NCBI GenBank assembly: GCA_905234655.1 | Contig: CAJOJG010000006.1 | Span: 4,709-68,708 of the forward strand | Direction of reading: 5' to 3' | Source of the DNA: an uncultured Bacteroidales bacterium | GTDB lineage: Bacteria; Bacteroidota; Bacteroidia; Bacteroidales; UBA3824 | DNA length: 64,000 nucleotides | Shown here: one piece after another, positions 1 through 64,000 of the stretch | Layout: the number at the start of each line of letters is the position of its first letter | Numbering within the stretch: the stretch's first letter is position 1 | Translations under genes and position numbers: made by a program | Notes under the pieces: generated by a model | Told to the model about the DNA's origin: nothing | What the model saw: only the letters and a program-made list of their open reading frames with translations | The model's database searches: none

Positions 1-428
1 TAGCCGCTGCCGTCGTCCATCTGACATCCGCCGCAGTACAACTCTTTGATTATTATTTTGTTGACGAATGCCTCGACGAGCGGAATCCGCGTAAAGACCG
101 CCGCAGATGTCGTTACGACGATTTCGCCTGACTTGCCGTTGTAGACAGTCGTGCCGGTGGTCTTGTCGCTGACGGTGGCAGTGTAAACGCCCGACGGTAT
201 TTCAAAAACCGCCGTGCCGCTCTCGTCGGTCTCGCCCTTGAAAACGCCGCCCTGATTGTCAGTGAGCGTTACTACAACGCCGCTGTGGACGGTCATGGAC
301 GAATTTTCGGGGTACGAGAGGGACACCGATAGCGTCTGCAACGGGAAGTCGAAGGTGTCCTCGTCCAAGGAACCGACGCAGCCCGCCGCCGTCAACAACA
401 GAAATAATATGTATGATATTTTTTTCAT
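1..428 (-). CDS. Lipoprotein, 5' portion only (gene continues past the left edge)
   Basis: Absent from the ORF track because there is no stop in the window. The reverse complement from the ATG at 428-426 reads MKKISYILFLLLTAAGCVGSLDEDTFDFPLQTLSVSLSYPENSSMTVHSGVVVTLTDNQGGVFKGETDESGTAVFEIPSGVYTATVSDKTTGTTVYNGKSGEIVVTTSAAVFTRIPLVEAFVNKIIIKELYCGGCQMDDGSG, open to position 1. It has a lipobox (AAGC) and a carboxypeptidase-regulatory-like beta-sandwich signature. It is co-oriented with the TonB receptor gene and lies 130 bp downstream of it. Confidence 0.6.
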   Translation of the reverse strand, partial: MKKISYILFLLLTAAGCVGSLDEDTFDFPLQTLSVSLSYPENSSMTVHSGVVVTLTDNQGGVFKGETDESGTAVFEIPSGVYTATVSDKTTGTTVYNGKSGEIVVTTSAAVFTRIPLVEAFVNKIIIKELYCGGCQMDDGSG

Positions 429-442
429 ATATATATTTTTTT

Positions 443-549
443 AGTCACGGAAAACACGGAATTTAGTTTCCGTGGGTTCTGTAAATATTTTTGTAAAAAA
501 TATTTGTTTTCCACATTCTCTTTCAGTGTTTTCTGTGTGTTTCGTGACC
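443..549 (-). repeat. Short-form inverted-repeat element, copy A (MITE/REP-like), inverted relative to copy 59189-59295
   Basis: The reverse complement of 443-549 aligns end to end with 59189-59295 with only a few mismatches or indels. Terminal inverted repeats are GGTCACG(G)AA(A)ACAC ... GTGTTTTCCGTGAC. The core is a central palindrome, AAATATTTTT-N-AAAAATATTT. It fills the gap between the receptor stop (559) and the next start (428). Confidence 0.85.
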
Positions 550-558
550 CAAATACAC

Positions 559-3540
559 TCATATCTTTATCCTCAATGTCATTCCATAATAAAAATCGGG
601 TATGTAGCCGCTGTCGTAGAGCGAGGATTTCAGGCCGGTGCGGCTCGATTTCACGTCGCCGTTATGACAGAAAAAGTTGTTGGCGTAAAAACTTACCGAC
701 GCCCGGTCGCCGATTTCCTTTGTAACGCTGATGTTTGCGGAATAGTACGCCGAAATTTTGTCGGGGTTGAAAGTGTAGCCGTAATTAGTTGTCGTAGTGA
801 GTTTTGCGAGGTCGACGTAGAGGTTTGGGTCGTTTTCCTTGGCCCAAATGAAACGCTCGGCAAAAGGTATCAGTTCGTCGGGACGGTCCCACGTCGAATA
901 ATATGCGGGATAGACCGTTACGTAAAAATCCCTCATCTTTTCGTCGTATGGGATGCCCGTCGTCGCGCCCTTTTCGCCCGACGCATACGCCAACGTGCCG
1001 TATTTGCCGCTGTCAATCAGCAACTTGGAAAACCTGTAAAGCGTCGCTTCCACCCTCAGCGAGATTATCATACGGATTTTTGGAATGTGGGTGGTGAGGG
1101 TCAGGTTTTGGTTCAGTTGTTTTTTGAGAGTGCCATTGTAATATGAATTGCTTGCGCCAGAGGCAGTTGACGTGTTGGAACTGCCGGCGTAATAGCCAAT
1201 CAGGTTGAACGGCGTGCCGTCGGCGGCGAGCGACGTAGAATTTGGCCAATACGCTAATAATGTGGTGTTTGCGCCCTCATAACGGTAAAAACTTCCGTCC
1301 AGCCGCACCGAAGTTTTCAAGCACTTGATTTGCGGAAAATCTGCCGTCCAATCTATTCCGTAACGCTTTATGGGATTGGCGTTTACGAAAGTTGTGTTGG
1401 ATTTGTAAGTGTTTTTGGCGGTGGCGGCGAGCGTCTGCGGCGGGGTGGCGTTTGTTTTGTCGCTGACGGTAACTATGCCGCTCGTCTGGTCGATGGAATA
1501 CAGGCGGTTTTCACTCGGAATCGCAACGCCCTCTAATTCAGACGCATACGTCTTGTAATATGTGAACGGCATGTAATTATAGACCGAAATATACGACTTG
1601 AAAGTTTTGTTGTAATATGCTGATACATTGATTTTTATGCCGCTGACGACGATTTCCGTGCCCAATTCGCATTGGTTGGTGTATTGCCACTTCAAATCCT
1701 TGTTTCGCGCGGCGGCGAAGGGGTGCGTGTAATATGCGTAGAATGCCTTGCCGTCGGCGGTGGAAGTCGAGGCAAAAACTTGCTCGTCGTAGTACGTCGG
1801 ACGCGGGTAAAGTACCTGAAACGAAGGCAGTTTGACACTTTTGCCATAGCCGCCGTAGATGCTCATGGTGCTGACGGTCTTTGCGCGGTCGTTCCAAAAA
1901 ACATACTTCAAATTTCCCCTCGGCGATAGCGACGACACTGTGCCGTAATCGCTGCCCGAAATCGTCGTCAAATCCTCGCGAAGTCCAAAAGTCAACTGAA
2001 TTTCAGAGCCTTTGATGTTTTTGAAGACGGGCGCGGTGAGTTTGTTTTCGGCGTAGAGGGCGACATTGTTCATCGCGGGCAAATCCTTGTAGCGGTACTC
2101 GCGGTAGCCGTCGGGGGCGAGGCGCGGATTGTCGTAATAAATGCCTGCGCCGAGGTTCCGGTCTTGCGAAAATTCTGCGCCCACCATGATTTTGTCCGTC
2201 AAAACCGAAAAATATTTCACAAGGTCGCCTTTCAGTTTCGCGCTGAGATTCAGCGGTTTGCTTTCCGAAAATTCCTTCACGTACCAGTATCCCGTGGGCG
2301 AGAGGACGATTGGCGACGTTGGGTCGTCGTCATAGTCGTGCGCGATGAAATAGCCCTCGTCTGTCGTGTGGACGTAAGGCTGGGTGGACGCGCTGTTTCG
2401 GTTGGCGTTTGATTCAGTGGTCTTGTCGGCGGCAGACATTGATAATGAGGCGTTTAGGTTGGTAATCCAACTCTTGTTCAATAGCCACGAGAGGTGCGAA
2501 TTGAGCCGCACGACATAGTCTTTTTTCTTGACGTAATTGTCGGAAAATGCGTCGGGATCCGCTTCGGAATCGTATCCGCCGGTATTGCCGCTCGCCGAAA
2601 ATGTGAACATCAACGGATTGTCAGTCAGACTGTTGAAAGTCTTGCTGTATTTGAGGTCGAGGACGTTGCGGGCGTAACTCGTGTGCGGACTCGCGATGTC
2701 GGTGTAGGATTTGGTGTGCTCGAAAGAAGCGTTGAGCGTGCCAAAATGATTTTTGAGTTCAAATCCCTTGCTCACGGCGGCTTGCTTGGTGTGCGGATTG
2801 GTGGCGAGGTCGATGACGAATGGGGTCTTGCCTTTTTTGGTGTTGACGATTACAATGCCGTTGCTCAGGTCGCCGTATTCCACTGACGGAATGCCAGTTA
2901 TGATTTCGACGCTCTCGATGTTGGTCGCGCTGATGTTCCGCGTAGACGCGCCGGCGGTTTCGTCGAGGTCGGCATTGTTTGAGATACGTGCGCCGTCGGC
3001 TTGGATTGCGGTCGCGAAGGACGCGTTGCCGAGTTCCGACGAGCCGCTGCGAAGGGCTGTGCGGTTGTCAGTGGTGAGGGTGGAATTGACGGTCTTGCCG
3101 CCGGGCAAAAGGCTGTTGATGTCGCTGACGTTGATTATTTGCTGATGGTCCAACGCCTTGCGGTCGAGAGTGTAAGCCGTCGAAACCTCGGTGGCGGATT
3201 TTTGGGCGGTAACGGTAACTTCCTGAATTTCAAGGTTGTCCTCTTTCAGGAAAATCGTCAGCGGATTCATGTCTTTTGTAACGACAAATTCCCGCTTGAC
3301 GTAGCCGAGGCACTGCACCGAGAGTTTGATTTGGTCAGTCGGGACATTCTTGATTGTGAACGAGCCGTCGTCGGCGGAAATCGTCCACAACTGATTGTCG
3401 CCCAATACGATAGTAGCAAAAGGCACGGGCGAAGAGTCTCTGAGGCTCTTGACCGTGCCGTTGAGGGTAAAGTTTTGAGCCGACAATCCGCTGATTGTCA
3501 GGAATATCAATGCAATATAGACTAATATTCTGTGGCTCAT
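559..3540 (-). CDS. TonB-dependent outer-membrane receptor (not SusC-paired)
   Basis: 993 aa. Signal peptide MSHRILVYIALIFLTISGLSAQ. CarboxypepD_reg-like N-domain (NFTLNGTVKS...PVPFATIVL). Plug-like segment (EVTVTAQK ... IESVEIITGIPSVEYGD). A long barrel ends in ...YYGMTLRIKI. No SusD gene follows it. Confidence 0.85.
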   Translation of the reverse strand: MSHRILVYIALIFLTISGLSAQNFTLNGTVKSLRDSSPVPFATIVLGDNQLWTISADDGSFTIKNVPTDQIKLSVQCLGYVKREFVVTKDMNPLTIFLKEDNLEIQEVTVTAQKSATEVSTAYTLDRKALDHQQIINVSDINSLLPGGKTVNSTLTTDNRTALRSGSSELGNASFATAIQADGARISNNADLDETAGASTRNISATNIESVEIITGIPSVEYGDLSNGIVIVNTKKGKTPFVIDLATNPHTKQAAVSKGFELKNHFGTLNASFEHTKSYTDIASPHTSYARNVLDLKYSKTFNSLTDNPLMFTFSASGNTGGYDSEADPDAFSDNYVKKKDYVVRLNSHLSWLLNKSWITNLNASLSMSAADKTTESNANRNSASTQPYVHTTDEGYFIAHDYDDDPTSPIVLSPTGYWYVKEFSESKPLNLSAKLKGDLVKYFSVLTDKIMVGAEFSQDRNLGAGIYYDNPRLAPDGYREYRYKDLPAMNNVALYAENKLTAPVFKNIKGSEIQLTFGLREDLTTISGSDYGTVSSLSPRGNLKYVFWNDRAKTVSTMSIYGGYGKSVKLPSFQVLYPRPTYYDEQVFASTSTADGKAFYAYYTHPFAAARNKDLKWQYTNQCELGTEIVVSGIKINVSAYYNKTFKSYISVYNYMPFTYYKTYASELEGVAIPSENRLYSIDQTSGIVTVSDKTNATPPQTLAATAKNTYKSNTTFVNANPIKRYGIDWTADFPQIKCLKTSVRLDGSFYRYEGANTTLLAYWPNSTSLAADGTPFNLIGYYAGSSNTSTASGASNSYYNGTLKKQLNQNLTLTTHIPKIRMIISLRVEATLYRFSKLLIDSGKYGTLAYASGEKGATTGIPYDEKMRDFYVTVYPAYYSTWDRPDELIPFAERFIWAKENDPNLYVDLAKLTTTTNYGYTFNPDKISAYYSANISVTKEIGDRASVSFYANNFFCHNGDVKSSRTGLKSSLYDSGYIPDFYYGMTLRIKI

Positions 3541-3549
3541 TGTTTTAGT

Positions 3550-4497
3550 TTATTTTGACGTGCCGTCCACCGTCGGCGCGGCGTTTTCGGTAGCCGTGAA
3601 ATAATTGCGCAGCGTCAAGATGCTCTTGCCGTTGTAGTAATAGTCGTAAAAATCATCGACATTGATTACATAGCCTTCCAACTTCCAAGAATGTTCGCCG
3701 GTAGCGTCGATGAATTTGTCTTCTGTGAGTTCGATTGTTACGTCGTCGCCATAGCGGTCTTTGCCTATGTATTTACCGTAGAACGAGTTAGCATCTTCTG
3801 CGTTGTAGATGCCGGTCTGACGGTAAAGTTCGTTGCCGACAAAATACAAGGCGTAGTTGTAGTCGGAAAATTCGTCGCCGAATGAAATCGTTGAAGTCTC
3901 AGCATCAAATGTGATGTCGCTGACGTAGGTGTACTTGTTTTCGTCGTTCCAGTCGAGAGAATATGCTTTCATATTTTTGAAGTCGAAATACTTGCCGGCG
4001 GCGGTGTAGTTCGACGCTTTGAGTTGGTCGAGGGTGGGTTGCTTGACGAGGGCGATGGTTGTGGACATGATTGTCAGGTTCTTGTCGATGACGGTGGCAT
4101 CAATGAGTTCCTGAGTGAGCGGTTGAGCGGTCGTAGCGTCGTCGCCGAGTACTATGCCGATGATTTTGCGGTCGGCGTTGTCTTTTGGAAGTTCAATGTC
4201 CTTCAGCGCAGTAGCCGAATCAGCGGAAACAGTTGCGAGAGTTTCGCCGTTGATGAGGAATGTTACGGTGAACTTGGTAACTTCGGGTTCCGGGATTGGC
4301 TGATTGGCGGTGGTGTCAATGGGATTGATTTTGGTGGTGTCAGATGGGTTGACTTTGGTAGTGTCGTTTGGTTTGACGGCAGAGGAATCGGTTTCGTCGG
4401 ACGGTGTGATTACGTCGTCCTCGTCGTCGCCGCAAGAGGCAAAGCCCAACGAGAGCATCAGGGCGGCAAGCGCCATTGCAAAAAGATTCTTTTTCAT
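3550..4497 (-). CDS. Hypothetical surface lipoprotein
   Basis: 315 aa. Lipobox LGFASC is followed by an acidic GDDEDD run. It carries imperfect Thr/Pro-rich repeats (KPNDTTKVNPSDTTKINPIDTT). It ends 9 bp upstream of the receptor gene, so it is probably the first gene of the operon. Confidence 0.7.
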   Translation of the reverse strand: MKKNLFAMALAALMLSLGFASCGDDEDDVITPSDETDSSAVKPNDTTKVNPSDTTKINPIDTTANQPIPEPEVTKFTVTFLINGETLATVSADSATALKDIELPKDNADRKIIGIVLGDDATTAQPLTQELIDATVIDKNLTIMSTTIALVKQPTLDQLKASNYTAAGKYFDFKNMKAYSLDWNDENKYTYVSDITFDAETSTISFGDEFSDYNYALYFVGNELYRQTGIYNAEDANSFYGKYIGKDRYGDDVTIELTEDKFIDATGEHSWKLEGYVINVDDFYDYYYNGKSILTLRNYFTATENAAPTVDGTSK

Positions 4498-4625
4498 TTG
4501 TCTGTTTTTAATTAATTCTGTTAACTTTTAGACAGCAAAATTACCGAAATCCGCCATTCCCGGCAATACCTAAAATGAGGTATTTCAAACCACGATTCTT
4601 AATTATTTTTAGGTACTCGAAATCT

Positions 4626-4657
4626 TTTGCAAGGTAACAAAAATAAATGTAATTTTG
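4626..4657 (+). promoter_or_regulatory. Candidate Bacteroides-type promoter (-33 TTTG / -7 TAnnTTTG)
   Basis: TTTG at 4626-4629, then 20 nt, then TAATTTTG at 4650-4657. The -7 box overlaps the first in-frame ATG (4655), which favours ATG 4676 as the true start of the downstream gene. Confidence 0.4.
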
Positions 4658-4675
4658 CAAAAAATTTTACTGATT

Positions 4676-5254
4676 ATGATACAATTAAGAAAAACTGTCG
4701 TCACACTACTTATAATAGGTGTGGCAATTTTGGCGGCATGCTCGGGCAACCAGGGGCAGAGTGCCGCCGAGAGGAACGTCAACCAAAAGGAACAATTCGT
4801 TGCGCCCGCCAACTCGATGACCCCGAAGCAAATCTCTGACAAGGGCATGGAACTCGTTGACAAAGAGGTAATTATCGCTGGCAAAATCACCCACGTGTGC
4901 CACCGCTCGGGCAAAAAATGCTTCATCGTCGGCGAGGACGACAGCCTGTTGTCGATGCAGGTGTTTGTAGGCGGCGAGATAGACACCTTCCCCCGCGAAA
5001 TGGCTCATCAAAAGGTGGCGATAAGCGGCATCCTGAAAGTCAACAAAATCGCCAAAGACCGCATCCTCGAAAGCGAAAAACAGGCGCAAGAGAAGATGCC
5101 CGCCGACACTTCGACGGAAGAAAACTGCATGATAATGGAACGCTGCCACAGTGTCATGAACCAGACCGCCCAGATGAAAGAATACATGGAAAAGAACGGA
5201 ACGGACTACTATCCAGTCTTTTACGTCGAGGGGCGGAAATACTTGGCGAAGTAA
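4676..5254 (+). CDS. Hypothetical small lipoprotein
   Basis: The ORF-track frame is 4655-5254. I prefer the start MIQLRKTVVTLLIIGVAILAACSG (lipobox LAAC) at 4676. I recognise no family motif. Confidence 0.6.
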   Translation: MIQLRKTVVTLLIIGVAILAACSGNQGQSAAERNVNQKEQFVAPANSMTPKQISDKGMELVDKEVIIAGKITHVCHRSGKKCFIVGEDDSLLSMQVFVGGEIDTFPREMAHQKVAISGILKVNKIAKDRILESEKQAQEKMPADTSTEENCMIMERCHSVMNQTAQMKEYMEKNGTDYYPVFYVEGRKYLAK

Positions 5255-5303
5255 CGCCGAGATAGGTGTTTCTAATCACTAACTCATAATCCTATTTCCC
5301 GGG

Positions 5304-5343
5304 CGAGGCTGACATACAAAACGTATGTCGGCCTCGTTTTTTT
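5304..5343 (+). terminator. Rho-independent terminator
   Basis: CGAGGCTGACATAC-aaaa-GTATGTCGGCCTCG followed by T7, about 50 nt after the stop at 5254. Confidence 0.65.
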
Positions 5344-5792
5344 ATGCCCTTCTTTTCCACTGCGCGCCCTGTATCCGCCCTCAAAAACCGCCCTCCTGCG
5401 ATTTCGGTCCATGTAACATTTTTAATATGTTAACTATCTGATTATTAAGGTATTATAAAATTTTATGCAACATTTGTAATATGCGATGTTCGATTTTTAA
5501 AACAATGTAACATCATTTTGTAACATTTCAAAAACATCGTGTAACACGAAAAATTGGCGGCAAAATTTTTAGTGCTTTACTTTGCAGCATCGATTTCGGA
5601 ACATTGGAATCGACAACACTGTAATAAACCAAAATGTTAATTAAAATTATGAAGAAAAACTACCAAAAGCGCAAGCCGCCAGCGCGACGAGTCTAAGGCC
5701 CCGGCCTTCGGACAGGCGGCATGGTCAACACGATTATGCTTTAATCAAATTTATCAACTAATTTATTTTACCTCAAACAAATCATTTATTAA

Positions 5793-8700
5793 ATGAAAAG
5801 AGAATCAATTCAATTAAGGAAATTTGTATTGCTTCTTGCCCTGATGATTTGCTCGTTCGACCTGCTTGCGCAGGTGACGCTGACGGGTACGGTCACGGAC
5901 GAGGACGGCAATACGCTTCCTGGAGTAAATGTGTTTGAAAAAGGTACCACCAACGGTACTATTACGGATCTTGACGGTAAATATATGCTGAACGTCCGCA
6001 GCGGCGCGACTGTGTCGTTCAGTTATATAGGTTACGACGAGCAAGAGTTCACCGTATCAGGCACAAAATCAATCAATGTGGTACTCAAAGAGAGTTCCAA
6101 GGAAATCGAGGAGGTCGTCATCGTCGGTTACGGCCAGCAGCGCAAGGCTTCGGTCGTCGGCGCGATTACGCAGACCTCGGGCAAGACTCTCGAACGCGCA
6201 GCAGGTGTGAGCGACCTCAGCTCGGCTCTCACCGGCAATCTCCCCGGCGTCGTCACAGTGACGAGTACTGGTATGCCGGGTCAGGAAGAGGCTAAAATCA
6301 CAATCCGTGGTGCTGCATCGTGGACTGACGGCGGTGCTGACCCGCTCGTGCTTGTGGACGGTATCGAACGTCCTATGAGCAGCGTGGACGTGTCGTCTGT
6401 ACAGAGCATCTCCGTGCTTAAGGACGCTTCCGCAACCGCTGTGTACGGTGTCAAGGGCGCAAACGGCGTTATCCTTATTACTACAAAGCGTGGTTCGGAG
6501 GGAAAGGCGCAGATTAATGTGACTGCCACTTCTACTATCAAAACTGTATCCAAACTCCCTGGCAAATACGATTCTTACGACTCATACATGTACCGTAACA
6601 TCGCTGTAGAGCATGAGTTGAACCTTTTGCCGGAAAACTTCAACCTCATCAGAACCCAGTCTTTCATCAATAATTACCGCAACCAAAGCGGCGAGGACGA
6701 ACTTGGAAACCTGATTTCAGAGCGTTATCCTAATGTGGACTGGCAGGACGAAATCTTCAAGACCCACGCGATGGCTTATAACGCAAGCCTTAACATCTCG
6801 GGTGGTAATAAGTTTGTCCGCTACTTCACCGCCGTCGACTGGGCTAATGAAGGTGACATGATGAACGTGTTTGACAATGGCCGTGGTTATAAAGGCGGCT
6901 ATGGTTACAACAGGTTCAATGTCCGTTCCAACCTTGACTTCCAGTTGACAAAGTCCACAGTCTTCAAGGTCAACCTCGCTGGCTCGCTCGGCGTCCGCAA
7001 GACCCCGTGGAACAACTCCAACCTCGGCGTAGGCGACTGGGGCATCTCCCAGCAGTGGGCCGTATTCCTCCCACAGTATGCCGACGGCTCGTGGGGCTAC
7101 GACTACCTCGCTCGTCCCAACGCCACCAACTCCGCTGTAAACGTGGCTATCGGCGGCCTCCAGTACACCACCAACACCAAAATCACCACCGACTTCATCT
7201 TGGAGCAGGACCTCAGCATGTTGACAAAGGGCCTTTCCGTTAAGGCCTCCGTCTCCTGGGACAACAACTTCAACGAGTGGCAGCGCGGTGTTAGCGACAT
7301 GTACAACGACCCGCAGTACAAGTGGATTGACCCCGAGACAGGCGAAGTGCATTACAAGACTGAGAAGGACAACCAGACCGGCCTCGACCCCGACGCCAAC
7401 CCAATCAAATGGTCCACGCAGGGCGGCAGCGTCCAGGACTGGGCCACCGGCCGAAACCTCACCTATATGGCCCAGATCAACTGGAACCGCAATTTCGACA
7501 AGCACTACATTACCGCGATGGGTTCGTTCCAGCGTGAGGAGAGGGTGACGGGCTCTTCTATCCCCAACTTGCGTGAAGACTGGATCTTCCGTCTCACATA
7601 CAACTGGAACGACCGCTACTTCCTCGAATACAACGGCGCATACAACGGCACCGAGAAATTCTCCTCCGACAACCGTTTCGCATTCTTCAATTCCGGCTCC
7701 ATCGGCTGGATGATCAGCAACGAGCCTTTCATGTCGTCCATCAAGGAAAAAGGCATCCTCGACCAGTTTAAGATCAGGGCGTCTTACGGCGAAATCGGCA
7801 ACGACTGGTACGGTTCGCGCTGGCTCTACCTCACAGAATGGGACCTCGGCTCCGGCGACGGCAACAACTTTGTCAACACAGCTCCTTTGAGCTCCGACCG
7901 TACTTCGAGCCCCTACCAAATCTACAAGGAAAGCAAGGTGGGTAATCCTGACGTCCACTGGGAAGTCGCCCGTAAGTTCAACTTCGGTATCGACTACTCG
8001 TTCCTCAATGGATTGGTTTCCGGTTCTGTCGACATCTTCAAGGACAAGCGTTCCGACGTACTCGTGGGCGGCGGTGACCGTTCTGTCCCTGCATACTTCG
8101 GACAGAGCGCACCTACCGCAAACCTCGGTAAGGTAGAGAACAAGGGTTACGAAATTGAGGTGAAACTTAACAAGACTTTTGGAAAAATACGTACATGGGC
8201 TAACTTGAACATGACTCACGCTGAAAACAAGATTATTGTAAAAGACGACGCACAGTTACTTCCCGATTACCGCAAGCAGGCTGGATATGCCATTGGCCAG
8301 ACACGTACATACTTAGATAACGGCCGCATCACCAATTACGACGAATTGTATGCAGCACCTCAAACCTACCAGTTCAACGACCAGCGTCTTATGGGCGACT
8401 ACTACATCGTAGACTTTAACGGCGACGGTCAGATTACTGAAGACGACCAGGCTCCCTGGGGATACTCCGGCACTCCGCAGAACACTTACAACGCTACTTT
8501 GGGCATCGAGTACAAAGGATGGAGCGCATTCGCGCAGTTCTACGGCGTTACTAATGTAACCCGCGACGTCAACCTCACCTCCTTCGGCGGTAAGTTCAAC
8601 AACGTCTATGAGCAGGGCACATGGTACAGCGAGGATCCCTCCAATGCCGACATCGAGACTCCGAGGTACAACTCGAGCCTCTTCACAACCGGCACTCAGT

Positions 8701-8936
8701 TCCTCTACGACGCTTCTTACATAAGGCTAAAGACTATCGAAATCGCATATACTTTCCCAAAGCTCATGCTCGGTAAGTACGCATTCTCCGACGTCAAGAT
8801 CTACGTCAACGGCAATAACCTCTGGCTTTGGTCGAGGATGCCTGACGACCGCGAAAGCAACTTCGCCGGTGCCTCCAACCAGGGCCAGTATCCTACCGTC
8901 AAGCGTTTCACGATTGGTCTGAAATTTAGTTTGTAA
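5793..8936 (+). CDS. SusC/RagA-family TonB-linked transporter (first of tandem pair, XusA-like)
   Basis: 1047 aa. N-terminal CarboxypepD_reg signature VTLTGTVTDEDGNTLPGVNVFEKGTTNGTITDLDGKY. Plug with VVIVGYGQQRK and GANGVILITTKRG. A SusD gene starts 39 bp downstream. Confidence 0.95.
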   Translation: MKRESIQLRKFVLLLALMICSFDLLAQVTLTGTVTDEDGNTLPGVNVFEKGTTNGTITDLDGKYMLNVRSGATVSFSYIGYDEQEFTVSGTKSINVVLKESSKEIEEVVIVGYGQQRKASVVGAITQTSGKTLERAAGVSDLSSALTGNLPGVVTVTSTGMPGQEEAKITIRGAASWTDGGADPLVLVDGIERPMSSVDVSSVQSISVLKDASATAVYGVKGANGVILITTKRGSEGKAQINVTATSTIKTVSKLPGKYDSYDSYMYRNIAVEHELNLLPENFNLIRTQSFINNYRNQSGEDELGNLISERYPNVDWQDEIFKTHAMAYNASLNISGGNKFVRYFTAVDWANEGDMMNVFDNGRGYKGGYGYNRFNVRSNLDFQLTKSTVFKVNLAGSLGVRKTPWNNSNLGVGDWGISQQWAVFLPQYADGSWGYDYLARPNATNSAVNVAIGGLQYTTNTKITTDFILEQDLSMLTKGLSVKASVSWDNNFNEWQRGVSDMYNDPQYKWIDPETGEVHYKTEKDNQTGLDPDANPIKWSTQGGSVQDWATGRNLTYMAQINWNRNFDKHYITAMGSFQREERVTGSSIPNLREDWIFRLTYNWNDRYFLEYNGAYNGTEKFSSDNRFAFFNSGSIGWMISNEPFMSSIKEKGILDQFKIRASYGEIGNDWYGSRWLYLTEWDLGSGDGNNFVNTAPLSSDRTSSPYQIYKESKVGNPDVHWEVARKFNFGIDYSFLNGLVSGSVDIFKDKRSDVLVGGGDRSVPAYFGQSAPTANLGKVENKGYEIEVKLNKTFGKIRTWANLNMTHAENKIIVKDDAQLLPDYRKQAGYAIGQTRTYLDNGRITNYDELYAAPQTYQFNDQRLMGDYYIVDFNGDGQITEDDQAPWGYSGTPQNTYNATLGIEYKGWSAFAQFYGVTNVTRDVNLTSFGGKFNNVYEQGTWYSEDPSNADIETPRYNSSLFTTGTQFLYDASYIRLKTIEIAYTFPKLMLGKYAFSDVKIYVNGNNLWLWSRMPDDRESNFAGASNQGQYPTVKRFTIGLKFSL

Positions 8937-8975
8937 TTCAGCATGTAATTAAGAAACTTAATTCGTTACATCAAA

Positions 8976-10916
8976 ATGAACATCAACAAGAATTTATTAT
9001 ATGTGTTGCCGGCGGCCATGGCTTTGGCGTTCAGCTCCTGCTCCGACTACCTTGACAAGGAGCCTGATGCCATCGTCAGCTCGGACGATGCCTTCGGTAA
9101 CTTCAGAAACTTCCAGGGTTTCGTCGAGCAAGTCCACCTGGCTGTGCCTACTAAGACGCTCTGCTATTGGAACACCACTTTCAACTGGGGCGAGGACGAA
9201 ATCCTCAGCACCGCCGGCAACTCGCCATACGTCACATACAACATGGACGAAGGCAACTTCCGCGCCTACTTCCAGAACTGGGGCGGCAACCTCACATACC
9301 TCTACGGAAATACCAACCGTGGCAACGACCGTATGGGAAACCACATCCTTAACAGCGCGTGGTACTGCATCCGTAAGTGCAACGTCGGACTGGAGAACCT
9401 CGACAAGCTCGTTAACGCTACTGAAGAAGAGAGGAACACCATTAAAGGCGAACTCCTGTTCTTCCGTGCATGGTGGCACGAAGAGATGCTTATCTTCTTC
9501 GGCGGACTTCCATATCAGGAAGGTGTGCCGGCTGCCAATGACGTGCTTAACGCTCCGAGGATGACCTTGCAGGAGACCGCTAAGAAGGCCGCCGAGGACT
9601 TCGAGGCTGCTGCCGCTCTCCTTCCTAACAACTGGGACAAGTCGTCCGTAGGCGCGGCTACTTCGGGTCATAACGAACTGCGCATAACGAAAGCCACTGC
9701 ATTGGCATACGCAGGCAAGATGTACCTCTACGCAGCAAGCCCGCTCGCTGAGAACGGCGCACAGACCGGCGGAAAAAGCGGTAAGACTTACGCCTATAAT
9801 GAGGAATTGGCTAAACAGGCCGCCACTGTCCTCGGAAACTGCATAGACCTCCTCGAATCAGGCAAGACTCCCTACGAACTTGCATCTTACGAGTACGAAG
9901 ACATCTATGACCATAAGAAAGCCGCTGGCGTGACCAACAGCTTCTCCGAAATCTTCTGGACACAGAACAACGGCTGGCGTCAGCCTGGTGGAAAGGAGGC
10001 GATGATGCGCGGATGTCCCTTCGGCACTAACGGCGCACGCTGGGGCGAGGCTACTAACTGGGGACCCAACAAGAACGGTCTTTGCGAAGGAGGCTTCTGC
10101 TGCACTCCTACCGCCAACTATGTCAACTACGCATACGGCACTGCCGACGGCTACCGTCTCGAAGACGCTCCGGCGGAGAGTTTCGACAAGACCCATCCTT
10201 TCAGGAACCGCGACACCCGTTTCTACCACGACATCGTATTCGACGGTTTCGAGTACATCAACGGCGACACAAAGGATTACGAAGACTACAAATATGCAAC
10301 TCTCTACACAGGCGGTTTGATGAGGGATCCTGAGAAGAACAGCCGCACAGGCTACTTCTGCCAGAAACTCTTCCCCCATACCTGCAACAAGGTTGACGAT
10401 GCTTTCGGATACGGCAACGCCGGCGACAGCTACCTGCCTTACCTTCGCATGGCCGATGTTTACCTGATGTACGCCGAGGCAGGCGCAGCGGTAAGCGGCG
10501 CGACAGCTAAGTTCGGCTCGACGAGTAAGACCGCCCGCGACGCTATTAATGTACTCCGCGACCGTGTCAGCGTAGCCCACGTCCTCGACATGTACGCTGG
10601 CGACAAGAACACATTCATGGACGAAGTAAGGCGCGAGAGGGCGTGCGAGTTGGCTTTCGAAGGCTTCCGCTATAACGACCTCGCTCGTTGGCTGCTCCTG
10701 ACCGAGTATCCTTACACCCTCAAGACCTCGCAGGAGTTCACCCGCGACGACCCCGACTTCGACTTCTCGAAGCAGGATCCGAGGGACGCTAAGGTTGCTA
10801 ACTGGACTGAGAAGGAAATCCTTACCCGCAAGTACGACGCTAAGCATTATTTCTTCCCGTTCAGAGATGCCGATGTTTACATCTACGAAGGGTTCTCGCA
10901 GAATCCTGGATGGTAG
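8976..10916 (+). CDS. SusD/RagB-family glycan-binding lipoprotein (XusB-like)
   Basis: 646 aa. Lipobox AFSSCSDYLDKEPD. SusD hallmarks are present: RAWWHEEMLIFFGG, MADVYLMYAEA, RRERACELAFEGFRYNDLARW. Confidence 0.95.
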   Translation: MNINKNLLYVLPAAMALAFSSCSDYLDKEPDAIVSSDDAFGNFRNFQGFVEQVHLAVPTKTLCYWNTTFNWGEDEILSTAGNSPYVTYNMDEGNFRAYFQNWGGNLTYLYGNTNRGNDRMGNHILNSAWYCIRKCNVGLENLDKLVNATEEERNTIKGELLFFRAWWHEEMLIFFGGLPYQEGVPAANDVLNAPRMTLQETAKKAAEDFEAAAALLPNNWDKSSVGAATSGHNELRITKATALAYAGKMYLYAASPLAENGAQTGGKSGKTYAYNEELAKQAATVLGNCIDLLESGKTPYELASYEYEDIYDHKKAAGVTNSFSEIFWTQNNGWRQPGGKEAMMRGCPFGTNGARWGEATNWGPNKNGLCEGGFCCTPTANYVNYAYGTADGYRLEDAPAESFDKTHPFRNRDTRFYHDIVFDGFEYINGDTKDYEDYKYATLYTGGLMRDPEKNSRTGYFCQKLFPHTCNKVDDAFGYGNAGDSYLPYLRMADVYLMYAEAGAAVSGATAKFGSTSKTARDAINVLRDRVSVAHVLDMYAGDKNTFMDEVRRERACELAFEGFRYNDLARWLLLTEYPYTLKTSQEFTRDDPDFDFSKQDPRDAKVANWTEKEILTRKYDAKHYFFPFRDADVYIYEGFSQNPGW

Positions 10917-10952
10917 TAGTATAAATCTTATTATATCAATTGGAAAAATAAT

Positions 10953-13883
10953 ATGAAAAGCAATAAGTATATATCAGGCATTGCAGCAGGCACGTTGGCT
11001 TTTACGGCGTTGATAGCCAATCCGGCGACAGTTTCGGCGCAGGAAGAGGAAGGCGACACTGTTGCAGCCAAGGCGGTTCACACTCTTTTCCGTGACCAGG
11101 ACCCGGACAGGATTCTTGGCGGTGTCGTCACGGTGGACTATACTGAGCTGCAAAAGAAAAACTTCGGTTCGGTCAATGCTATTTCATTAGCCAATACCGG
11201 CAATTTCTGGGGCTATGGCGGCGGGCTGGTGCTCATTGACGGTCTTCCCGCCAACAACTCGGTGCTTTACGACGACATCGAGTCCATCACTTACATCAAA
11301 GGTGCGCAGGCTGTGGCTCTCTACGGCAGCCGTGGCGTTAACGGCGTGATTCTCGTAAAGACTAAGCGCGGAAAGAACGAGCCTATCTCCATCACTGCAA
11401 GAGGCAACTTCGGAATGGGATTCGACAAGGCATACCCGGAGTTACTCGGCTCGGCTGAGTACATGATGTTCTACAACAAGGCTTTGGAGAACGACGGACT
11501 CTCGGCTAAGTATTCTGACGCAGACATCTATTATTCTGCATCCGGCGAGAACCCATATCTCTACCCCGATGTCGACTTCTATTCTTCTGACTATATCAAG
11601 AACCACTTCTGCGGCGGCGACGTGTCTATGATAATAGAAGGCGGCAACGACAAAGCCACTTTCTACACCGACATCATGGCGGAGCGTAGTGGCGACCAGT
11701 TCAAGTTTGGCGAGGCTAAGAATAACTACGCCAGCACACTCGCAATCCGTGGTAACGTGGACATCCACCTTACAGATAGGATTTCCGCAGAGGTCGACGC
11801 TAATGTCAATATGCATGACGTAAGGTCTTATGTGGGAACGAGCTACTGGTCGGCGGCTGCTTCTCAGCGTCCTAACCGTATCGCCCCGTTAATTCCGTTG
11901 AGCATGATTTCGTCCACCGCCCTTGACGCGCTGGATCTTATGAAGGAAAACACCAACATCATTGATGGCAAGTATTTCCTTTCTGGTACTCAGGAAGATG
12001 CAACAAACGTGTTCGCCAATATCTACTCCGGTGGAAAGTCAAAAGCCACTAACCGCCAGTTCCAGTTCAACACTCAGTTGCACTTTGACCTGCGTGACTT
12101 GCTCGAAGGACTATCCTTCCACACACAGTTCGGTATGGAGTACGCCACGACATACACCACAAGCTTCAACAACCAGTATGCGGTGTACATCCCGACATGG
12201 TTCGACCTTGGCAATGGCGAGGTAATCACTAACCTCAAGAAGGAGAACGAAAATAAGAAGACTGGTACACAGAATGTCGGTGGCAGTAGCACACGACGCA
12301 TGTTCGCCTTCAACGCACACCTTGACTACGACCACTCGTTCGGCGACCATACTGTTGGCGGCATGATTCTCGTCAACGGTTATCAGAAGGCTGTCGATGG
12401 TGAGTACCACAAGACCTCTAACGCCGACCTCTCTTTCAATGCAAACTACAATTTTGCAAAAAGGTACTACGCGGACGTTACATTTGCAATCCCCCACTCG
12501 GCTAAGCTTGCTGAAGGCCACAGGAACGGCTTCTCGAAGTCCATGTCCCTCGGCTGGAACATCGCCAACGAGCCTTTCTTCGACAAGAGCAGCGTCATCA
12601 ACTCTCTTACATTCTCGTTTTCCGCATCTGACCTCTGCGAAGACATAGACATTTCCGACTACTACATGTACGCTGGCACATGGTCGTTCGAGGAGGGCTG
12701 GTACTCCTGGCGCGAGGGCAACGGCACTCAGCCCACATACTCCGTACGTGGCGAGAACCCCGAACTCGACTTCATCCACCGCAAGGAATTGTCCACTAAT
12801 GTAAAGGTGTCCATGCTCCAGAACAGCTTGGTATTCGACTTCTCGATGTTCACCTCCAAGCAGGCCGGTCTTATCATCACACCGTCCCTCGTTCCGTCAT
12901 ACTTCACCTCGTATTACCCCGGCGCGTCCTTCATCTCGTACATAAACAACAACGAGAACACATTCAAGGGCATCGATTTCGGCATCAACTACACAAAACA
13001 GTTTGGCGAAGTTACAGTCGGTCTCGGAGTATTTGGCTCCACAATGGTTGCAAAAGCCGGCAAGCGTGATGAATCCAACATACCGGACCTTGAAGGATAC
13101 AATCTTGACGCTGATGGCAACAAGATTTACATTGATAAGGATGGCAATGCTACAAAGAGCGAGTTTGATGCCAATGGTATGCAAAATGGACCTTCGATGT
13201 CCACCGACTACCGCAAGCGTGAGGGCAAATACCTCGACGGCGTCTGGGGGTACGAGAGCCTTGGCTACTTCAAGACCCAGGAAGAAATCGACAACTATGC
13301 TACTTACGCCCTCGGCAGCGACAAGCCTCTCAGGCCCGGCGACATCAAGTACAAGGATCAGAATAACGACGGCGTCATCGACTCCAAGGACCAAGTCGAA
13401 CTCGGCAGGGCCGGATGGTACGGCGCACCATTCTCCATGGGCTTTAACGTCAGCGCAAGCTACAGGAACTTCACGCTTTTCGTCGCTGGTCATGGCAATT
13501 TTGGCACGACAAGCGTAAAGAACAGCGAGTACTACTGGGTTAACGGTGAAGACAAGTACACCGCCGCTGTCCGCGACACATGGACTGAAGAAAACCCCAA
13601 CGCCAAGTATCCGCGCCTTACTACTGGTAACGGCAACAACAACTTCCAGACATCAGACTTCTGGACATTCAAGAACAACGTGTTCTACCTCGACAAAATC
13701 CAGCTCTCATACGACTTCCCGTCGTCGATGTTCGAGAACAACAGGATTATCAAGGGATGTTCGGTATACGTGTATGGCAGCAACCTGCTTACCATTTCCA
13801 AGGAGCGCGAGCTTCTCGAGCGCAGTTACGGTTCGGCACCGCAGTATCGTTTCTACAACTTCGGTGTAAAAGTAAATTTCTAA
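10953..13883 (+). CDS. SusC-family transporter, second of tandem pair (XusC-like), lacking the CarboxypepD_reg N-domain
   Basis: 976 aa. The signal peptide is followed directly by the plug (VLIDGLPANN...ITYIKGAQAVALYGSRGVNGVILVKTKRG). It ends ...RFYNFGVKVNF and is followed by a SusD gene. Confidence 0.9.
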   Translation: MKSNKYISGIAAGTLAFTALIANPATVSAQEEEGDTVAAKAVHTLFRDQDPDRILGGVVTVDYTELQKKNFGSVNAISLANTGNFWGYGGGLVLIDGLPANNSVLYDDIESITYIKGAQAVALYGSRGVNGVILVKTKRGKNEPISITARGNFGMGFDKAYPELLGSAEYMMFYNKALENDGLSAKYSDADIYYSASGENPYLYPDVDFYSSDYIKNHFCGGDVSMIIEGGNDKATFYTDIMAERSGDQFKFGEAKNNYASTLAIRGNVDIHLTDRISAEVDANVNMHDVRSYVGTSYWSAAASQRPNRIAPLIPLSMISSTALDALDLMKENTNIIDGKYFLSGTQEDATNVFANIYSGGKSKATNRQFQFNTQLHFDLRDLLEGLSFHTQFGMEYATTYTTSFNNQYAVYIPTWFDLGNGEVITNLKKENENKKTGTQNVGGSSTRRMFAFNAHLDYDHSFGDHTVGGMILVNGYQKAVDGEYHKTSNADLSFNANYNFAKRYYADVTFAIPHSAKLAEGHRNGFSKSMSLGWNIANEPFFDKSSVINSLTFSFSASDLCEDIDISDYYMYAGTWSFEEGWYSWREGNGTQPTYSVRGENPELDFIHRKELSTNVKVSMLQNSLVFDFSMFTSKQAGLIITPSLVPSYFTSYYPGASFISYINNNENTFKGIDFGINYTKQFGEVTVGLGVFGSTMVAKAGKRDESNIPDLEGYNLDADGNKIYIDKDGNATKSEFDANGMQNGPSMSTDYRKREGKYLDGVWGYESLGYFKTQEEIDNYATYALGSDKPLRPGDIKYKDQNNDGVIDSKDQVELGRAGWYGAPFSMGFNVSASYRNFTLFVAGHGNFGTTSVKNSEYYWVNGEDKYTAAVRDTWTEENPNAKYPRLTTGNGNNNFQTSDFWTFKNNVFYLDKIQLSYDFPSSMFENNRIIKGCSVYVYGSNLLTISKERELLERSYGSAPQYRFYNFGVKVNF

Positions 13884-13906
13884 CCTGTTAATTAGTTATT
13901 GGCAAA

Positions 13907-15670
13907 ATGAACAAGACATTATATATCGCCGCTTGCATTGCCTTGGGATGCTCTCTCAATGCGTGTGACGACCTGATGGAGCCGGCTATAGACAACCTCA
14001 ACGAGTTTTCTTCGCTCTACGGTACTGTCAATCAGGCTGCACATGTACTCGGCAATGCTTACATAAAACTGCCTTACCCGGCAATGCCCGAGACCGACCT
14101 TGCTACGGACGACGCTGTCACCAACGACGCCGACAACAGCTTCAGGCTCATGGCGGGCGGCAGCTGGACCGCAACGTCCAACCCCGTTGACCGCTGGAAG
14201 GACGCCTACTACGCCATCCAGAACGTCAACATCTTCCTCGAGAACATCGACAACATCAACTGGAGCGAAGACCCGGTTTATGCAGAGATGATTCGCGACC
14301 ACATGAGGGGCGAGGCTTTGGCTCTCAGGGGAATATTCCACTACTTCCTCCTCCAGGCTCACGCCGGCAAGGTCGGCGGAACCCTCATGGGTGTGCCGAT
14401 CCACACCGTGTCTGAAAACGGTTCTTCGGATTTCAACCAGCCGCGTAATTCGTTCCAGGAATGTTACAACCAGATTATGAAGGACCTCGACGATGCCGCC
14501 GCGCTTCTCCCAGAAGTTTACGTCAACGTGAAGGAAGAGGACGTGCCCGCCAAGTACAAGGAAAAAGGTGGCACGGCATACGACTACAACCGCGCACAAG
14601 GCGAGCTTTGGTCTGGCAAGGTGGACGGTCGAATCATCAAGACCTTCAAGTCGCTCCTCTCGCTCATGGCCGCAAGCCCCGCTTACGGCACAGAGACTTG
14701 GGAGAACGCCGCTAAGTACGCTTCCGAGGTCGTCACGTCCCTCGGCGGCATCTCGGCTCTGACAAGCAACAGCATCGCCTGGTTCAACGACAAGGAATAC
14801 GTTGAAAACGGCGTTTCAGCACTCGTCGTCCCCGACGTGGCGATATGGTGGAACGGCCGTAACAAGACCGCCGACTACGAGGCGGACAACTTCCCGCCAT
14901 CGCTCTACGGCAAAGGCCGCGTGAACCCCACTCAGAACCTTGTCGACGCTTTCCCGATGGAAAACGGCTACCCAATCACCGACCCTGCGTCTGGCTATAA
15001 TGACCAGGACCCCTACACCGGGCGCGACCCGCGCCTTGCCAAGTACATCCTCTTCGACCAGGGCGTGATTGAAAACGCCAACAACGACGTCATCACCACC
15101 GGCGACTACGCCGACAACAAGGACGGACGCGACAAGGATCTCAGCATCTCCACCCGCACCGGCTACTATATGAAGAAGCTCCTGCGCACAGACGCCAACC
15201 CGAGTTCGTCGAGCAAGTCGGAGCAGTACCACCTCATCCCCCGTATCCGCGTCGAGGAGATGTTCCTCACTTACGCCGAGGCCGCCAACGAGGCCTGGGG
15301 ACCGACCACTGGCTCTCCGTCCGCATACGATGTCATCAAGCAAATCCGCCAGTACGCCGGCATAACCGGCGGCGACGCTTACCTCGAGTCCATCAAGGGC
15401 GACAAGGACAAGATGCGCGACATGATCCGTAACGAACGCCGCATCAACCTCTGCTTCGAGAACAAGCGTTTCTGGGATCTCCGCCGTTGGAACGTGTCGC
15501 TCTCCGAAGCCGCCAAGGGCGTGAAGATTACCAAAGACGGTAACACAAGGAAGTTCGAGTACATCGAGGTTGAAAAACGCGATTTCAAGGATTACCAGAC
15601 TTACTGCCCGATTCCCGCAGCCGAGATTAACAAGTTCCCCGCCCTCCAGCAGAACGACGGCTGGCAGTAG
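13907..15670 (+). CDS. SusD/RagB-family lipoprotein (XusD-like)
   Basis: 587 aa. Lipobox LGCSLNAC. Motifs: RGEALALRGIFHYFLLQ, VEEMFLTYAEAANEA, RNERRINLCFENKRFWDLRRW. Confidence 0.95.
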   Translation: MNKTLYIAACIALGCSLNACDDLMEPAIDNLNEFSSLYGTVNQAAHVLGNAYIKLPYPAMPETDLATDDAVTNDADNSFRLMAGGSWTATSNPVDRWKDAYYAIQNVNIFLENIDNINWSEDPVYAEMIRDHMRGEALALRGIFHYFLLQAHAGKVGGTLMGVPIHTVSENGSSDFNQPRNSFQECYNQIMKDLDDAAALLPEVYVNVKEEDVPAKYKEKGGTAYDYNRAQGELWSGKVDGRIIKTFKSLLSLMAASPAYGTETWENAAKYASEVVTSLGGISALTSNSIAWFNDKEYVENGVSALVVPDVAIWWNGRNKTADYEADNFPPSLYGKGRVNPTQNLVDAFPMENGYPITDPASGYNDQDPYTGRDPRLAKYILFDQGVIENANNDVITTGDYADNKDGRDKDLSISTRTGYYMKKLLRTDANPSSSSKSEQYHLIPRIRVEEMFLTYAEAANEAWGPTTGSPSAYDVIKQIRQYAGITGGDAYLESIKGDKDKMRDMIRNERRINLCFENKRFWDLRRWNVSLSEAAKGVKITKDGNTRKFEYIEVEKRDFKDYQTYCPIPAAEINKFPALQQNDGWQ

Positions 15671-15713
15671 TCAAATGACAAATTAATTAACATTAATTGA
15701 ATTTACAAGCATT

Positions 15714-16754
15714 ATGAACGTTTCAATAAAACATATATCGCTTTCGCTTGCAGCAGCCTCGCTTTTTGCGATGGGCTCCTGCAAGAACAGCGACATCGAA
15801 TTTGACGATTACAAGGAGCAGACGGTGTACTTCGCTACGCAGACGCCCGTGAGGACTCTTGTAATGGGAAAGGATTTCGATAACGACAATACCCTCGACA
15901 AGCAGCACCGCTGCCGCATCGGCGCAACAATGGGCGGCTCTTACACGGGAAGCAACGGCACAGTGGATTTTGTTGTGGACAATTCGCTCTGCGACAACAT
16001 CTTCTTCGATGATGCCGCCACCCAGCCAGTGGAGCCCATGCCGTCGGCGTACTACAAACTTGGAGAGTCGCCGATTAGATTCGGCGGTCAGATGACTGGC
16101 TTCGTCGATGTCGAGTTGACGGACGCATTCTTTGCCGACCCGCTCTCCGCTACCAAGCACTACGTAATTCCATTGAGGATGACTAATCAGAGCGGATTCG
16201 ACAGGATTCTTACCGGCGAGTATGACGCTGCTGTTTACAGCACTGCGCCTGCGCTTACTAACGCCGGTGCATGGTCGGTTCTGCCGATGAACTACGTGCT
16301 GTACTGCGTGACCTACATGAGCAAGTACGGCGGATACTATCTCCGTCGCGGCGTTGACAATATCAACGGCACAGTGGTTAAGCGTGAGTTCAAGAACGAG
16401 TACCAGATTGAGGACGATGTAACTGATCTTGTGGTAACAAATGGCCTTAACAAGGTAACTCTCACTGTAAAGTACCTCCTCGACAATGTCGAGACCTATT
16501 ATGACCTCGTGATGACCTTCGACGACGCTCAGAAATGCACAGTCACCTCCGGCACCTCCGGCGTGACTGTCACAGGCTCCGGCGAGTTTGTCGATGATGG
16601 CGCGGGAAAGTACTGGGGAGACATCACACGCGACCAGCTTACCCTCAAGTATGAAATCAACGACGGCACAAACACAATCAGCACCACCGATACCCTTGTG
16701 TCGCAGCGCACTGGTTTGAAATTTGAGACATTCTCTTATACTTACAAACAATAA
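15714..16754 (+). CDS. DUF1735-like surface lipoprotein (XusE position of xus clusters)
   Basis: 346 aa. Lipobox AMGSCKNSDIEFDD. TVYFATQTPVRTLVMG and HYVIPLRMTN are typical of the BT_3987/DUF1735 type. It occupies the position directly after the second SusD, as in known xylan PULs. The near full-length antisense ORF 15723-16751 was rejected. Confidence 0.7.
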   Translation: MNVSIKHISLSLAAASLFAMGSCKNSDIEFDDYKEQTVYFATQTPVRTLVMGKDFDNDNTLDKQHRCRIGATMGGSYTGSNGTVDFVVDNSLCDNIFFDDAATQPVEPMPSAYYKLGESPIRFGGQMTGFVDVELTDAFFADPLSATKHYVIPLRMTNQSGFDRILTGEYDAAVYSTAPALTNAGAWSVLPMNYVLYCVTYMSKYGGYYLRRGVDNINGTVVKREFKNEYQIEDDVTDLVVTNGLNKVTLTVKYLLDNVETYYDLVMTFDDAQKCTVTSGTSGVTVTGSGEFVDDGAGKYWGDITRDQLTLKYEINDGTNTISTTDTLVSQRTGLKFETFSYTYKQ

Positions 16755-16766
16755 TCTTAGACCATC

Positions 16767-19436
16767 ATGAACATTTCAAGATATATATATCCAATGGCTG
16801 TCGGCGCGGTGCTGCTAAGTTCGTGCGCCGACGACCTCCAGAAAAGCATCGTGGTAGACAAGCCCGAGTCCGTAATCGAGGACGAGCGTTATAAAGACCT
16901 CAACGCGCTCAAGTCATACGTCCAGGGCGGCAATCTCAAGATTTCCGCCTCTGTATCTGCCGACGACATCCTCGAGGGCGGCCTGACGGCTGCTGTGTCT
17001 GTCAACAACTTCAACGAACTCGCCGCCGAGGCTTCGTTCGCCCACGGCGCAGTGGTCAAGGACGACGGCACGCCCGATTTCACCAAGATCCAGAGCCTCG
17101 CCAACACCGCCGAAAAATACGGCATGACTGTGTTCGGCGGCCCGCTGGTGTGGAGCGACAATCAGAGCGCAAAATATCTTTCGGGTCTTATTGCCCCGAA
17201 GGTGGTGGAAGTCGTTGTTCCTGACACCCCCGTGGAAGTACCTGATTTCGTTACCAACGGTTCTTTCAACGAGAACAATGTCAACAACTGGGCAAACAAC
17301 TGGCAAGGCCCCACATTCTCCCGTACCTCGGAAGGAAGTGGCTATTGCATCGAATATACTATCGGCGAGGCCGGCGCCAACCAGTGGGACAAGCAGGGCA
17401 TATACACTCTGCCAGTTGCGATGGAACAGGGCAAGACTTATGTCGTAAAGATAAAGGCAAAAGCCTCAAACCCGCCGTCAGACGATCCTGAGACCGATGC
17501 TGCAAAAGTTTTTGGACTTTGGCCTATTTGGTCCACAAGTGAGAACAAGAACGAATGGGGCGGCAGCAACGACGTGCAGTACCTTGCTAGTTATGCTGTT
17601 TTCTCTGAATGGACAGAGTACACATGGAAATTCGAGGCTTCGTTCCCCCACGACAAATTGCAGTTTGTGTTCGGCAAGCTCGGCGGCAGCATGTATTTCG
17701 ACGACCTTAGTGTCGTGGAGGCTGGCTCCGACAACGAAATGGTAGCCAACGGTACATTCGACGCAGAGTCCATCGACGGATGGTCAAACAACTGGCAGGG
17801 CCCGACTTACGCTCGCATCGAGGACAAGAACTACTTCATCGAATATCAGTGCGGCGAGGCTGGCACCAACCAGTGGGACAAGCAGGCCATCTACACTCTT
17901 GGCACACCGATGCTCCAGGGCTCCAAATACACTGTCAAACTCAAAGTTCGGGCAGAGAATGAAGGTACTGTCGGACTCTGGCCCATTTGGTCAACAAGCG
18001 AAAACAAGAACCAGTGGGGCGGAAGCAATGACGTTCAGTACCTCGACACTTACGAGGTCGGCACTTCATGGAAGGAGCTCACATGGGAGTTCAACGCATC
18101 GTTCCCACATGATCAGTTGCAGTTCGTATTTGGAACCCAAAGCGGCAACATCTATTTCGACGACTTGTCGGTGGACGGCCCCGCCGCTGCTCCCACTCCG
18201 CAGCCGGGCGGCTCAACATGGGAGAATGTCCTCGCCAACCCCGACTGCGAAGGTACTGACGTCAGTGCATTCGTGTCAAAGGAATACCCGGGAACAGAAT
18301 CGATTGCAGCCAAGATTGTTGATGGCGAAGGCGTGGACGGCGGCCGTTGTGTTGTCGTCAACTCCGCAAAAAAAGTTTCCGAATCTTGGGATTCGCAGTT
18401 CTGGATTGTAACCCCGGAGTTTTACCCCGAAGGCACTACGTTCAAGCTGGAGTTTGACTACAAGGCGTCGGCTGCCGTGACGGTCGGCACTCAGGCTCAT
18501 GAAGCACCGGGCAATTACAACCACTGGAGCTTCGCCGGCGACATTAATTTCACCACCGAATGGCAGCATTACGAAAAGACGTTCACTCTTGACGCCAACC
18601 AGACTGCAAAACAGGGTTTCAAGTCTTGCGCATTCAACCTTTCTGTTGACAGCGACGTAACCTATTATTTCGACAACATGCAGGTTCTGTTTGAACATAA
18701 GGACGAGCCTACGAAGGAACTCACCGACGAGGAGAAGTCCGACACCCTCAAATGGGCTCTTAATGAATGGCTCAAGGGCATCATGGACGCTACCAACGGT
18801 ACTATAACCAATTGGGATGTGATAGCCGACCCGTTGTCCAACTCTGTTGATATTGAAGGCTCTGATTTGTATGCGCTCCAGAAGTCCAGTGCTCCTAATG
18901 GCGACAAGGCGGCGAGCGGTCAGGCTTTCTATTGGCAGGATTACATCGACAATGTGGAATTAGTCCGCATGGCTATTGACACTACGCGCAAGTATTTTGC
19001 CGGCGACAAGTCGCAGCTCAAACTTTTCGTAAGCGAATATGGCCTTGAAAAAGACTCCAAGAAGGTGTCGAGCCTTTTGCATTGGATTGACGCCTGGGAA
19101 GACGACGACACCAAAATCGACGGCATCAGCGTACAGTTGCACTTGACGACATCGGACAATGTCGACGGTGTAAAGTCCGCGCTCACGGCTCTCGCACAGT
19201 CGGGAAAGCTCATCAGGATTGGCTCGCTCGACGTGGCAGGTGCTGACGACGAAAAAGTCGCCGAAATGTACAAGGAAGTCGCAAAAGCTTACCTCTCGTC
19301 CGTACCGGCCGCCCAGCAGTATGGAATCAACCTCTCGGGCATCCAGAGCGGTCTCGACTACACAAGCCTTTGGACTGAAGAATACAAGCGCAATGCTTCG
19401 TACAAGGCGTTTGTAGAGGGATTAGGAGGAAAGTAA
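16767..19436 (+). CDS. GH10-derived lipoprotein with three inserted CBM4/22-like modules, predicted catalytically inactive (xylan-binding SGBP candidate)
   Basis: 889 aa. Lipobox LLSSCADD. The GH10 fold is split by an insert after KYLSGLIAPKVV, the same point as in the active paralog at 33357. The GH10 acid/base motif WDVxNE reads WDVIAD (A-D codons 18825-18830). The nucleophile motif I(S/T)ELD reads IGSLD (Ser codon 19224-19226). GNAMK reads EASFA and GHxLxWH reads GGPLVWS. Two tandem, clearly related CBM repeats lie at about 17250-17720 and 17740-18175, with a third module at about 18215-18700. Confidence 0.8.
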   Translation: MNISRYIYPMAVGAVLLSSCADDLQKSIVVDKPESVIEDERYKDLNALKSYVQGGNLKISASVSADDILEGGLTAAVSVNNFNELAAEASFAHGAVVKDDGTPDFTKIQSLANTAEKYGMTVFGGPLVWSDNQSAKYLSGLIAPKVVEVVVPDTPVEVPDFVTNGSFNENNVNNWANNWQGPTFSRTSEGSGYCIEYTIGEAGANQWDKQGIYTLPVAMEQGKTYVVKIKAKASNPPSDDPETDAAKVFGLWPIWSTSENKNEWGGSNDVQYLASYAVFSEWTEYTWKFEASFPHDKLQFVFGKLGGSMYFDDLSVVEAGSDNEMVANGTFDAESIDGWSNNWQGPTYARIEDKNYFIEYQCGEAGTNQWDKQAIYTLGTPMLQGSKYTVKLKVRAENEGTVGLWPIWSTSENKNQWGGSNDVQYLDTYEVGTSWKELTWEFNASFPHDQLQFVFGTQSGNIYFDDLSVDGPAAAPTPQPGGSTWENVLANPDCEGTDVSAFVSKEYPGTESIAAKIVDGEGVDGGRCVVVNSAKKVSESWDSQFWIVTPEFYPEGTTFKLEFDYKASAAVTVGTQAHEAPGNYNHWSFAGDINFTTEWQHYEKTFTLDANQTAKQGFKSCAFNLSVDSDVTYYFDNMQVLFEHKDEPTKELTDEEKSDTLKWALNEWLKGIMDATNGTITNWDVIADPLSNSVDIEGSDLYALQKSSAPNGDKAASGQAFYWQDYIDNVELVRMAIDTTRKYFAGDKSQLKLFVSEYGLEKDSKKVSSLLHWIDAWEDDDTKIDGISVQLHLTTSDNVDGVKSALTALAQSGKLIRIGSLDVAGADDEKVAEMYKEVAKAYLSSVPAAQQYGINLSGIQSGLDYTSLWTEEYKRNASYKAFVEGLGGK

Positions 19437-19519
19437 TTTTTGTGTTAGTAATGTTTTTTATTTTATTATTTAGTTATTTAGTACAAATTCAATTAGTTTA
19501 ATTAAATTTTGGTTTAGTG

Positions 19520-19566
19520 CAGGGGAAAAGTTGTGTTTTTTTATAACTTACGCCCCTGCTTTTTCC
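19520..19566 (+). terminator. Stem-loop terminator candidate
   Basis: GCAGGGGAAAAGTT...AACTTACGCCCCTGC followed by TTTTT, inside a 156-bp AT-rich spacer after the stop at 19436. Confidence 0.5.
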
Positions 19567-19592
19567 TTATTAATGACTAAAAAGAATGATTT

Positions 19593-20900
19593 ATGAAACA
19601 AGCACTTAAATATATTGCCCTTGGCATAATCTTGTCAGCGGGCGCGCCGCTCGCCTCATGCGGAGATGACGATGAGGTAATCGACTACACAACGAAGCCG
19701 CAGGAGGAGGAGAAACCCGATACGAGCGGCACGAAAAAGGTCCTCGACGAGAACTCCGGCCTTAAGGAGTACCTCGACCGCGACAAGCACCCGATGTTCA
19801 AGGTTTCCGGCGCGCTCGACGTGACCGAGTTCCATAATAACAACAACGGAATCGCCGACATAGTTAAGGTTAACTTCGATGAGATTGTGGCAGGTAATGC
19901 GATGAAGTACGCCTCGTGCGTCAACTGGAACGGCGACCTCAACTATGACCGCGTCAAGCAGTTCGTCGCCGATGCGAAGGCCAATGGGCTGTCGATATAC
20001 GGCCACACCCTCGCCTGGCATTCCCAGCAGCAGCCGGCCTACCTGCTCGGGCTGATGTCCGACGGCATGACGCAGGCCGAGAGGCGCGAGGTTTTGACCA
20101 CCGCCATGCAAAAATGGATAAAGGGCATGATGGAGGCTACCGACGGCTTTGTGAAGGCGTGGGACGTATGTAACGAGCCAATCTCCGGCAAGGACGGCGA
20201 CGGCGACGGAATCTACGACCTCCAGGACTATGACAATGCCAATATCGACCCGACGTCGGTCCAGTCCGGCGTGTTCTACTGGCAGTATTACATGGGCGAC
20301 CTGGAGTATGTGCGCACGGCTGTGGCTTGTGCCCGCAGGTACTTCAAGGGCAAGGCGGCAGACCTCAAGCTCTTCGTCAACGACTATAACCTCGAGTCCG
20401 ACTGGGACGACAATGCAAAGGTCAAGAGCCTTGTGAAATGGATTGAGAAGTGGGAGTCTGACGGTGTTACAAAGATTGACGGCATTGGCACGCAGATGCA
20501 CATCAGCTGTTATGAGAACGCCGACATCCAGAAGAGCATCGAGGACCATATAGTCAAGATGTTCGAGATTATGGCTGCAAGTGGCAAACTTTGCCGCATC
20601 TCCGAGCTCGACATGGGATATGTGCGCGGCGACCGGCGTTGGGGCGCATCGCCGTTGAAGACTGCCGAAGTCACCGCCGCCGAGCATAAAAAGATGGCGG
20701 AGTTCTACAGGTTCATTGTCAAGAAGTACCTCGAAATAATCCCCGTCGACCAGCAGTACGGCATCTGCCAGTGGTGCTTGACGGACGCGCCTGAAAAGTC
20801 AGGCTGGAGGGGCGGCGAGCCTGTCGGATTTTGGACCGAGGGGTTCAAGGAGAAGAAAGCCACGTTCTATGGTTTTGCCAACGGACTGGCCGAGAAGTAG
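19593..20900 (+). CDS. GH10 endo-1,4-beta-xylanase, lipoprotein, single domain
   Basis: 435 aa. Lipobox LASCGDDDEV. Motifs: AGNAMKY, YGHTLAWHSQQP, acid/base WDVCNEP, FVNDYNLE, GIGTQMH, nucleophile CRISELDM. Confidence 0.9.
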   Translation: MKQALKYIALGIILSAGAPLASCGDDDEVIDYTTKPQEEEKPDTSGTKKVLDENSGLKEYLDRDKHPMFKVSGALDVTEFHNNNNGIADIVKVNFDEIVAGNAMKYASCVNWNGDLNYDRVKQFVADAKANGLSIYGHTLAWHSQQQPAYLLGLMSDGMTQAERREVLTTAMQKWIKGMMEATDGFVKAWDVCNEPISGKDGDGDGIYDLQDYDNANIDPTSVQSGVFYWQYYMGDLEYVRTAVACARRYFKGKAADLKLFVNDYNLESDWDDNAKVKSLVKWIEKWESDGVTKIDGIGTQMHISCYENADIQKSIEDHIVKMFEIMAASGKLCRISELDMGYVRGDRRWGASPLKTAEVTAAEHKKMAEFYRFIVKKYLEIIPVDQQYGICQWCLTDAPEKSGWRGGEPVGFWTEGFKEKKATFYGFANGLAEK

Positions 20901-20919
20901 TTAATTATTTCTTAAATTA

Positions 20920-22221
20920 ATGATTCGTATGAAAAACACATTCAAATATTTGGCACTTTGTCTTATCGCCGGATTGACTTTCGCGTCCTGCGGCGATGAT
21001 GACGAGGTCATGGACTACACAAAGCCGGACAACAACGAGCCGGAGCCTGCGCCGGTGTCCATTGACGAGGTTTTCGCCAATGATGTCCACGTAGAAGGCC
21101 GCTATCTGAAGGACGGCAGCGGCAATGTCATTAATCTCCACGGCATGGCGCAGACCTACAGTCCGTGGTTCAACCGTGTTGACGGCAAGGAGACTTGGAG
21201 CGGCTACGATGTCGCCGGATGCCTTAGCGTCAATCAGGAAAAGCTCAGGAAAATCATGGATGCCGGTTGGTGCATGGATTTTGTGCGCCTGCACATGGAT
21301 CCGCATTGGACAGTGAAGGACAAGAACGACAACGGCGGCGAGGGCACTGCCCACCTTTTCTATGACGAGGACAGGTTCAAGAAGTATCTTGACGAAGTGT
21401 TTGTGCCGATGGCGGAGTACATCCAAAGCCTTGGCATGAGGGTTTTGATGCGCCCTCCGGGAGTATGCCCGCAGACTATCGCGCTTAACGACGAGTACCA
21501 CAAGTACATGATTAAGGTCTGGACGATAGTCGCAAGCCACAAGAAGCTCAAGAACAATCCCAAAATCATGTTCGAGCTTGCCAACGAGCCGGTCAACTTC
21601 CATGCGTCCGACGGCAGCGAGGGCGCGAGCGGCGGCTTGATTGACAAGGAGCTCAGCGAGTTTTTCCAAAGCGTCGTCGACAAGATCCGCGGCCTTGGCT
21701 GTAACAATATCCTGTGGGTTCCCGGCACAAGCTGGCAGCAGAACTACCAGGCATACGTCAACTATCCCATAAAGGGCGACAACATCGGCTATGCCGTCCA
21801 CTGTTATCCGGGATGGTACGGCAGCGACTGCTACCAGCAGACCGGCGAGATTGCGCCCGACATGTGGCGTGGCTCCGAGGGTGGATATAAAGGCTTTAAG
21901 AAAGGCTGGGACGAGTCCGTCACAAACGGCGTCGCGCAGACTAACCCCATTATTGTAACCGAGATGGACTGGGCGTCCCAGGCGTTCAAGGGCCGTACTT
22001 GGGGCAGCTCGATAACCGGCACTGCCGGTGGACAGGGCTTCGGCGCAAACTTCAAGAAAATCATGGACGAGACTGGAAACGTAAGCTGGCTTACGTTCGT
22101 TTGGGACTATGATCTGGCATCCTTCGACCCGAACCACAAGTCCGATTCGAGCGATTTCCTCTATGACCCAGAGTCCGGCGTGTACCCTGTCTACCAGTGG
22201 TTCAAGGCTTATCGGAAATAA
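20920..22221 (+). CDS. GH5-family glycoside hydrolase lipoprotein (xylan-PUL-associated; subfamily not determinable here)
   Basis: 433 aa. Lipobox FASCGDDDEV. Motifs: NLHGMAQTYSPWF, the acid/base context MFELANEPVNF, and the nucleophile context PIIVTEMDWA. The antisense ORF 20917-22137 was rejected. Confidence 0.8.
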   Translation: MIRMKNTFKYLALCLIAGLTFASCGDDDEVMDYTKPDNNEPEPAPVSIDEVFANDVHVEGRYLKDGSGNVINLHGMAQTYSPWFNRVDGKETWSGYDVAGCLSVNQEKLRKIMDAGWCMDFVRLHMDPHWTVKDKNDNGGEGTAHLFYDEDRFKKYLDEVFVPMAEYIQSLGMRVLMRPPGVCPQTIALNDEYHKYMIKVWTIVASHKKLKNNPKIMFELANEPVNFHASDGSEGASGGLIDKELSEFFQSVVDKIRGLGCNNILWVPGTSWQQNYQAYVNYPIKGDNIGYAVHCYPGWYGSDCYQQTGEIAPDMWRGSEGGYKGFKKGWDESVTNGVAQTNPIIVTEMDWASQAFKGRTWGSSITGTAGGQGFGANFKKIMDETGNVSWLTFVWDYDLASFDPNHKSDSSDFLYDPESGVYPVYQWFKAYRK

Positions 22222-22253
22222 TTATTGACAAACAGTTCCTAATCAAAAATAAA

Positions 22254-23201
22254 ATGTTGAAAAAAAATATAACTTCATTGTTTGGCGCGGTGGCGCTTGG
22301 CTTTTTGATGGCGTCGGGCGTTGCGTCGTGCGGTGACGACGACGATTCTGTCATCGACTATACAAAGCCTGACCCGGAGCCGGAGGCTGTGGATTCTACG
22401 GACAATCCCACGACCGAAGAACCGAAGATGTCGATTTTTCTGTGTTTTGGACAGTCGAACATGGAAGGCAATGCCGCCGTCGAGGATCAGGACAGGGTCG
22501 ATGTCCCTTCCAATTTCAAGAACATGATTGTCGCAAAGGGCGATGCCGACCATTATGGCGCGGCGCGGTACACATGGCGCAAGGCCGACCCGCCGCTTGC
22601 GAGGTTCACGACCGGGCTTACTCCTGCGGACTATTTCGGCAGGAAGATGGTCGAGAAGCTTGGAGCTGACCATGAGGTCGGGATTGTGATGGTAGCTATC
22701 GGCGGTGCGTCCATCGAGGCTTTCGAGAAGGACAAGTGCAAGGAATATTGTAGCCGCACAGACCATGCCGACTGGTACAAGAACTATCTCGCCGAGTATG
22801 ACAATAATCCCTACGGTGTACTTGTCACTGCGGCTAAGGCGGCACAAAAAAGCGGTGTAATCCGTGGCATACTCCTCCATCAGGGCGAGACTAACAACAC
22901 CGACCCGACATGGCCGGAGACTGTGAAGGCTATCTACAACAACCTCCTGACCGACCTCGGACTCGACGCGGCAAAATGTCCGCTCCTTGCTGGCGAAATG
23001 CTCCGGCAGGAAGAAGGCGGTATATGCTGGGGGCATAATGCGGTCATCGCCACGCTCCCGACCGTAATCCCGACTTCGTATGTCATATCGTCCGAGGGCT
23101 GTAAGGGCAACGGCGTCGACGGCTTCCATTTCTGCGCCGAGGGCTACAGGATTCTCGGCGAGCGGTACGCCGCAAAGATGATTAGCGTAATGAACAAATA
23201 G
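22254..23201 (+). CDS. SASA/CE6-type carbohydrate O-acetylesterase lipoprotein (likely acetylxylan esterase)
   Basis: The start was moved to MLKKNITSLFGAVALGFLMASGVASCGDDDD (ATG 22254). Motifs: GQSNMEGN (SGNH Ser), VAIGGASI, LLHQGETN, DGFHFCAEGY. Confidence 0.8.
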   Translation: MLKKNITSLFGAVALGFLMASGVASCGDDDDSVIDYTKPDPEPEAVDSTDNPTTEEPKMSIFLCFGQSNMEGNAAVEDQDRVDVPSNFKNMIVAKGDADHYGAARYTWRKADPPLARFTTGLTPADYFGRKMVEKLGADHEVGIVMVAIGGASIEAFEKDKCKEYCSRTDHADWYKNYLAEYDNNPYGVLVTAAKAAQKSGVIRGILLHQGETNNTDPTWPETVKAIYNNLLTDLGLDAAKCPLLAGEMLRQEEGGICWGHNAVIATLPTVIPTSYVISSEGCKGNGVDGFHFCAEGYRILGERYAAKMISVMNK

Positions 23202-23242
23202 TGCAAAAAAATATTTGTTATTCTCATTAAAAAGTATTTCCT

Positions 23243-25003
23243 TTGTGGGAAACTAATCACAAATTTTCGATGGGAATATTCCGCATTTTGTCGCCGGTGG
23301 TTTTTGCCGCCGTGGTGTTTGTCTGTTATGGAGTCCTTCATCCCGAGTGGTTCAACTACCATGAGCAGTACCAGCTGTTCATGTTCGGGTGGGAGTATCT
23401 GTCGGAGCACGTCGCCGTTGCATCGGGCATGGCGGGGTATATGGCGGAGTTTGTGGTTCAATTTTATTTTTTTCCAATTCTTGGCGCGGTAATGTGGGCA
23501 GGATTGCTGGTTCTTATGGGATGGCTCGTGTGGAAAGTCGCACGGCTGTTGGACGGCGGCTGCTCACATTACGCGCTTTGTTTTTTGCCGCCGTTGGCGG
23601 TTGCGCTCTATTGTGGCGATGAGAATGTCATGATGGCGTTTCCGATGTCGATATTGTTGGCGTTGGTGTCGGCGTTTTCTTATGGAAAGTCCACTTGCTC
23701 ATGGCGCGGCTGGGCGCAGGTGGCGGTGATTCCGTTGTTGTATTGGATTATGGGTTATGGCGTTTTTGTGTACGCCGCGCTCTCGTTGGCTCTCGACCGT
23801 AGGAAGTTCGGCTACGATGCAGCAAGAACTCTCTTGATGGTCGGGGTGTATGTGGTCGTGATTTCCATGACGATTGTCCTCGTGGGGCATACCGTCATGA
23901 AACAATATCCGTTCATCGACATAGTTTGTGGCGTTAATTTTTACCGAGAAAGGCTCGTCGTTCCGATGATGCAGCACGTCGTCGCGGTGTGTTGTGTGGT
24001 TGTGCCGGTGGTCATGCCGCTGTTGAAGCAGTCGGGTAGGGTAGTGGCGATAGTCGAGGCGGCGGTCATGGCGTTGGTACTGCCGGTGTCAAGTTCAAAG
24101 ACCTTCGACAATGTCGTTTATCCGCTTTTAAAGATTGACTACCTCGTCCGCAATCAGGAATGGGCGAAGGTCGTCAAGTTTTGTGAACAAAATCCGCCGA
24201 CTAACGACATGGGCGCCTCCGGGCTCAATCTTGCCCTCGCGATGACTGGTCAGCTGCCCGACAGGATGTTCGAGTTTCCTCAATACGGCAAGAACGGGCT
24301 GTTGTCGAGTTTTGAGCGCAACATGGTCTCGTGCGGCATTACTGCCGAGGCTTGCTATTACCTTGGCCTTATAAATTCGGTTTTGCGGTATAATTATGAC
24401 AGCCAGGCGGCTATCGTCAACTGCAACATGAGCGGCCGTTTTACGCGCAGGATAGCGGAGGCGTACATGCTCAACGGTAACTATGAACTCGCCATGAAAT
24501 ACGCCGACCTGCTCAAGAAAACTGTGTTCTACAGGCCTTGGGCAAAGCGTGTCGAAGATTGTTGCAAGAATCCGGCGACGATTGGGCAGTCCAAACGATG
24601 GGCGGTGATTATGCGCCACAGATTGCCTGAAAACCAGTTGTTTTCAGTGACTGACATGGATGCCATGCTGCTCAATCTCTATAAACATTCGCCGGACAAT
24701 GCCATGGCGTTGCAGTACTCCTTGGCGTGTGACCTTCTTGACGGCAAGATGAAGAATTTTGTCAACACGATGTCGCAGACTTTCGACGACAATTCACGTA
24801 TGCCGAGGGTATATCAGGAGGCTTTGGCGTGGGTCTACCTGCAACGTCAAGGCACATTGAAAGGCGTTCCCGATTTCATATCCAATGAAGTCCAGGCTGA
24901 TTTGCGCGATTTTGACAGGTTGTACATGATGGATCGTAACAATCCGCAATTACGCCAAGGCCGGCTCGCAAAGACCTTCTGGGGCTATACGATACGTCAA
25001 TAG
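23243..25003 (+). CDS. Polytopic inner-membrane protein with a soluble helical C-terminal half (resembles DUF6057 from memory; unverified)
   Basis: 586 aa. About 8 hydrophobic spans fall in the first ~300 aa. The C-terminal half is TPR-like and helical (AEAYMLNGNYELAMKYADLLKK). The true start could be the internal MGIFRIL. Confidence 0.6.
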   Translation: MWETNHKFSMGIFRILSPVVFAAVVFVCYGVLHPEWFNYHEQYQLFMFGWEYLSEHVAVASGMAGYMAEFVVQFYFFPILGAVMWAGLLVLMGWLVWKVARLLDGGCSHYALCFLPPLAVALYCGDENVMMAFPMSILLALVSAFSYGKSTCSWRGWAQVAVIPLLYWIMGYGVFVYAALSLALDRRKFGYDAARTLLMVGVYVVVISMTIVLVGHTVMKQYPFIDIVCGVNFYRERLVVPMMQHVVAVCCVVVPVVMPLLKQSGRVVAIVEAAVMALVLPVSSSKTFDNVVYPLLKIDYLVRNQEWAKVVKFCEQNPPTNDMGASGLNLALAMTGQLPDRMFEFPQYGKNGLLSSFERNMVSCGITAEACYYLGLINSVLRYNYDSQAAIVNCNMSGRFTRRIAEAYMLNGNYELAMKYADLLKKTVFYRPWAKRVEDCCKNPATIGQSKRWAVIMRHRLPENQLFSVTDMDAMLLNLYKHSPDNAMALQYSLACDLLDGKMKNFVNTMSQTFDDNSRMPRVYQEALAWVYLQRQGTLKGVPDFISNEVQADLRDFDRLYMMDRNNPQLRQGRLAKTFWGYTIRQ

Positions 25004-25039
25004 TTGAAATCATAAATCAATAAATCAAAAAATCAATAA

Positions 25040-26494
25040 ATGAGACTGCTGGTTTGGATATTGGTTTGCGTGATGGTCTTGGCGGGATGCTCGCCGATGC
25101 CGGAAAATGTCACGAAAGTTGGTGGTTTTCCGCCGATTTTTCCTGACTATGAGGGCGTGACGATACCTGTGGACATTGTGCCGCTCAATTTTAATGTTGA
25201 CGGTGCGGAGTATGTCTATGCCACCGCCACTGGCAGTATCGGCGGCGAGTTGACAGCCAAGGGCGAGTGGGCGGATTTTGACATCGAAGGCTGGCACTTC
25301 CTTACGCGAGAGAACATGGGCGGTAAGATTGTGGTCGCCGTCACTGCAAAAATCGACGGCAAGTGGCTCGAATACATGCCTTTCGATATTTTCGTCAGCA
25401 CAGATTCATTGTCAGTTTACGGTCTGACGTACCGCAAGATTGCGCCAGGGTACGAGACTTTCAGCAATATTGGCATTTTTCAGCGTGACATCCATACTTT
25501 TGACGAGACCGCCATCGTCAACCATACCGCGCTACAGGGCGAGTGCATGAATTGCCATGTCGCGAACCGTTGTAACCCAGACCGTTTCCAACTCCATATC
25601 CGTGGTCGACACGCAGCGACCCTCGTACAGACGATGGGCAAGCGCAAGCTCCTTCAGACAAAGACCGATTCTACGATTGCTAACTGCATGTACGCATATT
25701 GGCACCCGTCGGGGCGTTATTGTGCCTATTCGCTTAATCTCATTAACCAGTGCTTTTGGGAGGACACGACGAAGTACATCGAGGTTTTTGACCTTGGCTC
25801 CGATGCACTTGTGCTGGACATGGAGAAAGACGAGATTATTCTGTCGCCGCTCTTGAAGACTAAGGATTACGAGTCTTATCCTGTGTTTTCCGCCGATGGA
25901 AAGACCATATATTATTGTACCTCAAAGCCTTGGATTGAGAGTGGGCATATTGAAAAGATGCAGTACGACCTATGCGCGATTTCCTTCGATGAGGCTACCG
26001 GGCGTATCGGCGACCATGTTGACACTATCATTAAGGCATCTGCTTTTGGCAAGAGCATCACTCACCCGCGTCCGAGCTACGATGGCAAATATTTGATGTA
26101 TTCGCTTGCCGATTATTCTGTTTTCCCGATTCACCACCCGGAGGCGGACCTTTATATCATGGATCTTGCCACAGGCGAGAGCCGCGCATTGTCCGAGGTC
26201 AACTCCGACCGTGCCGAGTCGTTCCATAACTGGTCGCCAAACTCCCGGTGGTTCGTGTTCAACAGCCGTCGGTTTAACAATGCAAACAATCTGCTTTATA
26301 TCGCCCATTTTGGCACGGACGGCACGGCTGGAAAGCCTTTCATGTTGCCGCAGCGCAATCCCCGCGAGTTTTACCGTCGGCTGATTCATTCGTACAATGT
26401 CCCCGATTTCACGATACGCCGTGTCGACCTTGACATCAGGTCGTTCGCCGCCGAAATCTACAGCAACGAGAGGATTCAGGTGCAAGTTCGATGA
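25040..26494 (+). CDS. Lipoprotein with TolB/PD40-like beta-propeller repeats and a single CxxCH motif
   Basis: 484 aa. Lipobox VLAGCSP. CMNCH lies at 25544-25558. PD40-like blades: YPVFSADGKTIYYCTS, PRPSYDGKYLMYS, NWSPNSRWFVFNSRR. Confidence 0.6.
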   Translation: MRLLVWILVCVMVLAGCSPMPENVTKVGGFPPIFPDYEGVTIPVDIVPLNFNVDGAEYVYATATGSIGGELTAKGEWADFDIEGWHFLTRENMGGKIVVAVTAKIDGKWLEYMPFDIFVSTDSLSVYGLTYRKIAPGYETFSNIGIFQRDIHTFDETAIVNHTALQGECMNCHVANRCNPDRFQLHIRGRHAATLVQTMGKRKLLQTKTDSTIANCMYAYWHPSGRYCAYSLNLINQCFWEDTTKYIEVFDLGSDALVLDMEKDEIILSPLLKTKDYESYPVFSADGKTIYYCTSKPWIESGHIEKMQYDLCAISFDEATGRIGDHVDTIIKASAFGKSITHPRPSYDGKYLMYSLADYSVFPIHHPEADLYIMDLATGESRALSEVNSDRAESFHNWSPNSRWFVFNSRRFNNANNLLYIAHFGTDGTAGKPFMLPQRNPREFYRRLIHSYNVPDFTIRRVDLDIRSFAAEIYSNERIQVQVR

Positions 26495-26784
26495 CGATTT
26501 TTCAGTCCTCGACCTCGTCGATTGGACTGTTTGAGGTGGACATGTTACATTTTCGTATGGCTATGTTACATTTTTGTAAGAAAATTTTTGCAGGTTGTGT
26601 TGCATTATTTCAAAACTATTTCGTAAAATTGCATACTCAAAAATTGATATATTGATATAGTTTGTTAGCGATAGGATTTAGAAGAAAACTGTTTGAAAAA
26701 AATAATTGAATTTGTAAATTTTACACTTTATTACTGAACAAAGATACATTTTACTTAATTACTAAACCAAAGTTTAATTAAATT

Positions 26785-29700
26785 ATGCGAAACCAAATTA
26801 AGAGAAGATCAGCAGTCCTGACTCTCTTGTTTTTGCTATTCCCGATGTTGTTGGCGGCGCAGAGGGCCACAATTTCGGGAACGGTGACTGACGAGGGTGG
26901 GTTTGGGCTGCCTGGAGTAAGCATCGTGGAGGTTGGTACTACTAACGGTACGATTTCCGACATGGACGGAAATTTCAGCCTCTCTGTCTCAAAGACGCCT
27001 GCGAGGGTCGCCTTTTCCTTCATTGGATACACCTCGCAGGAAGTGCCGGTAACGGGCAACGCCTCTGGCATCAAGGTGGTGCTCGAGGAAGACACTAAGG
27101 CCATCGACGAAGTGGTGGTGGTCGGCTACGGACAGATGAAACGCTCTGACCTTACGGGCTCGGTCGTTTCTGTCGATGAAAAGTCCATAAGCCGCAGCGT
27201 CCCCACGAGCGTCGACCAAGTGCTTCAAGGCCGTGCCGCAGGTGTCCAAATCCAAGCCAACTCGGGTACGCCGGGTGCGTCGACATCGATCCGTATCCGT
27301 GGTACAAACTCCCTCAACGCCAGCAACCAGCCGATTTTCGTAATCGACGGTGTCGTTGTCGACCCCGCAGGCGCGGATTCTAACGACCCCACATCCTCCA
27401 ACAACCCGTTGGCATCCATCAACCCCTCCGACATTGTGTCGATGGACGTTCTTAAGGACGCTTCCGCCACCGCAATCTATGGCGCGCGCGCCTCCAACGG
27501 CGTCATTATGATTACCACCAAGCGTGGCAAGTCGGGCGAGGCAACCATTACCTACGACGGCTATGTCGGCTGGCAGCAGATGGCCAAGAAACTCGACATG
27601 ATGGATCTCAAGCAATACGCCGCCCACCACAACGCGAGGGCGGCTGCGGGCATCGTAAGTTTCTCTGACGCTTTCGTCAACGTCAACGCTTTGGGCGACG
27701 GCACCGACTGGCAGGAGGCTCTCTTCGACAACGGCGCGTTCATGCAGAGCCACAACCTCTCCGTCACCGGCGGCAATGAAAACAACACATACGCAATGGG
27801 CGCGGGCTATATGAACCAGGACGGTATCGCGGTCGGCTCGGGTTTCCGCCGCCTGACGCTCCGTGGAAATATGGATTCGCAAGTCCGCAAGTGGGTCAAG
27901 AACTCGCTGTCGTTCTCCCTTACTGATTCCAAGCAAGATGTCGGCGCGGACAATACTGTAATCCTCAACGCCTTGCAGTCCCAGCCGAGCGCCGCCCTTA
28001 CAAGTGCCGACGGCTCGTATGACGGTCCTGACAACGGCGACGGCCAGGCCGTCTGGTTGCCGGTCAATCCTATCGCCATGGCGACAATCAAGGAAAACTA
28101 TAACAAGAAGCTCAACTTCCGCATCAACGAGGCTCTCGACTTCAACATCTACAAGGGCATCACGTTCAAGACGGAACTTTCCGCCGACTACAACACCAAC
28201 AAGTTCTACTATTACATGCCCGACTATGCGTTTGGCGTTCTTACGAGGGACACCCGCGAAGGCACATGGACTAACACCACCACTAAATATTGGAGCTGGC
28301 GCAACATCTTGAATTACAGCGAGACATTCGCAGAAAAGCACCGTTTCAACGCGATGCTCGGACAGGAGATGAGCCACAGCCACTGGGAGAGCCAGGCGTC
28401 CTCCGGAAGCGGATTCCTCTCAAACTCCGTACACGACCCCTCCGCAGGCGACCGCGCAGCATCTTCAAGCACCGGCTCGCAAAACAACACTTCGTTGTTC
28501 TCATACTTCGGCCGTCTGTTCTATTCGTTTGACGAGAGGTACATGCTCACATTCACTCTCCGCCGCGACGGTTCTTCGCGTTTCGACGAGGACAAACGTT
28601 GGGGCTGGTTTCCGTCGGCAGCCTTGGCATGGAAGGTGTCGAGTGAAAGCTTCGTAAAGGACTTCGCCGAGAAGATTAAGATGAACAACATGAAAATCCG
28701 CGTCGGCTGGGGTTCTACCGGCAACCAGAATGTCAGCGACTGGCAGTACATCTCACTCCTCGCCTCCAAATCTACTCCGTGGGGATCGGGCGTTTTGGCA
28801 GCCAACACCGCCAACCCCGACCTCCAGTGGGAGACTACAAACTCCGTCAATGCAGGTCTCGACCTCAACTTCCTGAACAACCGCATCGAGTTCATTTTCG
28901 ACTATTACTATAAGAAGACCAAAGACCTCCTCCTCGAGATTGCGCTTCCCGCCATGCTCGGCTCGGAGGGCAACGGCGCGGCTTCAAAACCCTGGGCAAA
29001 CATCGGCTCGATGGAAAACAAGGGTGTCGAGTTCACCCTCAATACCGTCAACATCGACAAGCACGGCTTCCAGTGGCGCACAAACCTCGTGTTCTCCCAC
29101 AACAAGAACAAGATTGTCGAGCTTGATTCGGATTCGGGCATGGTCCCTGGACAGTTCTCCTTCGGCTCCGGCACATGGACAATCACAAAGTCTGTCGTAG
29201 GTGCGCCTGTCGGTCAGTTCTATGGCTACAAGGTAATCGGCAGGTTTGAGAAAGCCGAAGACTTCTACTACCGCGACGCAGACGGCAACTTGAAGCAAGT
29301 GGCAATCCCCACCGGCTCTTCGATTTCAGAATCAGGTACATACATCGGCGACTACATCTTCGAGGACATTAACGATGATGGCGTTATCGACGACCAGGAT
29401 CAGACCGTAATCGGCGACCCCAACCCCGATTTCACTTTTGGTATCGGCAACACGTTCTCTTACAAGGGCTTTGACTTGACGCTCTACTTCAACGGCTCGT
29501 ATGGCAACGACGTGTTCAACCTCAACCGCTACTACATCGACGACGTGAGGGTCAATGGCAATGTCCTCGCCGATGCCGCCGACTATGCAAGGCTCGAGGT
29601 CATCGACCCCGACCTGCCCGACAACGACTACCGCAACCTCCGCGTAGCAAACACCTCGACAATGTATCCGAGGGCTTCTGCCGCCAATACCAACAACAAC

Positions 29701-29976
29701 TCCCGACAGTCCGACCGTTACATCGAGGACGGCTCGTACATCAGGTTGCAGAACATCTCGCTCGGCTACACGCTCAAGAAAGACTGGGTGAAGAAAGTCA
29801 AGCTCCAGAACGTCCGCGTCTATGCCAACCTCCAGAACGTCTACACCTGGACCAAGTATTCGGGATACGACCCCGAAGTGGGCTGCATGTACGGCAACGC
29901 GCTCTTGAACGGCCTCGACTACGGACGCTACCCCTCGCCGCGCATCGTCACCTTCGGCGTCAACGTCCAATTCTAA
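26785..29976 (+). CDS. SusC/RagA-family transporter (second xylan PUL)
   Basis: 1063 aa. Motifs: ATISGTVTDEGGFGLPGVSIVEVGTTNGTISDMDGNF, VVVVGYGQMKRSD, ASNGVIMITTKRG. It ends ...TFGVNVQF. Confidence 0.95.
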   Translation: MRNQIKRRSAVLTLLFLLFPMLLAAQRATISGTVTDEGGFGLPGVSIVEVGTTNGTISDMDGNFSLSVSKTPARVAFSFIGYTSQEVPVTGNASGIKVVLEEDTKAIDEVVVVGYGQMKRSDLTGSVVSVDEKSISRSVPTSVDQVLQGRAAGVQIQANSGTPGASTSIRIRGTNSLNASNQPIFVIDGVVVDPAGADSNDPTSSNNPLASINPSDIVSMDVLKDASATAIYGARASNGVIMITTKRGKSGEATITYDGYVGWQQMAKKLDMMDLKQYAAHHNARAAAGIVSFSDAFVNVNALGDGTDWQEALFDNGAFMQSHNLSVTGGNENNTYAMGAGYMNQDGIAVGSGFRRLTLRGNMDSQVRKWVKNSLSFSLTDSKQDVGADNTVILNALQSQPSAALTSADGSYDGPDNGDGQAVWLPVNPIAMATIKENYNKKLNFRINEALDFNIYKGITFKTELSADYNTNKFYYYMPDYAFGVLTRDTREGTWTNTTTKYWSWRNILNYSETFAEKHRFNAMLGQEMSHSHWESQASSGSGFLSNSVHDPSAGDRAASSSTGSQNNTSLFSYFGRLFYSFDERYMLTFTLRRDGSSRFDEDKRWGWFPSAALAWKVSSESFVKDFAEKIKMNNMKIRVGWGSTGNQNVSDWQYISLLASKSTPWGSGVLAANTANPDLQWETTNSVNAGLDLNFLNNRIEFIFDYYYKKTKDLLLEIALPAMLGSEGNGAASKPWANIGSMENKGVEFTLNTVNIDKHGFQWRTNLVFSHNKNKIVELDSDSGMVPGQFSFGSGTWTITKSVVGAPVGQFYGYKVIGRFEKAEDFYYRDADGNLKQVAIPTGSSISESGTYIGDYIFEDINDDGVIDDQDQTVIGDPNPDFTFGIGNTFSYKGFDLTLYFNGSYGNDVFNLNRYYIDDVRVNGNVLADAADYARLEVIDPDLPDNDYRNLRVANTSTMYPRASAANTNNNSRQSDRYIEDGSYIRLQNISLGYTLKKDWVKKVKLQNVRVYANLQNVYTWTKYSGYDPEVGCMYGNALLNGLDYGRYPSPRIVTFGVNVQF

Positions 29977-30091
29977 TAGTCGCTTACGCGATTTTATACA
30001 GTCGCTTCGCGAGAAAGATTTCCGCCCGACAGGGCGCAAAACAAATCGCCCGCCAGGGCGAAAAAACTCAACAAATTAGTAAAAAATAATT

Positions 30092-31840
30092 ATGAGAAAC
30101 AAAATAAAATACCTGGGGCTTTTGGCGGTTGGAGCGGTTGCCTTCGCGGGCTGTGGCGAGGATTTCCTGGAACAGGAAAACACCACAAGCCTTAACATGG
30201 CGACATTCTTCGACAGCGACGATGCCATATCAGAAGCCACAGCCACACTGTACAACTACGTGTGGAACTCCTTCAACGGCAAACTGTACTACTCCATGGG
30301 CGACGGCCGCGCCAACAACATCACCGCCCAGTGGAGTAATTACATCAAGTATTTCACCAACTTCAACGACGACGGCACGACCGAAGGCTTGTACGACGGA
30401 TGGTCGGCGCTCTATTCGGTGGTCGCCCAGTCCAACAACGTCATCAACAACGTCCAAAAGTACGCCGTCGGCTCTGTAAGCCCGGAAGCGGTAACGCAAG
30501 GCATCGCCGAGGCGCGTTTCATGCGTGGCACGGCATACTGGTACTTGGCATCGCTTTGGGGCAATGTAGTCCTCTACGAAAACACCGGCGATTTGGTCAA
30601 CAACTACCTCCTCGCGCCCCACAGGCAGGCTGACGTGTTCGAGTTTGCAATCCGCGACCTTGAGTATGCCGCCAAGTACCTGCCGTCGTCGTCGTCCGCA
30701 GCCGGCCGTGTCAACAAGTACTCCGCATACGCAATGCTTTCGAGGGTATACCTCTCGATGGCGGGCATCACGACAAGCGAACAGTACAACGGCTCAAACA
30801 TCAAGACCGACTTCAACGACGGACAGCGCAACGCCTACTACCTCGATTTGGCTAAGAAGTCCGCAAGCACGGCAATCGAAAAAGGCCCGTACAAACTCAT
30901 GGACAATTTCGCCGACCTTTTCAAGATCGAAAACAACAACTGCGCCGAGGACATCTTCCAGCTTCAATGGATAGCCGGCTCGACTTCCGCCAACGGCTGG
31001 GGCTGCAACCAGGACATCACCGCATTCTTCGGCTGGTCCACGATGGTAAGCGACGAGACTAACTGGGGCGGCGCGACATGTTGCTCGTGGGATTTGTATG
31101 CTGAGTTCCACAGGCTCGACACCGAGGACGGACTGTTCAACTTTGGTACTCTCTACGCCGACGAGAACCCTGCGCTCGACAAGCGTCTCCAGCCCACAAT
31201 CGCCGAGTATGGCAACTCCTATCCTGAAATTAATGTCAAGAACGGCGGCTACATATACGGCAAGACCGAGAGCGCGTCCACCAACGGTGCAAACATCAAG
31301 AAGTACGTCGTAGGCACACATGACGACAATGGCGTAAGCTACAAGCAATCTTCCGCCATCAACACCCACATGATGCGTCTCGCCGAAGTTTACCTCAACT
31401 ATGCCGACGCAGCTCTTGGCAACAATTCAACGACAGACGACGCCACTGCGTTGGAGTATTTCAACAAAGTCCGCGAGCGTGCCGGGATGCCAGCCGTTTC
31501 TCAGATTTCGTATGAAAAACTCCGCCACGAGTACCGTCTTGAGACCGCCTTCGAGGGTCAATACTGGTATTTCCTCGTCCGCAGGGCTTACGGCCATCAG
31601 CAAGAAGTCGTCAACTACCTCAACGCCCAGGACCGCAACCGCACTTACAAGTATGTTGAGGCGGACGGAAAGTATGTCCAGAGCGAGAATCCAGGCTCGG
31701 GCGTGTTCCCGGCAGACGCTGGCCGCCTCCTCTTGCGCTATCCCGACACCGAGACCGCCAAAAACCCCGCATTGAACAACGCGGCCGGCGCATACCCATT
31801 CGGCGACCGCGAAGTTGACGAAGCCACCCTTTTCGATTAG
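30092..31840 (+). CDS. SusD/RagB-family lipoprotein
   Basis: 582 aa. Lipobox FAGCGEDFLEQEN. Motifs: RFMRGTAYWYLASLWG, LAEVYLNYADAAL, LETAFEGQYWYFLVR. Confidence 0.95.
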   Translation: MRNKIKYLGLLAVGAVAFAGCGEDFLEQENTTSLNMATFFDSDDAISEATATLYNYVWNSFNGKLYYSMGDGRANNITAQWSNYIKYFTNFNDDGTTEGLYDGWSALYSVVAQSNNVINNVQKYAVGSVSPEAVTQGIAEARFMRGTAYWYLASLWGNVVLYENTGDLVNNYLLAPHRQADVFEFAIRDLEYAAKYLPSSSSAAGRVNKYSAYAMLSRVYLSMAGITTSEQYNGSNIKTDFNDGQRNAYYLDLAKKSASTAIEKGPYKLMDNFADLFKIENNNCAEDIFQLQWIAGSTSANGWGCNQDITAFFGWSTMVSDETNWGGATCCSWDLYAEFHRLDTEDGLFNFGTLYADENPALDKRLQPTIAEYGNSYPEINVKNGGYIYGKTESASTNGANIKKYVVGTHDDNGVSYKQSSAINTHMMRLAEVYLNYADAALGNNSTTDDATALEYFNKVRERAGMPAVSQISYEKLRHEYRLETAFEGQYWYFLVRRAYGHQQEVVNYLNAQDRNRTYKYVEADGKYVQSENPGSGVFPADAGRLLLRYPDTETAKNPALNNAAGAYPFGDREVDEATLFD

Positions 31841-31870
31841 TCACTAATAAAATAAAATAAAGCATAGATT

Positions 31871-33286
31871 ATGAAAAAACTATTATACATCGCCGCTGCG
31901 TCGCTCCTTGCCTTGAATCTCTATTCGTGCAAGGACGAGGACGGCAATCCGTACCCGGGCGGCAGCGGCGCAGTAACGGTAAACAAGGTCTATCTCCTTG
32001 ACGCCGATGCCGACGAGGACAAGGGCGAACTGAAAGAACGCGAGGTTGACTTTGCGCGCCTTGGTCAGACCCTGAGGCTCGAAGGCTCGGGCTTCGGTGG
32101 CACGCTCAAAGTCCTTGTCAACGGCTACGAGACCTACTTCAACACCGCACTCGCCACCGACAATTCGATGATTTTCTCGCTCTCCGGCACAACGCCCGTG
32201 GCTGGTGCGGACGAGAGCGTGAGAAACAAAATCCAGTTTGTGAAGTCCTCCGGCACTTACACCTACGATTTCACAATCCGCGCCGCCTCGCCCTCTATCA
32301 CGGCCGTCTCTCCGTCATTGCCGCAGGTCGGCGAACTCGTGAAGGTTTCAGGCTCTAATCTCGAAGAAGTATCCGAAATCACACTTCCCGGCGGCATCAA
32401 AGTTACCGACGGCATCGTCAACGCCCCCGAGGAGGAGACAGGCGAATGGTTCACGTTTGTGATGCCCGACGGCGTTACCGAGAGTGGCACAGTTGCCATC
32501 GTCGGTGCCAACGGTCAGGCAATTTCGGGCGCGTACTTCAACGACTTCGACTGTTTCATCACCGACTTCGACGGCAAAGGCGAACTCGGCGGCTGGTCGG
32601 CGACGTTCTCTGCCGACGACCTTGTGGACGACCCCCTCAACTCGGGTCGCGGCAAGGTTGCGATGCTCATTCCGGGTCTCGGCGTGGCTGACGCAAAATA
32701 CGAAAACGGCGTCAATCCCGGCGTGGACCACATCGAATATTGGGCCACCGCCGGCAACGACAACGACAACGACGACTGGACGCGCATGACTTCCAAAATC
32801 CCCGCCGAAACGTCGCTCGACGAACTTGCAATACAGTTTGACATCTATGTGGACGGTGTGTGGAGCGAGACCGGGCAGCTGGAGATTTCGCTCGCCAACA
32901 ACCTCAATTCCTACGGCTACGGCTCGGCAAACGCATCGCCCGGCAATTCGGGCGTCGTATCGGGCGCGGCTGTCTGGGTGCCGTGGTTAGACAAGAGCAA
33001 TCCTGCCGTCCCCGTCCCTTACGCCACCGAGGCTTGGCAGACAGTAACGATTCCCTTGACGGATTTCGGCGAGTTTGCCGACGGCGAAGCCCATGTATTC
33101 CAGGAGGCCATCGACTTGCGAAACAATTGCAGTTACAAAAACTTCCTTGTTTTTGCAAGCAACGCCAACCTGAAGTACGGCGACGAGGAAGGCCAGGTGT
33201 ATGAGGCTAAGGTTTTCGACCCCAAAATCTACATCGACAACTTCCGCGTCGTCAACACCAAGACAACCACCGTTTCGGATTTTTAA
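31871..33286 (+). CDS. IPT/TIG-domain surface glycan-binding lipoprotein (SGBP candidate)
   Basis: 471 aa. Lipobox NLYSCKDEDG. Two IPT/TIG-like modules are present (RLEGSGFGGTLKVLVNG; ITAVSPSLPQVGELVKVSGSNLEEVSEITLPGG), followed by a ~270 aa beta-rich C-domain. It sits directly after SusD. Confidence 0.7.
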   Translation: MKKLLYIAAASLLALNLYSCKDEDGNPYPGGSGAVTVNKVYLLDADADEDKGELKEREVDFARLGQTLRLEGSGFGGTLKVLVNGYETYFNTALATDNSMIFSLSGTTPVAGADESVRNKIQFVKSSGTYTYDFTIRAASPSITAVSPSLPQVGELVKVSGSNLEEVSEITLPGGIKVTDGIVNAPEEETGEWFTFVMPDGVTESGTVAIVGANGQAISGAYFNDFDCFITDFDGKGELGGWSATFSADDLVDDPLNSGRGKVAMLIPGLGVADAKYENGVNPGVDHIEYWATAGNDNDNDDWTRMTSKIPAETSLDELAIQFDIYVDGVWSETGQLEISLANNLNSYGYGSANASPGNSGVVSGAAVWVPWLDKSNPAVPVPYATEAWQTVTIPLTDFGEFADGEAHVFQEAIDLRNNCSYKNFLVFASNANLKYGDEEGQVYEAKVFDPKIYIDNFRVVNTKTTTVSDF

Positions 33287-33298
33287 ATAATCAATAAT

Positions 33299-33339
33299 AA
33301 CCACGAAAAATTATCGTGCCTTTCGTGTTTTTCGTGGTT
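33299..33339 (+). repeat. Hairpin repeat, CCACGAAAAA variant (copy B)
   Basis: AACCACGAAAAA...TTTTTCGTGGTT. The right arm TCGTGCCTTTCGTGTTTTTCGTGGTTAAAAAAA is nearly identical to 57847-57880. It lies 17 nt upstream of ATG 33357. Confidence 0.8.
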
Positions 33340-33356
33340 AAAAAAACAGAAAAACA

Positions 33357-35729
33357 ATGAAAACATTACATAAGATAATGCCCGTCGCCCTCTGTGGCGC
33401 GTTGCTTCTTGCCGCCTGCGACGACGACAAGATGGACTGGCACACGCCCGAGGGACACACGCCGATTTCGTCCGTTGACGAGATTCCGCTGTCGTCGGAC
33501 GAGGCCATGGCAAACTACAAGTTCATCAAGGAATACATGGCGGAATACATGCCGGGCGTCACCATCGGCATCGGACTCGGCGCCGACAAGTACCTTTCCG
33601 ACGAGGCTTACCAGAAGGTGGCCAGCAACAATTTCCAGCAGTTCGTCACCGGCAACGCCATGAAGTTCGGCTCGGTGTGCAGCCGCACCGGCGTGCTCGA
33701 CTTCACCACCATCGACGCTTTCATCGAGAAGGTCAAGGAAAACAATTCCGACGCCCAAATCTTCGGTCACAACCTCATCTGGCACACGCAGCAGCCGCAG
33801 GACTACCTTCGCAGCCTTATCGCGCCCACCAAGGTGACGCTTGCGAGCGGCGGCATCGCCAACGAGCTTTCGGGCGACGACAGCGACTTCAACGGCGGCA
33901 CTTCCGGCGGCTGGGGAAGCTGGGGCAGCAACAAGGAATCCGCCGCAGTGGAGGATGGCGCGGGCTTTGGCGGCACGCCCTGCATGGTTCTCGCCAACAA
34001 GGGCGACGGCAATGCCTGGGAGGCGCAGTTTGCCTACACTTTCGCCGACTACCTCAAACAGTCTGACGACGCCCACGACTACACCTACGTCATACGCTTC
34101 AAGGCTAAGTCGAGCACCGCCGCCGGACAAATCCAGTTCCAGTACCAAAACGGCACGACTTACGGCAGCCAGGGCGGCTACAACACCTTTGAGGTCAATA
34201 CCGGCTGGTCCACCTGCGAACACGAGTTCCAAATCACCGCATACGACGACGTCAACCGCATCATCCTCAATTTTGGCAAGGCGGGCGGCACGTATTACAT
34301 CGACGACATTGAGTTTGGGCTGAAAGTGGAAGATGCCTACCCCGACCCGATGGACGACGAACTTGGCACGGACGGCACATTCGAGAGCGGTGAGAGTGCA
34401 TGGGGCTGCTGGGGCGGCAACAAGCCTACGGCTTCCGTGTCAGACGAGGGCCAGGGCTACAACAGCAAGTACTGCCTCATACTCGACAACCCGGCTGAGG
34501 GCGGCTCTGGCAACAGCTGGAAGTCCCAGTGCGCCTACACGTTCAATGAACCGTTGGAGCAAAACGCCACATACGTCATCAGTTTCTACGCCAAATCGTC
34601 GGTAAGCAGCGGCGTAATGCAGTTCCAGTACCAAAACAGCGAGACTTACGGCAGCCAGGGCGGCTACCACAATTTTGAAATCACCGACCAGTGGGCAAAA
34701 TACGAATACGAGTTCACTATGCCCAACGACGACGACAACCGCATCCTCTTGAATTTCGGCGAAGTGATAGCCACCTATTACGTCGACGACATCAAGTTTG
34801 GCAAGAAGAAGGCTACATCCAAACGCTCGCTTTCCAAAGCGTCCACCACATCCTACACCATCAAGAGCCCCGAAGAAAAACAGACCGCTCTTCTCGGCGC
34901 AATGGAATCGTGGATTACCGAGATGGTAACTCATTGTAAAGAGAAAGGCAACGTAATGGAATGGGACGTCCTCAACGAGGCAATCGGCGACGACAGCAAA
35001 ATCCGTGGCGTTGACGGCGGATATATGTCTGACGATGCCCAGCCGACTGAAACCGAGACCGACGGCCTCAAACTCAACTGGCAGTCCGACCACTTCTACT
35101 GGGGCTACTACCTCGGCAAGGATTACGCCGTAAAAGCCTTCCAGTACGCACGCGCGGCAGCCGGCGCCGATGCAAAACTCTACATCAACGACTACAACCT
35201 CGAAACTTCTGATTCAAAACTCGAAGCCCTCATTAATTACGTCAAGTACATAGACGAGACTAATGGCGGCGCGATTGTGGACGGTATCGGCACGCAGATG
35301 CACATTATGTGTTTCAACACCGACGACACGAAGAACGACGACGCAAAGGCAAAGATTGTCAACATGTTCACCAAACTCGCCGCTACTGGCAAGTCGGTGC
35401 GTATCAGTGAGTTGGATGTTGCGTTCTCTTATACCCACGACGACGAGACTAAGGTAAGCCCGTCCGCTGAGCAACTTCAGGCGCAGTCCGACACCTACAA
35501 GTACGTCATCGAGCAGTACAAGGCCATCGTCCCCACGGCACAGCAGGGCGGCATCTGCGTATGGTCGCTCACCGACGCCGACGACGAGCATGAATATTGG
35601 CTCAAGGGCGACAAACCCAACCTCTTCAATGCCGACTTCAGCCGCAAGCCCGCCTACAAGGGCGTTTGCGACGGCATCGCCGGCAAGGATTTGAGTGCCG
35701 ACTTCACCGGCAGCCAGTGGAATAATTAA
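33357..35729 (+). CDS. GH10 endo-xylanase with tandem CBM4/22-like insert (Xyn10C-type), lipoprotein
   Basis: 790 aa. Lipobox LLAACDDD. Motifs: TGNAMKF, FGHNLIWHTQQP, insert after DYLRSLIAPTKV, then EWDVLNEA (acid/base), YINDYNLE, GIGTQMH, VRISELDV (nucleophile). The two inserted repeats share QFQYQN..TYGSQGGY and YY(I/V)DDI(E/K)FG. Confidence 0.9.
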   Translation: MKTLHKIMPVALCGALLLAACDDDKMDWHTPEGHTPISSVDEIPLSSDEAMANYKFIKEYMAEYMPGVTIGIGLGADKYLSDEAYQKVASNNFQQFVTGNAMKFGSVCSRTGVLDFTTIDAFIEKVKENNSDAQIFGHNLIWHTQQPQDYLRSLIAPTKVTLASGGIANELSGDDSDFNGGTSGGWGSWGSNKESAAVEDGAGFGGTPCMVLANKGDGNAWEAQFAYTFADYLKQSDDAHDYTYVIRFKAKSSTAAGQIQFQYQNGTTYGSQGGYNTFEVNTGWSTCEHEFQITAYDDVNRIILNFGKAGGTYYIDDIEFGLKVEDAYPDPMDDELGTDGTFESGESAWGCWGGNKPTASVSDEGQGYNSKYCLILDNPAEGGSGNSWKSQCAYTFNEPLEQNATYVISFYAKSSVSSGVMQFQYQNSETYGSQGGYHNFEITDQWAKYEYEFTMPNDDDNRILLNFGEVIATYYVDDIKFGKKKATSKRSLSKASTTSYTIKSPEEKQTALLGAMESWITEMVTHCKEKGNVMEWDVLNEAIGDDSKIRGVDGGYMSDDAQPTETETDGLKLNWQSDHFYWGYYLGKDYAVKAFQYARAAAGADAKLYINDYNLETSDSKLEALINYVKYIDETNGGAIVDGIGTQMHIMCFNTDDTKNDDAKAKIVNMFTKLAATGKSVRISELDVAFSYTHDDETKVSPSAEQLQAQSDTYKYVIEQYKAIVPTAQQGGICVWSLTDADDEHEYWLKGDKPNLFNADFSRKPAYKGVCDGIAGKDLSADFTGSQWNN

Positions 35730-35766
35730 AAAGGAAATTTGTTTTAGTAGTTAATTAAGTAGTATT

Positions 35767-35801
35767 GAGGTCGCCTTCGCAATGAGGGCGGCCTCTTTTT
35801 G
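35767..35801 (+). terminator. Rho-independent terminator
   Basis: GAGGTCGCC-ttcgcaatgag-GGCGGCCTC followed by TTTTT, 38 nt after the stop at 35729. Confidence 0.55.
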
Positions 35802-35867
35802 TGAAAAAATTTTCGCAATGTCCATTTTTTTTATTAATATTGCAAAATTTTTCACAATCACAAAACC

Positions 35868-37364
35868 ATGGCACATATAATCAACGAAATTTCCAGGACT
35901 TTCAACGAGTACCTCTTGATCCCGGGCCTGACGACCAAGGATTGCACCCCTGATAATGTCAACCTTCAGACGCCTCTCGTAAAATTCAAGAAAGGCGAGA
36001 CCTCTGCGCTTTCGCTCAACGTCCCCTTCACGTCGGCGATAATGCAGTCTGTCTCGGATTCCAACATGGCTATCGCCCTCGCAAAAAGCGGCGGAATATC
36101 CTTCATCTACGGCTCTCAATCCATTGAGGATCAGGCCGAGATGGTTCGCAAAGTGAAGAAATACAAGGCGGGTTTCGTAGTTTCCAACGCCAACCTCACG
36201 CCCGAAAACACGTTGGCGGACGTGGTTGCGCTCAAAGCCAAGACCGGCTATTCCACAATCGGCATCACCGACGACGGCACGTCAAACGGCAAGCTACTCG
36301 GCATCGTAACGAGCCGCGACTACCGCCCCACCCGCGACCCCCACGACCGCAAAGTCAGGGATTTCATGACCCCGTTTGAGAAACTCGTCGTCGGCCGTTA
36401 TCCCCTCGACCTCAACGAGGCCAACGACATCATCTGGAACAACAAAATCAACGCCCTGCCCATAATCGACGACAACCAGCACCTCAAATTCTTCGTCTTC
36501 CGCAAAGACTACGACTCTCACAAGACCTATCCCCTCGAACTTTTGGACGACGACAAGTCGCTGCGCGTCGGCGCGGGCATCAATACACGCGACTACGCCG
36601 AGCGCGTCCCCAAACTCGTGGAGGCCGGCGTCGACGTCATCTGCATGGACTCGTCCGACGGATTTTCCGAATGGCAGAAAGAGACCATCAAGTGGGTGCG
36701 CGACAATTACGGCGACACCGTCAAAATCGGCGCGGGCAACGTCGTGGACGCCGAGGGCTTCAACTACCTCGCCGAGGCTGGCGCAGACTTCGTAAAAGTG
36801 GGCATCGGCGGCGGCAGCATCTGCATCACCCGCGAGCAAAAAGGCATCGGACGCGGTCAGGCTACCGCAATCATCGACGTTGCCAAAGCCCGCGACGAAT
36901 ACTTCGAGCGTACTGGCGTTTATATCCCAATCTGTTCTGACGGCGGCCTTGTGCAAGACTACCACATGGTGCTTGCCTTGGCGATGGGTGCGGATTTCCT
37001 GATGATGGGACGCTATTTTGCACGTTTTGACGAGTCGCCCACCAAGAAGATAATGATCAACGGCTCGTACATGAAGGAATATTGGGGCGAAGGCAGCAAC
37101 CGCGCCCGCAACTGGCAGCGTTACGACATGGGCGGCGACGCGGCGATGAAGTTTGAAGAAGGCGTCGATTCCTACGTCCCCTACGCCGGCAAGCTCAAAG
37201 ACAACCTCAAAGTAACCATCGACAAAATCAAGTCCACGATGTGTTCCTGCGGCGTTACGAGCCTCGACGACCTCAAACAAAACGCCAAAATCACCCTCGT
37301 ATCTTCCACCGGCATCATCGAGGGCGGCGCACACGACGTCATCCTCAAAGAACAGAAACAGTAA
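35868..37364 (+). CDS. guaB: IMP dehydrogenase
   Basis: 498 aa. It has the CBS-pair insert and the catalytic loop [47 protein letters not shown] is typical of GuaB. Confidence 0.95.
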
Positions 37365-37369
37365 TTTGT

Positions 37370-37439
37370 TAATGCATAATTCATAATTCGTAGTCAATGC
37401 ATTATTCATAATGCATTATTCATTATGAATTATGCATTA
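37370..37439. terminator. AT-rich perfect 18-bp inverted repeat between convergent guaB and regulator genes (bidirectional terminator candidate)
   Basis: TAATGCATAATTCATAAT (37370-37387) pairs with ATTATGAATTATGCATTA (37422-37439). The loop holds a tandem AATGCATTATTCAT repeat. The right arm overlaps the regulator's stop codon. Confidence 0.45.
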
Positions 37440-40177
37440 TTTTTCGTGATTTCGCTTGGTTTTTTGCCGAATTGGGCTTGGAAAAGTTTGGCGAAATAAG
37501 AGAGGTTGTTGAAGCCGACCATTGTGGCGACTTCGTTGACGCGGTAGCGGTTTTCGGCGAGAAGGGCGGCGGCTTTGTTAAGTCGCTCGGTGCGGATAAG
37601 TTCGTTGGGCGTCTTGCCGGTGGCTTGCTTGACCTTTTGGAACAGGCTCGACCGCGAACACCCCACAATTTCCGACAGCCTCGTCGCGTCAAGTTCCGTG
37701 TCTTCAATGTTGTCAAGTATCGCCTTGTGTAGGTCTTGCATGAACTTTTCGTCAATCGGCGATGAGGCTGGTTTTTCTATGACCTCAGTTTTCTCAGTTT
37801 TTTCAGTTTTCTCAGTTTTCTCTGTGATATTTTTCTCTGTGCCCTCAGTGATATTTTTCTCTGTGTTCTCTGCGTTTTTCCCCTCTGTGTCCTCTGTGTG
37901 TTTTGTTTTTTCCCGCCTTTTGATGATTACTACAATGGCGGCGGCAGCGGCGATGATTGACAATATGACGAACGGAAGTTTTGGCATAGAGCGGTCGATG
38001 ACGGTAATGGCGAGTTTGGTCTCGGGGCTTGTCGCGCCGCATGGTGAGACGGATTTTATTCTGAAAACATATTCGCCTTCGGGCAAGTAGTTGAGCGACA
38101 GGGTGTTGTCGTCGGCTTCATGCCAAGACGTGTCGATGTCGTCAACGCGGAACAATAACTTGTTTTGATAGGCGTTGAGCGTCCCCGGCACGGCAAATTC
38201 AAGGTACAGCGTGTTGCTGTCTATGTCCACGGTAATATGGCGGCAGAGGTGCGGCACGGTGTCGGTCGTGTGGACTTTGCCAGTGGCGAGTATGCTGGTA
38301 ATCAAGACTTTGGGCGCATTGTTGCGGGCGCTGACGTATTCGGGGCGGAAGGCGACCACGCCGTTTGTAGTGCCCATGTAAATCTTGCCGTCAGAGGAAT
38401 ACAGCGATGCGTCGGCGGTGAACTGCGAGCCGCACAGGCCATCGTATGTGTCGAAGAAGTTGAGGTTTTCGCCGTCATAGACCGCGAGTGCCTTCTGCGT
38501 CCCGATGTAGCATACGCCGTCCTGCGCCTCGATGCTGTATATTTCGGGCAGGTTGATGTCTATTTTTTCAAATTTTGAGGTCGGGATGTCGAACCGGTGC
38601 AGGCCGTTGCGCGTGCCGAGTAGGATTGTGGTGCTGTCGGTGATTTTTATGCAGTTGATGTCAGAGAGTTTGATGTCGCTCTTATAGACGGTGTGCGCTT
38701 TGGCGCGTGTGTCGTAGCGGCAGAGGCCTTCGTCAACGGGTATCCAAAGGTTGCCGTCGTGGTCTTCCTCGATAGTGTACGAGAGTTTTTTGAGCGGGGC
38801 TACGGCGTCGAAACGGTCGTCCTTGCGGTCGTAGACGTACAGGCTGTCCCACGACGCGGCGTAGAGGTCGTCGCCTTTGAGGTGCATCGCGTAGCAACTT
38901 TGACCGAAATAGTTGCGGTCGGCGACGGTGTAATTCTTTGTCTTTTTGGTTTTTAGGTTCAGTAGCCTGATTCCCTGCGAATACGTGCCTGCCCAAATCT
39001 CGTCGCCGTGGCATGATAGTGCGTGGATGTTGAGGTCGGGCATGAGGTTTTCGAATGTGCCTTTATGAGTGTCGTAGCGTGTCAGTCCGCCGTCGTCTGA
39101 CGCTATCCAAATGTTGTGGTCGTTGTCCTCTTGAAGTTCGCTGATTACATTGCCAGAGATTGAGTTGCGGTACTGGTTGTGGGTGTAGTTTTCGAAATAC
39201 TGCGTCCCGTTTGCGGCATAGTTGACGCCGCCGTAGAATGTCGTTACCCACAATGCGCCCCTTGCGTCTTTCAGCATCGAGTACACAAAGCACGACGAGA
39301 GCGATGTCGGGTCGGTGTTGTCGGCGAGTAGGATGTTGTGTGTGCGCTTTTCGGTGTCGTATATGCACAGTCCGTCGTCAGAGCCAATCATCAAAAGTCC
39401 GGGGCTGTATTCGTAGATGTTGTGTATGTGCGGCAGTTTTTTTTCGCTGATTGGGGCTTTCTGCGCGTTGCCGTCGGTGTCGATTGTGTAGAGTCCGTCT
39501 TCCCATGTGCCGTACCAGATGCGCCCCTGCGAGTCCTCGTACATCGAGCGGGCGTAGGAAGTGGATTTGATGTTGCGTAGTTTGACGGGCGAAAATTCGG
39601 TGTCCGACGCGCCTTTATAGTATAGTTGGGCTTCCTGGCTTTTCTTCGACGCCCATACGTTGCCCTTGCTGTCGCAGAATACGAATGTAGACGTCAGGTC
39701 GGTGCCGAGGGTGTAGCGCGTGGCTTTGCCAGTGGCAGGGTCGTAGCAAAAAATCCCCTGCCGGCTTGTCGAGAGCCATGCCTTGCCGCCGTGGACTGAG
39801 ACGTTGAGCACCATGGGCGGTTTGCCGTCCTCGATGGCGGGAAGGTCCGGCTTGGTGATTCGGTAGGTCGCCATGTCGAGTTCATAAAGTCCAAAGTCGC
39901 TGCCAAACAGCAACTTGCCGTCGCACAACGCCAACGATGAGACGTACTGGTTGAGTTGGTCGTCCCCAAAGGGGAAAACCTTGATTTTTGCGCCGTCGTA
40001 CCGGCAGAGGCCGTTGTCTGTGCCAAACCACATGAAGCCCGATTCGTCTTGCAAAATGCTTCTGACGCCATTGGCGGGCAGCCCGTCGTGCATGGTCATA
40101 TTGCGGAAACGGAAGTTTTGGGCGTGGCCCGCGGCGCAAATTAACAGTATGTATATGGTTGAGATTAGTCTTTTCAT
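37430..40177 (-). CDS. HTCS-like periplasmic sensor (beta-propellers + Y_Y_Y) fused via one TM helix directly to an AraC-type HTH; no kinase or receiver domains
   Basis: The preferred start is MKRLISTIYILLICAAGHAQ (ATG complement 40177); the ORF track extends to 40231. Motifs: NMTMHDGLPANGVRSILQDESGFMWFGTDNGLCRYDG (propeller repeats), EGEYVFRIKSV (Y_Y_Y), TM helix LPFVILSIIAAAAAIVVII, a low-complexity TEK-rich linker, then an AraC HTH (LSEIVGCSRSSLFQKVKQATGKTPNELIRTERLNKAAALL...VGFNNLSYFAKLFQAQFGKKPSE). At about 915 aa it is too short to contain HisKA/HATPase/REC domains. Confidence 0.85.
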   Translation of the reverse strand: MKRLISTIYILLICAAGHAQNFRFRNMTMHDGLPANGVRSILQDESGFMWFGTDNGLCRYDGAKIKVFPFGDDQLNQYVSSLALCDGKLLFGSDFGLYELDMATYRITKPDLPAIEDGKPPMVLNVSVHGGKAWLSTSRQGIFCYDPATGKATRYTLGTDLTSTFVFCDSKGNVWASKKSQEAQLYYKGASDTEFSPVKLRNIKSTSYARSMYEDSQGRIWYGTWEDGLYTIDTDGNAQKAPISEKKLPHIHNIYEYSPGLLMIGSDDGLCIYDTEKRTHNILLADNTDPTSLSSCFVYSMLKDARGALWVTTFYGGVNYAANGTQYFENYTHNQYRNSISGNVISELQEDNDHNIWIASDDGGLTRYDTHKGTFENLMPDLNIHALSCHGDEIWAGTYSQGIRLLNLKTKKTKNYTVADRNYFGQSCYAMHLKGDDLYAASWDSLYVYDRKDDRFDAVAPLKKLSYTIEEDHDGNLWIPVDEGLCRYDTRAKAHTVYKSDIKLSDINCIKITDSTTILLGTRNGLHRFDIPTSKFEKIDINLPEIYSIEAQDGVCYIGTQKALAVYDGENLNFFDTYDGLCGSQFTADASLYSSDGKIYMGTTNGVVAFRPEYVSARNNAPKVLITSILATGKVHTTDTVPHLCRHITVDIDSNTLYLEFAVPGTLNAYQNKLLFRVDDIDTSWHEADDNTLSLNYLPEGEYVFRIKSVSPCGATSPETKLAITVIDRSMPKLPFVILSIIAAAAAIVVIIKRREKTKHTEDTEGKNAENTEKNITEGTEKNITEKTEKTEKTEKTEVIEKPASSPIDEKFMQDLHKAILDNIEDTELDATRLSEIVGCSRSSLFQKVKQATGKTPNELIRTERLNKAAALLAENRYRVNEVATMVGFNNLSYFAKLFQAQFGKKPSEITKNNA

Positions 40178-40429
40178 TATTGGCAATCTATTTTTCCCGA
40201 CAAACATAAAAAAAATAATAGATTTGTCCAAAAATATCTATAATTTTATTTGTGGAACTCAAGAAACTTGTATCCGATGAAATGAACCATGTGTTCGGGG
40301 CTGTCGGCAATCCAAACCTCTGTTTCCCAGGCGATTTCAGTTACCCAACGTCGAAATTCCTTTTTGTTGAGGAACGAAGTGATAAAGACAGGGGGGCGGT
40401 GCAGTTTTTCAATTGATTTTTGAGTTTTT

Positions 40430-40465
40430 TTCAGTATCTCTGTGTTTTCCGTGTTTTCCGTGTCC
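40430..40465 (+). repeat. Solo arm of the inverted-repeat element family (copy G)
   Basis: TTCAGTATCTCTGTGTTTTCCGTGTTTTCCGTGTCC followed by AAAAAA. Only one arm is present. It lies in the regulator/GH127 divergent intergenic region. Confidence 0.6.
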
Positions 40466-40691
40466 AAAAAATACTTGCAATGTATGAACAATGTTAATTT
40501 TCCGTTTCGTCATTCCCGACTATGTTAAATTAACAATATCGTCCAAACTTATAACAAAATCGTCCAAAAACGCCATTATGGACTATCATGTTAAATATTT
40601 GGACGATTTTAGCACGCGAGGGAAAAAATAGTTTGCAACTTTGTCATGTCAATCGGGAACAAATCCGGTTAACGTAAAATTAACAAACAAG

Positions 40692-43106
40692 ATGAACAAA
40701 AACTTTTTCATATCGTTAATCTTCTCGGCTGCGGCTCTCGCCTCGACCGCCCAAAACTCTGACATCCGCGAAGTGCCTTTTACAAAAGTGCATTTCACGG
40801 ACGACTTTTGGGCTTCGAGAATCGAGACCAACCGCACCGTTTCTATCCCGTCCGCTTTTAAGGAATGTGAGAAGAACGGAAGGTTCGACAATTTCGCCGT
40901 CGCAGCGGGAATCATTAAGAAAGAGCATCAGGGTGACTTCTCTTTTGACGATACCGACCCATACAAGGTAATCGAGGGCGCAAGTTACTCTCTCGCCGTC
41001 CATTACGACAAAAAACTCGACCATTACCTCGACAGCGTCATCAATCTCATCGCAAAGGCTCAAGAATCCGACGGATATATCACAACTTGTGTAACCAACA
41101 AATGCACAAGGCTTTCCGGCTGGTGGGGCACGCGCCGTTGGGAAAAAATCAACAGCCACGAACTTTACAATTCGGGTCATCTGATTGAATCCGCCGTCGC
41201 CCACTACCAAGCCACCGGCAAGCGCAATTTTCTCAACGTCGCAATCAAAAACGCCGACCTTATTTGTAAAGTGTTCGGCGCGGAAGACGGCAAAATCCAC
41301 CGCCCCTCGGGACACCCGATTGTCGAGATGGCTCTCTGCAAACTTTACAAAGTAACCGGCAAGAAGGAATACCTCGACATGGCTAAATATTTCGTCGAGG
41401 AAACCGGCCGCTGCACCGACGGACACCATCCGAGCGAGTACAGCCAAGACCACAAGCCGATTCTTCAGCAAGACGAAATCGTTGGACACGCCGTCCGCGC
41501 GGGCTACCTCTATTCGGGCGTTGCGGACGTTGCGGCCCTGACCGGCGACAAGGACTATTTCAACGCGCTCTGCCGCATCTGGGACAACATGGCGTCAAAA
41601 AAACTTTTCATCACCGGCGGCATCGGCTCGCGTCCGCAGGGCGAGGGTTTCGGCCCCAACTACGAACTCAACAACCACACCGCATATTGCGAGACCTGCG
41701 CCTCGATTGCCAATGTGTATTGGAATTACAGAATGTTTCTCGCAACGGGCGATTCCAAATACGTAGATGTCTATGAACGTGCGCTTTACAACGGCGTTAT
41801 GAGCGGCGTTTCGCTCTCTGGCGACACGTTTTTCTACGACAATCCGCTCGAAAGCGGCGGCGAACACGAAAGGGCGCCGTGGTTTGGCTGCGCTTGCTGT
41901 CCGGGCAACGTAACCCGCTTTGTGGCAAGCATTTCCAACTATGTTTACGCCACAAAAGGCAGCGACATCTACGTCAACCTCTACGCTCAAAACACCGCCG
42001 ACATCACCGCCGGCAAGAACGTCGTAAAACTCACACAATCAACCAAAATGCCGTGGGAAGGCGCGGTGGAAATCGCCGTCGAGCCCAAAAAGCAAGGCGA
42101 GTTCACAATCCTTCTTCGTCTGCCCTCGTGGTGCGGCGAAAAGCCAGTCTCGACCGACCTCTATTCCTTCACCGACAAGGTTGGACGTTACACCCTGAAA
42201 ATCAACGGCAAAGACTTCTCTGCAAACCTCGAAAAAGGCTACTTGGTAGTAAAACGCGTTTGGAAAAAAGGCGACAAAATCTCTCTCGATTTCCCGATGG
42301 ACATCCGCAAAATCAAGGCCAACGACAATGTAGAGGACGACCGTGGCAAAATCGCCCTTCAACGCGGCCCCGTTGTGTATTGCATCGAGGGCGTTGACAA
42401 TGGCAACTCGGTTTTTGACAAGTCAATCCTCAAAAACGAAAAAATCACTTACAAATACGAACCCGCGCTCTTGGGCGGCGTTGTAACGCTCACTGGCAAG
42501 GCTCTCGAACTCACTCAGGACGGCAATGTCAAAACCGTTGACTTCAAGGCGATTCCATATTCCACTTGGAACAACCGTGGCAACCACGAGATGGAAATTT
42601 GGATTGCCGAATCGCCCGCATACTCGCGCGTCAAGCCCGCCGAGACTATCGCCTCAAAAGCCACTTCGATTACGCTTCAAGCACCAATCCAAAAGGACGC
42701 GCCCGAAAGTGCCGCCGTGGAAGGCTGGGCATTTGGCGTCAACGACCAGTGGGACCCCCTGCGCTCGTCCTACACCGCCAAGCCGTACTTCTATTGGTGG
42801 CTCAAACAAGGCTCGAAAGAGACTTTGGCATACAAGTTCGACACCGCGACCGAGGTCAGCAACGTCCAACTCTACTGGCTCGAATTTGACCATTACGACG
42901 GCTCGTACCGCGTCCCCGAAAGTTGGAAACTCTTTTACAAGGACGGCGACACATTCAAGGAAGTCGAGTACCTCAGCCCCTGCACCGTCGAGAAAGACTG
43001 TTACAACAGCGTCAACTTCAAGCCCGTAAAGACCACCTCGCTCAAAATCGAAGTCCAACTGCAAAAAGGATTTTCCGGCGGCGTGTTGGAATGGAAAGTG
43101 AATTAG
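40692..43106 (+). CDS. GH127 beta-L-arabinofuranosidase-like (DUF1680) with extra C-terminal beta-sandwich domain
   Basis: The start was moved to MNKNFFISLIFSAAALASTAQ (ATG 40692). Motifs: HELYNSGHLIESAVAHY, GHPIVEMALCKLY, GHAVRAGYLYSG, AYCETCAS and GCACCPGNVTRF (the Glu/Cys Zn site and catalytic Cys context of HypBA1-type enzymes). The C-terminal ~150 aa is discoidin-like (NVQLYWLEFDH...GGVLEWKV). Confidence 0.9.
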   Translation: MNKNFFISLIFSAAALASTAQNSDIREVPFTKVHFTDDFWASRIETNRTVSIPSAFKECEKNGRFDNFAVAAGIIKKEHQGDFSFDDTDPYKVIEGASYSLAVHYDKKLDHYLDSVINLIAKAQESDGYITTCVTNKCTRLSGWWGTRRWEKINSHELYNSGHLIESAVAHYQATGKRNFLNVAIKNADLICKVFGAEDGKIHRPSGHPIVEMALCKLYKVTGKKEYLDMAKYFVEETGRCTDGHHPSEYSQDHKPILQQDEIVGHAVRAGYLYSGVADVAALTGDKDYFNALCRIWDNMASKKLFITGGIGSRPQGEGFGPNYELNNHTAYCETCASIANVYWNYRMFLATGDSKYVDVYERALYNGVMSGVSLSGDTFFYDNPLESGGEHERAPWFGCACCPGNVTRFVASISNYVYATKGSDIYVNLYAQNTADITAGKNVVKLTQSTKMPWEGAVEIAVEPKKQGEFTILLRLPSWCGEKPVSTDLYSFTDKVGRYTLKINGKDFSANLEKGYLVVKRVWKKGDKISLDFPMDIRKIKANDNVEDDRGKIALQRGPVVYCIEGVDNGNSVFDKSILKNEKITYKYEPALLGGVVTLTGKALELTQDGNVKTVDFKAIPYSTWNNRGNHEMEIWIAESPAYSRVKPAETIASKATSITLQAPIQKDAPESAAVEGWAFGVNDQWDPLRSSYTAKPYFYWWLKQGSKETLAYKFDTATEVSNVQLYWLEFDHYDGSYRVPESWKLFYKDGDTFKEVEYLSPCTVEKDCYNSVNFKPVKTTSLKIEVQLQKGFSGGVLEWKVN

Positions 43107-43197
43107 AATTGACAGTTGACAGTCGACAATTGACAGTTAGTTGATAATTGGTACGCTCTGAATAGCATTGTCAATTGTCAATTATCAATTGTCAATT
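43107..43197. repeat. Long imperfect hairpin built from TTGACA(A/G) heptad repeats
   Basis: The left arm at 43107-43150 is AATTGACAGTTGACAGTCGACAATTGACAGTTAGTTGATAATTG. The right arm at 43167-43197 is CATTGTCAATTGTCAATTATCAATTGTCAATT, its approximate reverse complement. It starts immediately after the GH127 stop. Confidence 0.75.
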
Positions 43198-43236
43198 AAA
43201 AAAGAACACATTTTAACTTAAATACTTTTTGAAAAG

Positions 43237-46200
43237 ATGAAGCAATTATTATTGACGGCGTTGCTGATAGCCGTCTCACTCTCGGCCTTTGCCCAGCACA
43301 AGGTAAACGGCAAAGTTACCGACCCAAATGGCGAGCCGATCATCGGCGCCAACATCATCATCAAAGGGACTACGACGGGTACTATTTCCGACTTGGACGG
43401 TAAGTACGGCCTCGACAACGTCCCCGACAATTCGACTTTGGCATTCTCGTTCATCGGCTACTTGACACAGGAATTTGTAATCAATTCCTCTAAGACTCTC
43501 AATGTTACCCTCAAAGAGGATGACAACGAACTCGAGCAGGTAGTCGTAATCGGCTACGGCACACAACGCAAGGGTGACGTTACATCCGCCGTAACGAGCG
43601 TCAAGGCCGACGAGTTTACCGAAGGCAAAATCAGCGACGCGGCTTCGCTTATCAAAGGCAAGGTGGCAGGCCTCAGCATCGTCAACTCTTCGGGCAACCC
43701 TACCGAATCGAGTTCGATAATGCTGCGCGGCATCACCACAATCACCGGCAATGTTTCGCCCCTTATCCTTATCGACGGCGTGGAAGGCACTCTCAACGAT
43801 GTCGCTCCTGAAAACATCGCCTCTATCGATGTCCTCAAAGACGCTTCCGCAGCCGCAATCTACGGTACACGTGGCGCAAATGGCGTTATCATCATCACAA
43901 CAAAGACCGGCAAGCGCGAGCAGAAACTCACCGCCGTCTATAACGGATATTTTTCTATGTCAAACTGGGCTAAGAAAGCCGACTTTATGGGTGTCAGCGA
44001 CATTATGTACGGCAAGACTTCGTTCAAAGACGAATTTGGCGACACCGACTGGCTCAAAGAAATATCCAATGACCACGGTTTTACGCAGAACCACTCGCTT
44101 ACTGTGACCGGCGGCAGCGCAAAATCCACATACTCGGGAAACATCTCGTACAACGACGAGGAAGGCATGATTAAAAACTCCGGCAACGAGAACATCAAAC
44201 TCCAGACAGACCTCACGCATTATGCTCTGAACGACATTGTCAAGTTCAACTTCAACACTCTCGTCCGCCAGCAGACATACGACATCAACAACAACCCGTA
44301 TGTATACCGCCAGGCAATCATCCGCAACCCGACCTCGCCTATTTATGACGAGGACGGCTCTTACCATGAGGACTTTAACAAACTCTACTATTACAATCCC
44401 GTCGAGATGCTTAACGAGTACGGCGGCGAGGCGCGCTACAGGACATACCGCATGACCGGCAACGTAACCGTCGAACCTATCAAAGGATGGCAGACCAACC
44501 TCATGCTCTCCCGCACCGAGGGTACGACTATCAGCCAGGAATATACCACAAAAAAGCATTACTCCTTAGTTCAGAAAGAAGACTATAACGGCTCGGCTTC
44601 CAAGAGCGAGGGTGGCGACAAACAGGACAACCTCGAAATCACTTCTAAATATGACAAGACAATCGGCAAGCACCGTTTCAATGTCCTCGTCGGTTATAGT
44701 TACCTTTACAGCATGTATGACGGTTTCTCCGCATCTAACGGCAACTTCCCTTCCGAGGCTTACCTCTACAACAACCTCCAACTCGGTACGCTCCTTACAG
44801 AGAAAGACCGCCACGCTGGAATGTCGTCCTATAAAAACGACAACACCCTCGTAGGTTTCTTCGGCCGTGTTTCATACGCTTTCGCCGACAAGTACAACCT
44901 CCTCGTCAGCGTCCGTCAGGAAGGCTCGTCGAAGTTTGGCAAGGACAACAAGTGGGGTACTTTCCCGTCGGTTTCCGCTGGCTGGACAATCTCCAAGGAA
45001 GAGTTCATGAGTGGAATCGAATGGCTTGACAACTTGAAAATCCGTGTCGGCTACGGTGTCACGGGCGTTATCCCCACAGACTCATACATCTCCCAGCGTC
45101 TTTACACGTATGATTCGTATGGCGACGTGCTCGCTCCCGACGGCACTTGGACAAAGACTTTGCAGTCTACGCAGAACCCAAATCCCGAACTTAAGTGGGA
45201 AACCACCAACGAAATTAACCTCGGCCTCGACTTCTCGGTTTTGAACGGCAGGGTTTCGGGTAGTTTCGACTACTATGTAAAGACAACCAAAGACTTGCTC
45301 TACGACTACGCAGTGCCTGTTCCGCCTAACCTGTTCCCGACTACTACCGCTAACGTCGGCGAGATGAAGAACAAGGGCTACGAACTTATGATTGAGGGCA
45401 AACCTTTCGTGGGCGACTTCACTTGGACCACGACACTCACAATGTCGGGCTATAAAAACGAACTCGTAAGCCTCTCCAACGACCTCTACGTTACCGACAA
45501 TTTCAAAGAGGAGGGCGGTCTCGGCGAGCCTATCTCAACTCCTACACACTACATGGAAGTCGGCAGCCCGCTCGGCGAATTTTGGGGACTTAAGTCTGTC
45601 GGCGTAGACAAGGACGGCTTTGTACTCGTAGAAGTCCGCGACGGCGACGGCTGGACTGTCAAGCCCTTCAACACCAACCTCAATGTCCAGGAAAACCGCC
45701 AAAAACTCGGTTCCGGTCTTCCTAAACTCTACCTCGGCTGGGGCAACACGTTCAACTACAAAGGCTTTGATCTCACGCTCCAGTTCACCGGTCAGTTTGG
45801 CTATAAGATTCTTAACGCCCAGCGTTGTTTCTACGAAAACAATTCAAGTTCGTACAACCGCTTGAAGACCGCCGCCGACACTTATGGCGCGGTATCCTAC
45901 AACAAGGAGACTAAGCAACTCGAGCCTGTCCTCGACGAGAACGGCAACCAACTCCAAGTTACGCTCTCGAAGTCGATGTCCCAAGGTTTTTGGTCCGACC
46001 ACTTGGAGAAGGGCGACTACCTCAAGCTCTCCAACATTACCTTGGGCTATAAGATTCCGATTCCCGACTCATTCCTCAAATATGTCAACGGCGCAAGGGT
46101 TTACGTTTCGGCATCAAACGTGTTCTGCATTACTGGATATTCGGGCATCGACCCCGAGGTTTCTAATTACTTCCTCGCCCCCGGCATCGACTATCAGGAC

Positions 46201-46251
46201 AAGTATCCCACGACACGTTCATTCTCATTCGGTTTAACTCTTAACTTCTAA
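43237..46251 (+). CDS. SusC/RagA-family transporter (third PUL)
   Basis: 1004 aa. Motifs: HKVNGKVTDPNGEPIIGANIIIKGTTTGTISDLDGKY, VVVIGYGTQRKGD, GANGVIIITTKTG. It ends ...FGLTLNF. Confidence 0.95.
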   Translation: MKQLLLTALLIAVSLSAFAQHKVNGKVTDPNGEPIIGANIIIKGTTTGTISDLDGKYGLDNVPDNSTLAFSFIGYLTQEFVINSSKTLNVTLKEDDNELEQVVVIGYGTQRKGDVTSAVTSVKADEFTEGKISDAASLIKGKVAGLSIVNSSGNPTESSSIMLRGITTITGNVSPLILIDGVEGTLNDVAPENIASIDVLKDASAAAIYGTRGANGVIIITTKTGKREQKLTAVYNGYFSMSNWAKKADFMGVSDIMYGKTSFKDEFGDTDWLKEISNDHGFTQNHSLTVTGGSAKSTYSGNISYNDEEGMIKNSGNENIKLQTDLTHYALNDIVKFNFNTLVRQQTYDINNNPYVYRQAIIRNPTSPIYDEDGSYHEDFNKLYYYNPVEMLNEYGGEARYRTYRMTGNVTVEPIKGWQTNLMLSRTEGTTISQEYTTKKHYSLVQKEDYNGSASKSEGGDKQDNLEITSKYDKTIGKHRFNVLVGYSYLYSMYDGFSASNGNFPSEAYLYNNLQLGTLLTEKDRHAGMSSYKNDNTLVGFFGRVSYAFADKYNLLVSVRQEGSSKFGKDNKWGTFPSVSAGWTISKEEFMSGIEWLDNLKIRVGYGVTGVIPTDSYISQRLYTYDSYGDVLAPDGTWTKTLQSTQNPNPELKWETTNEINLGLDFSVLNGRVSGSFDYYVKTTKDLLYDYAVPVPPNLFPTTTANVGEMKNKGYELMIEGKPFVGDFTWTTTLTMSGYKNELVSLSNDLYVTDNFKEEGGLGEPISTPTHYMEVGSPLGEFWGLKSVGVDKDGFVLVEVRDGDGWTVKPFNTNLNVQENRQKLGSGLPKLYLGWGNTFNYKGFDLTLQFTGQFGYKILNAQRCFYENNSSSYNRLKTAADTYGAVSYNKETKQLEPVLDENGNQLQVTLSKSMSQGFWSDHLEKGDYLKLSNITLGYKIPIPDSFLKYVNGARVYVSASNVFCITGYSGIDPEVSNYFLAPGIDYQDKYPTTRSFSFGLTLNF

Positions 46252-46264
46252 GAATCAGAAAATT

Positions 46265-47974
46265 ATGAAAAAGATTTTTAAACATACATTCGCCGGTTTG
46301 TTGGCTGCCGGAATGGTCATGGGCGCGGGTTGTACCGATTTGGACGAGACCCTCTACGACCAACTTAACGAAACCAACATCGACTTCAACAGCGAGAAGG
46401 ATGTCGCCTCGATGATGGGACAGGCTATCGCGCAGTTCCGCTACACCCACCTTTCTTGGTTTGGCGCGTGGGAACTCATGGAGCAGTGCACAGACGTCTA
46501 CTGCGTGCCTTACCGCATCGGTGTGGGCTGGGGCGACCTCTATGTCAACCTCCACAAGCACAACTGGGACTACAACGTCGGACACGCCGAGAACATCTGG
46601 CTGTACGCCTATAAGTGCATCGGCTACTGCAACAGCACCCTCGACGTAATGCCCGAATCGAGCGCCGAGAACCGCGCCCAACTCAGGTTCTTCCGCGCGA
46701 TGACATACTATCTTCTCCTCGATCTTTTCCGTAACGTGCCAATCCTGACCACTATGAACGTCGAGGCGGGCTATCTCCCCGAGCAGTCCACCCCACAGCA
46801 GGTATTCGACTTCTGCGTGTCGGAGCTTGAGGACATAAAGGAGGCCATCGGCACCGACAAGAACTTCGGCTACGGAAATAAGTACACCGTCGAGATGGCT
46901 CTTGCAAAACTCTACCTCAACCGTGGCGTTTACCTCGAGCTCGCCGACAACAAGGAAGGCTATGAGAAGGCTCTCGAATATGCCTCGGACGTCATCGACA
47001 ACGGCGGCTACTCGCTCTCCGCAAAATATTCCGACAACTTCCGCGAAGACCTTTCCGCAAACAACGAAATCATCTTTGCAATCCCCGAGGACCGCACCCA
47101 CGCAAAGCATTTCCTCCTCCACACCTACTCGTTCCCCAACGACGGCATGAAGGCTTTCGCTTCCACCGCTAACGCTACTAACGGAAGTTGCTGTGTGCCG
47201 CAGTTCTACGACTCATACAGCGACAAAGACCTCCGCCGCGACCAGACTTGGACGGTCGGCATACAATACGAGGCTTTGAAGAATGCCGACGGCACGTACA
47301 CTCCGTGGGGCGACAAGACAAAGCCAATCGCCTTCGGCAACGACAACTGGAAAGACCCCAAGTACCTTTGCTATTCTAAGGAAGTACACTCCATGGACAA
47401 CCCCGGCGCATACCAGCAGGAAGGCGCGAGGATGTGCAAGTACGAAATCCCGGCCGGTGAGTATGGCACCAATGTAGACGACATTCCGATTTTCCGCTTG
47501 GCGGACGCTATGTTCATCAAGGCTGAATGTCTCCTCCGCCTTGGCAAGGACGAGGCCACAGCCGCCCAACTCATCACCGACGTGCGCAAGCGCGCATTCG
47601 CCGACGCAGCCGACGCTACACGTACTGTAGCCCAACTCAAAGGCGGCTCGGCATATAAATACGGACACGAGGAGTGTACTTCCACTGGCTGCACTGTCTG
47701 GACAGACTGGGTGAAGACCGAAGAGGGTGGCGACGACATCGAGCTCGGCGGACTTTTGGACGACCTTGCATGGGAGTTTGTAGGCGAGGAACACCGCCGC
47801 CAGGATTTGATCCGTTTCAAACTCAACGACGGACGCAACGTATTCAACGGCAAATCGTGGTTCTGCAAAGACGCTACGACTTCGACAACGTACAACCTGT
47901 TCCCGATACCGAAACTTGCCCTCGACGCCAACGTCAAGATGAAGCAAAACCCCGGCTATTCGGGCGCACAATAA
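46265..47974 (+). CDS. SusD/RagB-family lipoprotein
   Basis: 569 aa. Lipobox MGAGCTDLDE. Motifs: LRFFRAMTYYLLLDLF, LADAMFIKAECLLRLG, DLAWEFVGEEHRRQDLIRF. Confidence 0.95.
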   Translation: MKKIFKHTFAGLLAAGMVMGAGCTDLDETLYDQLNETNIDFNSEKDVASMMGQAIAQFRYTHLSWFGAWELMEQCTDVYCVPYRIGVGWGDLYVNLHKHNWDYNVGHAENIWLYAYKCIGYCNSTLDVMPESSAENRAQLRFFRAMTYYLLLDLFRNVPILTTMNVEAGYLPEQSTPQQVFDFCVSELEDIKEAIGTDKNFGYGNKYTVEMALAKLYLNRGVYLELADNKEGYEKALEYASDVIDNGGYSLSAKYSDNFREDLSANNEIIFAIPEDRTHAKHFLLHTYSFPNDGMKAFASTANATNGSCCVPQFYDSYSDKDLRRDQTWTVGIQYEALKNADGTYTPWGDKTKPIAFGNDNWKDPKYLCYSKEVHSMDNPGAYQQEGARMCKYEIPAGEYGTNVDDIPIFRLADAMFIKAECLLRLGKDEATAAQLITDVRKRAFADAADATRTVAQLKGGSAYKYGHEECTSTGCTVWTDWVKTEEGGDDIELGGLLDDLAWEFVGEEHRRQDLIRFKLNDGRNVFNGKSWFCKDATTSTTYNLFPIPKLALDANVKMKQNPGYSGAQ

Positions 47975-48061
47975 AATATTGGAACGCGGGCGGCTCGCCG
48001 CCTGCAATTCACCCAAAAAACAATTCTTATTTCTTATTAACAATTTAATTTAAAAAAAATT

Positions 48062-49690
48062 ATGAAAAAGTTATTCTTTTGGGCTGCTGCCGCGCTTTTC
48101 GCTGGCGCAGTCCTGACAACAAGCTGCAACAAGGACGACGACGACAACAACGGTGGCACTACGAGCGACATCGACGAGCGTAAGCGCATCCAGGACTCTA
48201 TTCAGAGGGTTCAGGACAGCCTCGCCCAGATCGTCAAGGCCAACAAGATTATCGATGTCGACGTAGAGTTCACAGCATCCGAGACTTCCTACGACGGCAC
48301 AAAGTTCACTGTCGATGTCGCTACAATCGCTAAGGAACTTGGCATCACTGAAGACGAGTTCCTCAAAGGCATCGAAGGCAAGGACGGCGGTGCAGAGGTT
48401 GTAACCTACACCATCCAGTCTGATGGCAACGAACTCATCGGCACCAACACACAGAAAGGCGCATCAGAGAAAGGCTGGGGCCACTGGTTCACCGCCAAGG
48501 GCGATGTAACCACTTGGAGTGAAGGTCAGGCTGCCGATTATAGCATCACATACGCTGGTCAGGCTGTAATCTTCACCGATTTCCACAGGGTAAGCGACGA
48601 CAGCAACGAGTTTGAATGTGTAGTTGGTCAGTTCCCTGCAAAGTTGGCTGAGGCTGGTCTCGTCGGTCAGACCTACACAATCAAGGAAGGTGTCAAGTAC
48701 GACGACGTAAAGGTCGTTCTCCAAATCAAAGTCAGCATTAAGGGTCTTGAAGAACTCAAAGCCGAAGTCGTTGACTCCAAGGAACTCACTCTCACAACTG
48801 CCGTTTATGACAGCCACGAAGACTACATCGAACTCGATTCCACCGAAATCCTCTCTAAACTCGGCGCGACTTCGTTTGCAGACTGCAAGTTTGTAGCCAT
48901 CAAGGCCGACGGCTCTTACGCTCAGGAACCCGACGATCCTGCATTGGGTCTCTACTGGGAGAATCTCGACGGCGAGGCTTCAGGCTACACTGACGGCAAC
49001 TTCTACATTGGCTACGCTCACGCCGCCGACAACGAAAACCGTGGCAAACTCATCATCGGCCAGTACGGCCACAAACTCCAAGTTCCCGAAGCCGAAGGCT
49101 CTGAAACCAAGGTTGACTTCACTGGCGACTTCACCGCTCGTTGGGGCGTGTTCTACAACAACAAGGTCGTCATGGTCAACGTAAAAGTAACCATCGCATC
49201 TTACGAAGATCCCGATGCTGGCACATTCACAGGAACTCCCGCATCGTCTGAAAAGGCTTACGACGCCATCGAAAGGGCTTACGAACTCGGCTACGATGCA
49301 ACAGTCGTTGACGTTAAGGAACAGCTCCAGACCACATTCCAGATGACATGCTACGAAATCTACCAAGCATTCCAGGCTGGCACATTGAAACTCTACGCTG
49401 CCAACATCGCCGACACAGACCCCGAATACACTGGTGAAAAGCCTGGCTACTGGCTCGACAAGGACGGCAAGGGCATTGCATACGCTAACGGCCTCGTGTA
49501 CGCTAACCTCGTTGTTAACGACTTCGCTAATCAGAAGCTCATCATCAATGTTGGCCACCACCCCGAAAACACAAAAGCAGGTGTTGAAGTCAACATCAAA
49601 CTTATCGTCACCAACGGCACAGTAAACGCAGTAATCACCGTTCCTGTAAAGGTTGCTGCACAACTCCCCGCTGAAACTCCCGCTGAGTAG
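48062..49690 (+). CDS. Hypothetical surface lipoprotein (SGBP position)
   Basis: 542 aa. Lipobox LTTSCNKDDDDNN. It is beta-rich with no family motif I recognise, and sits directly downstream of SusD. Confidence 0.65.
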   Translation: MKKLFFWAAAALFAGAVLTTSCNKDDDDNNGGTTSDIDERKRIQDSIQRVQDSLAQIVKANKIIDVDVEFTASETSYDGTKFTVDVATIAKELGITEDEFLKGIEGKDGGAEVVTYTIQSDGNELIGTNTQKGASEKGWGHWFTAKGDVTTWSEGQAADYSITYAGQAVIFTDFHRVSDDSNEFECVVGQFPAKLAEAGLVGQTYTIKEGVKYDDVKVVLQIKVSIKGLEELKAEVVDSKELTLTTAVYDSHEDYIELDSTEILSKLGATSFADCKFVAIKADGSYAQEPDDPALGLYWENLDGEASGYTDGNFYIGYAHAADNENRGKLIIGQYGHKLQVPEAEGSETKVDFTGDFTARWGVFYNNKVVMVNVKVTIASYEDPDAGTFTGTPASSEKAYDAIERAYELGYDATVVDVKEQLQTTFQMTCYEIYQAFQAGTLKLYAANIADTDPEYTGEKPGYWLDKDGKGIAYANGLVYANLVVNDFANQKLIINVGHHPENTKAGVEVNIKLIVTNGTVNAVITVPVKVAAQLPAETPAE

Positions 49691-49716
49691 TATCAGTTCC
49701 ATCCTTTAATAATTAT

Positions 49717-49751
49717 GCCGGAGGAAGCATCGCCTCCCTCCGGCATTTTTT
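49717..49751 (+). terminator. Rho-independent terminator
   Basis: GCCGGAGG-aagcatcgcctc-CCTCCGGC followed by ATTTTTT. Confidence 0.65.
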
Positions 49752-49769
49752 ATAAAAATTGTTTATTTT

Positions 49770-49949
49770 GAACACGGAACACACTGAAATCACGAAAATT
49801 TCTAAAAACAAATTATAAAAATACAAGTATTTTTTTTATAAACAGAAAACACAGAATTTAATTTCCGTCTTTTTCGCAAAGTAAAAATAATATATTTTCA
49901 CTTTTTTTCAAATAAATCAATTTCAGTGTATTCAGTGTTTTCCGTGACC
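49770..49949 (+). repeat. Long-form inverted-repeat element (copy D)
   Basis: It starts GAACACGGAACACACTGAAATCACG and ends TTTCAGTGTATTCAGTGTTTTCCGTGACC, followed by AAAAAAA. The right ~70 bp parallels 62118-62188. It lies 38 nt upstream of ATG 49988. Confidence 0.8.
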
Positions 49950-49987
49950 AAAAAAACAAATGGTTAACAAAAAAAGATAAATCGATT

Positions 49988-52333
49988 ATGAGAAAGTTTA
50001 ACAAAATATTCGCGCTTCTGATGGTGTTCGCACTTTGCGCAATGTCGATGGCATCGTGCAACAAGGACGACGACGACGACAAACAGTCCGACAACGCCGA
50101 CACTACCCAAAACAGCGGCGGCGGCTTGGTAACAAGCCAGTACATAACATTCCAAAAAGACTATTCAAACTTTGAAATTGAATCAACGACGACATTCACC
50201 CGCATCAACTTCGTCGCCACCGCAGACTGGAAGGCAGAAGTCGTAGGAGCCGACTATGTGACGCTCTCCGTCACTGAAGGCACTGCAAGTGCGGGCGTCG
50301 TCAAGATGAACGTGAAACTGTCCTCCGACAACGAGGGCAACCCTTCGCGCTCGTTTCAAGTTAAGATAACAGCCGGAGGCGAGGAAGCCATCGTCACCAT
50401 AAAGCAGAAAGGCAGCGACGTAATCGTCCTCGAAGAAAAAGACATCCAGGATTTGGACAAGTTCCACAAACCCTCCGAGTTCAATTACGACATGTTGCGC
50501 TCCACATCAAAATTCTCCTGGGTGCGCAGCAAACAATCCGAACACTTTGTATGCTTCTGGGAGGCCGGCTACGGCGACGACCCCAAGACTGCAAAACACC
50601 CCGTCGATGTTGACGACATGCTCCAAAAATGCGAGCAGTTTTACAAGACCAACGTCGAAACACTCAAAATGGCTACCACGGGGCAGGGCAAATCCTACCT
50701 CGACAAATATAAAATGGAAATCTTCATCCTCGACACCGACGACTGGACTTGCGTGGGTTCTGGCTACGACAATGTAATCGGCGCGCTTTGGGTCAATTGG
50801 CAGCCCTGCCAGCCCGTCGGAAGTGCCGTGGCTCACGAGGTGGGACACTCGTTCCAATATCAGGTGTTCTGCGACAAGATCCTCAACGGCGAAGTTACCG
50901 TTGCCAATCAAGGCGCGCCCACCGCAGAGGAGGCCATCTACGGCTACCGTTACGGCTTTGGTCCCAACGGCGACGGCGGCTGTGCATTCTGGGAACAGTG
51001 CGCACAGTGGCAGAGTTTCCAAGACTATCCTAACGAGGCTTTCGACCAGTCTTACAACCTTTTCACTAAGAACACACACCGCCATTTCCACTCGCCGTGG
51101 ATGCGTTACCAGTGCTACTGGTTCCAGTATTACTTCACCAACAAGCACGGCCTTGATTCCTACGGAAAACTTTGGAACCAAGCAAAATACCCCGAAGACG
51201 CTCTCGAAACCTACACCCGTCTGTATTGCAACGGCGACCTCGAAAAATTCTACGACGAATACTACGACTACGCCTCGCGCGCCGTCATCTACGACTACGG
51301 CACAATCCATTCGTATTGGAACGCCGGTTATTCCTCATACAACACCACGATGCTCGAAGTGGACGGCAAGTTCCGCCCGGCATACGCAAGTTGCCCGTCC
51401 TCTACCGGCTTTAACATCATCGGCCTCAACTGCCCCGCAAAAGGCACTAAGGTCAGCGTAAGCCTTTCCGCATTGCCCACCGGCTCAAAGCTCGCTTCCA
51501 CCGATGCCGGCACAATCGTCAACGGCGACGGCCCCACCGGCTCCACCGCCACCAACTACAACGAAAACAAATATTTCGACAACCAGTATTACAACGAATC
51601 TTACGCCAACTACCGCTTTGGTTTTGTGGCAGTTAAGAACGGCACAGCCACCTACGGCGCAATGGCCACCGGCAGCAAGGATGCAGTTGCCGAAATGGAC
51701 TTGACCGACGACTACGACGAACTCTATCTCGTCGTTGCCGCAACGCCCACCAAGTATTTCCGCCAGTATTGGGACGAGAAGGAAGAAAACGACATGCAGT
51801 GGCCATACGAAATCTCCTTCACCGGCACCAACATCCTCGGCTTTGTAGAGATACCCGCCGGCGACCCGCAGGATGTCGAGGTTTCGCTTGACGTAACCTG
51901 CGACGCATCGCGCCAGGAATACGAGCAAGGCTCGGTAAACCTCCTCTCGAAAGGCATCATGGACAAGATAGCCGTCGCCCTCAAACTTCAGCCCGCCGAG
52001 ATAGCCGCAGCAATGGCTGCGCCGGCAGTCAATCAGACCGGTAAGGTAGCCGAAGGCAAGGTAACATTCGGACTTACAGAAACCACTGGCAAAATCAACT
52101 ACACCTACACCGCCAACGCCGGCTTCTGGGCTAACGCCATGGGCAACGCTACCAACTGGGGCGACAATGCTCCCGTATATATCGAATACACCCCATCTAC
52201 CTCCGTCCTCGTCTATGGACACAGGGGCGGGCAGACCAAGGCCGGCGACAAGTACGTCCTCAAGCCCACCTTCACCTACATGAAAGACGGCAAAGAGTAC
52301 CACGCCGTCATCAAATTGACGATGCAGTTTTAA
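49988..52333 (+). CDS. BACON-like domain + HExxH (gluzincin-like) lipoprotein, paralog 1
   Basis: 781 aa. Lipobox MASCNKDDDDD. The BACON-like module is FVATADWKAEVVGADYVTLSVTEG...NPSRSFQVKITAGGEEAIVTIKQKG. HEVGH lies at 50834-50848 in AVAHEVGHSFQYQ, with a downstream conserved Glu (FWEQCAQW) and YWFQYYFTNKHG...YTRLYCNGD shared with the paralogs. Confidence 0.75.
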   Translation: MRKFNKIFALLMVFALCAMSMASCNKDDDDDKQSDNADTTQNSGGGLVTSQYITFQKDYSNFEIESTTTFTRINFVATADWKAEVVGADYVTLSVTEGTASAGVVKMNVKLSSDNEGNPSRSFQVKITAGGEEAIVTIKQKGSDVIVLEEKDIQDLDKFHKPSEFNYDMLRSTSKFSWVRSKQSEHFVCFWEAGYGDDPKTAKHPVDVDDMLQKCEQFYKTNVETLKMATTGQGKSYLDKYKMEIFILDTDDWTCVGSGYDNVIGALWVNWQPCQPVGSAVAHEVGHSFQYQVFCDKILNGEVTVANQGAPTAEEAIYGYRYGFGPNGDGGCAFWEQCAQWQSFQDYPNEAFDQSYNLFTKNTHRHFHSPWMRYQCYWFQYYFTNKHGLDSYGKLWNQAKYPEDALETYTRLYCNGDLEKFYDEYYDYASRAVIYDYGTIHSYWNAGYSSYNTTMLEVDGKFRPAYASCPSSTGFNIIGLNCPAKGTKVSVSLSALPTGSKLASTDAGTIVNGDGPTGSTATNYNENKYFDNQYYNESYANYRFGFVAVKNGTATYGAMATGSKDAVAEMDLTDDYDELYLVVAATPTKYFRQYWDEKEENDMQWPYEISFTGTNILGFVEIPAGDPQDVEVSLDVTCDASRQEYEQGSVNLLSKGIMDKIAVALKLQPAEIAAAMAAPAVNQTGKVAEGKVTFGLTETTGKINYTYTANAGFWANAMGNATNWGDNAPVYIEYTPSTSVLVYGHRGGQTKAGDKYVLKPTFTYMKDGKEYHAVIKLTMQF

Positions 52334-52381
52334 GTAATTTTTCTCATACGTTTGTTAGTAAGTTAATAATTTTTGGTGTGC

Positions 52382-52414
52382 AAGCCCCCCCGAAACACAG
52401 AGGGGGGCTTTTTT
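52382..52414 (+). terminator. Rho-independent terminator
   Basis: AAGCCCCCC-cgaaacacag-aGGGGGGCTT followed by TTTT. Confidence 0.7.
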
Positions 52415-52427
52415 AAAAAAGATTATT

Positions 52428-54266
52428 ATGAAAAGGTTTATTAAAATATTCATCCTCTTTCTCGTAACGGCACTATCGTTCGCCGCCTGCCACGACAAGG
52501 ACGACATACAACCGTCCGAGGAGGAGCGTTTCACCATCAAAATGATTGATGATGACAGCACTTATGTTATGAACTTCTGTGTTGGCAAACTAATCTACGA
52601 TACAGAAAATGAATGTTATGCTTTTTTCCCCGATATGCTTTATGGTAAACCATTCACCAGCGGTCAAGAACTTGGCAACACATTGCTTTTGAAGAGCATT
52701 CCCGACACACTGAAGGCATATACCGATTCTACTTTGGTTATTGCTGGAACATATACACCCATCTGTATCAAAACAGAAAACGGTACAAATTGCCCTTGGA
52801 TTGAATGTATTTTCGATGCTGAAATCACTTGGGCTGCACCATACAAAATTGTTTATGGTGGTGGATGTGATACCGAAGGCACAGAGCCATCGAGTTGGGT
52901 CTTTGACAAATCGATTTCAAAGGCCGCTGACAAAACATGGTATTTTATTAAAATATTTGTACATATCGTTGAGCCTTCAAGCGATACCCATCGTCCTCCT
53001 CTTGACAAGGTTGAGGTATCAGATAGTGTGATAAATAAATTGAACCGTGCTTATGCGGGACATGGTATATCTTTTGTACTTTCAGGAAATGATTGCATTA
53101 AAGATGATGCCGCCTTCAATTTGACAAGTAACGATGCAAATAAAATATTTAATTACAAATTCAAGTATGATGCAATAAATGTTTATGTTTTCTCTTATGA
53201 TAACAAACTGGATCGTCTTTGGGGGCGTGCGCAATGCATTACATCTACAGCATGCTTGATAAAAGATGCGTGTTATTACGTTGGAGAAACACTTCCACAC
53301 GAAATTGGACATTGTTTAGGTCTGTATCATACCCATCATGGAACAGCACAAACAGAGTCAGGAATCCCTGAACTTGTCAACGGTTCTAATTCCGAGGTTG
53401 CTGGTGATTATATATCTGATACGCCAGCAGACCCCAACCAGTGGATGAATTGTTCGTATTCTGGTATAGGACGTGATGCTAATGGTCAAGTATATCATCC
53501 TGACCCTCTTAACATGATGTCCTATTCTCATATTCAGACTTACAAAGGTATTACGCAACATTTTACTCCTTTGCAATTTGAACGCATGAGAAACACACTT
53601 AGAAGAGACAATAATTTGAAAAAAACTTTTTTGAAAGTTGATGTTTCCGGACCAGATTATTTGACAAGCCCAAGTAATTATTCAGTGGAATTGCCTACGT
53701 CCCTGACATATTCCACCCAATGGATGGTCAGTTGTTCAACCTTGTTCCGTGAGTCAGGTTCTGTTTCTAACTATACGAAATATTTTATGGGAGAAAGTAT
53801 TTCGATTACCCCACTGAATAAGTCGGTAGGCTCCGATTCGTATTCGATAACAGCAAAAGCCGTTAACGCCGACCAATATGTCTATACGCTGACTAAGAAA
53901 GTTTATACGTTGCGTCCGTCCGACCAGACAGGTCTGTTGAAATGGACTTTTGTTGACAAAAACAGAAACACAGCATTCGGATATTTGAATATGGATGCCT
54001 CAAACGGCAGTTCGGTCATAAGGCTTACATCTGAGGGTTATCTGACGTTCAGGTACATAGATGCTGTCGGAGTGGATTCTTATTACAATTCATTTCCATG
54101 CAGTTTCAATTTCTTTGACGCAATTTCCAACAACGCCCTGCAAAAAAACGGCAGTTGCAAGTTTTACGTTAAACCTATTCAGGGAATAGTATCAAATAAC
54201 GCGGTTTTGAATATGAACGTTTGTGGATATTCAAAAATCATAAGATTCCAATTCCAAATCAAATAA
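52428..54266 (+). CDS. M43 (pappalysin/cytophagalysin-type) metzincin lipoprotein
   Basis: 612 aa. Lipobox SFAACHDKDD. The extended zinc motif HEIGHCLGLYH lies at 53298-53330, with AGDYISDTPADP downstream. The body of the gene is AT-rich. Confidence 0.8.
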   Translation: MKRFIKIFILFLVTALSFAACHDKDDIQPSEEERFTIKMIDDDSTYVMNFCVGKLIYDTENECYAFFPDMLYGKPFTSGQELGNTLLLKSIPDTLKAYTDSTLVIAGTYTPICIKTENGTNCPWIECIFDAEITWAAPYKIVYGGGCDTEGTEPSSWVFDKSISKAADKTWYFIKIFVHIVEPSSDTHRPPLDKVEVSDSVINKLNRAYAGHGISFVLSGNDCIKDDAAFNLTSNDANKIFNYKFKYDAINVYVFSYDNKLDRLWGRAQCITSTACLIKDACYYVGETLPHEIGHCLGLYHTHHGTAQTESGIPELVNGSNSEVAGDYISDTPADPNQWMNCSYSGIGRDANGQVYHPDPLNMMSYSHIQTYKGITQHFTPLQFERMRNTLRRDNNLKKTFLKVDVSGPDYLTSPSNYSVELPTSLTYSTQWMVSCSTLFRESGSVSNYTKYFMGESISITPLNKSVGSDSYSITAKAVNADQYVYTLTKKVYTLRPSDQTGLLKWTFVDKNRNTAFGYLNMDASNGSSVIRLTSEGYLTFRYIDAVGVDSYYNSFPCSFNFFDAISNNALQKNGSCKFYVKPIQGIVSNNAVLNMNVCGYSKIIRFQFQIK

Positions 54267-54342
54267 TAATTCGTCATCCGCGTATGGGAGGTAATCAATG
54301 TTTGCCTCCTATATGCAAATGACTTTTTAATAGTAACATATT

Positions 54343-55689
54343 ATGAAAAAAATAATCTACATATTAACCCTTGTTTTCGTAACGGCATCAATTGCCTGTT
54401 ACGACAAGGACGATTTGACCGCCTTGACGGAACAAGAAATGCCTGAAGTGGAGGCAATCGAATTGTCCGATACTGTTTTGTCCAACGCCGTAACGTTTGA
54501 AGAAGCCCGTAAAGATTTGGAAATCTTTTTGAAAGATTTTCCAACGCTCACCAAGAAAGGCGGAATAAGCACACGGACAATCAGCGGCGGCTTCACCCTC
54601 GAAAGCGAGAAAAAGTCGTTGAAGAAGTCCACCGGCGACACATCGACGGCGAAAATCCACGTGTTCAATTTCGAGGACGACGGCGGATTCGCCATAATGT
54701 CGGCAACGCGCGACCTGCCCGCACTCTTGGCAATCACCGACGGCGGTAATATTGATACCAACGAAACGATTGACAATCCAGGATTGATTATGTTTTTGAC
54801 CAACTTAGAGGCAAAGATGCTTAACGGTGGAGTTGAACGACAAATTGATACTATAAGTTTAGATGGCAATATTCAAAGTGAGAAGAATAGTCTTTCTAAA
54901 TTGTATTATACATATTATAAAAATAAAATATATAAGCCTCAAAATGAGTGCCCAAATTGGCACCAAGAATCGCCGTATAATGAATATTGTAAAACAGATT
55001 CAGGAGAGACTGCTGTTGTCGGATGCGTTGCGGTTGCTTGTGCTCAATTAATGGCAATTTATCATTATCCACAGAAATACCAGACAAAGGTTTTTAACTG
55101 GGATAAAATGGTTGACAATAAAAATAAAGATAAAAATGATGTAGCCTGGTTATTGCAACAACTTGGTGATAAGTTTAATTTGGATATGACATACGGAAAA
55201 ACCGGAAGTAGTGCCTATCCTGATAATATTCCACGAACATTAAAAAATTTTGGATATAGTAACGGTGGAAAACTTGAAAACTACGTTACTTACAAAATAT
55301 GTAATGAATTAATAGGTAATCATCCAGTCTTAATCGGTGGATGTTCACATAAAATTTTTAGTAATGTTTTCGGTACTAATTGTAGTTCTGTGTCTTATGA
55401 AGGAAGTCATAGATGGATTGGCTATGGTCTGTTAGTGCGGACTAAAGAAGAATGTCACATTTAACAAAAAAATGGTAATACAGAGTTTAATTACAAAACT
55501 ATTGGTTCTGATTATTACATTTTGTGCAATATGGGGCAGGGAAAATCCAAAAAATGCAACGGCTACTATCTTAGCGGAGTGTTCGACACTGACGAAGGAG
55601 TTGTTTTCCCAGATGACTATAGCAAAAGAAGTGGTAAAGATGGCTATTTTCAATACAAAATGACCGCCGTAACAGGCATTAGAAAATAA
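54343..55689 (+). pseudogene. Peptidase C10 (streptopain-like) lipoprotein interrupted by an in-frame TAA; degenerate catalytic region
   Basis: Lipobox ASIACYDKDD. The Spi-type prodomain reads IHVFNFEDDGGFAIMSATRDLPALLAITDGG. The catalytic Cys context is VVGCVAVACAQLMAIYHYP (Cys codon 55024-55026) and the His context is EGSHRWIGYG. The stop TAA at 55462-55464 is followed in the same frame by QKNGNTEFNYKTIGSDYYILCNMGQGKSKKCNGYYLSGVFD...IRK (stop 55687-55689). That tail is the C10 C-terminal region, with the usual NWGWGG reading NMGQGK. Confidence 0.7.
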
Positions 55690-55702
55690 ATAGGAGGTTA
55701 TT

Positions 55703-56428
55703 ATGAAACATTTATTGTTCATTTTGGCATTTATTACCATTTGCATCGTTTCCTGCGGACGGGACGATGACAAGACTGATGTCAGTCATTCGGGTGGCGT
55801 TAGAGACAGCGTTAAACATTATCCCGAGGATGGACGTATAATGTCCGATTATTACATTCAGGTTTTCATCGACCCTGACACCATAGAAGTGTGGCAGAAA
55901 GAGTATTACGGCTTGAAACCATATATTGCTGTTATGTTCGACGGTTATCAATACGACTGCAAAGGTTGGGGTGGTACGGAAGACTATGCGATTTTCAAAA
56001 AACATTCGGACATTCTCGGTGATTCTTTGTTTTCAGGGTTGTTAATTCCGTTCAGCAACAGGATAATCATTGGAGAACTTATGGAAATCAACGTCGTAAC
56101 CATCGATGATTTTGACGAGGAACATAAAAGCGGCAGTTCAGTTTCTGACATAATCACTTTTTATGGTTCGTCGCCGGTCGATTATATTAAAAATGGCTAC
56201 AAAAGCACAAAAGAATATTCAAAAGATTTGCCCGCAGGCATATCTTATGTGTACGACCTTATCAAGTACAATGCGTCGTCTATAGGCCAGGAAAAAGTAA
56301 GTTATATAGATTACTACTTTTTCCTCTGTTTCGACCGCCTTCCCTCGTCCCCCGGCACCTACACTTTTGAAATAGAAATCAAACTCTCTCAAAAAACTTT
56401 GAAAAACAAGGTAACGATGGAGTTTTAA
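55703..56428 (+). CDS. Hypothetical lipoprotein
   Basis: 241 aa. Lipobox CIVSCGRDDDK. It is preceded by AGGAGG 7 nt upstream of the ATG. I recognise no family motif. Confidence 0.6.
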   Translation: MKHLLFILAFITICIVSCGRDDDKTDVSHSGGVRDSVKHYPEDGRIMSDYYIQVFIDPDTIEVWQKEYYGLKPYIAVMFDGYQYDCKGWGGTEDYAIFKKHSDILGDSLFSGLLIPFSNRIIIGELMEINVVTIDDFDEEHKSGSSVSDIITFYGSSPVDYIKNGYKSTKEYSKDLPAGISYVYDLIKYNASSIGQEKVSYIDYYFFLCFDRLPSSPGTYTFEIEIKLSQKTLKNKVTMEF

Positions 56429-56449
56429 CAATATAAAGAATAAACAATT

Positions 56450-57754
56450 ATGAAGACGTCAAAAATAATCCTGACATTATTCCTCTCTGCCGCGCTGATT
56501 TTTCAGGCGTGCAACAAGGACGACGACGACCCCGTTGTTGACCCAGACAACCCCGACCCTGACAGCGGCGAGAAAGTAGAGGGAATCGACACAATTTCTA
56601 AGTTCAAAGTCGCTAAAATGGTGATAACCACTGAGAACGGCGCGACGATTAACGGCAAGGACAAAGCCGATTACGTCAACTGCACCATCGCCATCGAAAG
56701 CGAAAAAGAAGAGTGGAACACCACCGTTACGGGACGAATCCGTGGGCGCGGCAACTCATCTTGGAAGTGGTACGACAAAAAGCCCTACCGCCTCAAACTC
56801 GACGAAAAGTCCAAAATCCTCGGCCTGCGTTCCAACAAAGACTGGAACCTTCTCGCCAACTACCGCGACGCAACCGACCTGATGAACACTTTTGTCTTTG
56901 AACTCGGTCAACTTGCGGGTCTCGGTTACACCAACAACACCCGTTACGTGGAAATCACCTTGAACGGCGATTACATTGGTCTTTACCAACTTACGGAGAC
57001 CATCGAGGCCGCCAAAGACCGTGTCGACATCGACAAGGACAACGGCATTATCCTCTCGCTCGACGCTGACGACGGCCCTGAACTCTCGCCCGATGCCACC
57101 GACAATTTTTGGAGTGAGGTTTATTATATGCCGTGCTGCGTCAAGAATCCCGACAAGCCCACCGCCGCTCAGGTCAAGGCTGTAATGGACGAGTTTGCGG
57201 AACTTGAATACGCTGTCTATCAGCACGATTACAACGATTTTTCTGCCCTTGCCGACATCGACGCTTTCATCAACTACCTGTTGATTCAGGAGTTGGTGTA
57301 TAACGTCGAAGTCGCCGCGCCGAGGAGCATTTACCTTTATAAAGACGTCAACCAAAAATGGGGCTTCGGACCATTGTGGGATTTTGACGCGGGCTACGAC
57401 TTCGACTGGGGTTCAATGTATACTGGACACAATTTCTTCATGTCGTACAAGGAGTCAGTATTGGGAACCGACCCCAAGACCCACGACGGTGGTTACAGTT
57501 ACGTGCCGGAATTTTTCACTGACATGTTCCGCAGCAAGGAGTTCGTCCAGCACGTCCAAAACAACTGGCTCGACCTCGCCGGCCTTATCCCGCAGGCTTG
57601 GGCAAACGCTCAAAAATACGACATCTCAGCCGCCCTTGAACGCGACCTAAAACGTTGGCCGATAGACAAATCCCCCACCGTCGAAACCAAAAAGATGGGC
57701 GACTGGCTCACCAACCGCACAAACTACATGAACACCGTCGTCGGCGGGTATTAA
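56450..57754 (+). CDS. CotH kinase-fold family lipoprotein
   Basis: 434 aa. Lipobox FQACNKDDDDP. CotH signatures: GRIRGRGNSSWKWYDKKPYRLKLD, KDWNLLANYRDATDLMN, YVEITLNGDYIGLYQLTE, GPLWDFDAGYDFDWG. Confidence 0.8.
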   Translation: MKTSKIILTLFLSAALIFQACNKDDDDPVVDPDNPDPDSGEKVEGIDTISKFKVAKMVITTENGATINGKDKADYVNCTIAIESEKEEWNTTVTGRIRGRGNSSWKWYDKKPYRLKLDEKSKILGLRSNKDWNLLANYRDATDLMNTFVFELGQLAGLGYTNNTRYVEITLNGDYIGLYQLTETIEAAKDRVDIDKDNGIILSLDADDGPELSPDATDNFWSEVYYMPCCVKNPDKPTAAQVKAVMDEFAELEYAVYQHDYNDFSALADIDAFINYLLIQELVYNVEVAAPRSIYLYKDVNQKWGFGPLWDFDAGYDFDWGSMYTGHNFFMSYKESVLGTDPKTHDGGYSYVPEFFTDMFRSKEFVQHVQNNWLDLAGLIPQAWANAQKYDISAALERDLKRWPIDKSPTVETKKMGDWLTNRTNYMNTVVGGY

Positions 57755-57763
57755 GAGAATTAT

Positions 57764-57872
57764 AACCACGAAAAACACTAAAAACACTAAATTAATTTCC
57801 GTGTTTTCCGTGTCTTCCGTGGTTAAAATAAAAACAACAAAAGTTTTCGTGCTTTTCGTGTTTTTCGTGGTT
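57764..57872 (+). repeat. Hairpin repeat, CCACGAAAAA variant (copy C), composite
   Basis: AACCACGAAAAACAC...GTGTCTTCCGTGGTT (57764-57825) plus a second right arm, TTTTCGTGCTTTTCGTGTTTTTCGTGGTT (57844-57872), followed by AAAAAAAA. It lies 19 nt upstream of ATG 57892. Confidence 0.8.
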
Positions 57873-57891
57873 AAAAAAAATATATAAAAAT

Positions 57892-59181
57892 ATGAAACCG
57901 ATATTGAAACTACTCTTCCCCCTGTCGCTTTTTGCGGCGGCGGCGTGCAACAACGAGAGTGAAAACGTTGTTGCGCCCAACATCGAGGGCAAGCAAATCT
58001 TCGTCCCCAAAGACCTGGCGGACAACCTTGTAAACAATCCTTCCGACACTTCGTCGTGGAGTTACAGCCGCATGTCGCTCACTGACAATTTCGCAATCTT
58101 TTGGCAGAAAGGCTTTGGCGACAGCCTCAACAATCCGCCCGACCTCGATGGCAAGAAGATGAGCGTTGACCTCGACAACTTGCAAAAAAAGTTGGAATAT
58201 TTCTACGGCTATTACCGTGATTCACTGAAATTTATCGGTGAAAATTCCCTCGCCCAAAAATACCGCATGATGATAATGCTGTGGTATTCGCTCGAAGGCA
58301 CGGCATACGGCGGCGACTACGACCAGACGATTGGTGCGTTTTGGGTTGCGCCAAACAGGATTCAGGACACCGCGCTCAACTGTGTCGCCCACGAACTCGG
58401 ACACTCGTTCCAGATGCAGGCGCAGATTGACAAAGGCGGCCTGACCGAGGACAATTATTGGGATTGCGGGCCGTTTTACGAGATGGCCTCGCAGTTCATG
58501 CTTTGGCGGGTCAACCCCGACTGGATTCGCGACGAAAAATACCATTGGGACGCTTACCGCGAACAGTCTTTCAAGGCGTTCCTCTCTTGGGAAAACGCCT
58601 ACCACACGCCCTATGTGCTTGAATATTGGGCAGAAAAGCGCGGCGCGGACATCATCGCCAAGATGTTTCAGAACGCGAAAAAAGGCGAGGACGCGGTGGA
58701 CGTTTACAAGCGTCTGACGGGCATTTCGCAGGAGGATTTCAACATCGAAATGATGGAGGCCAACTGCAAGACTTTGAATTTGGATTTTTCACACGCATAC
58801 GCCAACACCCGCCAGTTTGTATTGCCGTTCTCGACCAAAATGCACGCTGTATCAGACGGTTACATAGAGGTTGACGACGCAAACCGTCCCGAAAATTATG
58901 GTTTCAACGCCATCGAAATCGACTTTCGCGGCAAGGAGGCCATCACCGCCGACTTTGTGCCGGAGCGCAACGACAACGTCAAGTTTTACACCCAGTTTGT
59001 CGGCATCGACAACGGCGGCAAGACGGTCTACGGCGGCATCAACGCCAACAGTTTCAAGATTCCCGACGGTCTTAAAACGTTGTACTACGTCGTGATGCCC
59101 GCCCCGCTCGTGCATTTCCACAACGTCGAAGACCCCGAAACCCAGAAAAATCCAAACTACGGATATAAGGTAAAAATGTAA
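57892..59181 (+). CDS. HExxH (gluzincin-like) lipoprotein, paralog 2 (no BACON module)
   Basis: 429 aa. Lipobox AAAACNNESEN. HELGH lies at 58390-58404 in CVAHELGHSFQMQ, with a downstream Glu in FYEMASQF. Confidence 0.75.
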   Translation: MKPILKLLFPLSLFAAAACNNESENVVAPNIEGKQIFVPKDLADNLVNNPSDTSSWSYSRMSLTDNFAIFWQKGFGDSLNNPPDLDGKKMSVDLDNLQKKLEYFYGYYRDSLKFIGENSLAQKYRMMIMLWYSLEGTAYGGDYDQTIGAFWVAPNRIQDTALNCVAHELGHSFQMQAQIDKGGLTEDNYWDCGPFYEMASQFMLWRVNPDWIRDEKYHWDAYREQSFKAFLSWENAYHTPYVLEYWAEKRGADIIAKMFQNAKKGEDAVDVYKRLTGISQEDFNIEMMEANCKTLNLDFSHAYANTRQFVLPFSTKMHAVSDGYIEVDDANRPENYGFNAIEIDFRGKEAITADFVPERNDNVKFYTQFVGIDNGGKTVYGGINANSFKIPDGLKTLYYVVMPAPLVHFHNVEDPETQKNPNYGYKVKM

Positions 59182-59188
59182 ATCTTTT

Positions 59189-59295
59189 GGTCACGGAACA
59201 CACAGAAAACACTGAAAGAGAATGTGGAAACAAATATTTTTTACAAAAATATTTAACAGAAACCACGGAAACTAAATTCAGTGTTTTCCGTGACC
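59189..59295 (+). repeat. Short-form inverted-repeat element (copy E, archetype)
   Basis: GGTCACGGAACACACAGAAAACACTGAAAGAGAATGTGGAAACAAATATTTTTTACAAAAATATTTAACAGAAACCACGGAAACTAAATTCAGTGTTTTCCGTGACC. It has terminal inverted repeats of at least 14 nt, inner complementary AACACTGAA/TTCAGTGTT segments and a central AT palindrome. It lies 20 nt upstream of ATG 59316. Confidence 0.85.
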
Positions 59296-59315
59296 AAAAA
59301 AAATCATAAGTTATA

Positions 59316-62000
59316 ATGAAAAAGTTCCTATTTCTAATTTTGTTGTTTTTCCCGCTGTGGCTCAATGCGCAGACGGAGATAACCTCGCCGAACAAGAAAA
59401 TCAGCGTCAAAGTTTCGGTGCATAACTCGGATGTCGTGTACTCTGTGAGTTACGGCAACACGCTGATAATGAGCGACTGCAAGGCGGCACTCATCGGCAA
59501 AGACTTTGCCACGAAATACGCCTTGAAAAAGTCTAAACCGGCATTGAAAACCGAGAAAACCACCTCGCCGTTCTACCGTTTCAGTAGTTTTGAGGTAAAG
59601 TACACCGAACAAAAATTCACCCTCGCCAACAATCTCGGAATCGTTTTCCGTGTCTTCGACGACGGCGTTTCTTACCGTTTCATTTACACCGGCAAAACCT
59701 CGGCGGAAGTCGAAAACGAAAAAGCCGTGTTCAATTTCACTGACGATTACAATTCGTGGATGTCGTTCACAACCAACGACAAAGACCCATTTGCAATGGC
59801 GTTTCAAAACATCTATTCTGAGAAAAAACTTTCCGCTCAAGAGTCGAAGCTCTCGTTCCTGCCCGTTGTCGCCGACTGTGGAAAAGTCAAGGCGACAGTT
59901 TTGGAAAGCGACTTGGAACATTTTCCGGGAATGTTCCTCAAAGCCGACGGCAAGAGCCTCAAAGCCGAGTTTGCACGTTATCCCAAAAAGTTTGACAAAT
60001 ATCCGTGGCGCGGAATGTCGTATGTGGCTGAAAGAGAGAATTTTATCGCCAAGATTAATGCCAACTTCAATCTTCCGTGGCGCATAATTTCGCTCACCGA
60101 AAACGATGCTCAAATGCCGGTCAGCAACCTTGTCTACGCCCTCAATTCGCCAAACCGTATCGGCAATACCGATTGGATAATCCCCGGCAAGTCGGCGTGG
60201 GACTGGTGGAACGATTGGAACATCAAAAACGTTGATTTTCAGGCTGGTATCAACACCGAAACTTACAAATATTTCATAGATTTTGCCGCCTCTCATTCGC
60301 TCGAATACATTATCCTCGACGAGGGTTGGTACGACAGCAAGAAGGCTGACATTATGAACCCGATTGCTGACATAAACCTCAAAGAATTAATCTCTTACGC
60401 AAACGATAGGGGTGTGGGCATCGTCCTTTGGGCGGTGTTTAATGTAATTGACGAAAACCTCGACCAAGTTTTTGCGCATTATTCCAAGATGGGTGTCAAG
60501 GGTTTCAAGATTGATTTTCTCGACCGCAACGACCAGACCGCCGTCGAAATGGCGTACCGCATCGCCGCGAAAGCCGCTGAATATCAGTTGGTTTTGGATT
60601 ATCACGGTTTTTATCCGCCGTCCGGAATGAACCGCGCTTACCCAAACGTTATCAATTTTGAAAGCGTTTTCGGAATGGAGGAGATGAAATGGAACGAGGA
60701 CAAAAAGGACATGCCGCTCTACGACGTTACATTCCCCTTTATCCGCATGATGTGCGGCCCCGTCGATTACACGCCCGGCGCAATGCGGAATGGTACAAAA
60801 CATTGGTATTCACCTATTTACGGCAACCCGATGAGCATGGGCACGAGGTGTCATCAGTTGGCGGCGTATGTGGTTCACGATTCGCCGTTTACGATGCTTG
60901 CCGACGCACCGAGCGCGTACCTGCAAGAGGAAAGTTTCACCGACTTTTTGTCAAAAATCCCCAACAATCCCGACTTTACCCAAATCCTTTCGGGCAAAAT
61001 TGGCGAACACGTCGTTACCGCCCGCAGGTTTGGTTCTGATTGGTTTGTAGGCGGTCTTACTAACTGGGACGACAGGGATTTGAACATCAGTTTTTCGTTT
61101 TTGGATTCCGACACTGACTACGATGTCGTACTCTACAAAGACGGCAAAAACGCGAACCACAACGGCGAGGATTATGCCGTTGAAAAATTTTCTGTCAAAA
61201 ACACAGATTCCAAGAATATTCATCTTGCCTCGGGCGGCGGTTTTGTAATGAAAATTTCTAAAAATTACAAGACTTCTTCACTTCCCACGTCGATTCCGTC
61301 AGACAAGAAGTTTGATAAGTTTTACAAAAAATATCTTAACATTTCAGGCATTCCGACGATTTCGAGCGCGAATGTCAGCGATTCGGCGTTGATAAAAACT
61401 CAGGAAATCATTTCGGTAATGCTCGCCAAGCGTCCCGACGTCAAGCGGAAAATGATTGAAAAAGGCTGTTACACAATGGTTTTGGGCAAAGATGAACAAG
61501 TCTGTGAACTGCCCGAATACGCGCATTTTTGCAACTGTGAGGACAGCATAAAATATTGGAACTGGCGGGCGCGTGGTTTTGGCGGTGCGCCTCAGCACGA
61601 AATTTCGGCAAGTTTCGGCGAGGAAAATGTTTTGGCTTTGACTTCCGACAGGTATCGTGGCGAAAACATCCCGATTCACGAGTTTTCGCATTTGATTCAT
61701 CTCGTTGGCATCGAGGGCGTTGACCCGACGTTCAGAAAGCGTCTGACCGATTGTTTCAATAATGCCAAAAGTCTTAATCTTTGGTCAGGAACATACGCAT
61801 TGTCAGACATTTACGAATATTTTGCTGAGGGCGTTCAGTCTTTTTTCAACTGCAACCAATACGTCCTGCCCGCCAACGGTGTCCACAACGCAATCAACCG
61901 CCGCGAAAAACTCAAAATCCACGACCCTCGGCTTTACAACTTGCTGAAAGAGTTTTTCTACGAAACGGACATTGATATTTACAACGAGGTGCATAGATGA
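59316..62000 (+). CDS. GH97 glycoside hydrolase fused to a C-terminal HExxH...EYFAE zincin-like domain
   Basis: 894 aa. Signal peptide LFFPLWLNAQ. GH97 motifs: GKSAWDWWNDWN, YIILDEGW, GVKGFKIDFLDRNDQ, VLDYHGFYPPSGMNRAYPNVINFESVFGMEE, MMCGPVDYTPGAM. After about aa 645 (about nt 61270) there is an extra ~240 aa domain with HEFSH (61677-61691) and YEYFAEGVQSFF about 45 aa later. Confidence 0.85.
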   Translation: MKKFLFLILLFFPLWLNAQTEITSPNKKISVKVSVHNSDVVYSVSYGNTLIMSDCKAALIGKDFATKYALKKSKPALKTEKTTSPFYRFSSFEVKYTEQKFTLANNLGIVFRVFDDGVSYRFIYTGKTSAEVENEKAVFNFTDDYNSWMSFTTNDKDPFAMAFQNIYSEKKLSAQESKLSFLPVVADCGKVKATVLESDLEHFPGMFLKADGKSLKAEFARYPKKFDKYPWRGMSYVAERENFIAKINANFNLPWRIISLTENDAQMPVSNLVYALNSPNRIGNTDWIIPGKSAWDWWNDWNIKNVDFQAGINTETYKYFIDFAASHSLEYIILDEGWYDSKKADIMNPIADINLKELISYANDRGVGIVLWAVFNVIDENLDQVFAHYSKMGVKGFKIDFLDRNDQTAVEMAYRIAAKAAEYQLVLDYHGFYPPSGMNRAYPNVINFESVFGMEEMKWNEDKKDMPLYDVTFPFIRMMCGPVDYTPGAMRNGTKHWYSPIYGNPMSMGTRCHQLAAYVVHDSPFTMLADAPSAYLQEESFTDFLSKIPNNPDFTQILSGKIGEHVVTARRFGSDWFVGGLTNWDDRDLNISFSFLDSDTDYDVVLYKDGKNANHNGEDYAVEKFSVKNTDSKNIHLASGGGFVMKISKNYKTSSLPTSIPSDKKFDKFYKKYLNISGIPTISSANVSDSALIKTQEIISVMLAKRPDVKRKMIEKGCYTMVLGKDEQVCELPEYAHFCNCEDSIKYWNWRARGFGGAPQHEISASFGEENVLALTSDRYRGENIPIHEFSHLIHLVGIEGVDPTFRKRLTDCFNNAKSLNLWSGTYALSDIYEYFAEGVQSFFNCNQYVLPANGVHNAINRREKLKIHDPRLYNLLKEFFYETDIDIYNEVHR

Positions 62001-62013
62001 TTTAATGCTTTTT

Positions 62014-62188
62014 GGGACACGGAACACACAGATGACACAGAAAGTGAGTGTGAAAACTAAATATTTTTTAGCAAAAATATTTACTGAAATCACGGAAACT
62101 AAATTCCTTTTTTCCCGTCAAAAATTTTAAAGAATTCAAAATTTTGTTTTTCGCAAAAGATTCAGTGATTTCAGTGTTTTCCGTGACT
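62014..62188 (+). repeat. Long-form inverted-repeat element (copy F)
   Basis: GGGACACGGAACACACAGATGACACAGAAAGTGAGTGTGAAAACTAAATATTTTTTAGCAAAAATATTTACTGAAATCACGGAAACTAAATTCC..., then a ~70-bp extension ending GATTCAGTGATTTCAGTGTTTTCCGTGACT followed by AAAAAA. It lies 46 nt upstream of ATG 62235. Confidence 0.8.
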
Positions 62189-62234
62189 AAAAAATGTACA
62201 ATTTTGATTTACTAATTTATTAATACTTAATACA

Positions 62235-64000
62235 ATGAAAAGTTTAAAATTTCTGACGTTTGCATTGGCGGTGTTGATGTTTGTCGCCTGCAACAAGGAC
62301 AAGGACGACGACAATCCGTCGCCCGAACCCGAAGTAATTTCGGGCAACATTCTTCTCAAGAACGAGGCGGACACGCTTTGGGAACTCAAGTATTCGTCTA
62401 GCTTCAAGAACATCCGTTTCTCATGTTCTGATGCGTGGCAGATTGTCATCGACGACGACGCAACGTCTTGGATCAAGGCTGACGCCACTTCCGGCGAGGC
62501 TTCGGCAGAGATGTTGAGGGTGAGGTTCGATTTCTCTGCCAACGACAAGCAAGAGAACCGCACGGGACATTTCAAGGTTCAGAGCGGCAACAATGCTGTT
62601 TCGTTCCGCGTTGTTCAGGACGCTGCGCCGCGCTCGCTCACTCTCGACGAGGTGAAGGCGATGGGCATCGACGTTGCAAAGGCCTATACGCCCAATACCG
62701 GCGCGATTGAGAAACTTCTCGACACCGGCAACGAGTTTTCGTTCTCGCGCAGCCGCGTTTCGCCGAAAGGCAACATCATCATCTTCTGGGACAAGGCTTA
62801 CGGCGACTATGAGCCTAATGCTGAGGAAGTTGACAAGGGAATCCGTGTTGATGTCAATGATTTTTTGGCAAAGGCGGACAACTATTTCGAGTACTACGTC
62901 AACGACCTTAAAATGGTAGAGTACGAAAAATCTATGCTCAAAGACTACTACATGGCGATATTCCTCTATGGCACAACGAGTTGGCGTGCCGAGGGCGGCG
63001 GTGCCAACAAGATGGGCTCGGCATGGTTCAGCGCGACGACGTGCCAGCCGACGGGCAGCACAATCGCCCACGAACTCGGACACTCGTTCCAATTCCAAGC
63101 CTCTGCCGACGGTGCTGAAATCAGCGGCGGCGCGCATTGGGAAGATTTTGCAAACTGGATGAGTTATTCCCAATACGCCGAACAAGCCTTCAATTCGGGC
63201 AATTTCACCGTCTTTTCAAATTATTATCAAAACCATTTCCATTCAACGAGCCACATGTACGCAAGTTACTGGTTTCAGTACGAATGGACCGACAAGTACG
63301 GCAAAGAGGCATTTGGCAAGGTTTGGCGTGGCACCAAGGCAAACGAGGAACTCGCGCAGGGCTACATGCGGCTGTATTGCAACAACGACATCAACATCTT
63401 CAACCTCGACCTTTACGAATACGCCGCAAAATGCGCAACGTGGGATTTCACCACCGAGGTAATCACCTACAATGAAAACGAGCCGACAGTCAAGAGCCGT
63501 GGCATGGTCAAGGATTACGGCAAGGACTACATCGGCAAACTTGGCTGGAAATCAACAACTACCGCCGACGGTTACTACGCCGTGAGCGACGAGATGGCAC
63601 CCGAGGCTACTGGCTTTAATGTCATCCGCCTCAACCTTCCCGAATCCGACAATGACATCAAGGTAAAATTTGTCGGTACGCCAAAGTCAAACGCCTCTGA
63701 TGCGGGCTGGACGAGCGGTTTTGTTGCGCTTTTGAGCGACGGCACGCGCCTGTATTCCGACCCGGTTTTGGTAGGTTCGGAACTCGAAGGCGAGATTTCG
63801 TGGACAGTGCCCGCCAACACCGAAAAACTCTGGTACATCGTATCTTGCACACCGTCCAAGTACTATTCGAGCGGTGCCGGTGTTACTTGGCCGTTCAAAA
63901 TCCAAATCGAGAATACCGACATCTACGGCACTATAAAATTCGACGGCACCGAAACCCCGCAAAGCACCGAGATTGTCAAGGCCGTAGAATGTTCAGCCAA
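62235..64000 (+). CDS. BACON-like domain + HExxH (gluzincin-like) lipoprotein, paralog 3; 3' end beyond the window
   Basis: Absent from the ORF track because there is no stop in the window. Hand translation from ATG 62235 reads MKSLKFLTFALAVLMFVACNKDKDDDNP..., open to 64000. The BACON-like module is FSCSDAWQIVIDDDATSWIKADATSGEASAEMLRVRFDFSANDKQENRTGHFKVQSGNNAVSFRVVQDA. HELGH lies at 63069-63083 in TIAHELGHSFQFQ. HWEDFANW and YWFQYEWTDKYG...YMRLYCNND match paralog 1. Confidence 0.75.
   Translation, partial: MKSLKFLTFALAVLMFVACNKDKDDDNPSPEPEVISGNILLKNEADTLWELKYSSSFKNIRFSCSDAWQIVIDDDATSWIKADATSGEASAEMLRVRFDFSANDKQENRTGHFKVQSGNNAVSFRVVQDAAPRSLTLDEVKAMGIDVAKAYTPNTGAIEKLLDTGNEFSFSRSRVSPKGNIIIFWDKAYGDYEPNAEEVDKGIRVDVNDFLAKADNYFEYYVNDLKMVEYEKSMLKDYYMAIFLYGTTSWRAEGGGANKMGSAWFSATTCQPTGSTIAHELGHSFQFQASADGAEISGGAHWEDFANWMSYSQYAEQAFNSGNFTVFSNYYQNHFHSTSHMYASYWFQYEWTDKYGKEAFGKVWRGTKANEELAQGYMRLYCNNDINIFNLDLYEYAAKCATWDFTTEVITYNENEPTVKSRGMVKDYGKDYIGKLGWKSTTTADGYYAVSDEMAPEATGFNVIRLNLPESDNDIKVKFVGTPKSNASDAGWTSGFVALLSDGTRLYSDPVLVGSELEGEISWTVPANTEKLWYIVSCTPSKYYSSGAGVTWPFKIQIENTDIYGTIKFDGTETPQSTEIVKAVECSA

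Follow-up and report, generated by a model that had tools for sequence, protein, structure and literature searches.

Short palindromes that form hairpins and lie in many copies between genes are well described as the REPINs and RAYT genes of Pseudomonas fluorescens and the BIMEs of Escherichia coli. The hallmark of a REP sequence is a GTAG or CGTC tetranucleotide tag beside a stem of 8–13 bp (PMC3733652). The element described here was found in a 64-kb stretch of Bacteroidales DNA, the whole of which is referred to as the window. It resembles the REPIN/RAYT systems in its form and copy number, in its enrichment after genes and depletion from divergent promoter gaps, and in that no target-site duplication was seen. 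As in those systems, gene-less copies occur beside a small nuclease-type gene that has the same flanking repeats, and each genome holds several sequence subfamilies and mosaics with other repeat modules.

Similar elements are also known from operons, namely the Correia elements of Neisseria, the enterobacterial ERIC sequences and the pneumococcal BOX and RUP elements. Like these, the element is 50–200 bp long with terminal inverted repeats, shows insertion polymorphism among close relatives, has modular long and short variants, and would form co-transcribed stem-loops that might change mRNA processing and stability; such effects on mRNA are established for REP, ERIC and Correia elements. In contrast to the operon elements, it has neither a detectable target-site duplication nor a DDE-transposase partner, its full-length relative carries a 125-aa nuclease gene rather than an IS transposase, and its taxonomic spread is far wider.

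Two further systems share part of its architecture. The intervening sequences of 23S rRNA, which are removed by RNase III, are insertions bounded by inverted repeats with a long stem and sometimes a small ORF (PF05635 family), inside a functional transcription unit. The window elements, however, lie between protein-coding genes and not in rRNA, and the related ORF belongs to another family; a query of the collected loci with an approximate PF05635 consensus gave no match, an uninformative result. Integron attC cassettes are likewise small promoterless genes, bounded by an imperfect inverted repeat and co-oriented with read-through transcription. From the evidence below, the window copies are probably gene-less, non-autonomous derivatives, similar to MITEs or REPINs, of a selfish element that carries a gene of the GxxExxY family.

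Copies of the element in the window

The element had been described in preliminary form as a dispersed, MITE- or REP-like inverted repeat, and the comparison of its two closest copies bears this out. Copy B is identical to the reverse complement of copy A at 102 of 107 positions (95.3%), whereas the identity of B to A read forward is 61.7% and to its own reverse complement 63.6%, so the element is a near-palindrome with a definable polarity. Copying between A and B, which lie 58 kb apart, was recent, and the two have a common polarity relative to their respective downstream genes. As in a MITE, the unit is short, non-coding and multi-copy, with terminal inverted repeats. The related copies that had been listed with A and B (C, D, E and F) are present at their given positions, and a seventh, one-armed copy (G) is added to them (Table 1). 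The seven range in size from 34 to 190 nt, and a scan of the window for the arm motif GTGTTTTYCGTGRYYAAAA with at most 3 mismatches yields 13 matches, where shuffles yield 0.29 (maximum 2). All six two-armed copies (A–F) lie between co-directional genes of polysaccharide-utilisation loci (PULs).

The arms are made up of tandem 8–9-nt units (CACGGAA.. and ..TTCCGTG), followed by an A-run; including its flanking T-run and A-run, copy B extends over 59185–59303. Copy C comprises the B-type 5′ arm, centre and inner 3′ arm, with ~75 nt of additional sequence and a second outer 3′ arm. In copy E a single 5′ arm (AACCACGAAAAACACTAAAAACAC) is followed by two consecutive 3′ arms (..CCGTGGTT and ..TTTCGTGGTT), and copy F is of the type found across phyla (AACCACGAAAAA ... 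TTTTTCGTGGTT with an A-run).

The ability to fold into one long hairpin, also proposed earlier, is common to all two-armed copies (z −3.4 to −8.2), and none of these folds was equalled by a shuffle. The distances from arm end to next ATG are 14, 17, 19, 20, 38 and 46 nt, as first given. It had further been claimed that one and the same end always faces the ATG. A single polarity does hold for six of six copies, but both ends of the palindrome read ...CGTGAYY on their own strand, so that the rule holds in part by construction. Truly asymmetric are its internal sequence and the flanking runs, with 7–8 A downstream and 0–5 T upstream.

Table 1. Copies of the element and a related unit array in the window, with predicted hairpin energies
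Feature	Coordinates	Strand	Description	Hairpin (kcal/mol)	z
Copy A	443–549	−	B-type element in the gap between the TonB-dependent receptor gene (559–3540, −) and the next minus-strand gene (ATG 428–426)	−26.9	−3.7
Copy B	59189–59295	+	107-bp hairpin element in the gap between DUF6055 (57892–59181) and GH97 (59316–62000)	−37.7	−8.2
Copy C	62011–62194	+	Gap between GH97 and BACON-DUF6055 (ATG 62235)	−44.2	−3.4
Copy D	49766–49955	+	Arm types as in B; loop longer and different; ATG at 49988, 38 nt on	−39.7	−6.4
Copy E	57764–57879	+	Gap between CotH and DUF6055	−30.8	−5.1
Copy F	33299–33346	+	Minimal 48-nt hairpin in the gap between an SGBP-B-like gene and GH10	−17.1	−4.7
Copy G	40438–40471	+	Seventh copy, one-armed remnant (CTCTGTGTTTTCCGTGTTTTCCGTGTCCAAAAAA) in the divergent gap 40232–40640		
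Sister-word unit array	37780–37900	−	CTCAGTT / CTCTGTG / CTCAGTG on the + strand, in the regulator gene 37430–40231		

Orthologous junctions in related genomes

A comparison of strains for insertion polymorphism, suggested in the preliminary description, was possible at three junctions in two related loci (L120 and L123). The CotH|DUF6055 junction measures 137 nt with copy E in the window and only 11 (L123) and 13 nt (L120) in the relatives. At the DUF6055|GH97 junction, the window has 134 nt with copy B, L120 has TGTAAAAATATG and L123 has a short hairpin of the CACGAAA type. The GH97|DUF6055 junction is occupied by copy C in the window and by a hairpin of CACAGAG words in L123. Both comparable junctions are therefore unoccupied in L120, where the genes are 4–13 nt apart, and different hairpins stand at two of the three junctions in L123. 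Presence/absence polymorphism at orthologous sites, a MITE trait, is seen between the filled window and its empty counterparts in L120 and L123. Since the junctions of related species are either empty (4–13 nt) or hold another hairpin, the element is a fast-turnover insertion.

No target-site duplication or direct repeat was seen between filled and empty junctions, whose spacers are too diverged for base-exact placement, and this comparison defined no clean excision footprint. The sole flanks of the window copies at the compared junctions are the inverted T-run and A-run.

Transcription signals and RNA families

The orientation of the copies had originally been taken as a sign that the element is a mobile donor of a promoter or 5′ UTR, or an attenuator, whose orientation is kept for driving or gating the downstream gene. 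The shared polarity of six of six copies, 14–46 nt from an ATG, agrees with this idea, as does the gene after copy D, which needs a new transcription start within 49751–49987 because a canonical terminator (49717–49750) lies just 5′ of that copy. Against it, none of the six element-bearing gaps contains TAnnTTTG, the −7 motif of Bacteroidetes, whether or not a TTTG further upstream is required. The sole sigma-70-like match (59290–59317) spans the 3′ arm of copy B, but its −10 hexamer overlaps the ATG; Bacteroidetes are not known to use the sigma-70 consensus.

No T-run follows the stem of any window copy on either strand and none was called terminator-like; an A-run follows and a T-run precedes the stems, and true terminators nearby, such as that before copy D, look different. 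The window element is therefore not a canonical attenuator or terminator, contrary to the attenuator role first considered for it. An Rfam search, also suggested earlier, gave no match at the gathering threshold across the whole window, and a permissive search of 57700–59400 returned only sub-threshold hairpin matches to miRNA precursors (≤23 bits against thresholds of ≥50). Given the lack of a Bacteroidetes promoter motif, terminator or Rfam match, and relatives whose operons carry the same genes at 4–13-nt junctions with no element, a promoter or 5′-UTR role is unsupported, and we hold it to be very unlikely.

Literature searches by sequence string and keyword found no account of the repeat, in agreement with the preliminary description, or of a link between repeat and GxxExxY. 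A resemblance to Mu ends or to ParB–parS sites, suggested by partial word matches, was dropped. The termini are not of the TG/CA type, and Mu-like genes were not observed.

GxxExxY genes between the arms

The full-length element measures ~445 bp, with a GxxExxY gene between its left and right arms. GxxExxY (Pfam PF13366) is a family of minimal PD-(D/E)XK nucleases of ~125 aa. Each arm contains 2–4 tandem 8–9-nt units, CAC-N-GAA-type words on the left and their complements on the right; the ends read ..ACCACG and CGTGGT.., and the right arm is followed by an A-run. These arms enclose GxxExxY genes in many phyla. Among metagenome loci selected by protein, for which the 80 best-scoring matches were kept and 74 were testable, unit-bearing inverted arms bracket 50 of the 74 GxxExxY genes, compared with 1 of 97 neighbouring ORFs; because only the best-scoring matches were kept, these loci represent a narrow protein clade (59–83% identity). 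At 24 of the 74 genes clear arms are missing by our criterion. In loci selected by motif, four of five GxxExxY genes (L053, L040, L085 and L115 7250–7663) adjoin CACGAAA-type arms, and the fifth (L115 1102–1524) is bracketed by arms of different, CGCAG-type words; the assignment to the family comes from Pfam and from NCBIfam TIGR04256 (7.8e-44). Arm subtype tracks protein clade: all 15 arms of the GTCCACG type belong to a single protein cluster, and ACCACG types to the other clusters.

When elements from unrelated host contexts are compared in pairs, their homology begins at (ATG)AACCACG and stops shortly after CGTGGTTAAAAA, at the arm tips. The full-length elements occupy tight operon junctions, often with their start overlapping the upstream stop (ATGA), and are co-oriented with the host operon in 33 cases and opposed in 3. 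They end in ...CGTGGTTAAAAA, and the next start codon lies ~15–25 nt beyond the right arm. In a Bacteroides finegoldii isolate, radA is followed by arm, GxxExxY gene and a second arm leading into AAAAAAT-ATG. The six window copies of common polarity have the polarity of these full-length elements.

Copies E and F match the arms of GxxExxY elements fully, with at least two tandem CAC-N-(G/A)A(A/G) units on the left, complements on the right, ..CCACG / CGTGG.. ends and an A-run. Copies A–D match in all but the terminal trinucleotide, with GTCACGG or GAACACGG in place of ACCACG. The arms around the GxxExxY genes of L204 and L159, to which those of copy D are close, and the arms of L192 resemble the arms of copies B and D. 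The window itself contains no GxxExxY gene, the sequence of this organism covered being the window and ~7 kb of identical metagenome contigs, and a longer, gene-bearing element with exact B-type termini was not found among the loci compared. The exact termini of A–D (G(G/A)(T/A)CACGG ... CCGTGAC(C/T)) were seen only in the window and in contigs of the same rumen/gut population (L118 and L119). What ties copy B to the gene-bearing elements is therefore the common architecture and unit words, the L204, L159 and L192 arms, and co-occurrence with E and F.

Residues D71, E81 and K83 are invariant across 43 GxxExxY sequences, and by this measure the nuclease looks active. It also looks horizontally mobile, with 75–90% identity among proteins from Desulfobacterota, Lentisphaerota, Planctomycetota, Anaerolineales, Nitrospira and Bacteroidia. 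Members of the family include WP_032839887.1 of Bacteroides finegoldii and a protein of Desulforhopalus vacuolatus DSM 9700. The fold model has a pLDDT of 73; its Foldseek matches, with Cas4 and Hjc-type PD-(D/E)XK nucleases, are all weak (E about 0.01, TM 0.3–0.46), and no sequence relative was found among solved structures.

We considered whether a RAYT (Y1 HUH) transposase might move these repeats as a REP/REPIN family of the classical kind. Intergenic palindromic repeats in co-directional and convergent gaps, insertions with no target-site duplication seen, and one small nuclease-type gene flanked by repeats in the manner of a REPtron would all be explained in this way. Yet the GTAG/CGTC tag is absent, the arms measure ~30 nt with their tandem units as against REP stems of 8–13 bp (PMC3733652), and the gene between them encodes a PD-(D/E)XK nuclease and not Y1_Tnp. 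That gene sits within host operons in their own orientation, its start often overlapping the stop of the gene before it, and near-identical arms recur across phyla together with the similar proteins, unlike species-specific REPs; a RAYT-driven family is hardly credible here. A DDE or Y1 transposase between arms was likewise rejected: arm pairs 250–2600 nt apart hold only GxxExxY (PF13366), one RhuM gene (PF13310) and spurious repeat translations, with no Y1_Tnp gene in the loci examined.

The single RhuM gene (L053), which is bracketed by arms in the same way, means that the nuclease could be cargo. The arms would then be attC-like recombination sites of a separate recombinase, GxxExxY and RhuM promoterless contents, and the gene-less hairpins empty cassettes. 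Two bracketed gene families, cargo co-oriented with host operons, and arms that are imperfect inverted repeats of ~30 nt are what such a system would produce, but we judge it decidedly improbable. GxxExxY is by far the commonest content, and arm subtype follows its clade. The ends (..ACCACG / CGTGGT..) have no attC core sites (RYYYAAC / GTTRRRY); no integrase is present among the annotated window ORFs, and none, nor any other recombinase, was noticed beside the copies, whose neighbours were annotated unsystematically. There are no arrays beside an intI-like gene either, and the copies, among the matches listed, are single insertions scattered over unrelated operons.

Arms in other phyla

The E/F-type arm (TTTCGTGTTTTTCGTGGTTAAAAA) is present in many phyla. 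A 24-mer arm pattern was found in at least 126 copies at at least 115 loci in 596 Gb searched, where we estimate from the degeneracy of the pattern that ~0.3 would be expected by chance. The matches listed come from Lentisphaeria, Verrucomicrobia, Planctomycetota, Bacteroidota, Desulfobacterales, Spirochaetes, Caulobacteraceae, Burkholderiales and others; all of these cross-phylum matches have the E/F-type terminus CGTGGYY, and one-armed copies are common among them. A phage origin was rejected: no more than 2 viral contigs matched the motif, and none matched the profile of GxxExxY. Plasmid carriage was rejected too: tblastn matched 8 of 72,556 plasmid records, mostly chromid-sized, and blastn with copy B matched none.

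Among the matches listed, 72 intergenic copies in other genomes comprise 24 and 25 of the two polarities in co-directional gaps, 20 in convergent gaps and 3 in divergent gaps. The scarcity of copies in divergent gaps (3 of 72 among these matches) indicates a family excluded from promoter regions, as REPs are, and is a further argument against the promoter-donor reading. The balance in co-directional gaps (24:25) shows gene-less copies in other phyla to be free of polarity bias, which tells against orientation as a sign of a supplied promoter or 5′ UTR.

A different possibility is that the element has been exapted as a cis-acting RNA element, its hairpin, once transcribed with the PUL operon, blocking 3′ exonucleases, being processed by RNase III/E or uncoupling the translation of neighbouring cistrons, and its A-run providing an A-rich leader. 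Six copies stand in co-directional operon gaps with a single polarity, their stems are very stable, and other hairpins at two of the three L123 junctions look as if some hairpin were favoured there. In the fold of copy B with its downstream sequence, the start region is unpaired with the element's stem, and the A-run puts an A-rich tract ahead of the start codon; Bacteroidetes prefer unstructured A-rich leaders. The hairpin could alter mRNA decay. Nevertheless, L120 does with both comparable junctions empty, the gene-less copies elsewhere are unbiased and commonly one-armed among the matches listed, and no covariance-model family matches in Rfam. Mismatches in the arms, which fall mainly within the 2-nt inter-unit spacers, number 24 for G:T and 37 for A:C; sense-strand G:U is not above A:C, and with no G:T excess, recognition of repeated units on DNA fits the spectrum better than selection on an RNA helix. 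We therefore see selection as an RNA element as rather unlikely in its own right, and it is compatible with the derivation from GxxExxY elements as a secondary effect.

Proposed mechanism and implications

If the window copies derive from GxxExxY elements, the nuclease would recognise the repeated units, or the hairpin or cruciform that they form, and may mobilise its own element and, in trans, the gene-less copies. Insertions would be targeted to, or would persist only in, short stop-to-start spacers, and the polarity of the window copies, with the A-run towards the next ATG, may reflect this insertion geometry and not any benefit for the host gene. Within a polycistronic PUL mRNA, such an insertion would add a stable stem-loop and leave the A-rich start region single-stranded, any effect on mRNA decay or translation being a by-product. 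One-armed copies in other phyla are left unexplained by a mechanism that depends on the hairpin.

More tentatively, GxxExxY could drive the mobility of a class of bacterial elements that has so far gone unrecognised. In such a class, a ~125-aa PD-(D/E)XK nuclease would recognise ends of tandem 8–9-nt units and insert with no duplication between stop and start codons in operons, its expression relying on read-through and translational coupling. It would have spread over at least ten phyla and given rise to large numbers of gene-less hairpins, those of the window included, some of them absorbed into coding sequence.

Should the link hold, it would offer a function by context for the GxxExxY proteins (PF13366), which are very common, have no assigned function and are almost absent from the searchable literature, and would point to a transposition or homing chemistry, with a minimal PD-(D/E)XK nuclease and hairpin-forming ends, outside the described IS families. 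It would also explain a class of intergenic hairpin repeats, recurrent in Bacteroidota, the PVC group, Desulfobacterota, Spirochaetes and Proteobacteria, by which metagenome assemblies are broken. For Bacteroidales, long stem-loops between PUL genes would be recent selfish insertions and not conserved regulators, which bears on the reading of operon structure, RNA-seq coverage steps and sRNA predictions at PUL loci.

Many database proteins start with MNHE(K/R)HEKHEK, which is a translated arm, and annotated N-termini such as MNHEKHEK would, on the same condition, be translated repeat arms. Coding potential of the units in general (F-R-V and H-E-K repeats) was rejected, since it is genuine only for arms that overlap the linker of the regulator or an annotated start. 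The linker corresponds to the sister-word unit array of Table 1, which lies within the regulator coding region and translates as a TEK-rich linker.

Hairpin repeats in the window

The window has seven related repeats (copies A-G), six of them two-armed and flanked by SusC/SusD-type PUL genes, comprising TonB-dependent receptor, SGBP-B, GH10, DUF4859, DUF6055, CotH and GH97 genes. Copy B and the reverse complement of copy A agree at 102 of 107 positions over their full length, confirming the near-identity in the preliminary description, and B is also 62% identical to A read forwards because the element is palindromic. Copies C-F were recovered at the places previously noted, with the one-armed copy G in addition. 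The window contains 13 matches to the arm motif, against 0.29 expected from shuffles, and every two-armed copy folds into a long hairpin, as originally proposed for A and B, matched by no shuffle (B, -37.7 kcal/mol, z -8.2; other two-armed copies, z -3.4 to -6.4).

Coordinates of the repeats and associated features in the window
Feature	Position	Description
Copy A	443-549	aligned to B as reverse complement
Copy B	59189-59295	loop with nested palindrome
Copy C	62011-62194	repeat finder and multiple alignment; ~75-100 additional nt in loop
Copy D	49766-49955	repeat finder and multiple alignment; ~75-100 additional nt in loop
Copy E	57764-57879	repeat finder and multiple alignment
Copy F	33299-33346	repeat finder and multiple alignment; minimal form, 48 nt
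Copy G	40438-40471	repeat finder and multiple alignment; one-armed
Terminator	49717-49750	canonical intrinsic, GCCGGAGGAAGCATCGCCTCCCTCCGGC then TTTTTT; directly upstream of copy D
Terminator	35766-35796	
Other hairpin	43107-43236	between GH127 and SusC; AATTGACA(G/A) units; -36.9 kcal/mol
Other hairpin	37365-37429	between convergent IMPDH and regulator genes; ATGCATAATTC-type units
Unit array	37780-37900	one-armed, in frame in gene 37430-40231 (-)

The arms are runs of 8-9-nt units: left arms use CACGGAA(N)1-2, CACAGAA or CACTGAA, and right arms use the complements TTCCGTG and TTCAGTG. The loops vary from copy to copy. Termini read G(G/A)(T/A)CACGG...CCGTGAC(C/T) in copies A-D and AACCACG...CGTGGTT in E and F. 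A T-run 5' of the stem and an A-run 3' of it extend the helix. The next ATG lies 14-46 nt away, as described before. The accompanying claim that the same end always faces this ATG holds in part: both palindrome ends read ..CGTGAYY on their own strand, so that this arrangement is partly automatic, and the real asymmetry resides in the internal sequence and the 7-8-nt downstream A-run.

Two other hairpins in the window have the tandem-unit architecture of the copies with different words. A one-armed array of sister words (CTCAGTT, CTCTGTG and CTCAGTG) lies within a Reg_prop/Y_Y_Y/HTH_AraC regulator gene, encoding ...KRREKTKHTEDTEGKNAENTEKNITEGTEKNITEKTEKTEKTEKTEV... directly past the membrane helix; a relative in a related species (L120, 44% identical) has a 22-residue gap exactly at the array. 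Here, it seems that a repeat module has become part of the protein as a linker.

Proposed regulatory roles

It had been suggested that the element supplies the downstream gene with a promoter, a 5' UTR or an A-rich translation-initiation region, or acts as an RNA stabiliser or attenuator. Against a promoter, the motif TAnnTTTG is absent from all six element-bearing gaps, and elsewhere promoter-type gaps are under-represented among the family's sites; the sole sigma-70-like match at B places its -10 hexamer on the ATG. Against an attenuator or terminator, the stems of the copies are followed by no T-run on either strand, none of the copies was called terminator-like, and the real terminators nearby are unlike them. 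Because a terminator precedes copy D, a new transcript for the gene at 49988 probably begins within 49751-49987, a stretch with no recognisable Bacteroidetes promoter motif.

The element may act as an RNA stabiliser, processing site or A-rich leader, which would be a by-product or exaptation. When B is folded with its downstream sequence, the start region is unpaired with the element's stem. Mismatches between arms number 24 G:T versus 37 A:C, and most fall in the 2-nt spacers that separate units; this spectrum suggests that the repeated units are recognised on DNA rather than that an RNA helix is under selection.

Insertion turnover at orthologous junctions

The window's DUF6055 protein has counterparts in syntenic metagenome contigs, at 79% and 84% identity. 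The CotH/DUF6055 junction spans 137 nt with copy E in the window, and 11 and 13 nt in the related species L123 and L120, respectively. At the DUF6055/GH97 junction, the window has 134 nt with B, L123 has 69 nt with a short CACGAAA-type hairpin, and L120 has TGTAAAAATATG. The GH97/DUF6055 junction holds C in the window and a hairpin of the same architecture in L123 (L120 is not comparable here). This comparison, of a kind that the preliminary description suggested for strains, reveals insertion polymorphism. As to whether the downstream gene needs the element, relatives have the same genes 4-13 nt apart. Copies E and B are unchanged in L118 and L119, contigs of the same population; sequence read from the source organism comprises the window and ~7 kb of identical contigs. 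No target-site duplication was definable from the junction comparison. The window element is an insertion with fast turnover.

The L123 hairpin at the junction orthologous to C (6232-6353) is built of CACAGAG/CTCTGTG words, a word family that also forms the arms around the Bacteroides finegoldii GxxExxY gene (L226).

Arms in other genomes

Scanning one genome per species (596 Gb) for TTYMGTGTTTTYCGTGRYYAAAAA, for which we estimate a chance expectation of ~0.3 from pattern degeneracy, returned at least 126 copies at at least 115 loci. The matches listed include Lentisphaeria, Verrucomicrobia, Kiritimatiellae, Planctomycetota, several Bacteroidota, Fibrobacteraceae, Cloacimonadaceae, Treponema, Leptospiraceae, Desulfobacterales, Bradymonadales, Nitrospirae, Caulobacteraceae, Burkholderiales and Thiotrichaceae, with the isolates Desulforhopalus vacuolatus DSM 9700, Asticcacaulis aquaticus and a Pedobacter; this range is a lower bound, taken from 80 of the at least 115 locus titles. 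The arm is therefore not restricted to Bacteroidales but carried by many phyla. Its core module, three units and a tail (TTTCGTGnC TTTCGTGTT TTTCGTGGTTAAAAA), occurs as a hairpin with a AACCACGAAA.. partner 60-150 nt upstream, as a single arm, or in mosaics with lineage-specific modules, and sister families with other words and the same architecture co-occur in loci with it. All 126 matches listed terminate in CGTGGYY or CGTGATT (E/F type) and none in the CCGTGAC(C/T) of A-D, so the A-D subfamily is so far known only from the window's population.

Several Desulfobacterales genomes share a composite repeat in which a lone TTTCGTG arm lies inside the loop of another conserved palindrome, ATACCAAATCGCTTTCAAAA ... 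CTTTGAAAGCGATTTGGTAT (L012, L017, L034, L097, L099, L107 and L111). The Lentisphaeria MAG SBF912LR0HQ0165 (L010, L029, L031-L033, L084, L091 and L093) carries many copies of mosaics in which the one-armed modules TTTCCGTATATTCCGTGTGTTCAGTGGTTACAA and TTTCGTGTCCTTTCGTGTTTTTCGTGGTTAAAAAA are fused to a short hairpin, GGTTGTGGACGGATAGTCCACCCTAAG.

Of 72 intergenic copies in other genomes, co-directional gaps hold 24 whose A-run points to the next start and 25 of the reverse polarity, while 20 are in convergent and 3 in divergent gaps. Gene calls in this and the other censuses follow longest-ORF heuristics. The family as a whole has no polarity relative to genes (24 versus 25). Like REP-like elements, it avoids promoter-type gaps.

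Arms bracket GxxExxY genes

In Desulforhopalus (L053), the arms bracket a 139-aa ORF starting MNHETRTTKG..., which belongs to the GxxExxY family of small PD-(D/E)XK nucleases (TIGR04256, 7.8e-44; PF13366 PDDEXK_3, 1.5e-44). The profile match begins only at residue 22-23, indicating that the N-terminus is translated arm. The motif-selected loci (790 kb) contain five GxxExxY genes, four of which adjoin CACGAAA-type arms, as in the L040 layout stop-TTTTTTAACCACGAAAAACACGAAAGACACGAAA-...ATG gene TGA-..TTTCGTGTCGTTCGTGTTTTTTCGTGGTTAAAT; the fifth shares only 41% identity and has arms built from another word, CGCAGAG, on both sides. The same arms as in GxxExxY also bracket a RhuM-family gene (PF13310, start MMNHEKHEK) at 2960-4099 of the Desulforhopalus locus, 2 kb from its arm-bracketed GxxExxY gene and between mod and res of a type III restriction system. 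Database GxxExxY proteins are 75-90% identical across Desulfobacterota, Lentisphaerota, Planctomycetota, Anaerolineales, Nitrospira and Bacteroidia, and many start MNHE(K/R)HEKHEK.

For a protein-selected sample, a profile of the five proteins was used and the best 80 of 570 metagenome loci were kept, a best-scoring slice of the family at 59-83% identity. Of 74 GxxExxY genes (non-redundant loci with enough flank), 50 are directly enclosed by inverted arms that each contain two or more tandem units, versus 1 of 97 neighbouring ORFs in the same loci; under a looser criterion, by eye, ~64 of 76 have arms of this type. Those of L204, ACCACGGAACACACTGAACACACGGAA ... TTCAGTGTATTCAGTGTATTCCGTGGT, are very near the copy D arms, GAACACGGAACACACTGAAATCACGAAA ... 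TTCAGTGTATTCAGTGTTTTCCGTGACC. When elements from unrelated host contexts are compared in pairs, their homology extends from (ATG)AACCACG to just beyond CGTGGTTAAAAA, a unit of ~445 bp. Arm subtype tracks protein clade, with 15 of 15 GTCCACG-type arms in one protein cluster and GGAA-word arms forming sub-clusters inside the ACCACG group. In an annotated Bacteroides finegoldii isolate (NZ_OY725952.1), the order radA-TAG-..CACCACAGAGGACGCAGAGGACACGGAGGA..-GxxExxY-TAA-..CTCTGTGACCTCTGTGTCCTCTGTGGTGAAAAAAT-ATG(next gene) has the arm geometry of the gene-less window copies.

Element position in host operons

In 33 cases the GxxExxY gene runs in the same direction as both of its neighbours, and in 3 it runs against both. 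Their ATG frequently overlaps the upstream stop as ATGA, and the next gene starts ~15-25 nt past the right arm, preceded by its own ribosome-binding site. Together, these features indicate that the element fills tight operon junctions and depends on read-through. Host contexts include R-M operons (DUF4391/methylase; mod/res) and an ABC-2 exporter pair. A left arm at the stop, and a right arm with A-run just before the start, is the geometry first noticed in the window.

The A of the ATGA overlap is the arm's first base (L126 2501, L146-L149 1501, L207 608 and others), and gene callers consequently translate the arm, giving public records with N-termini such as MNHERHEKHEK. In L136 (2070-3150), a GxxExxY gene separates the two genes of an ABC-2 exporter. 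Around it are four gene-less hairpins that share its arm type, and their loops contain a second conserved palindrome, AAGTCAGCGGATGATCGCG...CGCAAGCATCCGCTGACT.

Origin of the gene-less copies

Copies A-G are best explained as gene-less derivatives of the GxxExxY element, comparable to MITEs or REPINs. This reading is favoured by the arm architecture that the copies share with GxxExxY elements, by the occurrence of arms and gene as one unit in unrelated contexts across many phyla, and by insertion polymorphism in the window's lineage together with the recent copying of A and B. The GxxExxY nuclease would mobilise its own element and the gene-less copies, with insertion either targeted to stop-to-start spacers or surviving only there. 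Hairpin elements of this kind may resemble 23S rRNA intervening sequences.

The GxxExxY protein

A published superfamily survey (PMC3424549) gives PDDEXK_3 the entry 'unknown' and notes multiple transfers between divisions. No solved structure of any sequence relative was found. In the AlphaFold model (pLDDT 73, pTM 0.56), secondary structure follows the order alpha-alpha-beta4-alpha-beta2, as the fold would lead one to expect, and Foldseek returned weak matches to Cas4 SSO0001, archaeal Hjc resolvases and splicing endonucleases (E ~0.01, TM 0.3-0.46); the predicted order and these matches agree with the Pfam assignment but go no further. The residues D71, E81 and K83, corresponding to the D...ExK of PD-(D/E)XK nucleases, do not vary among 43 sequences.
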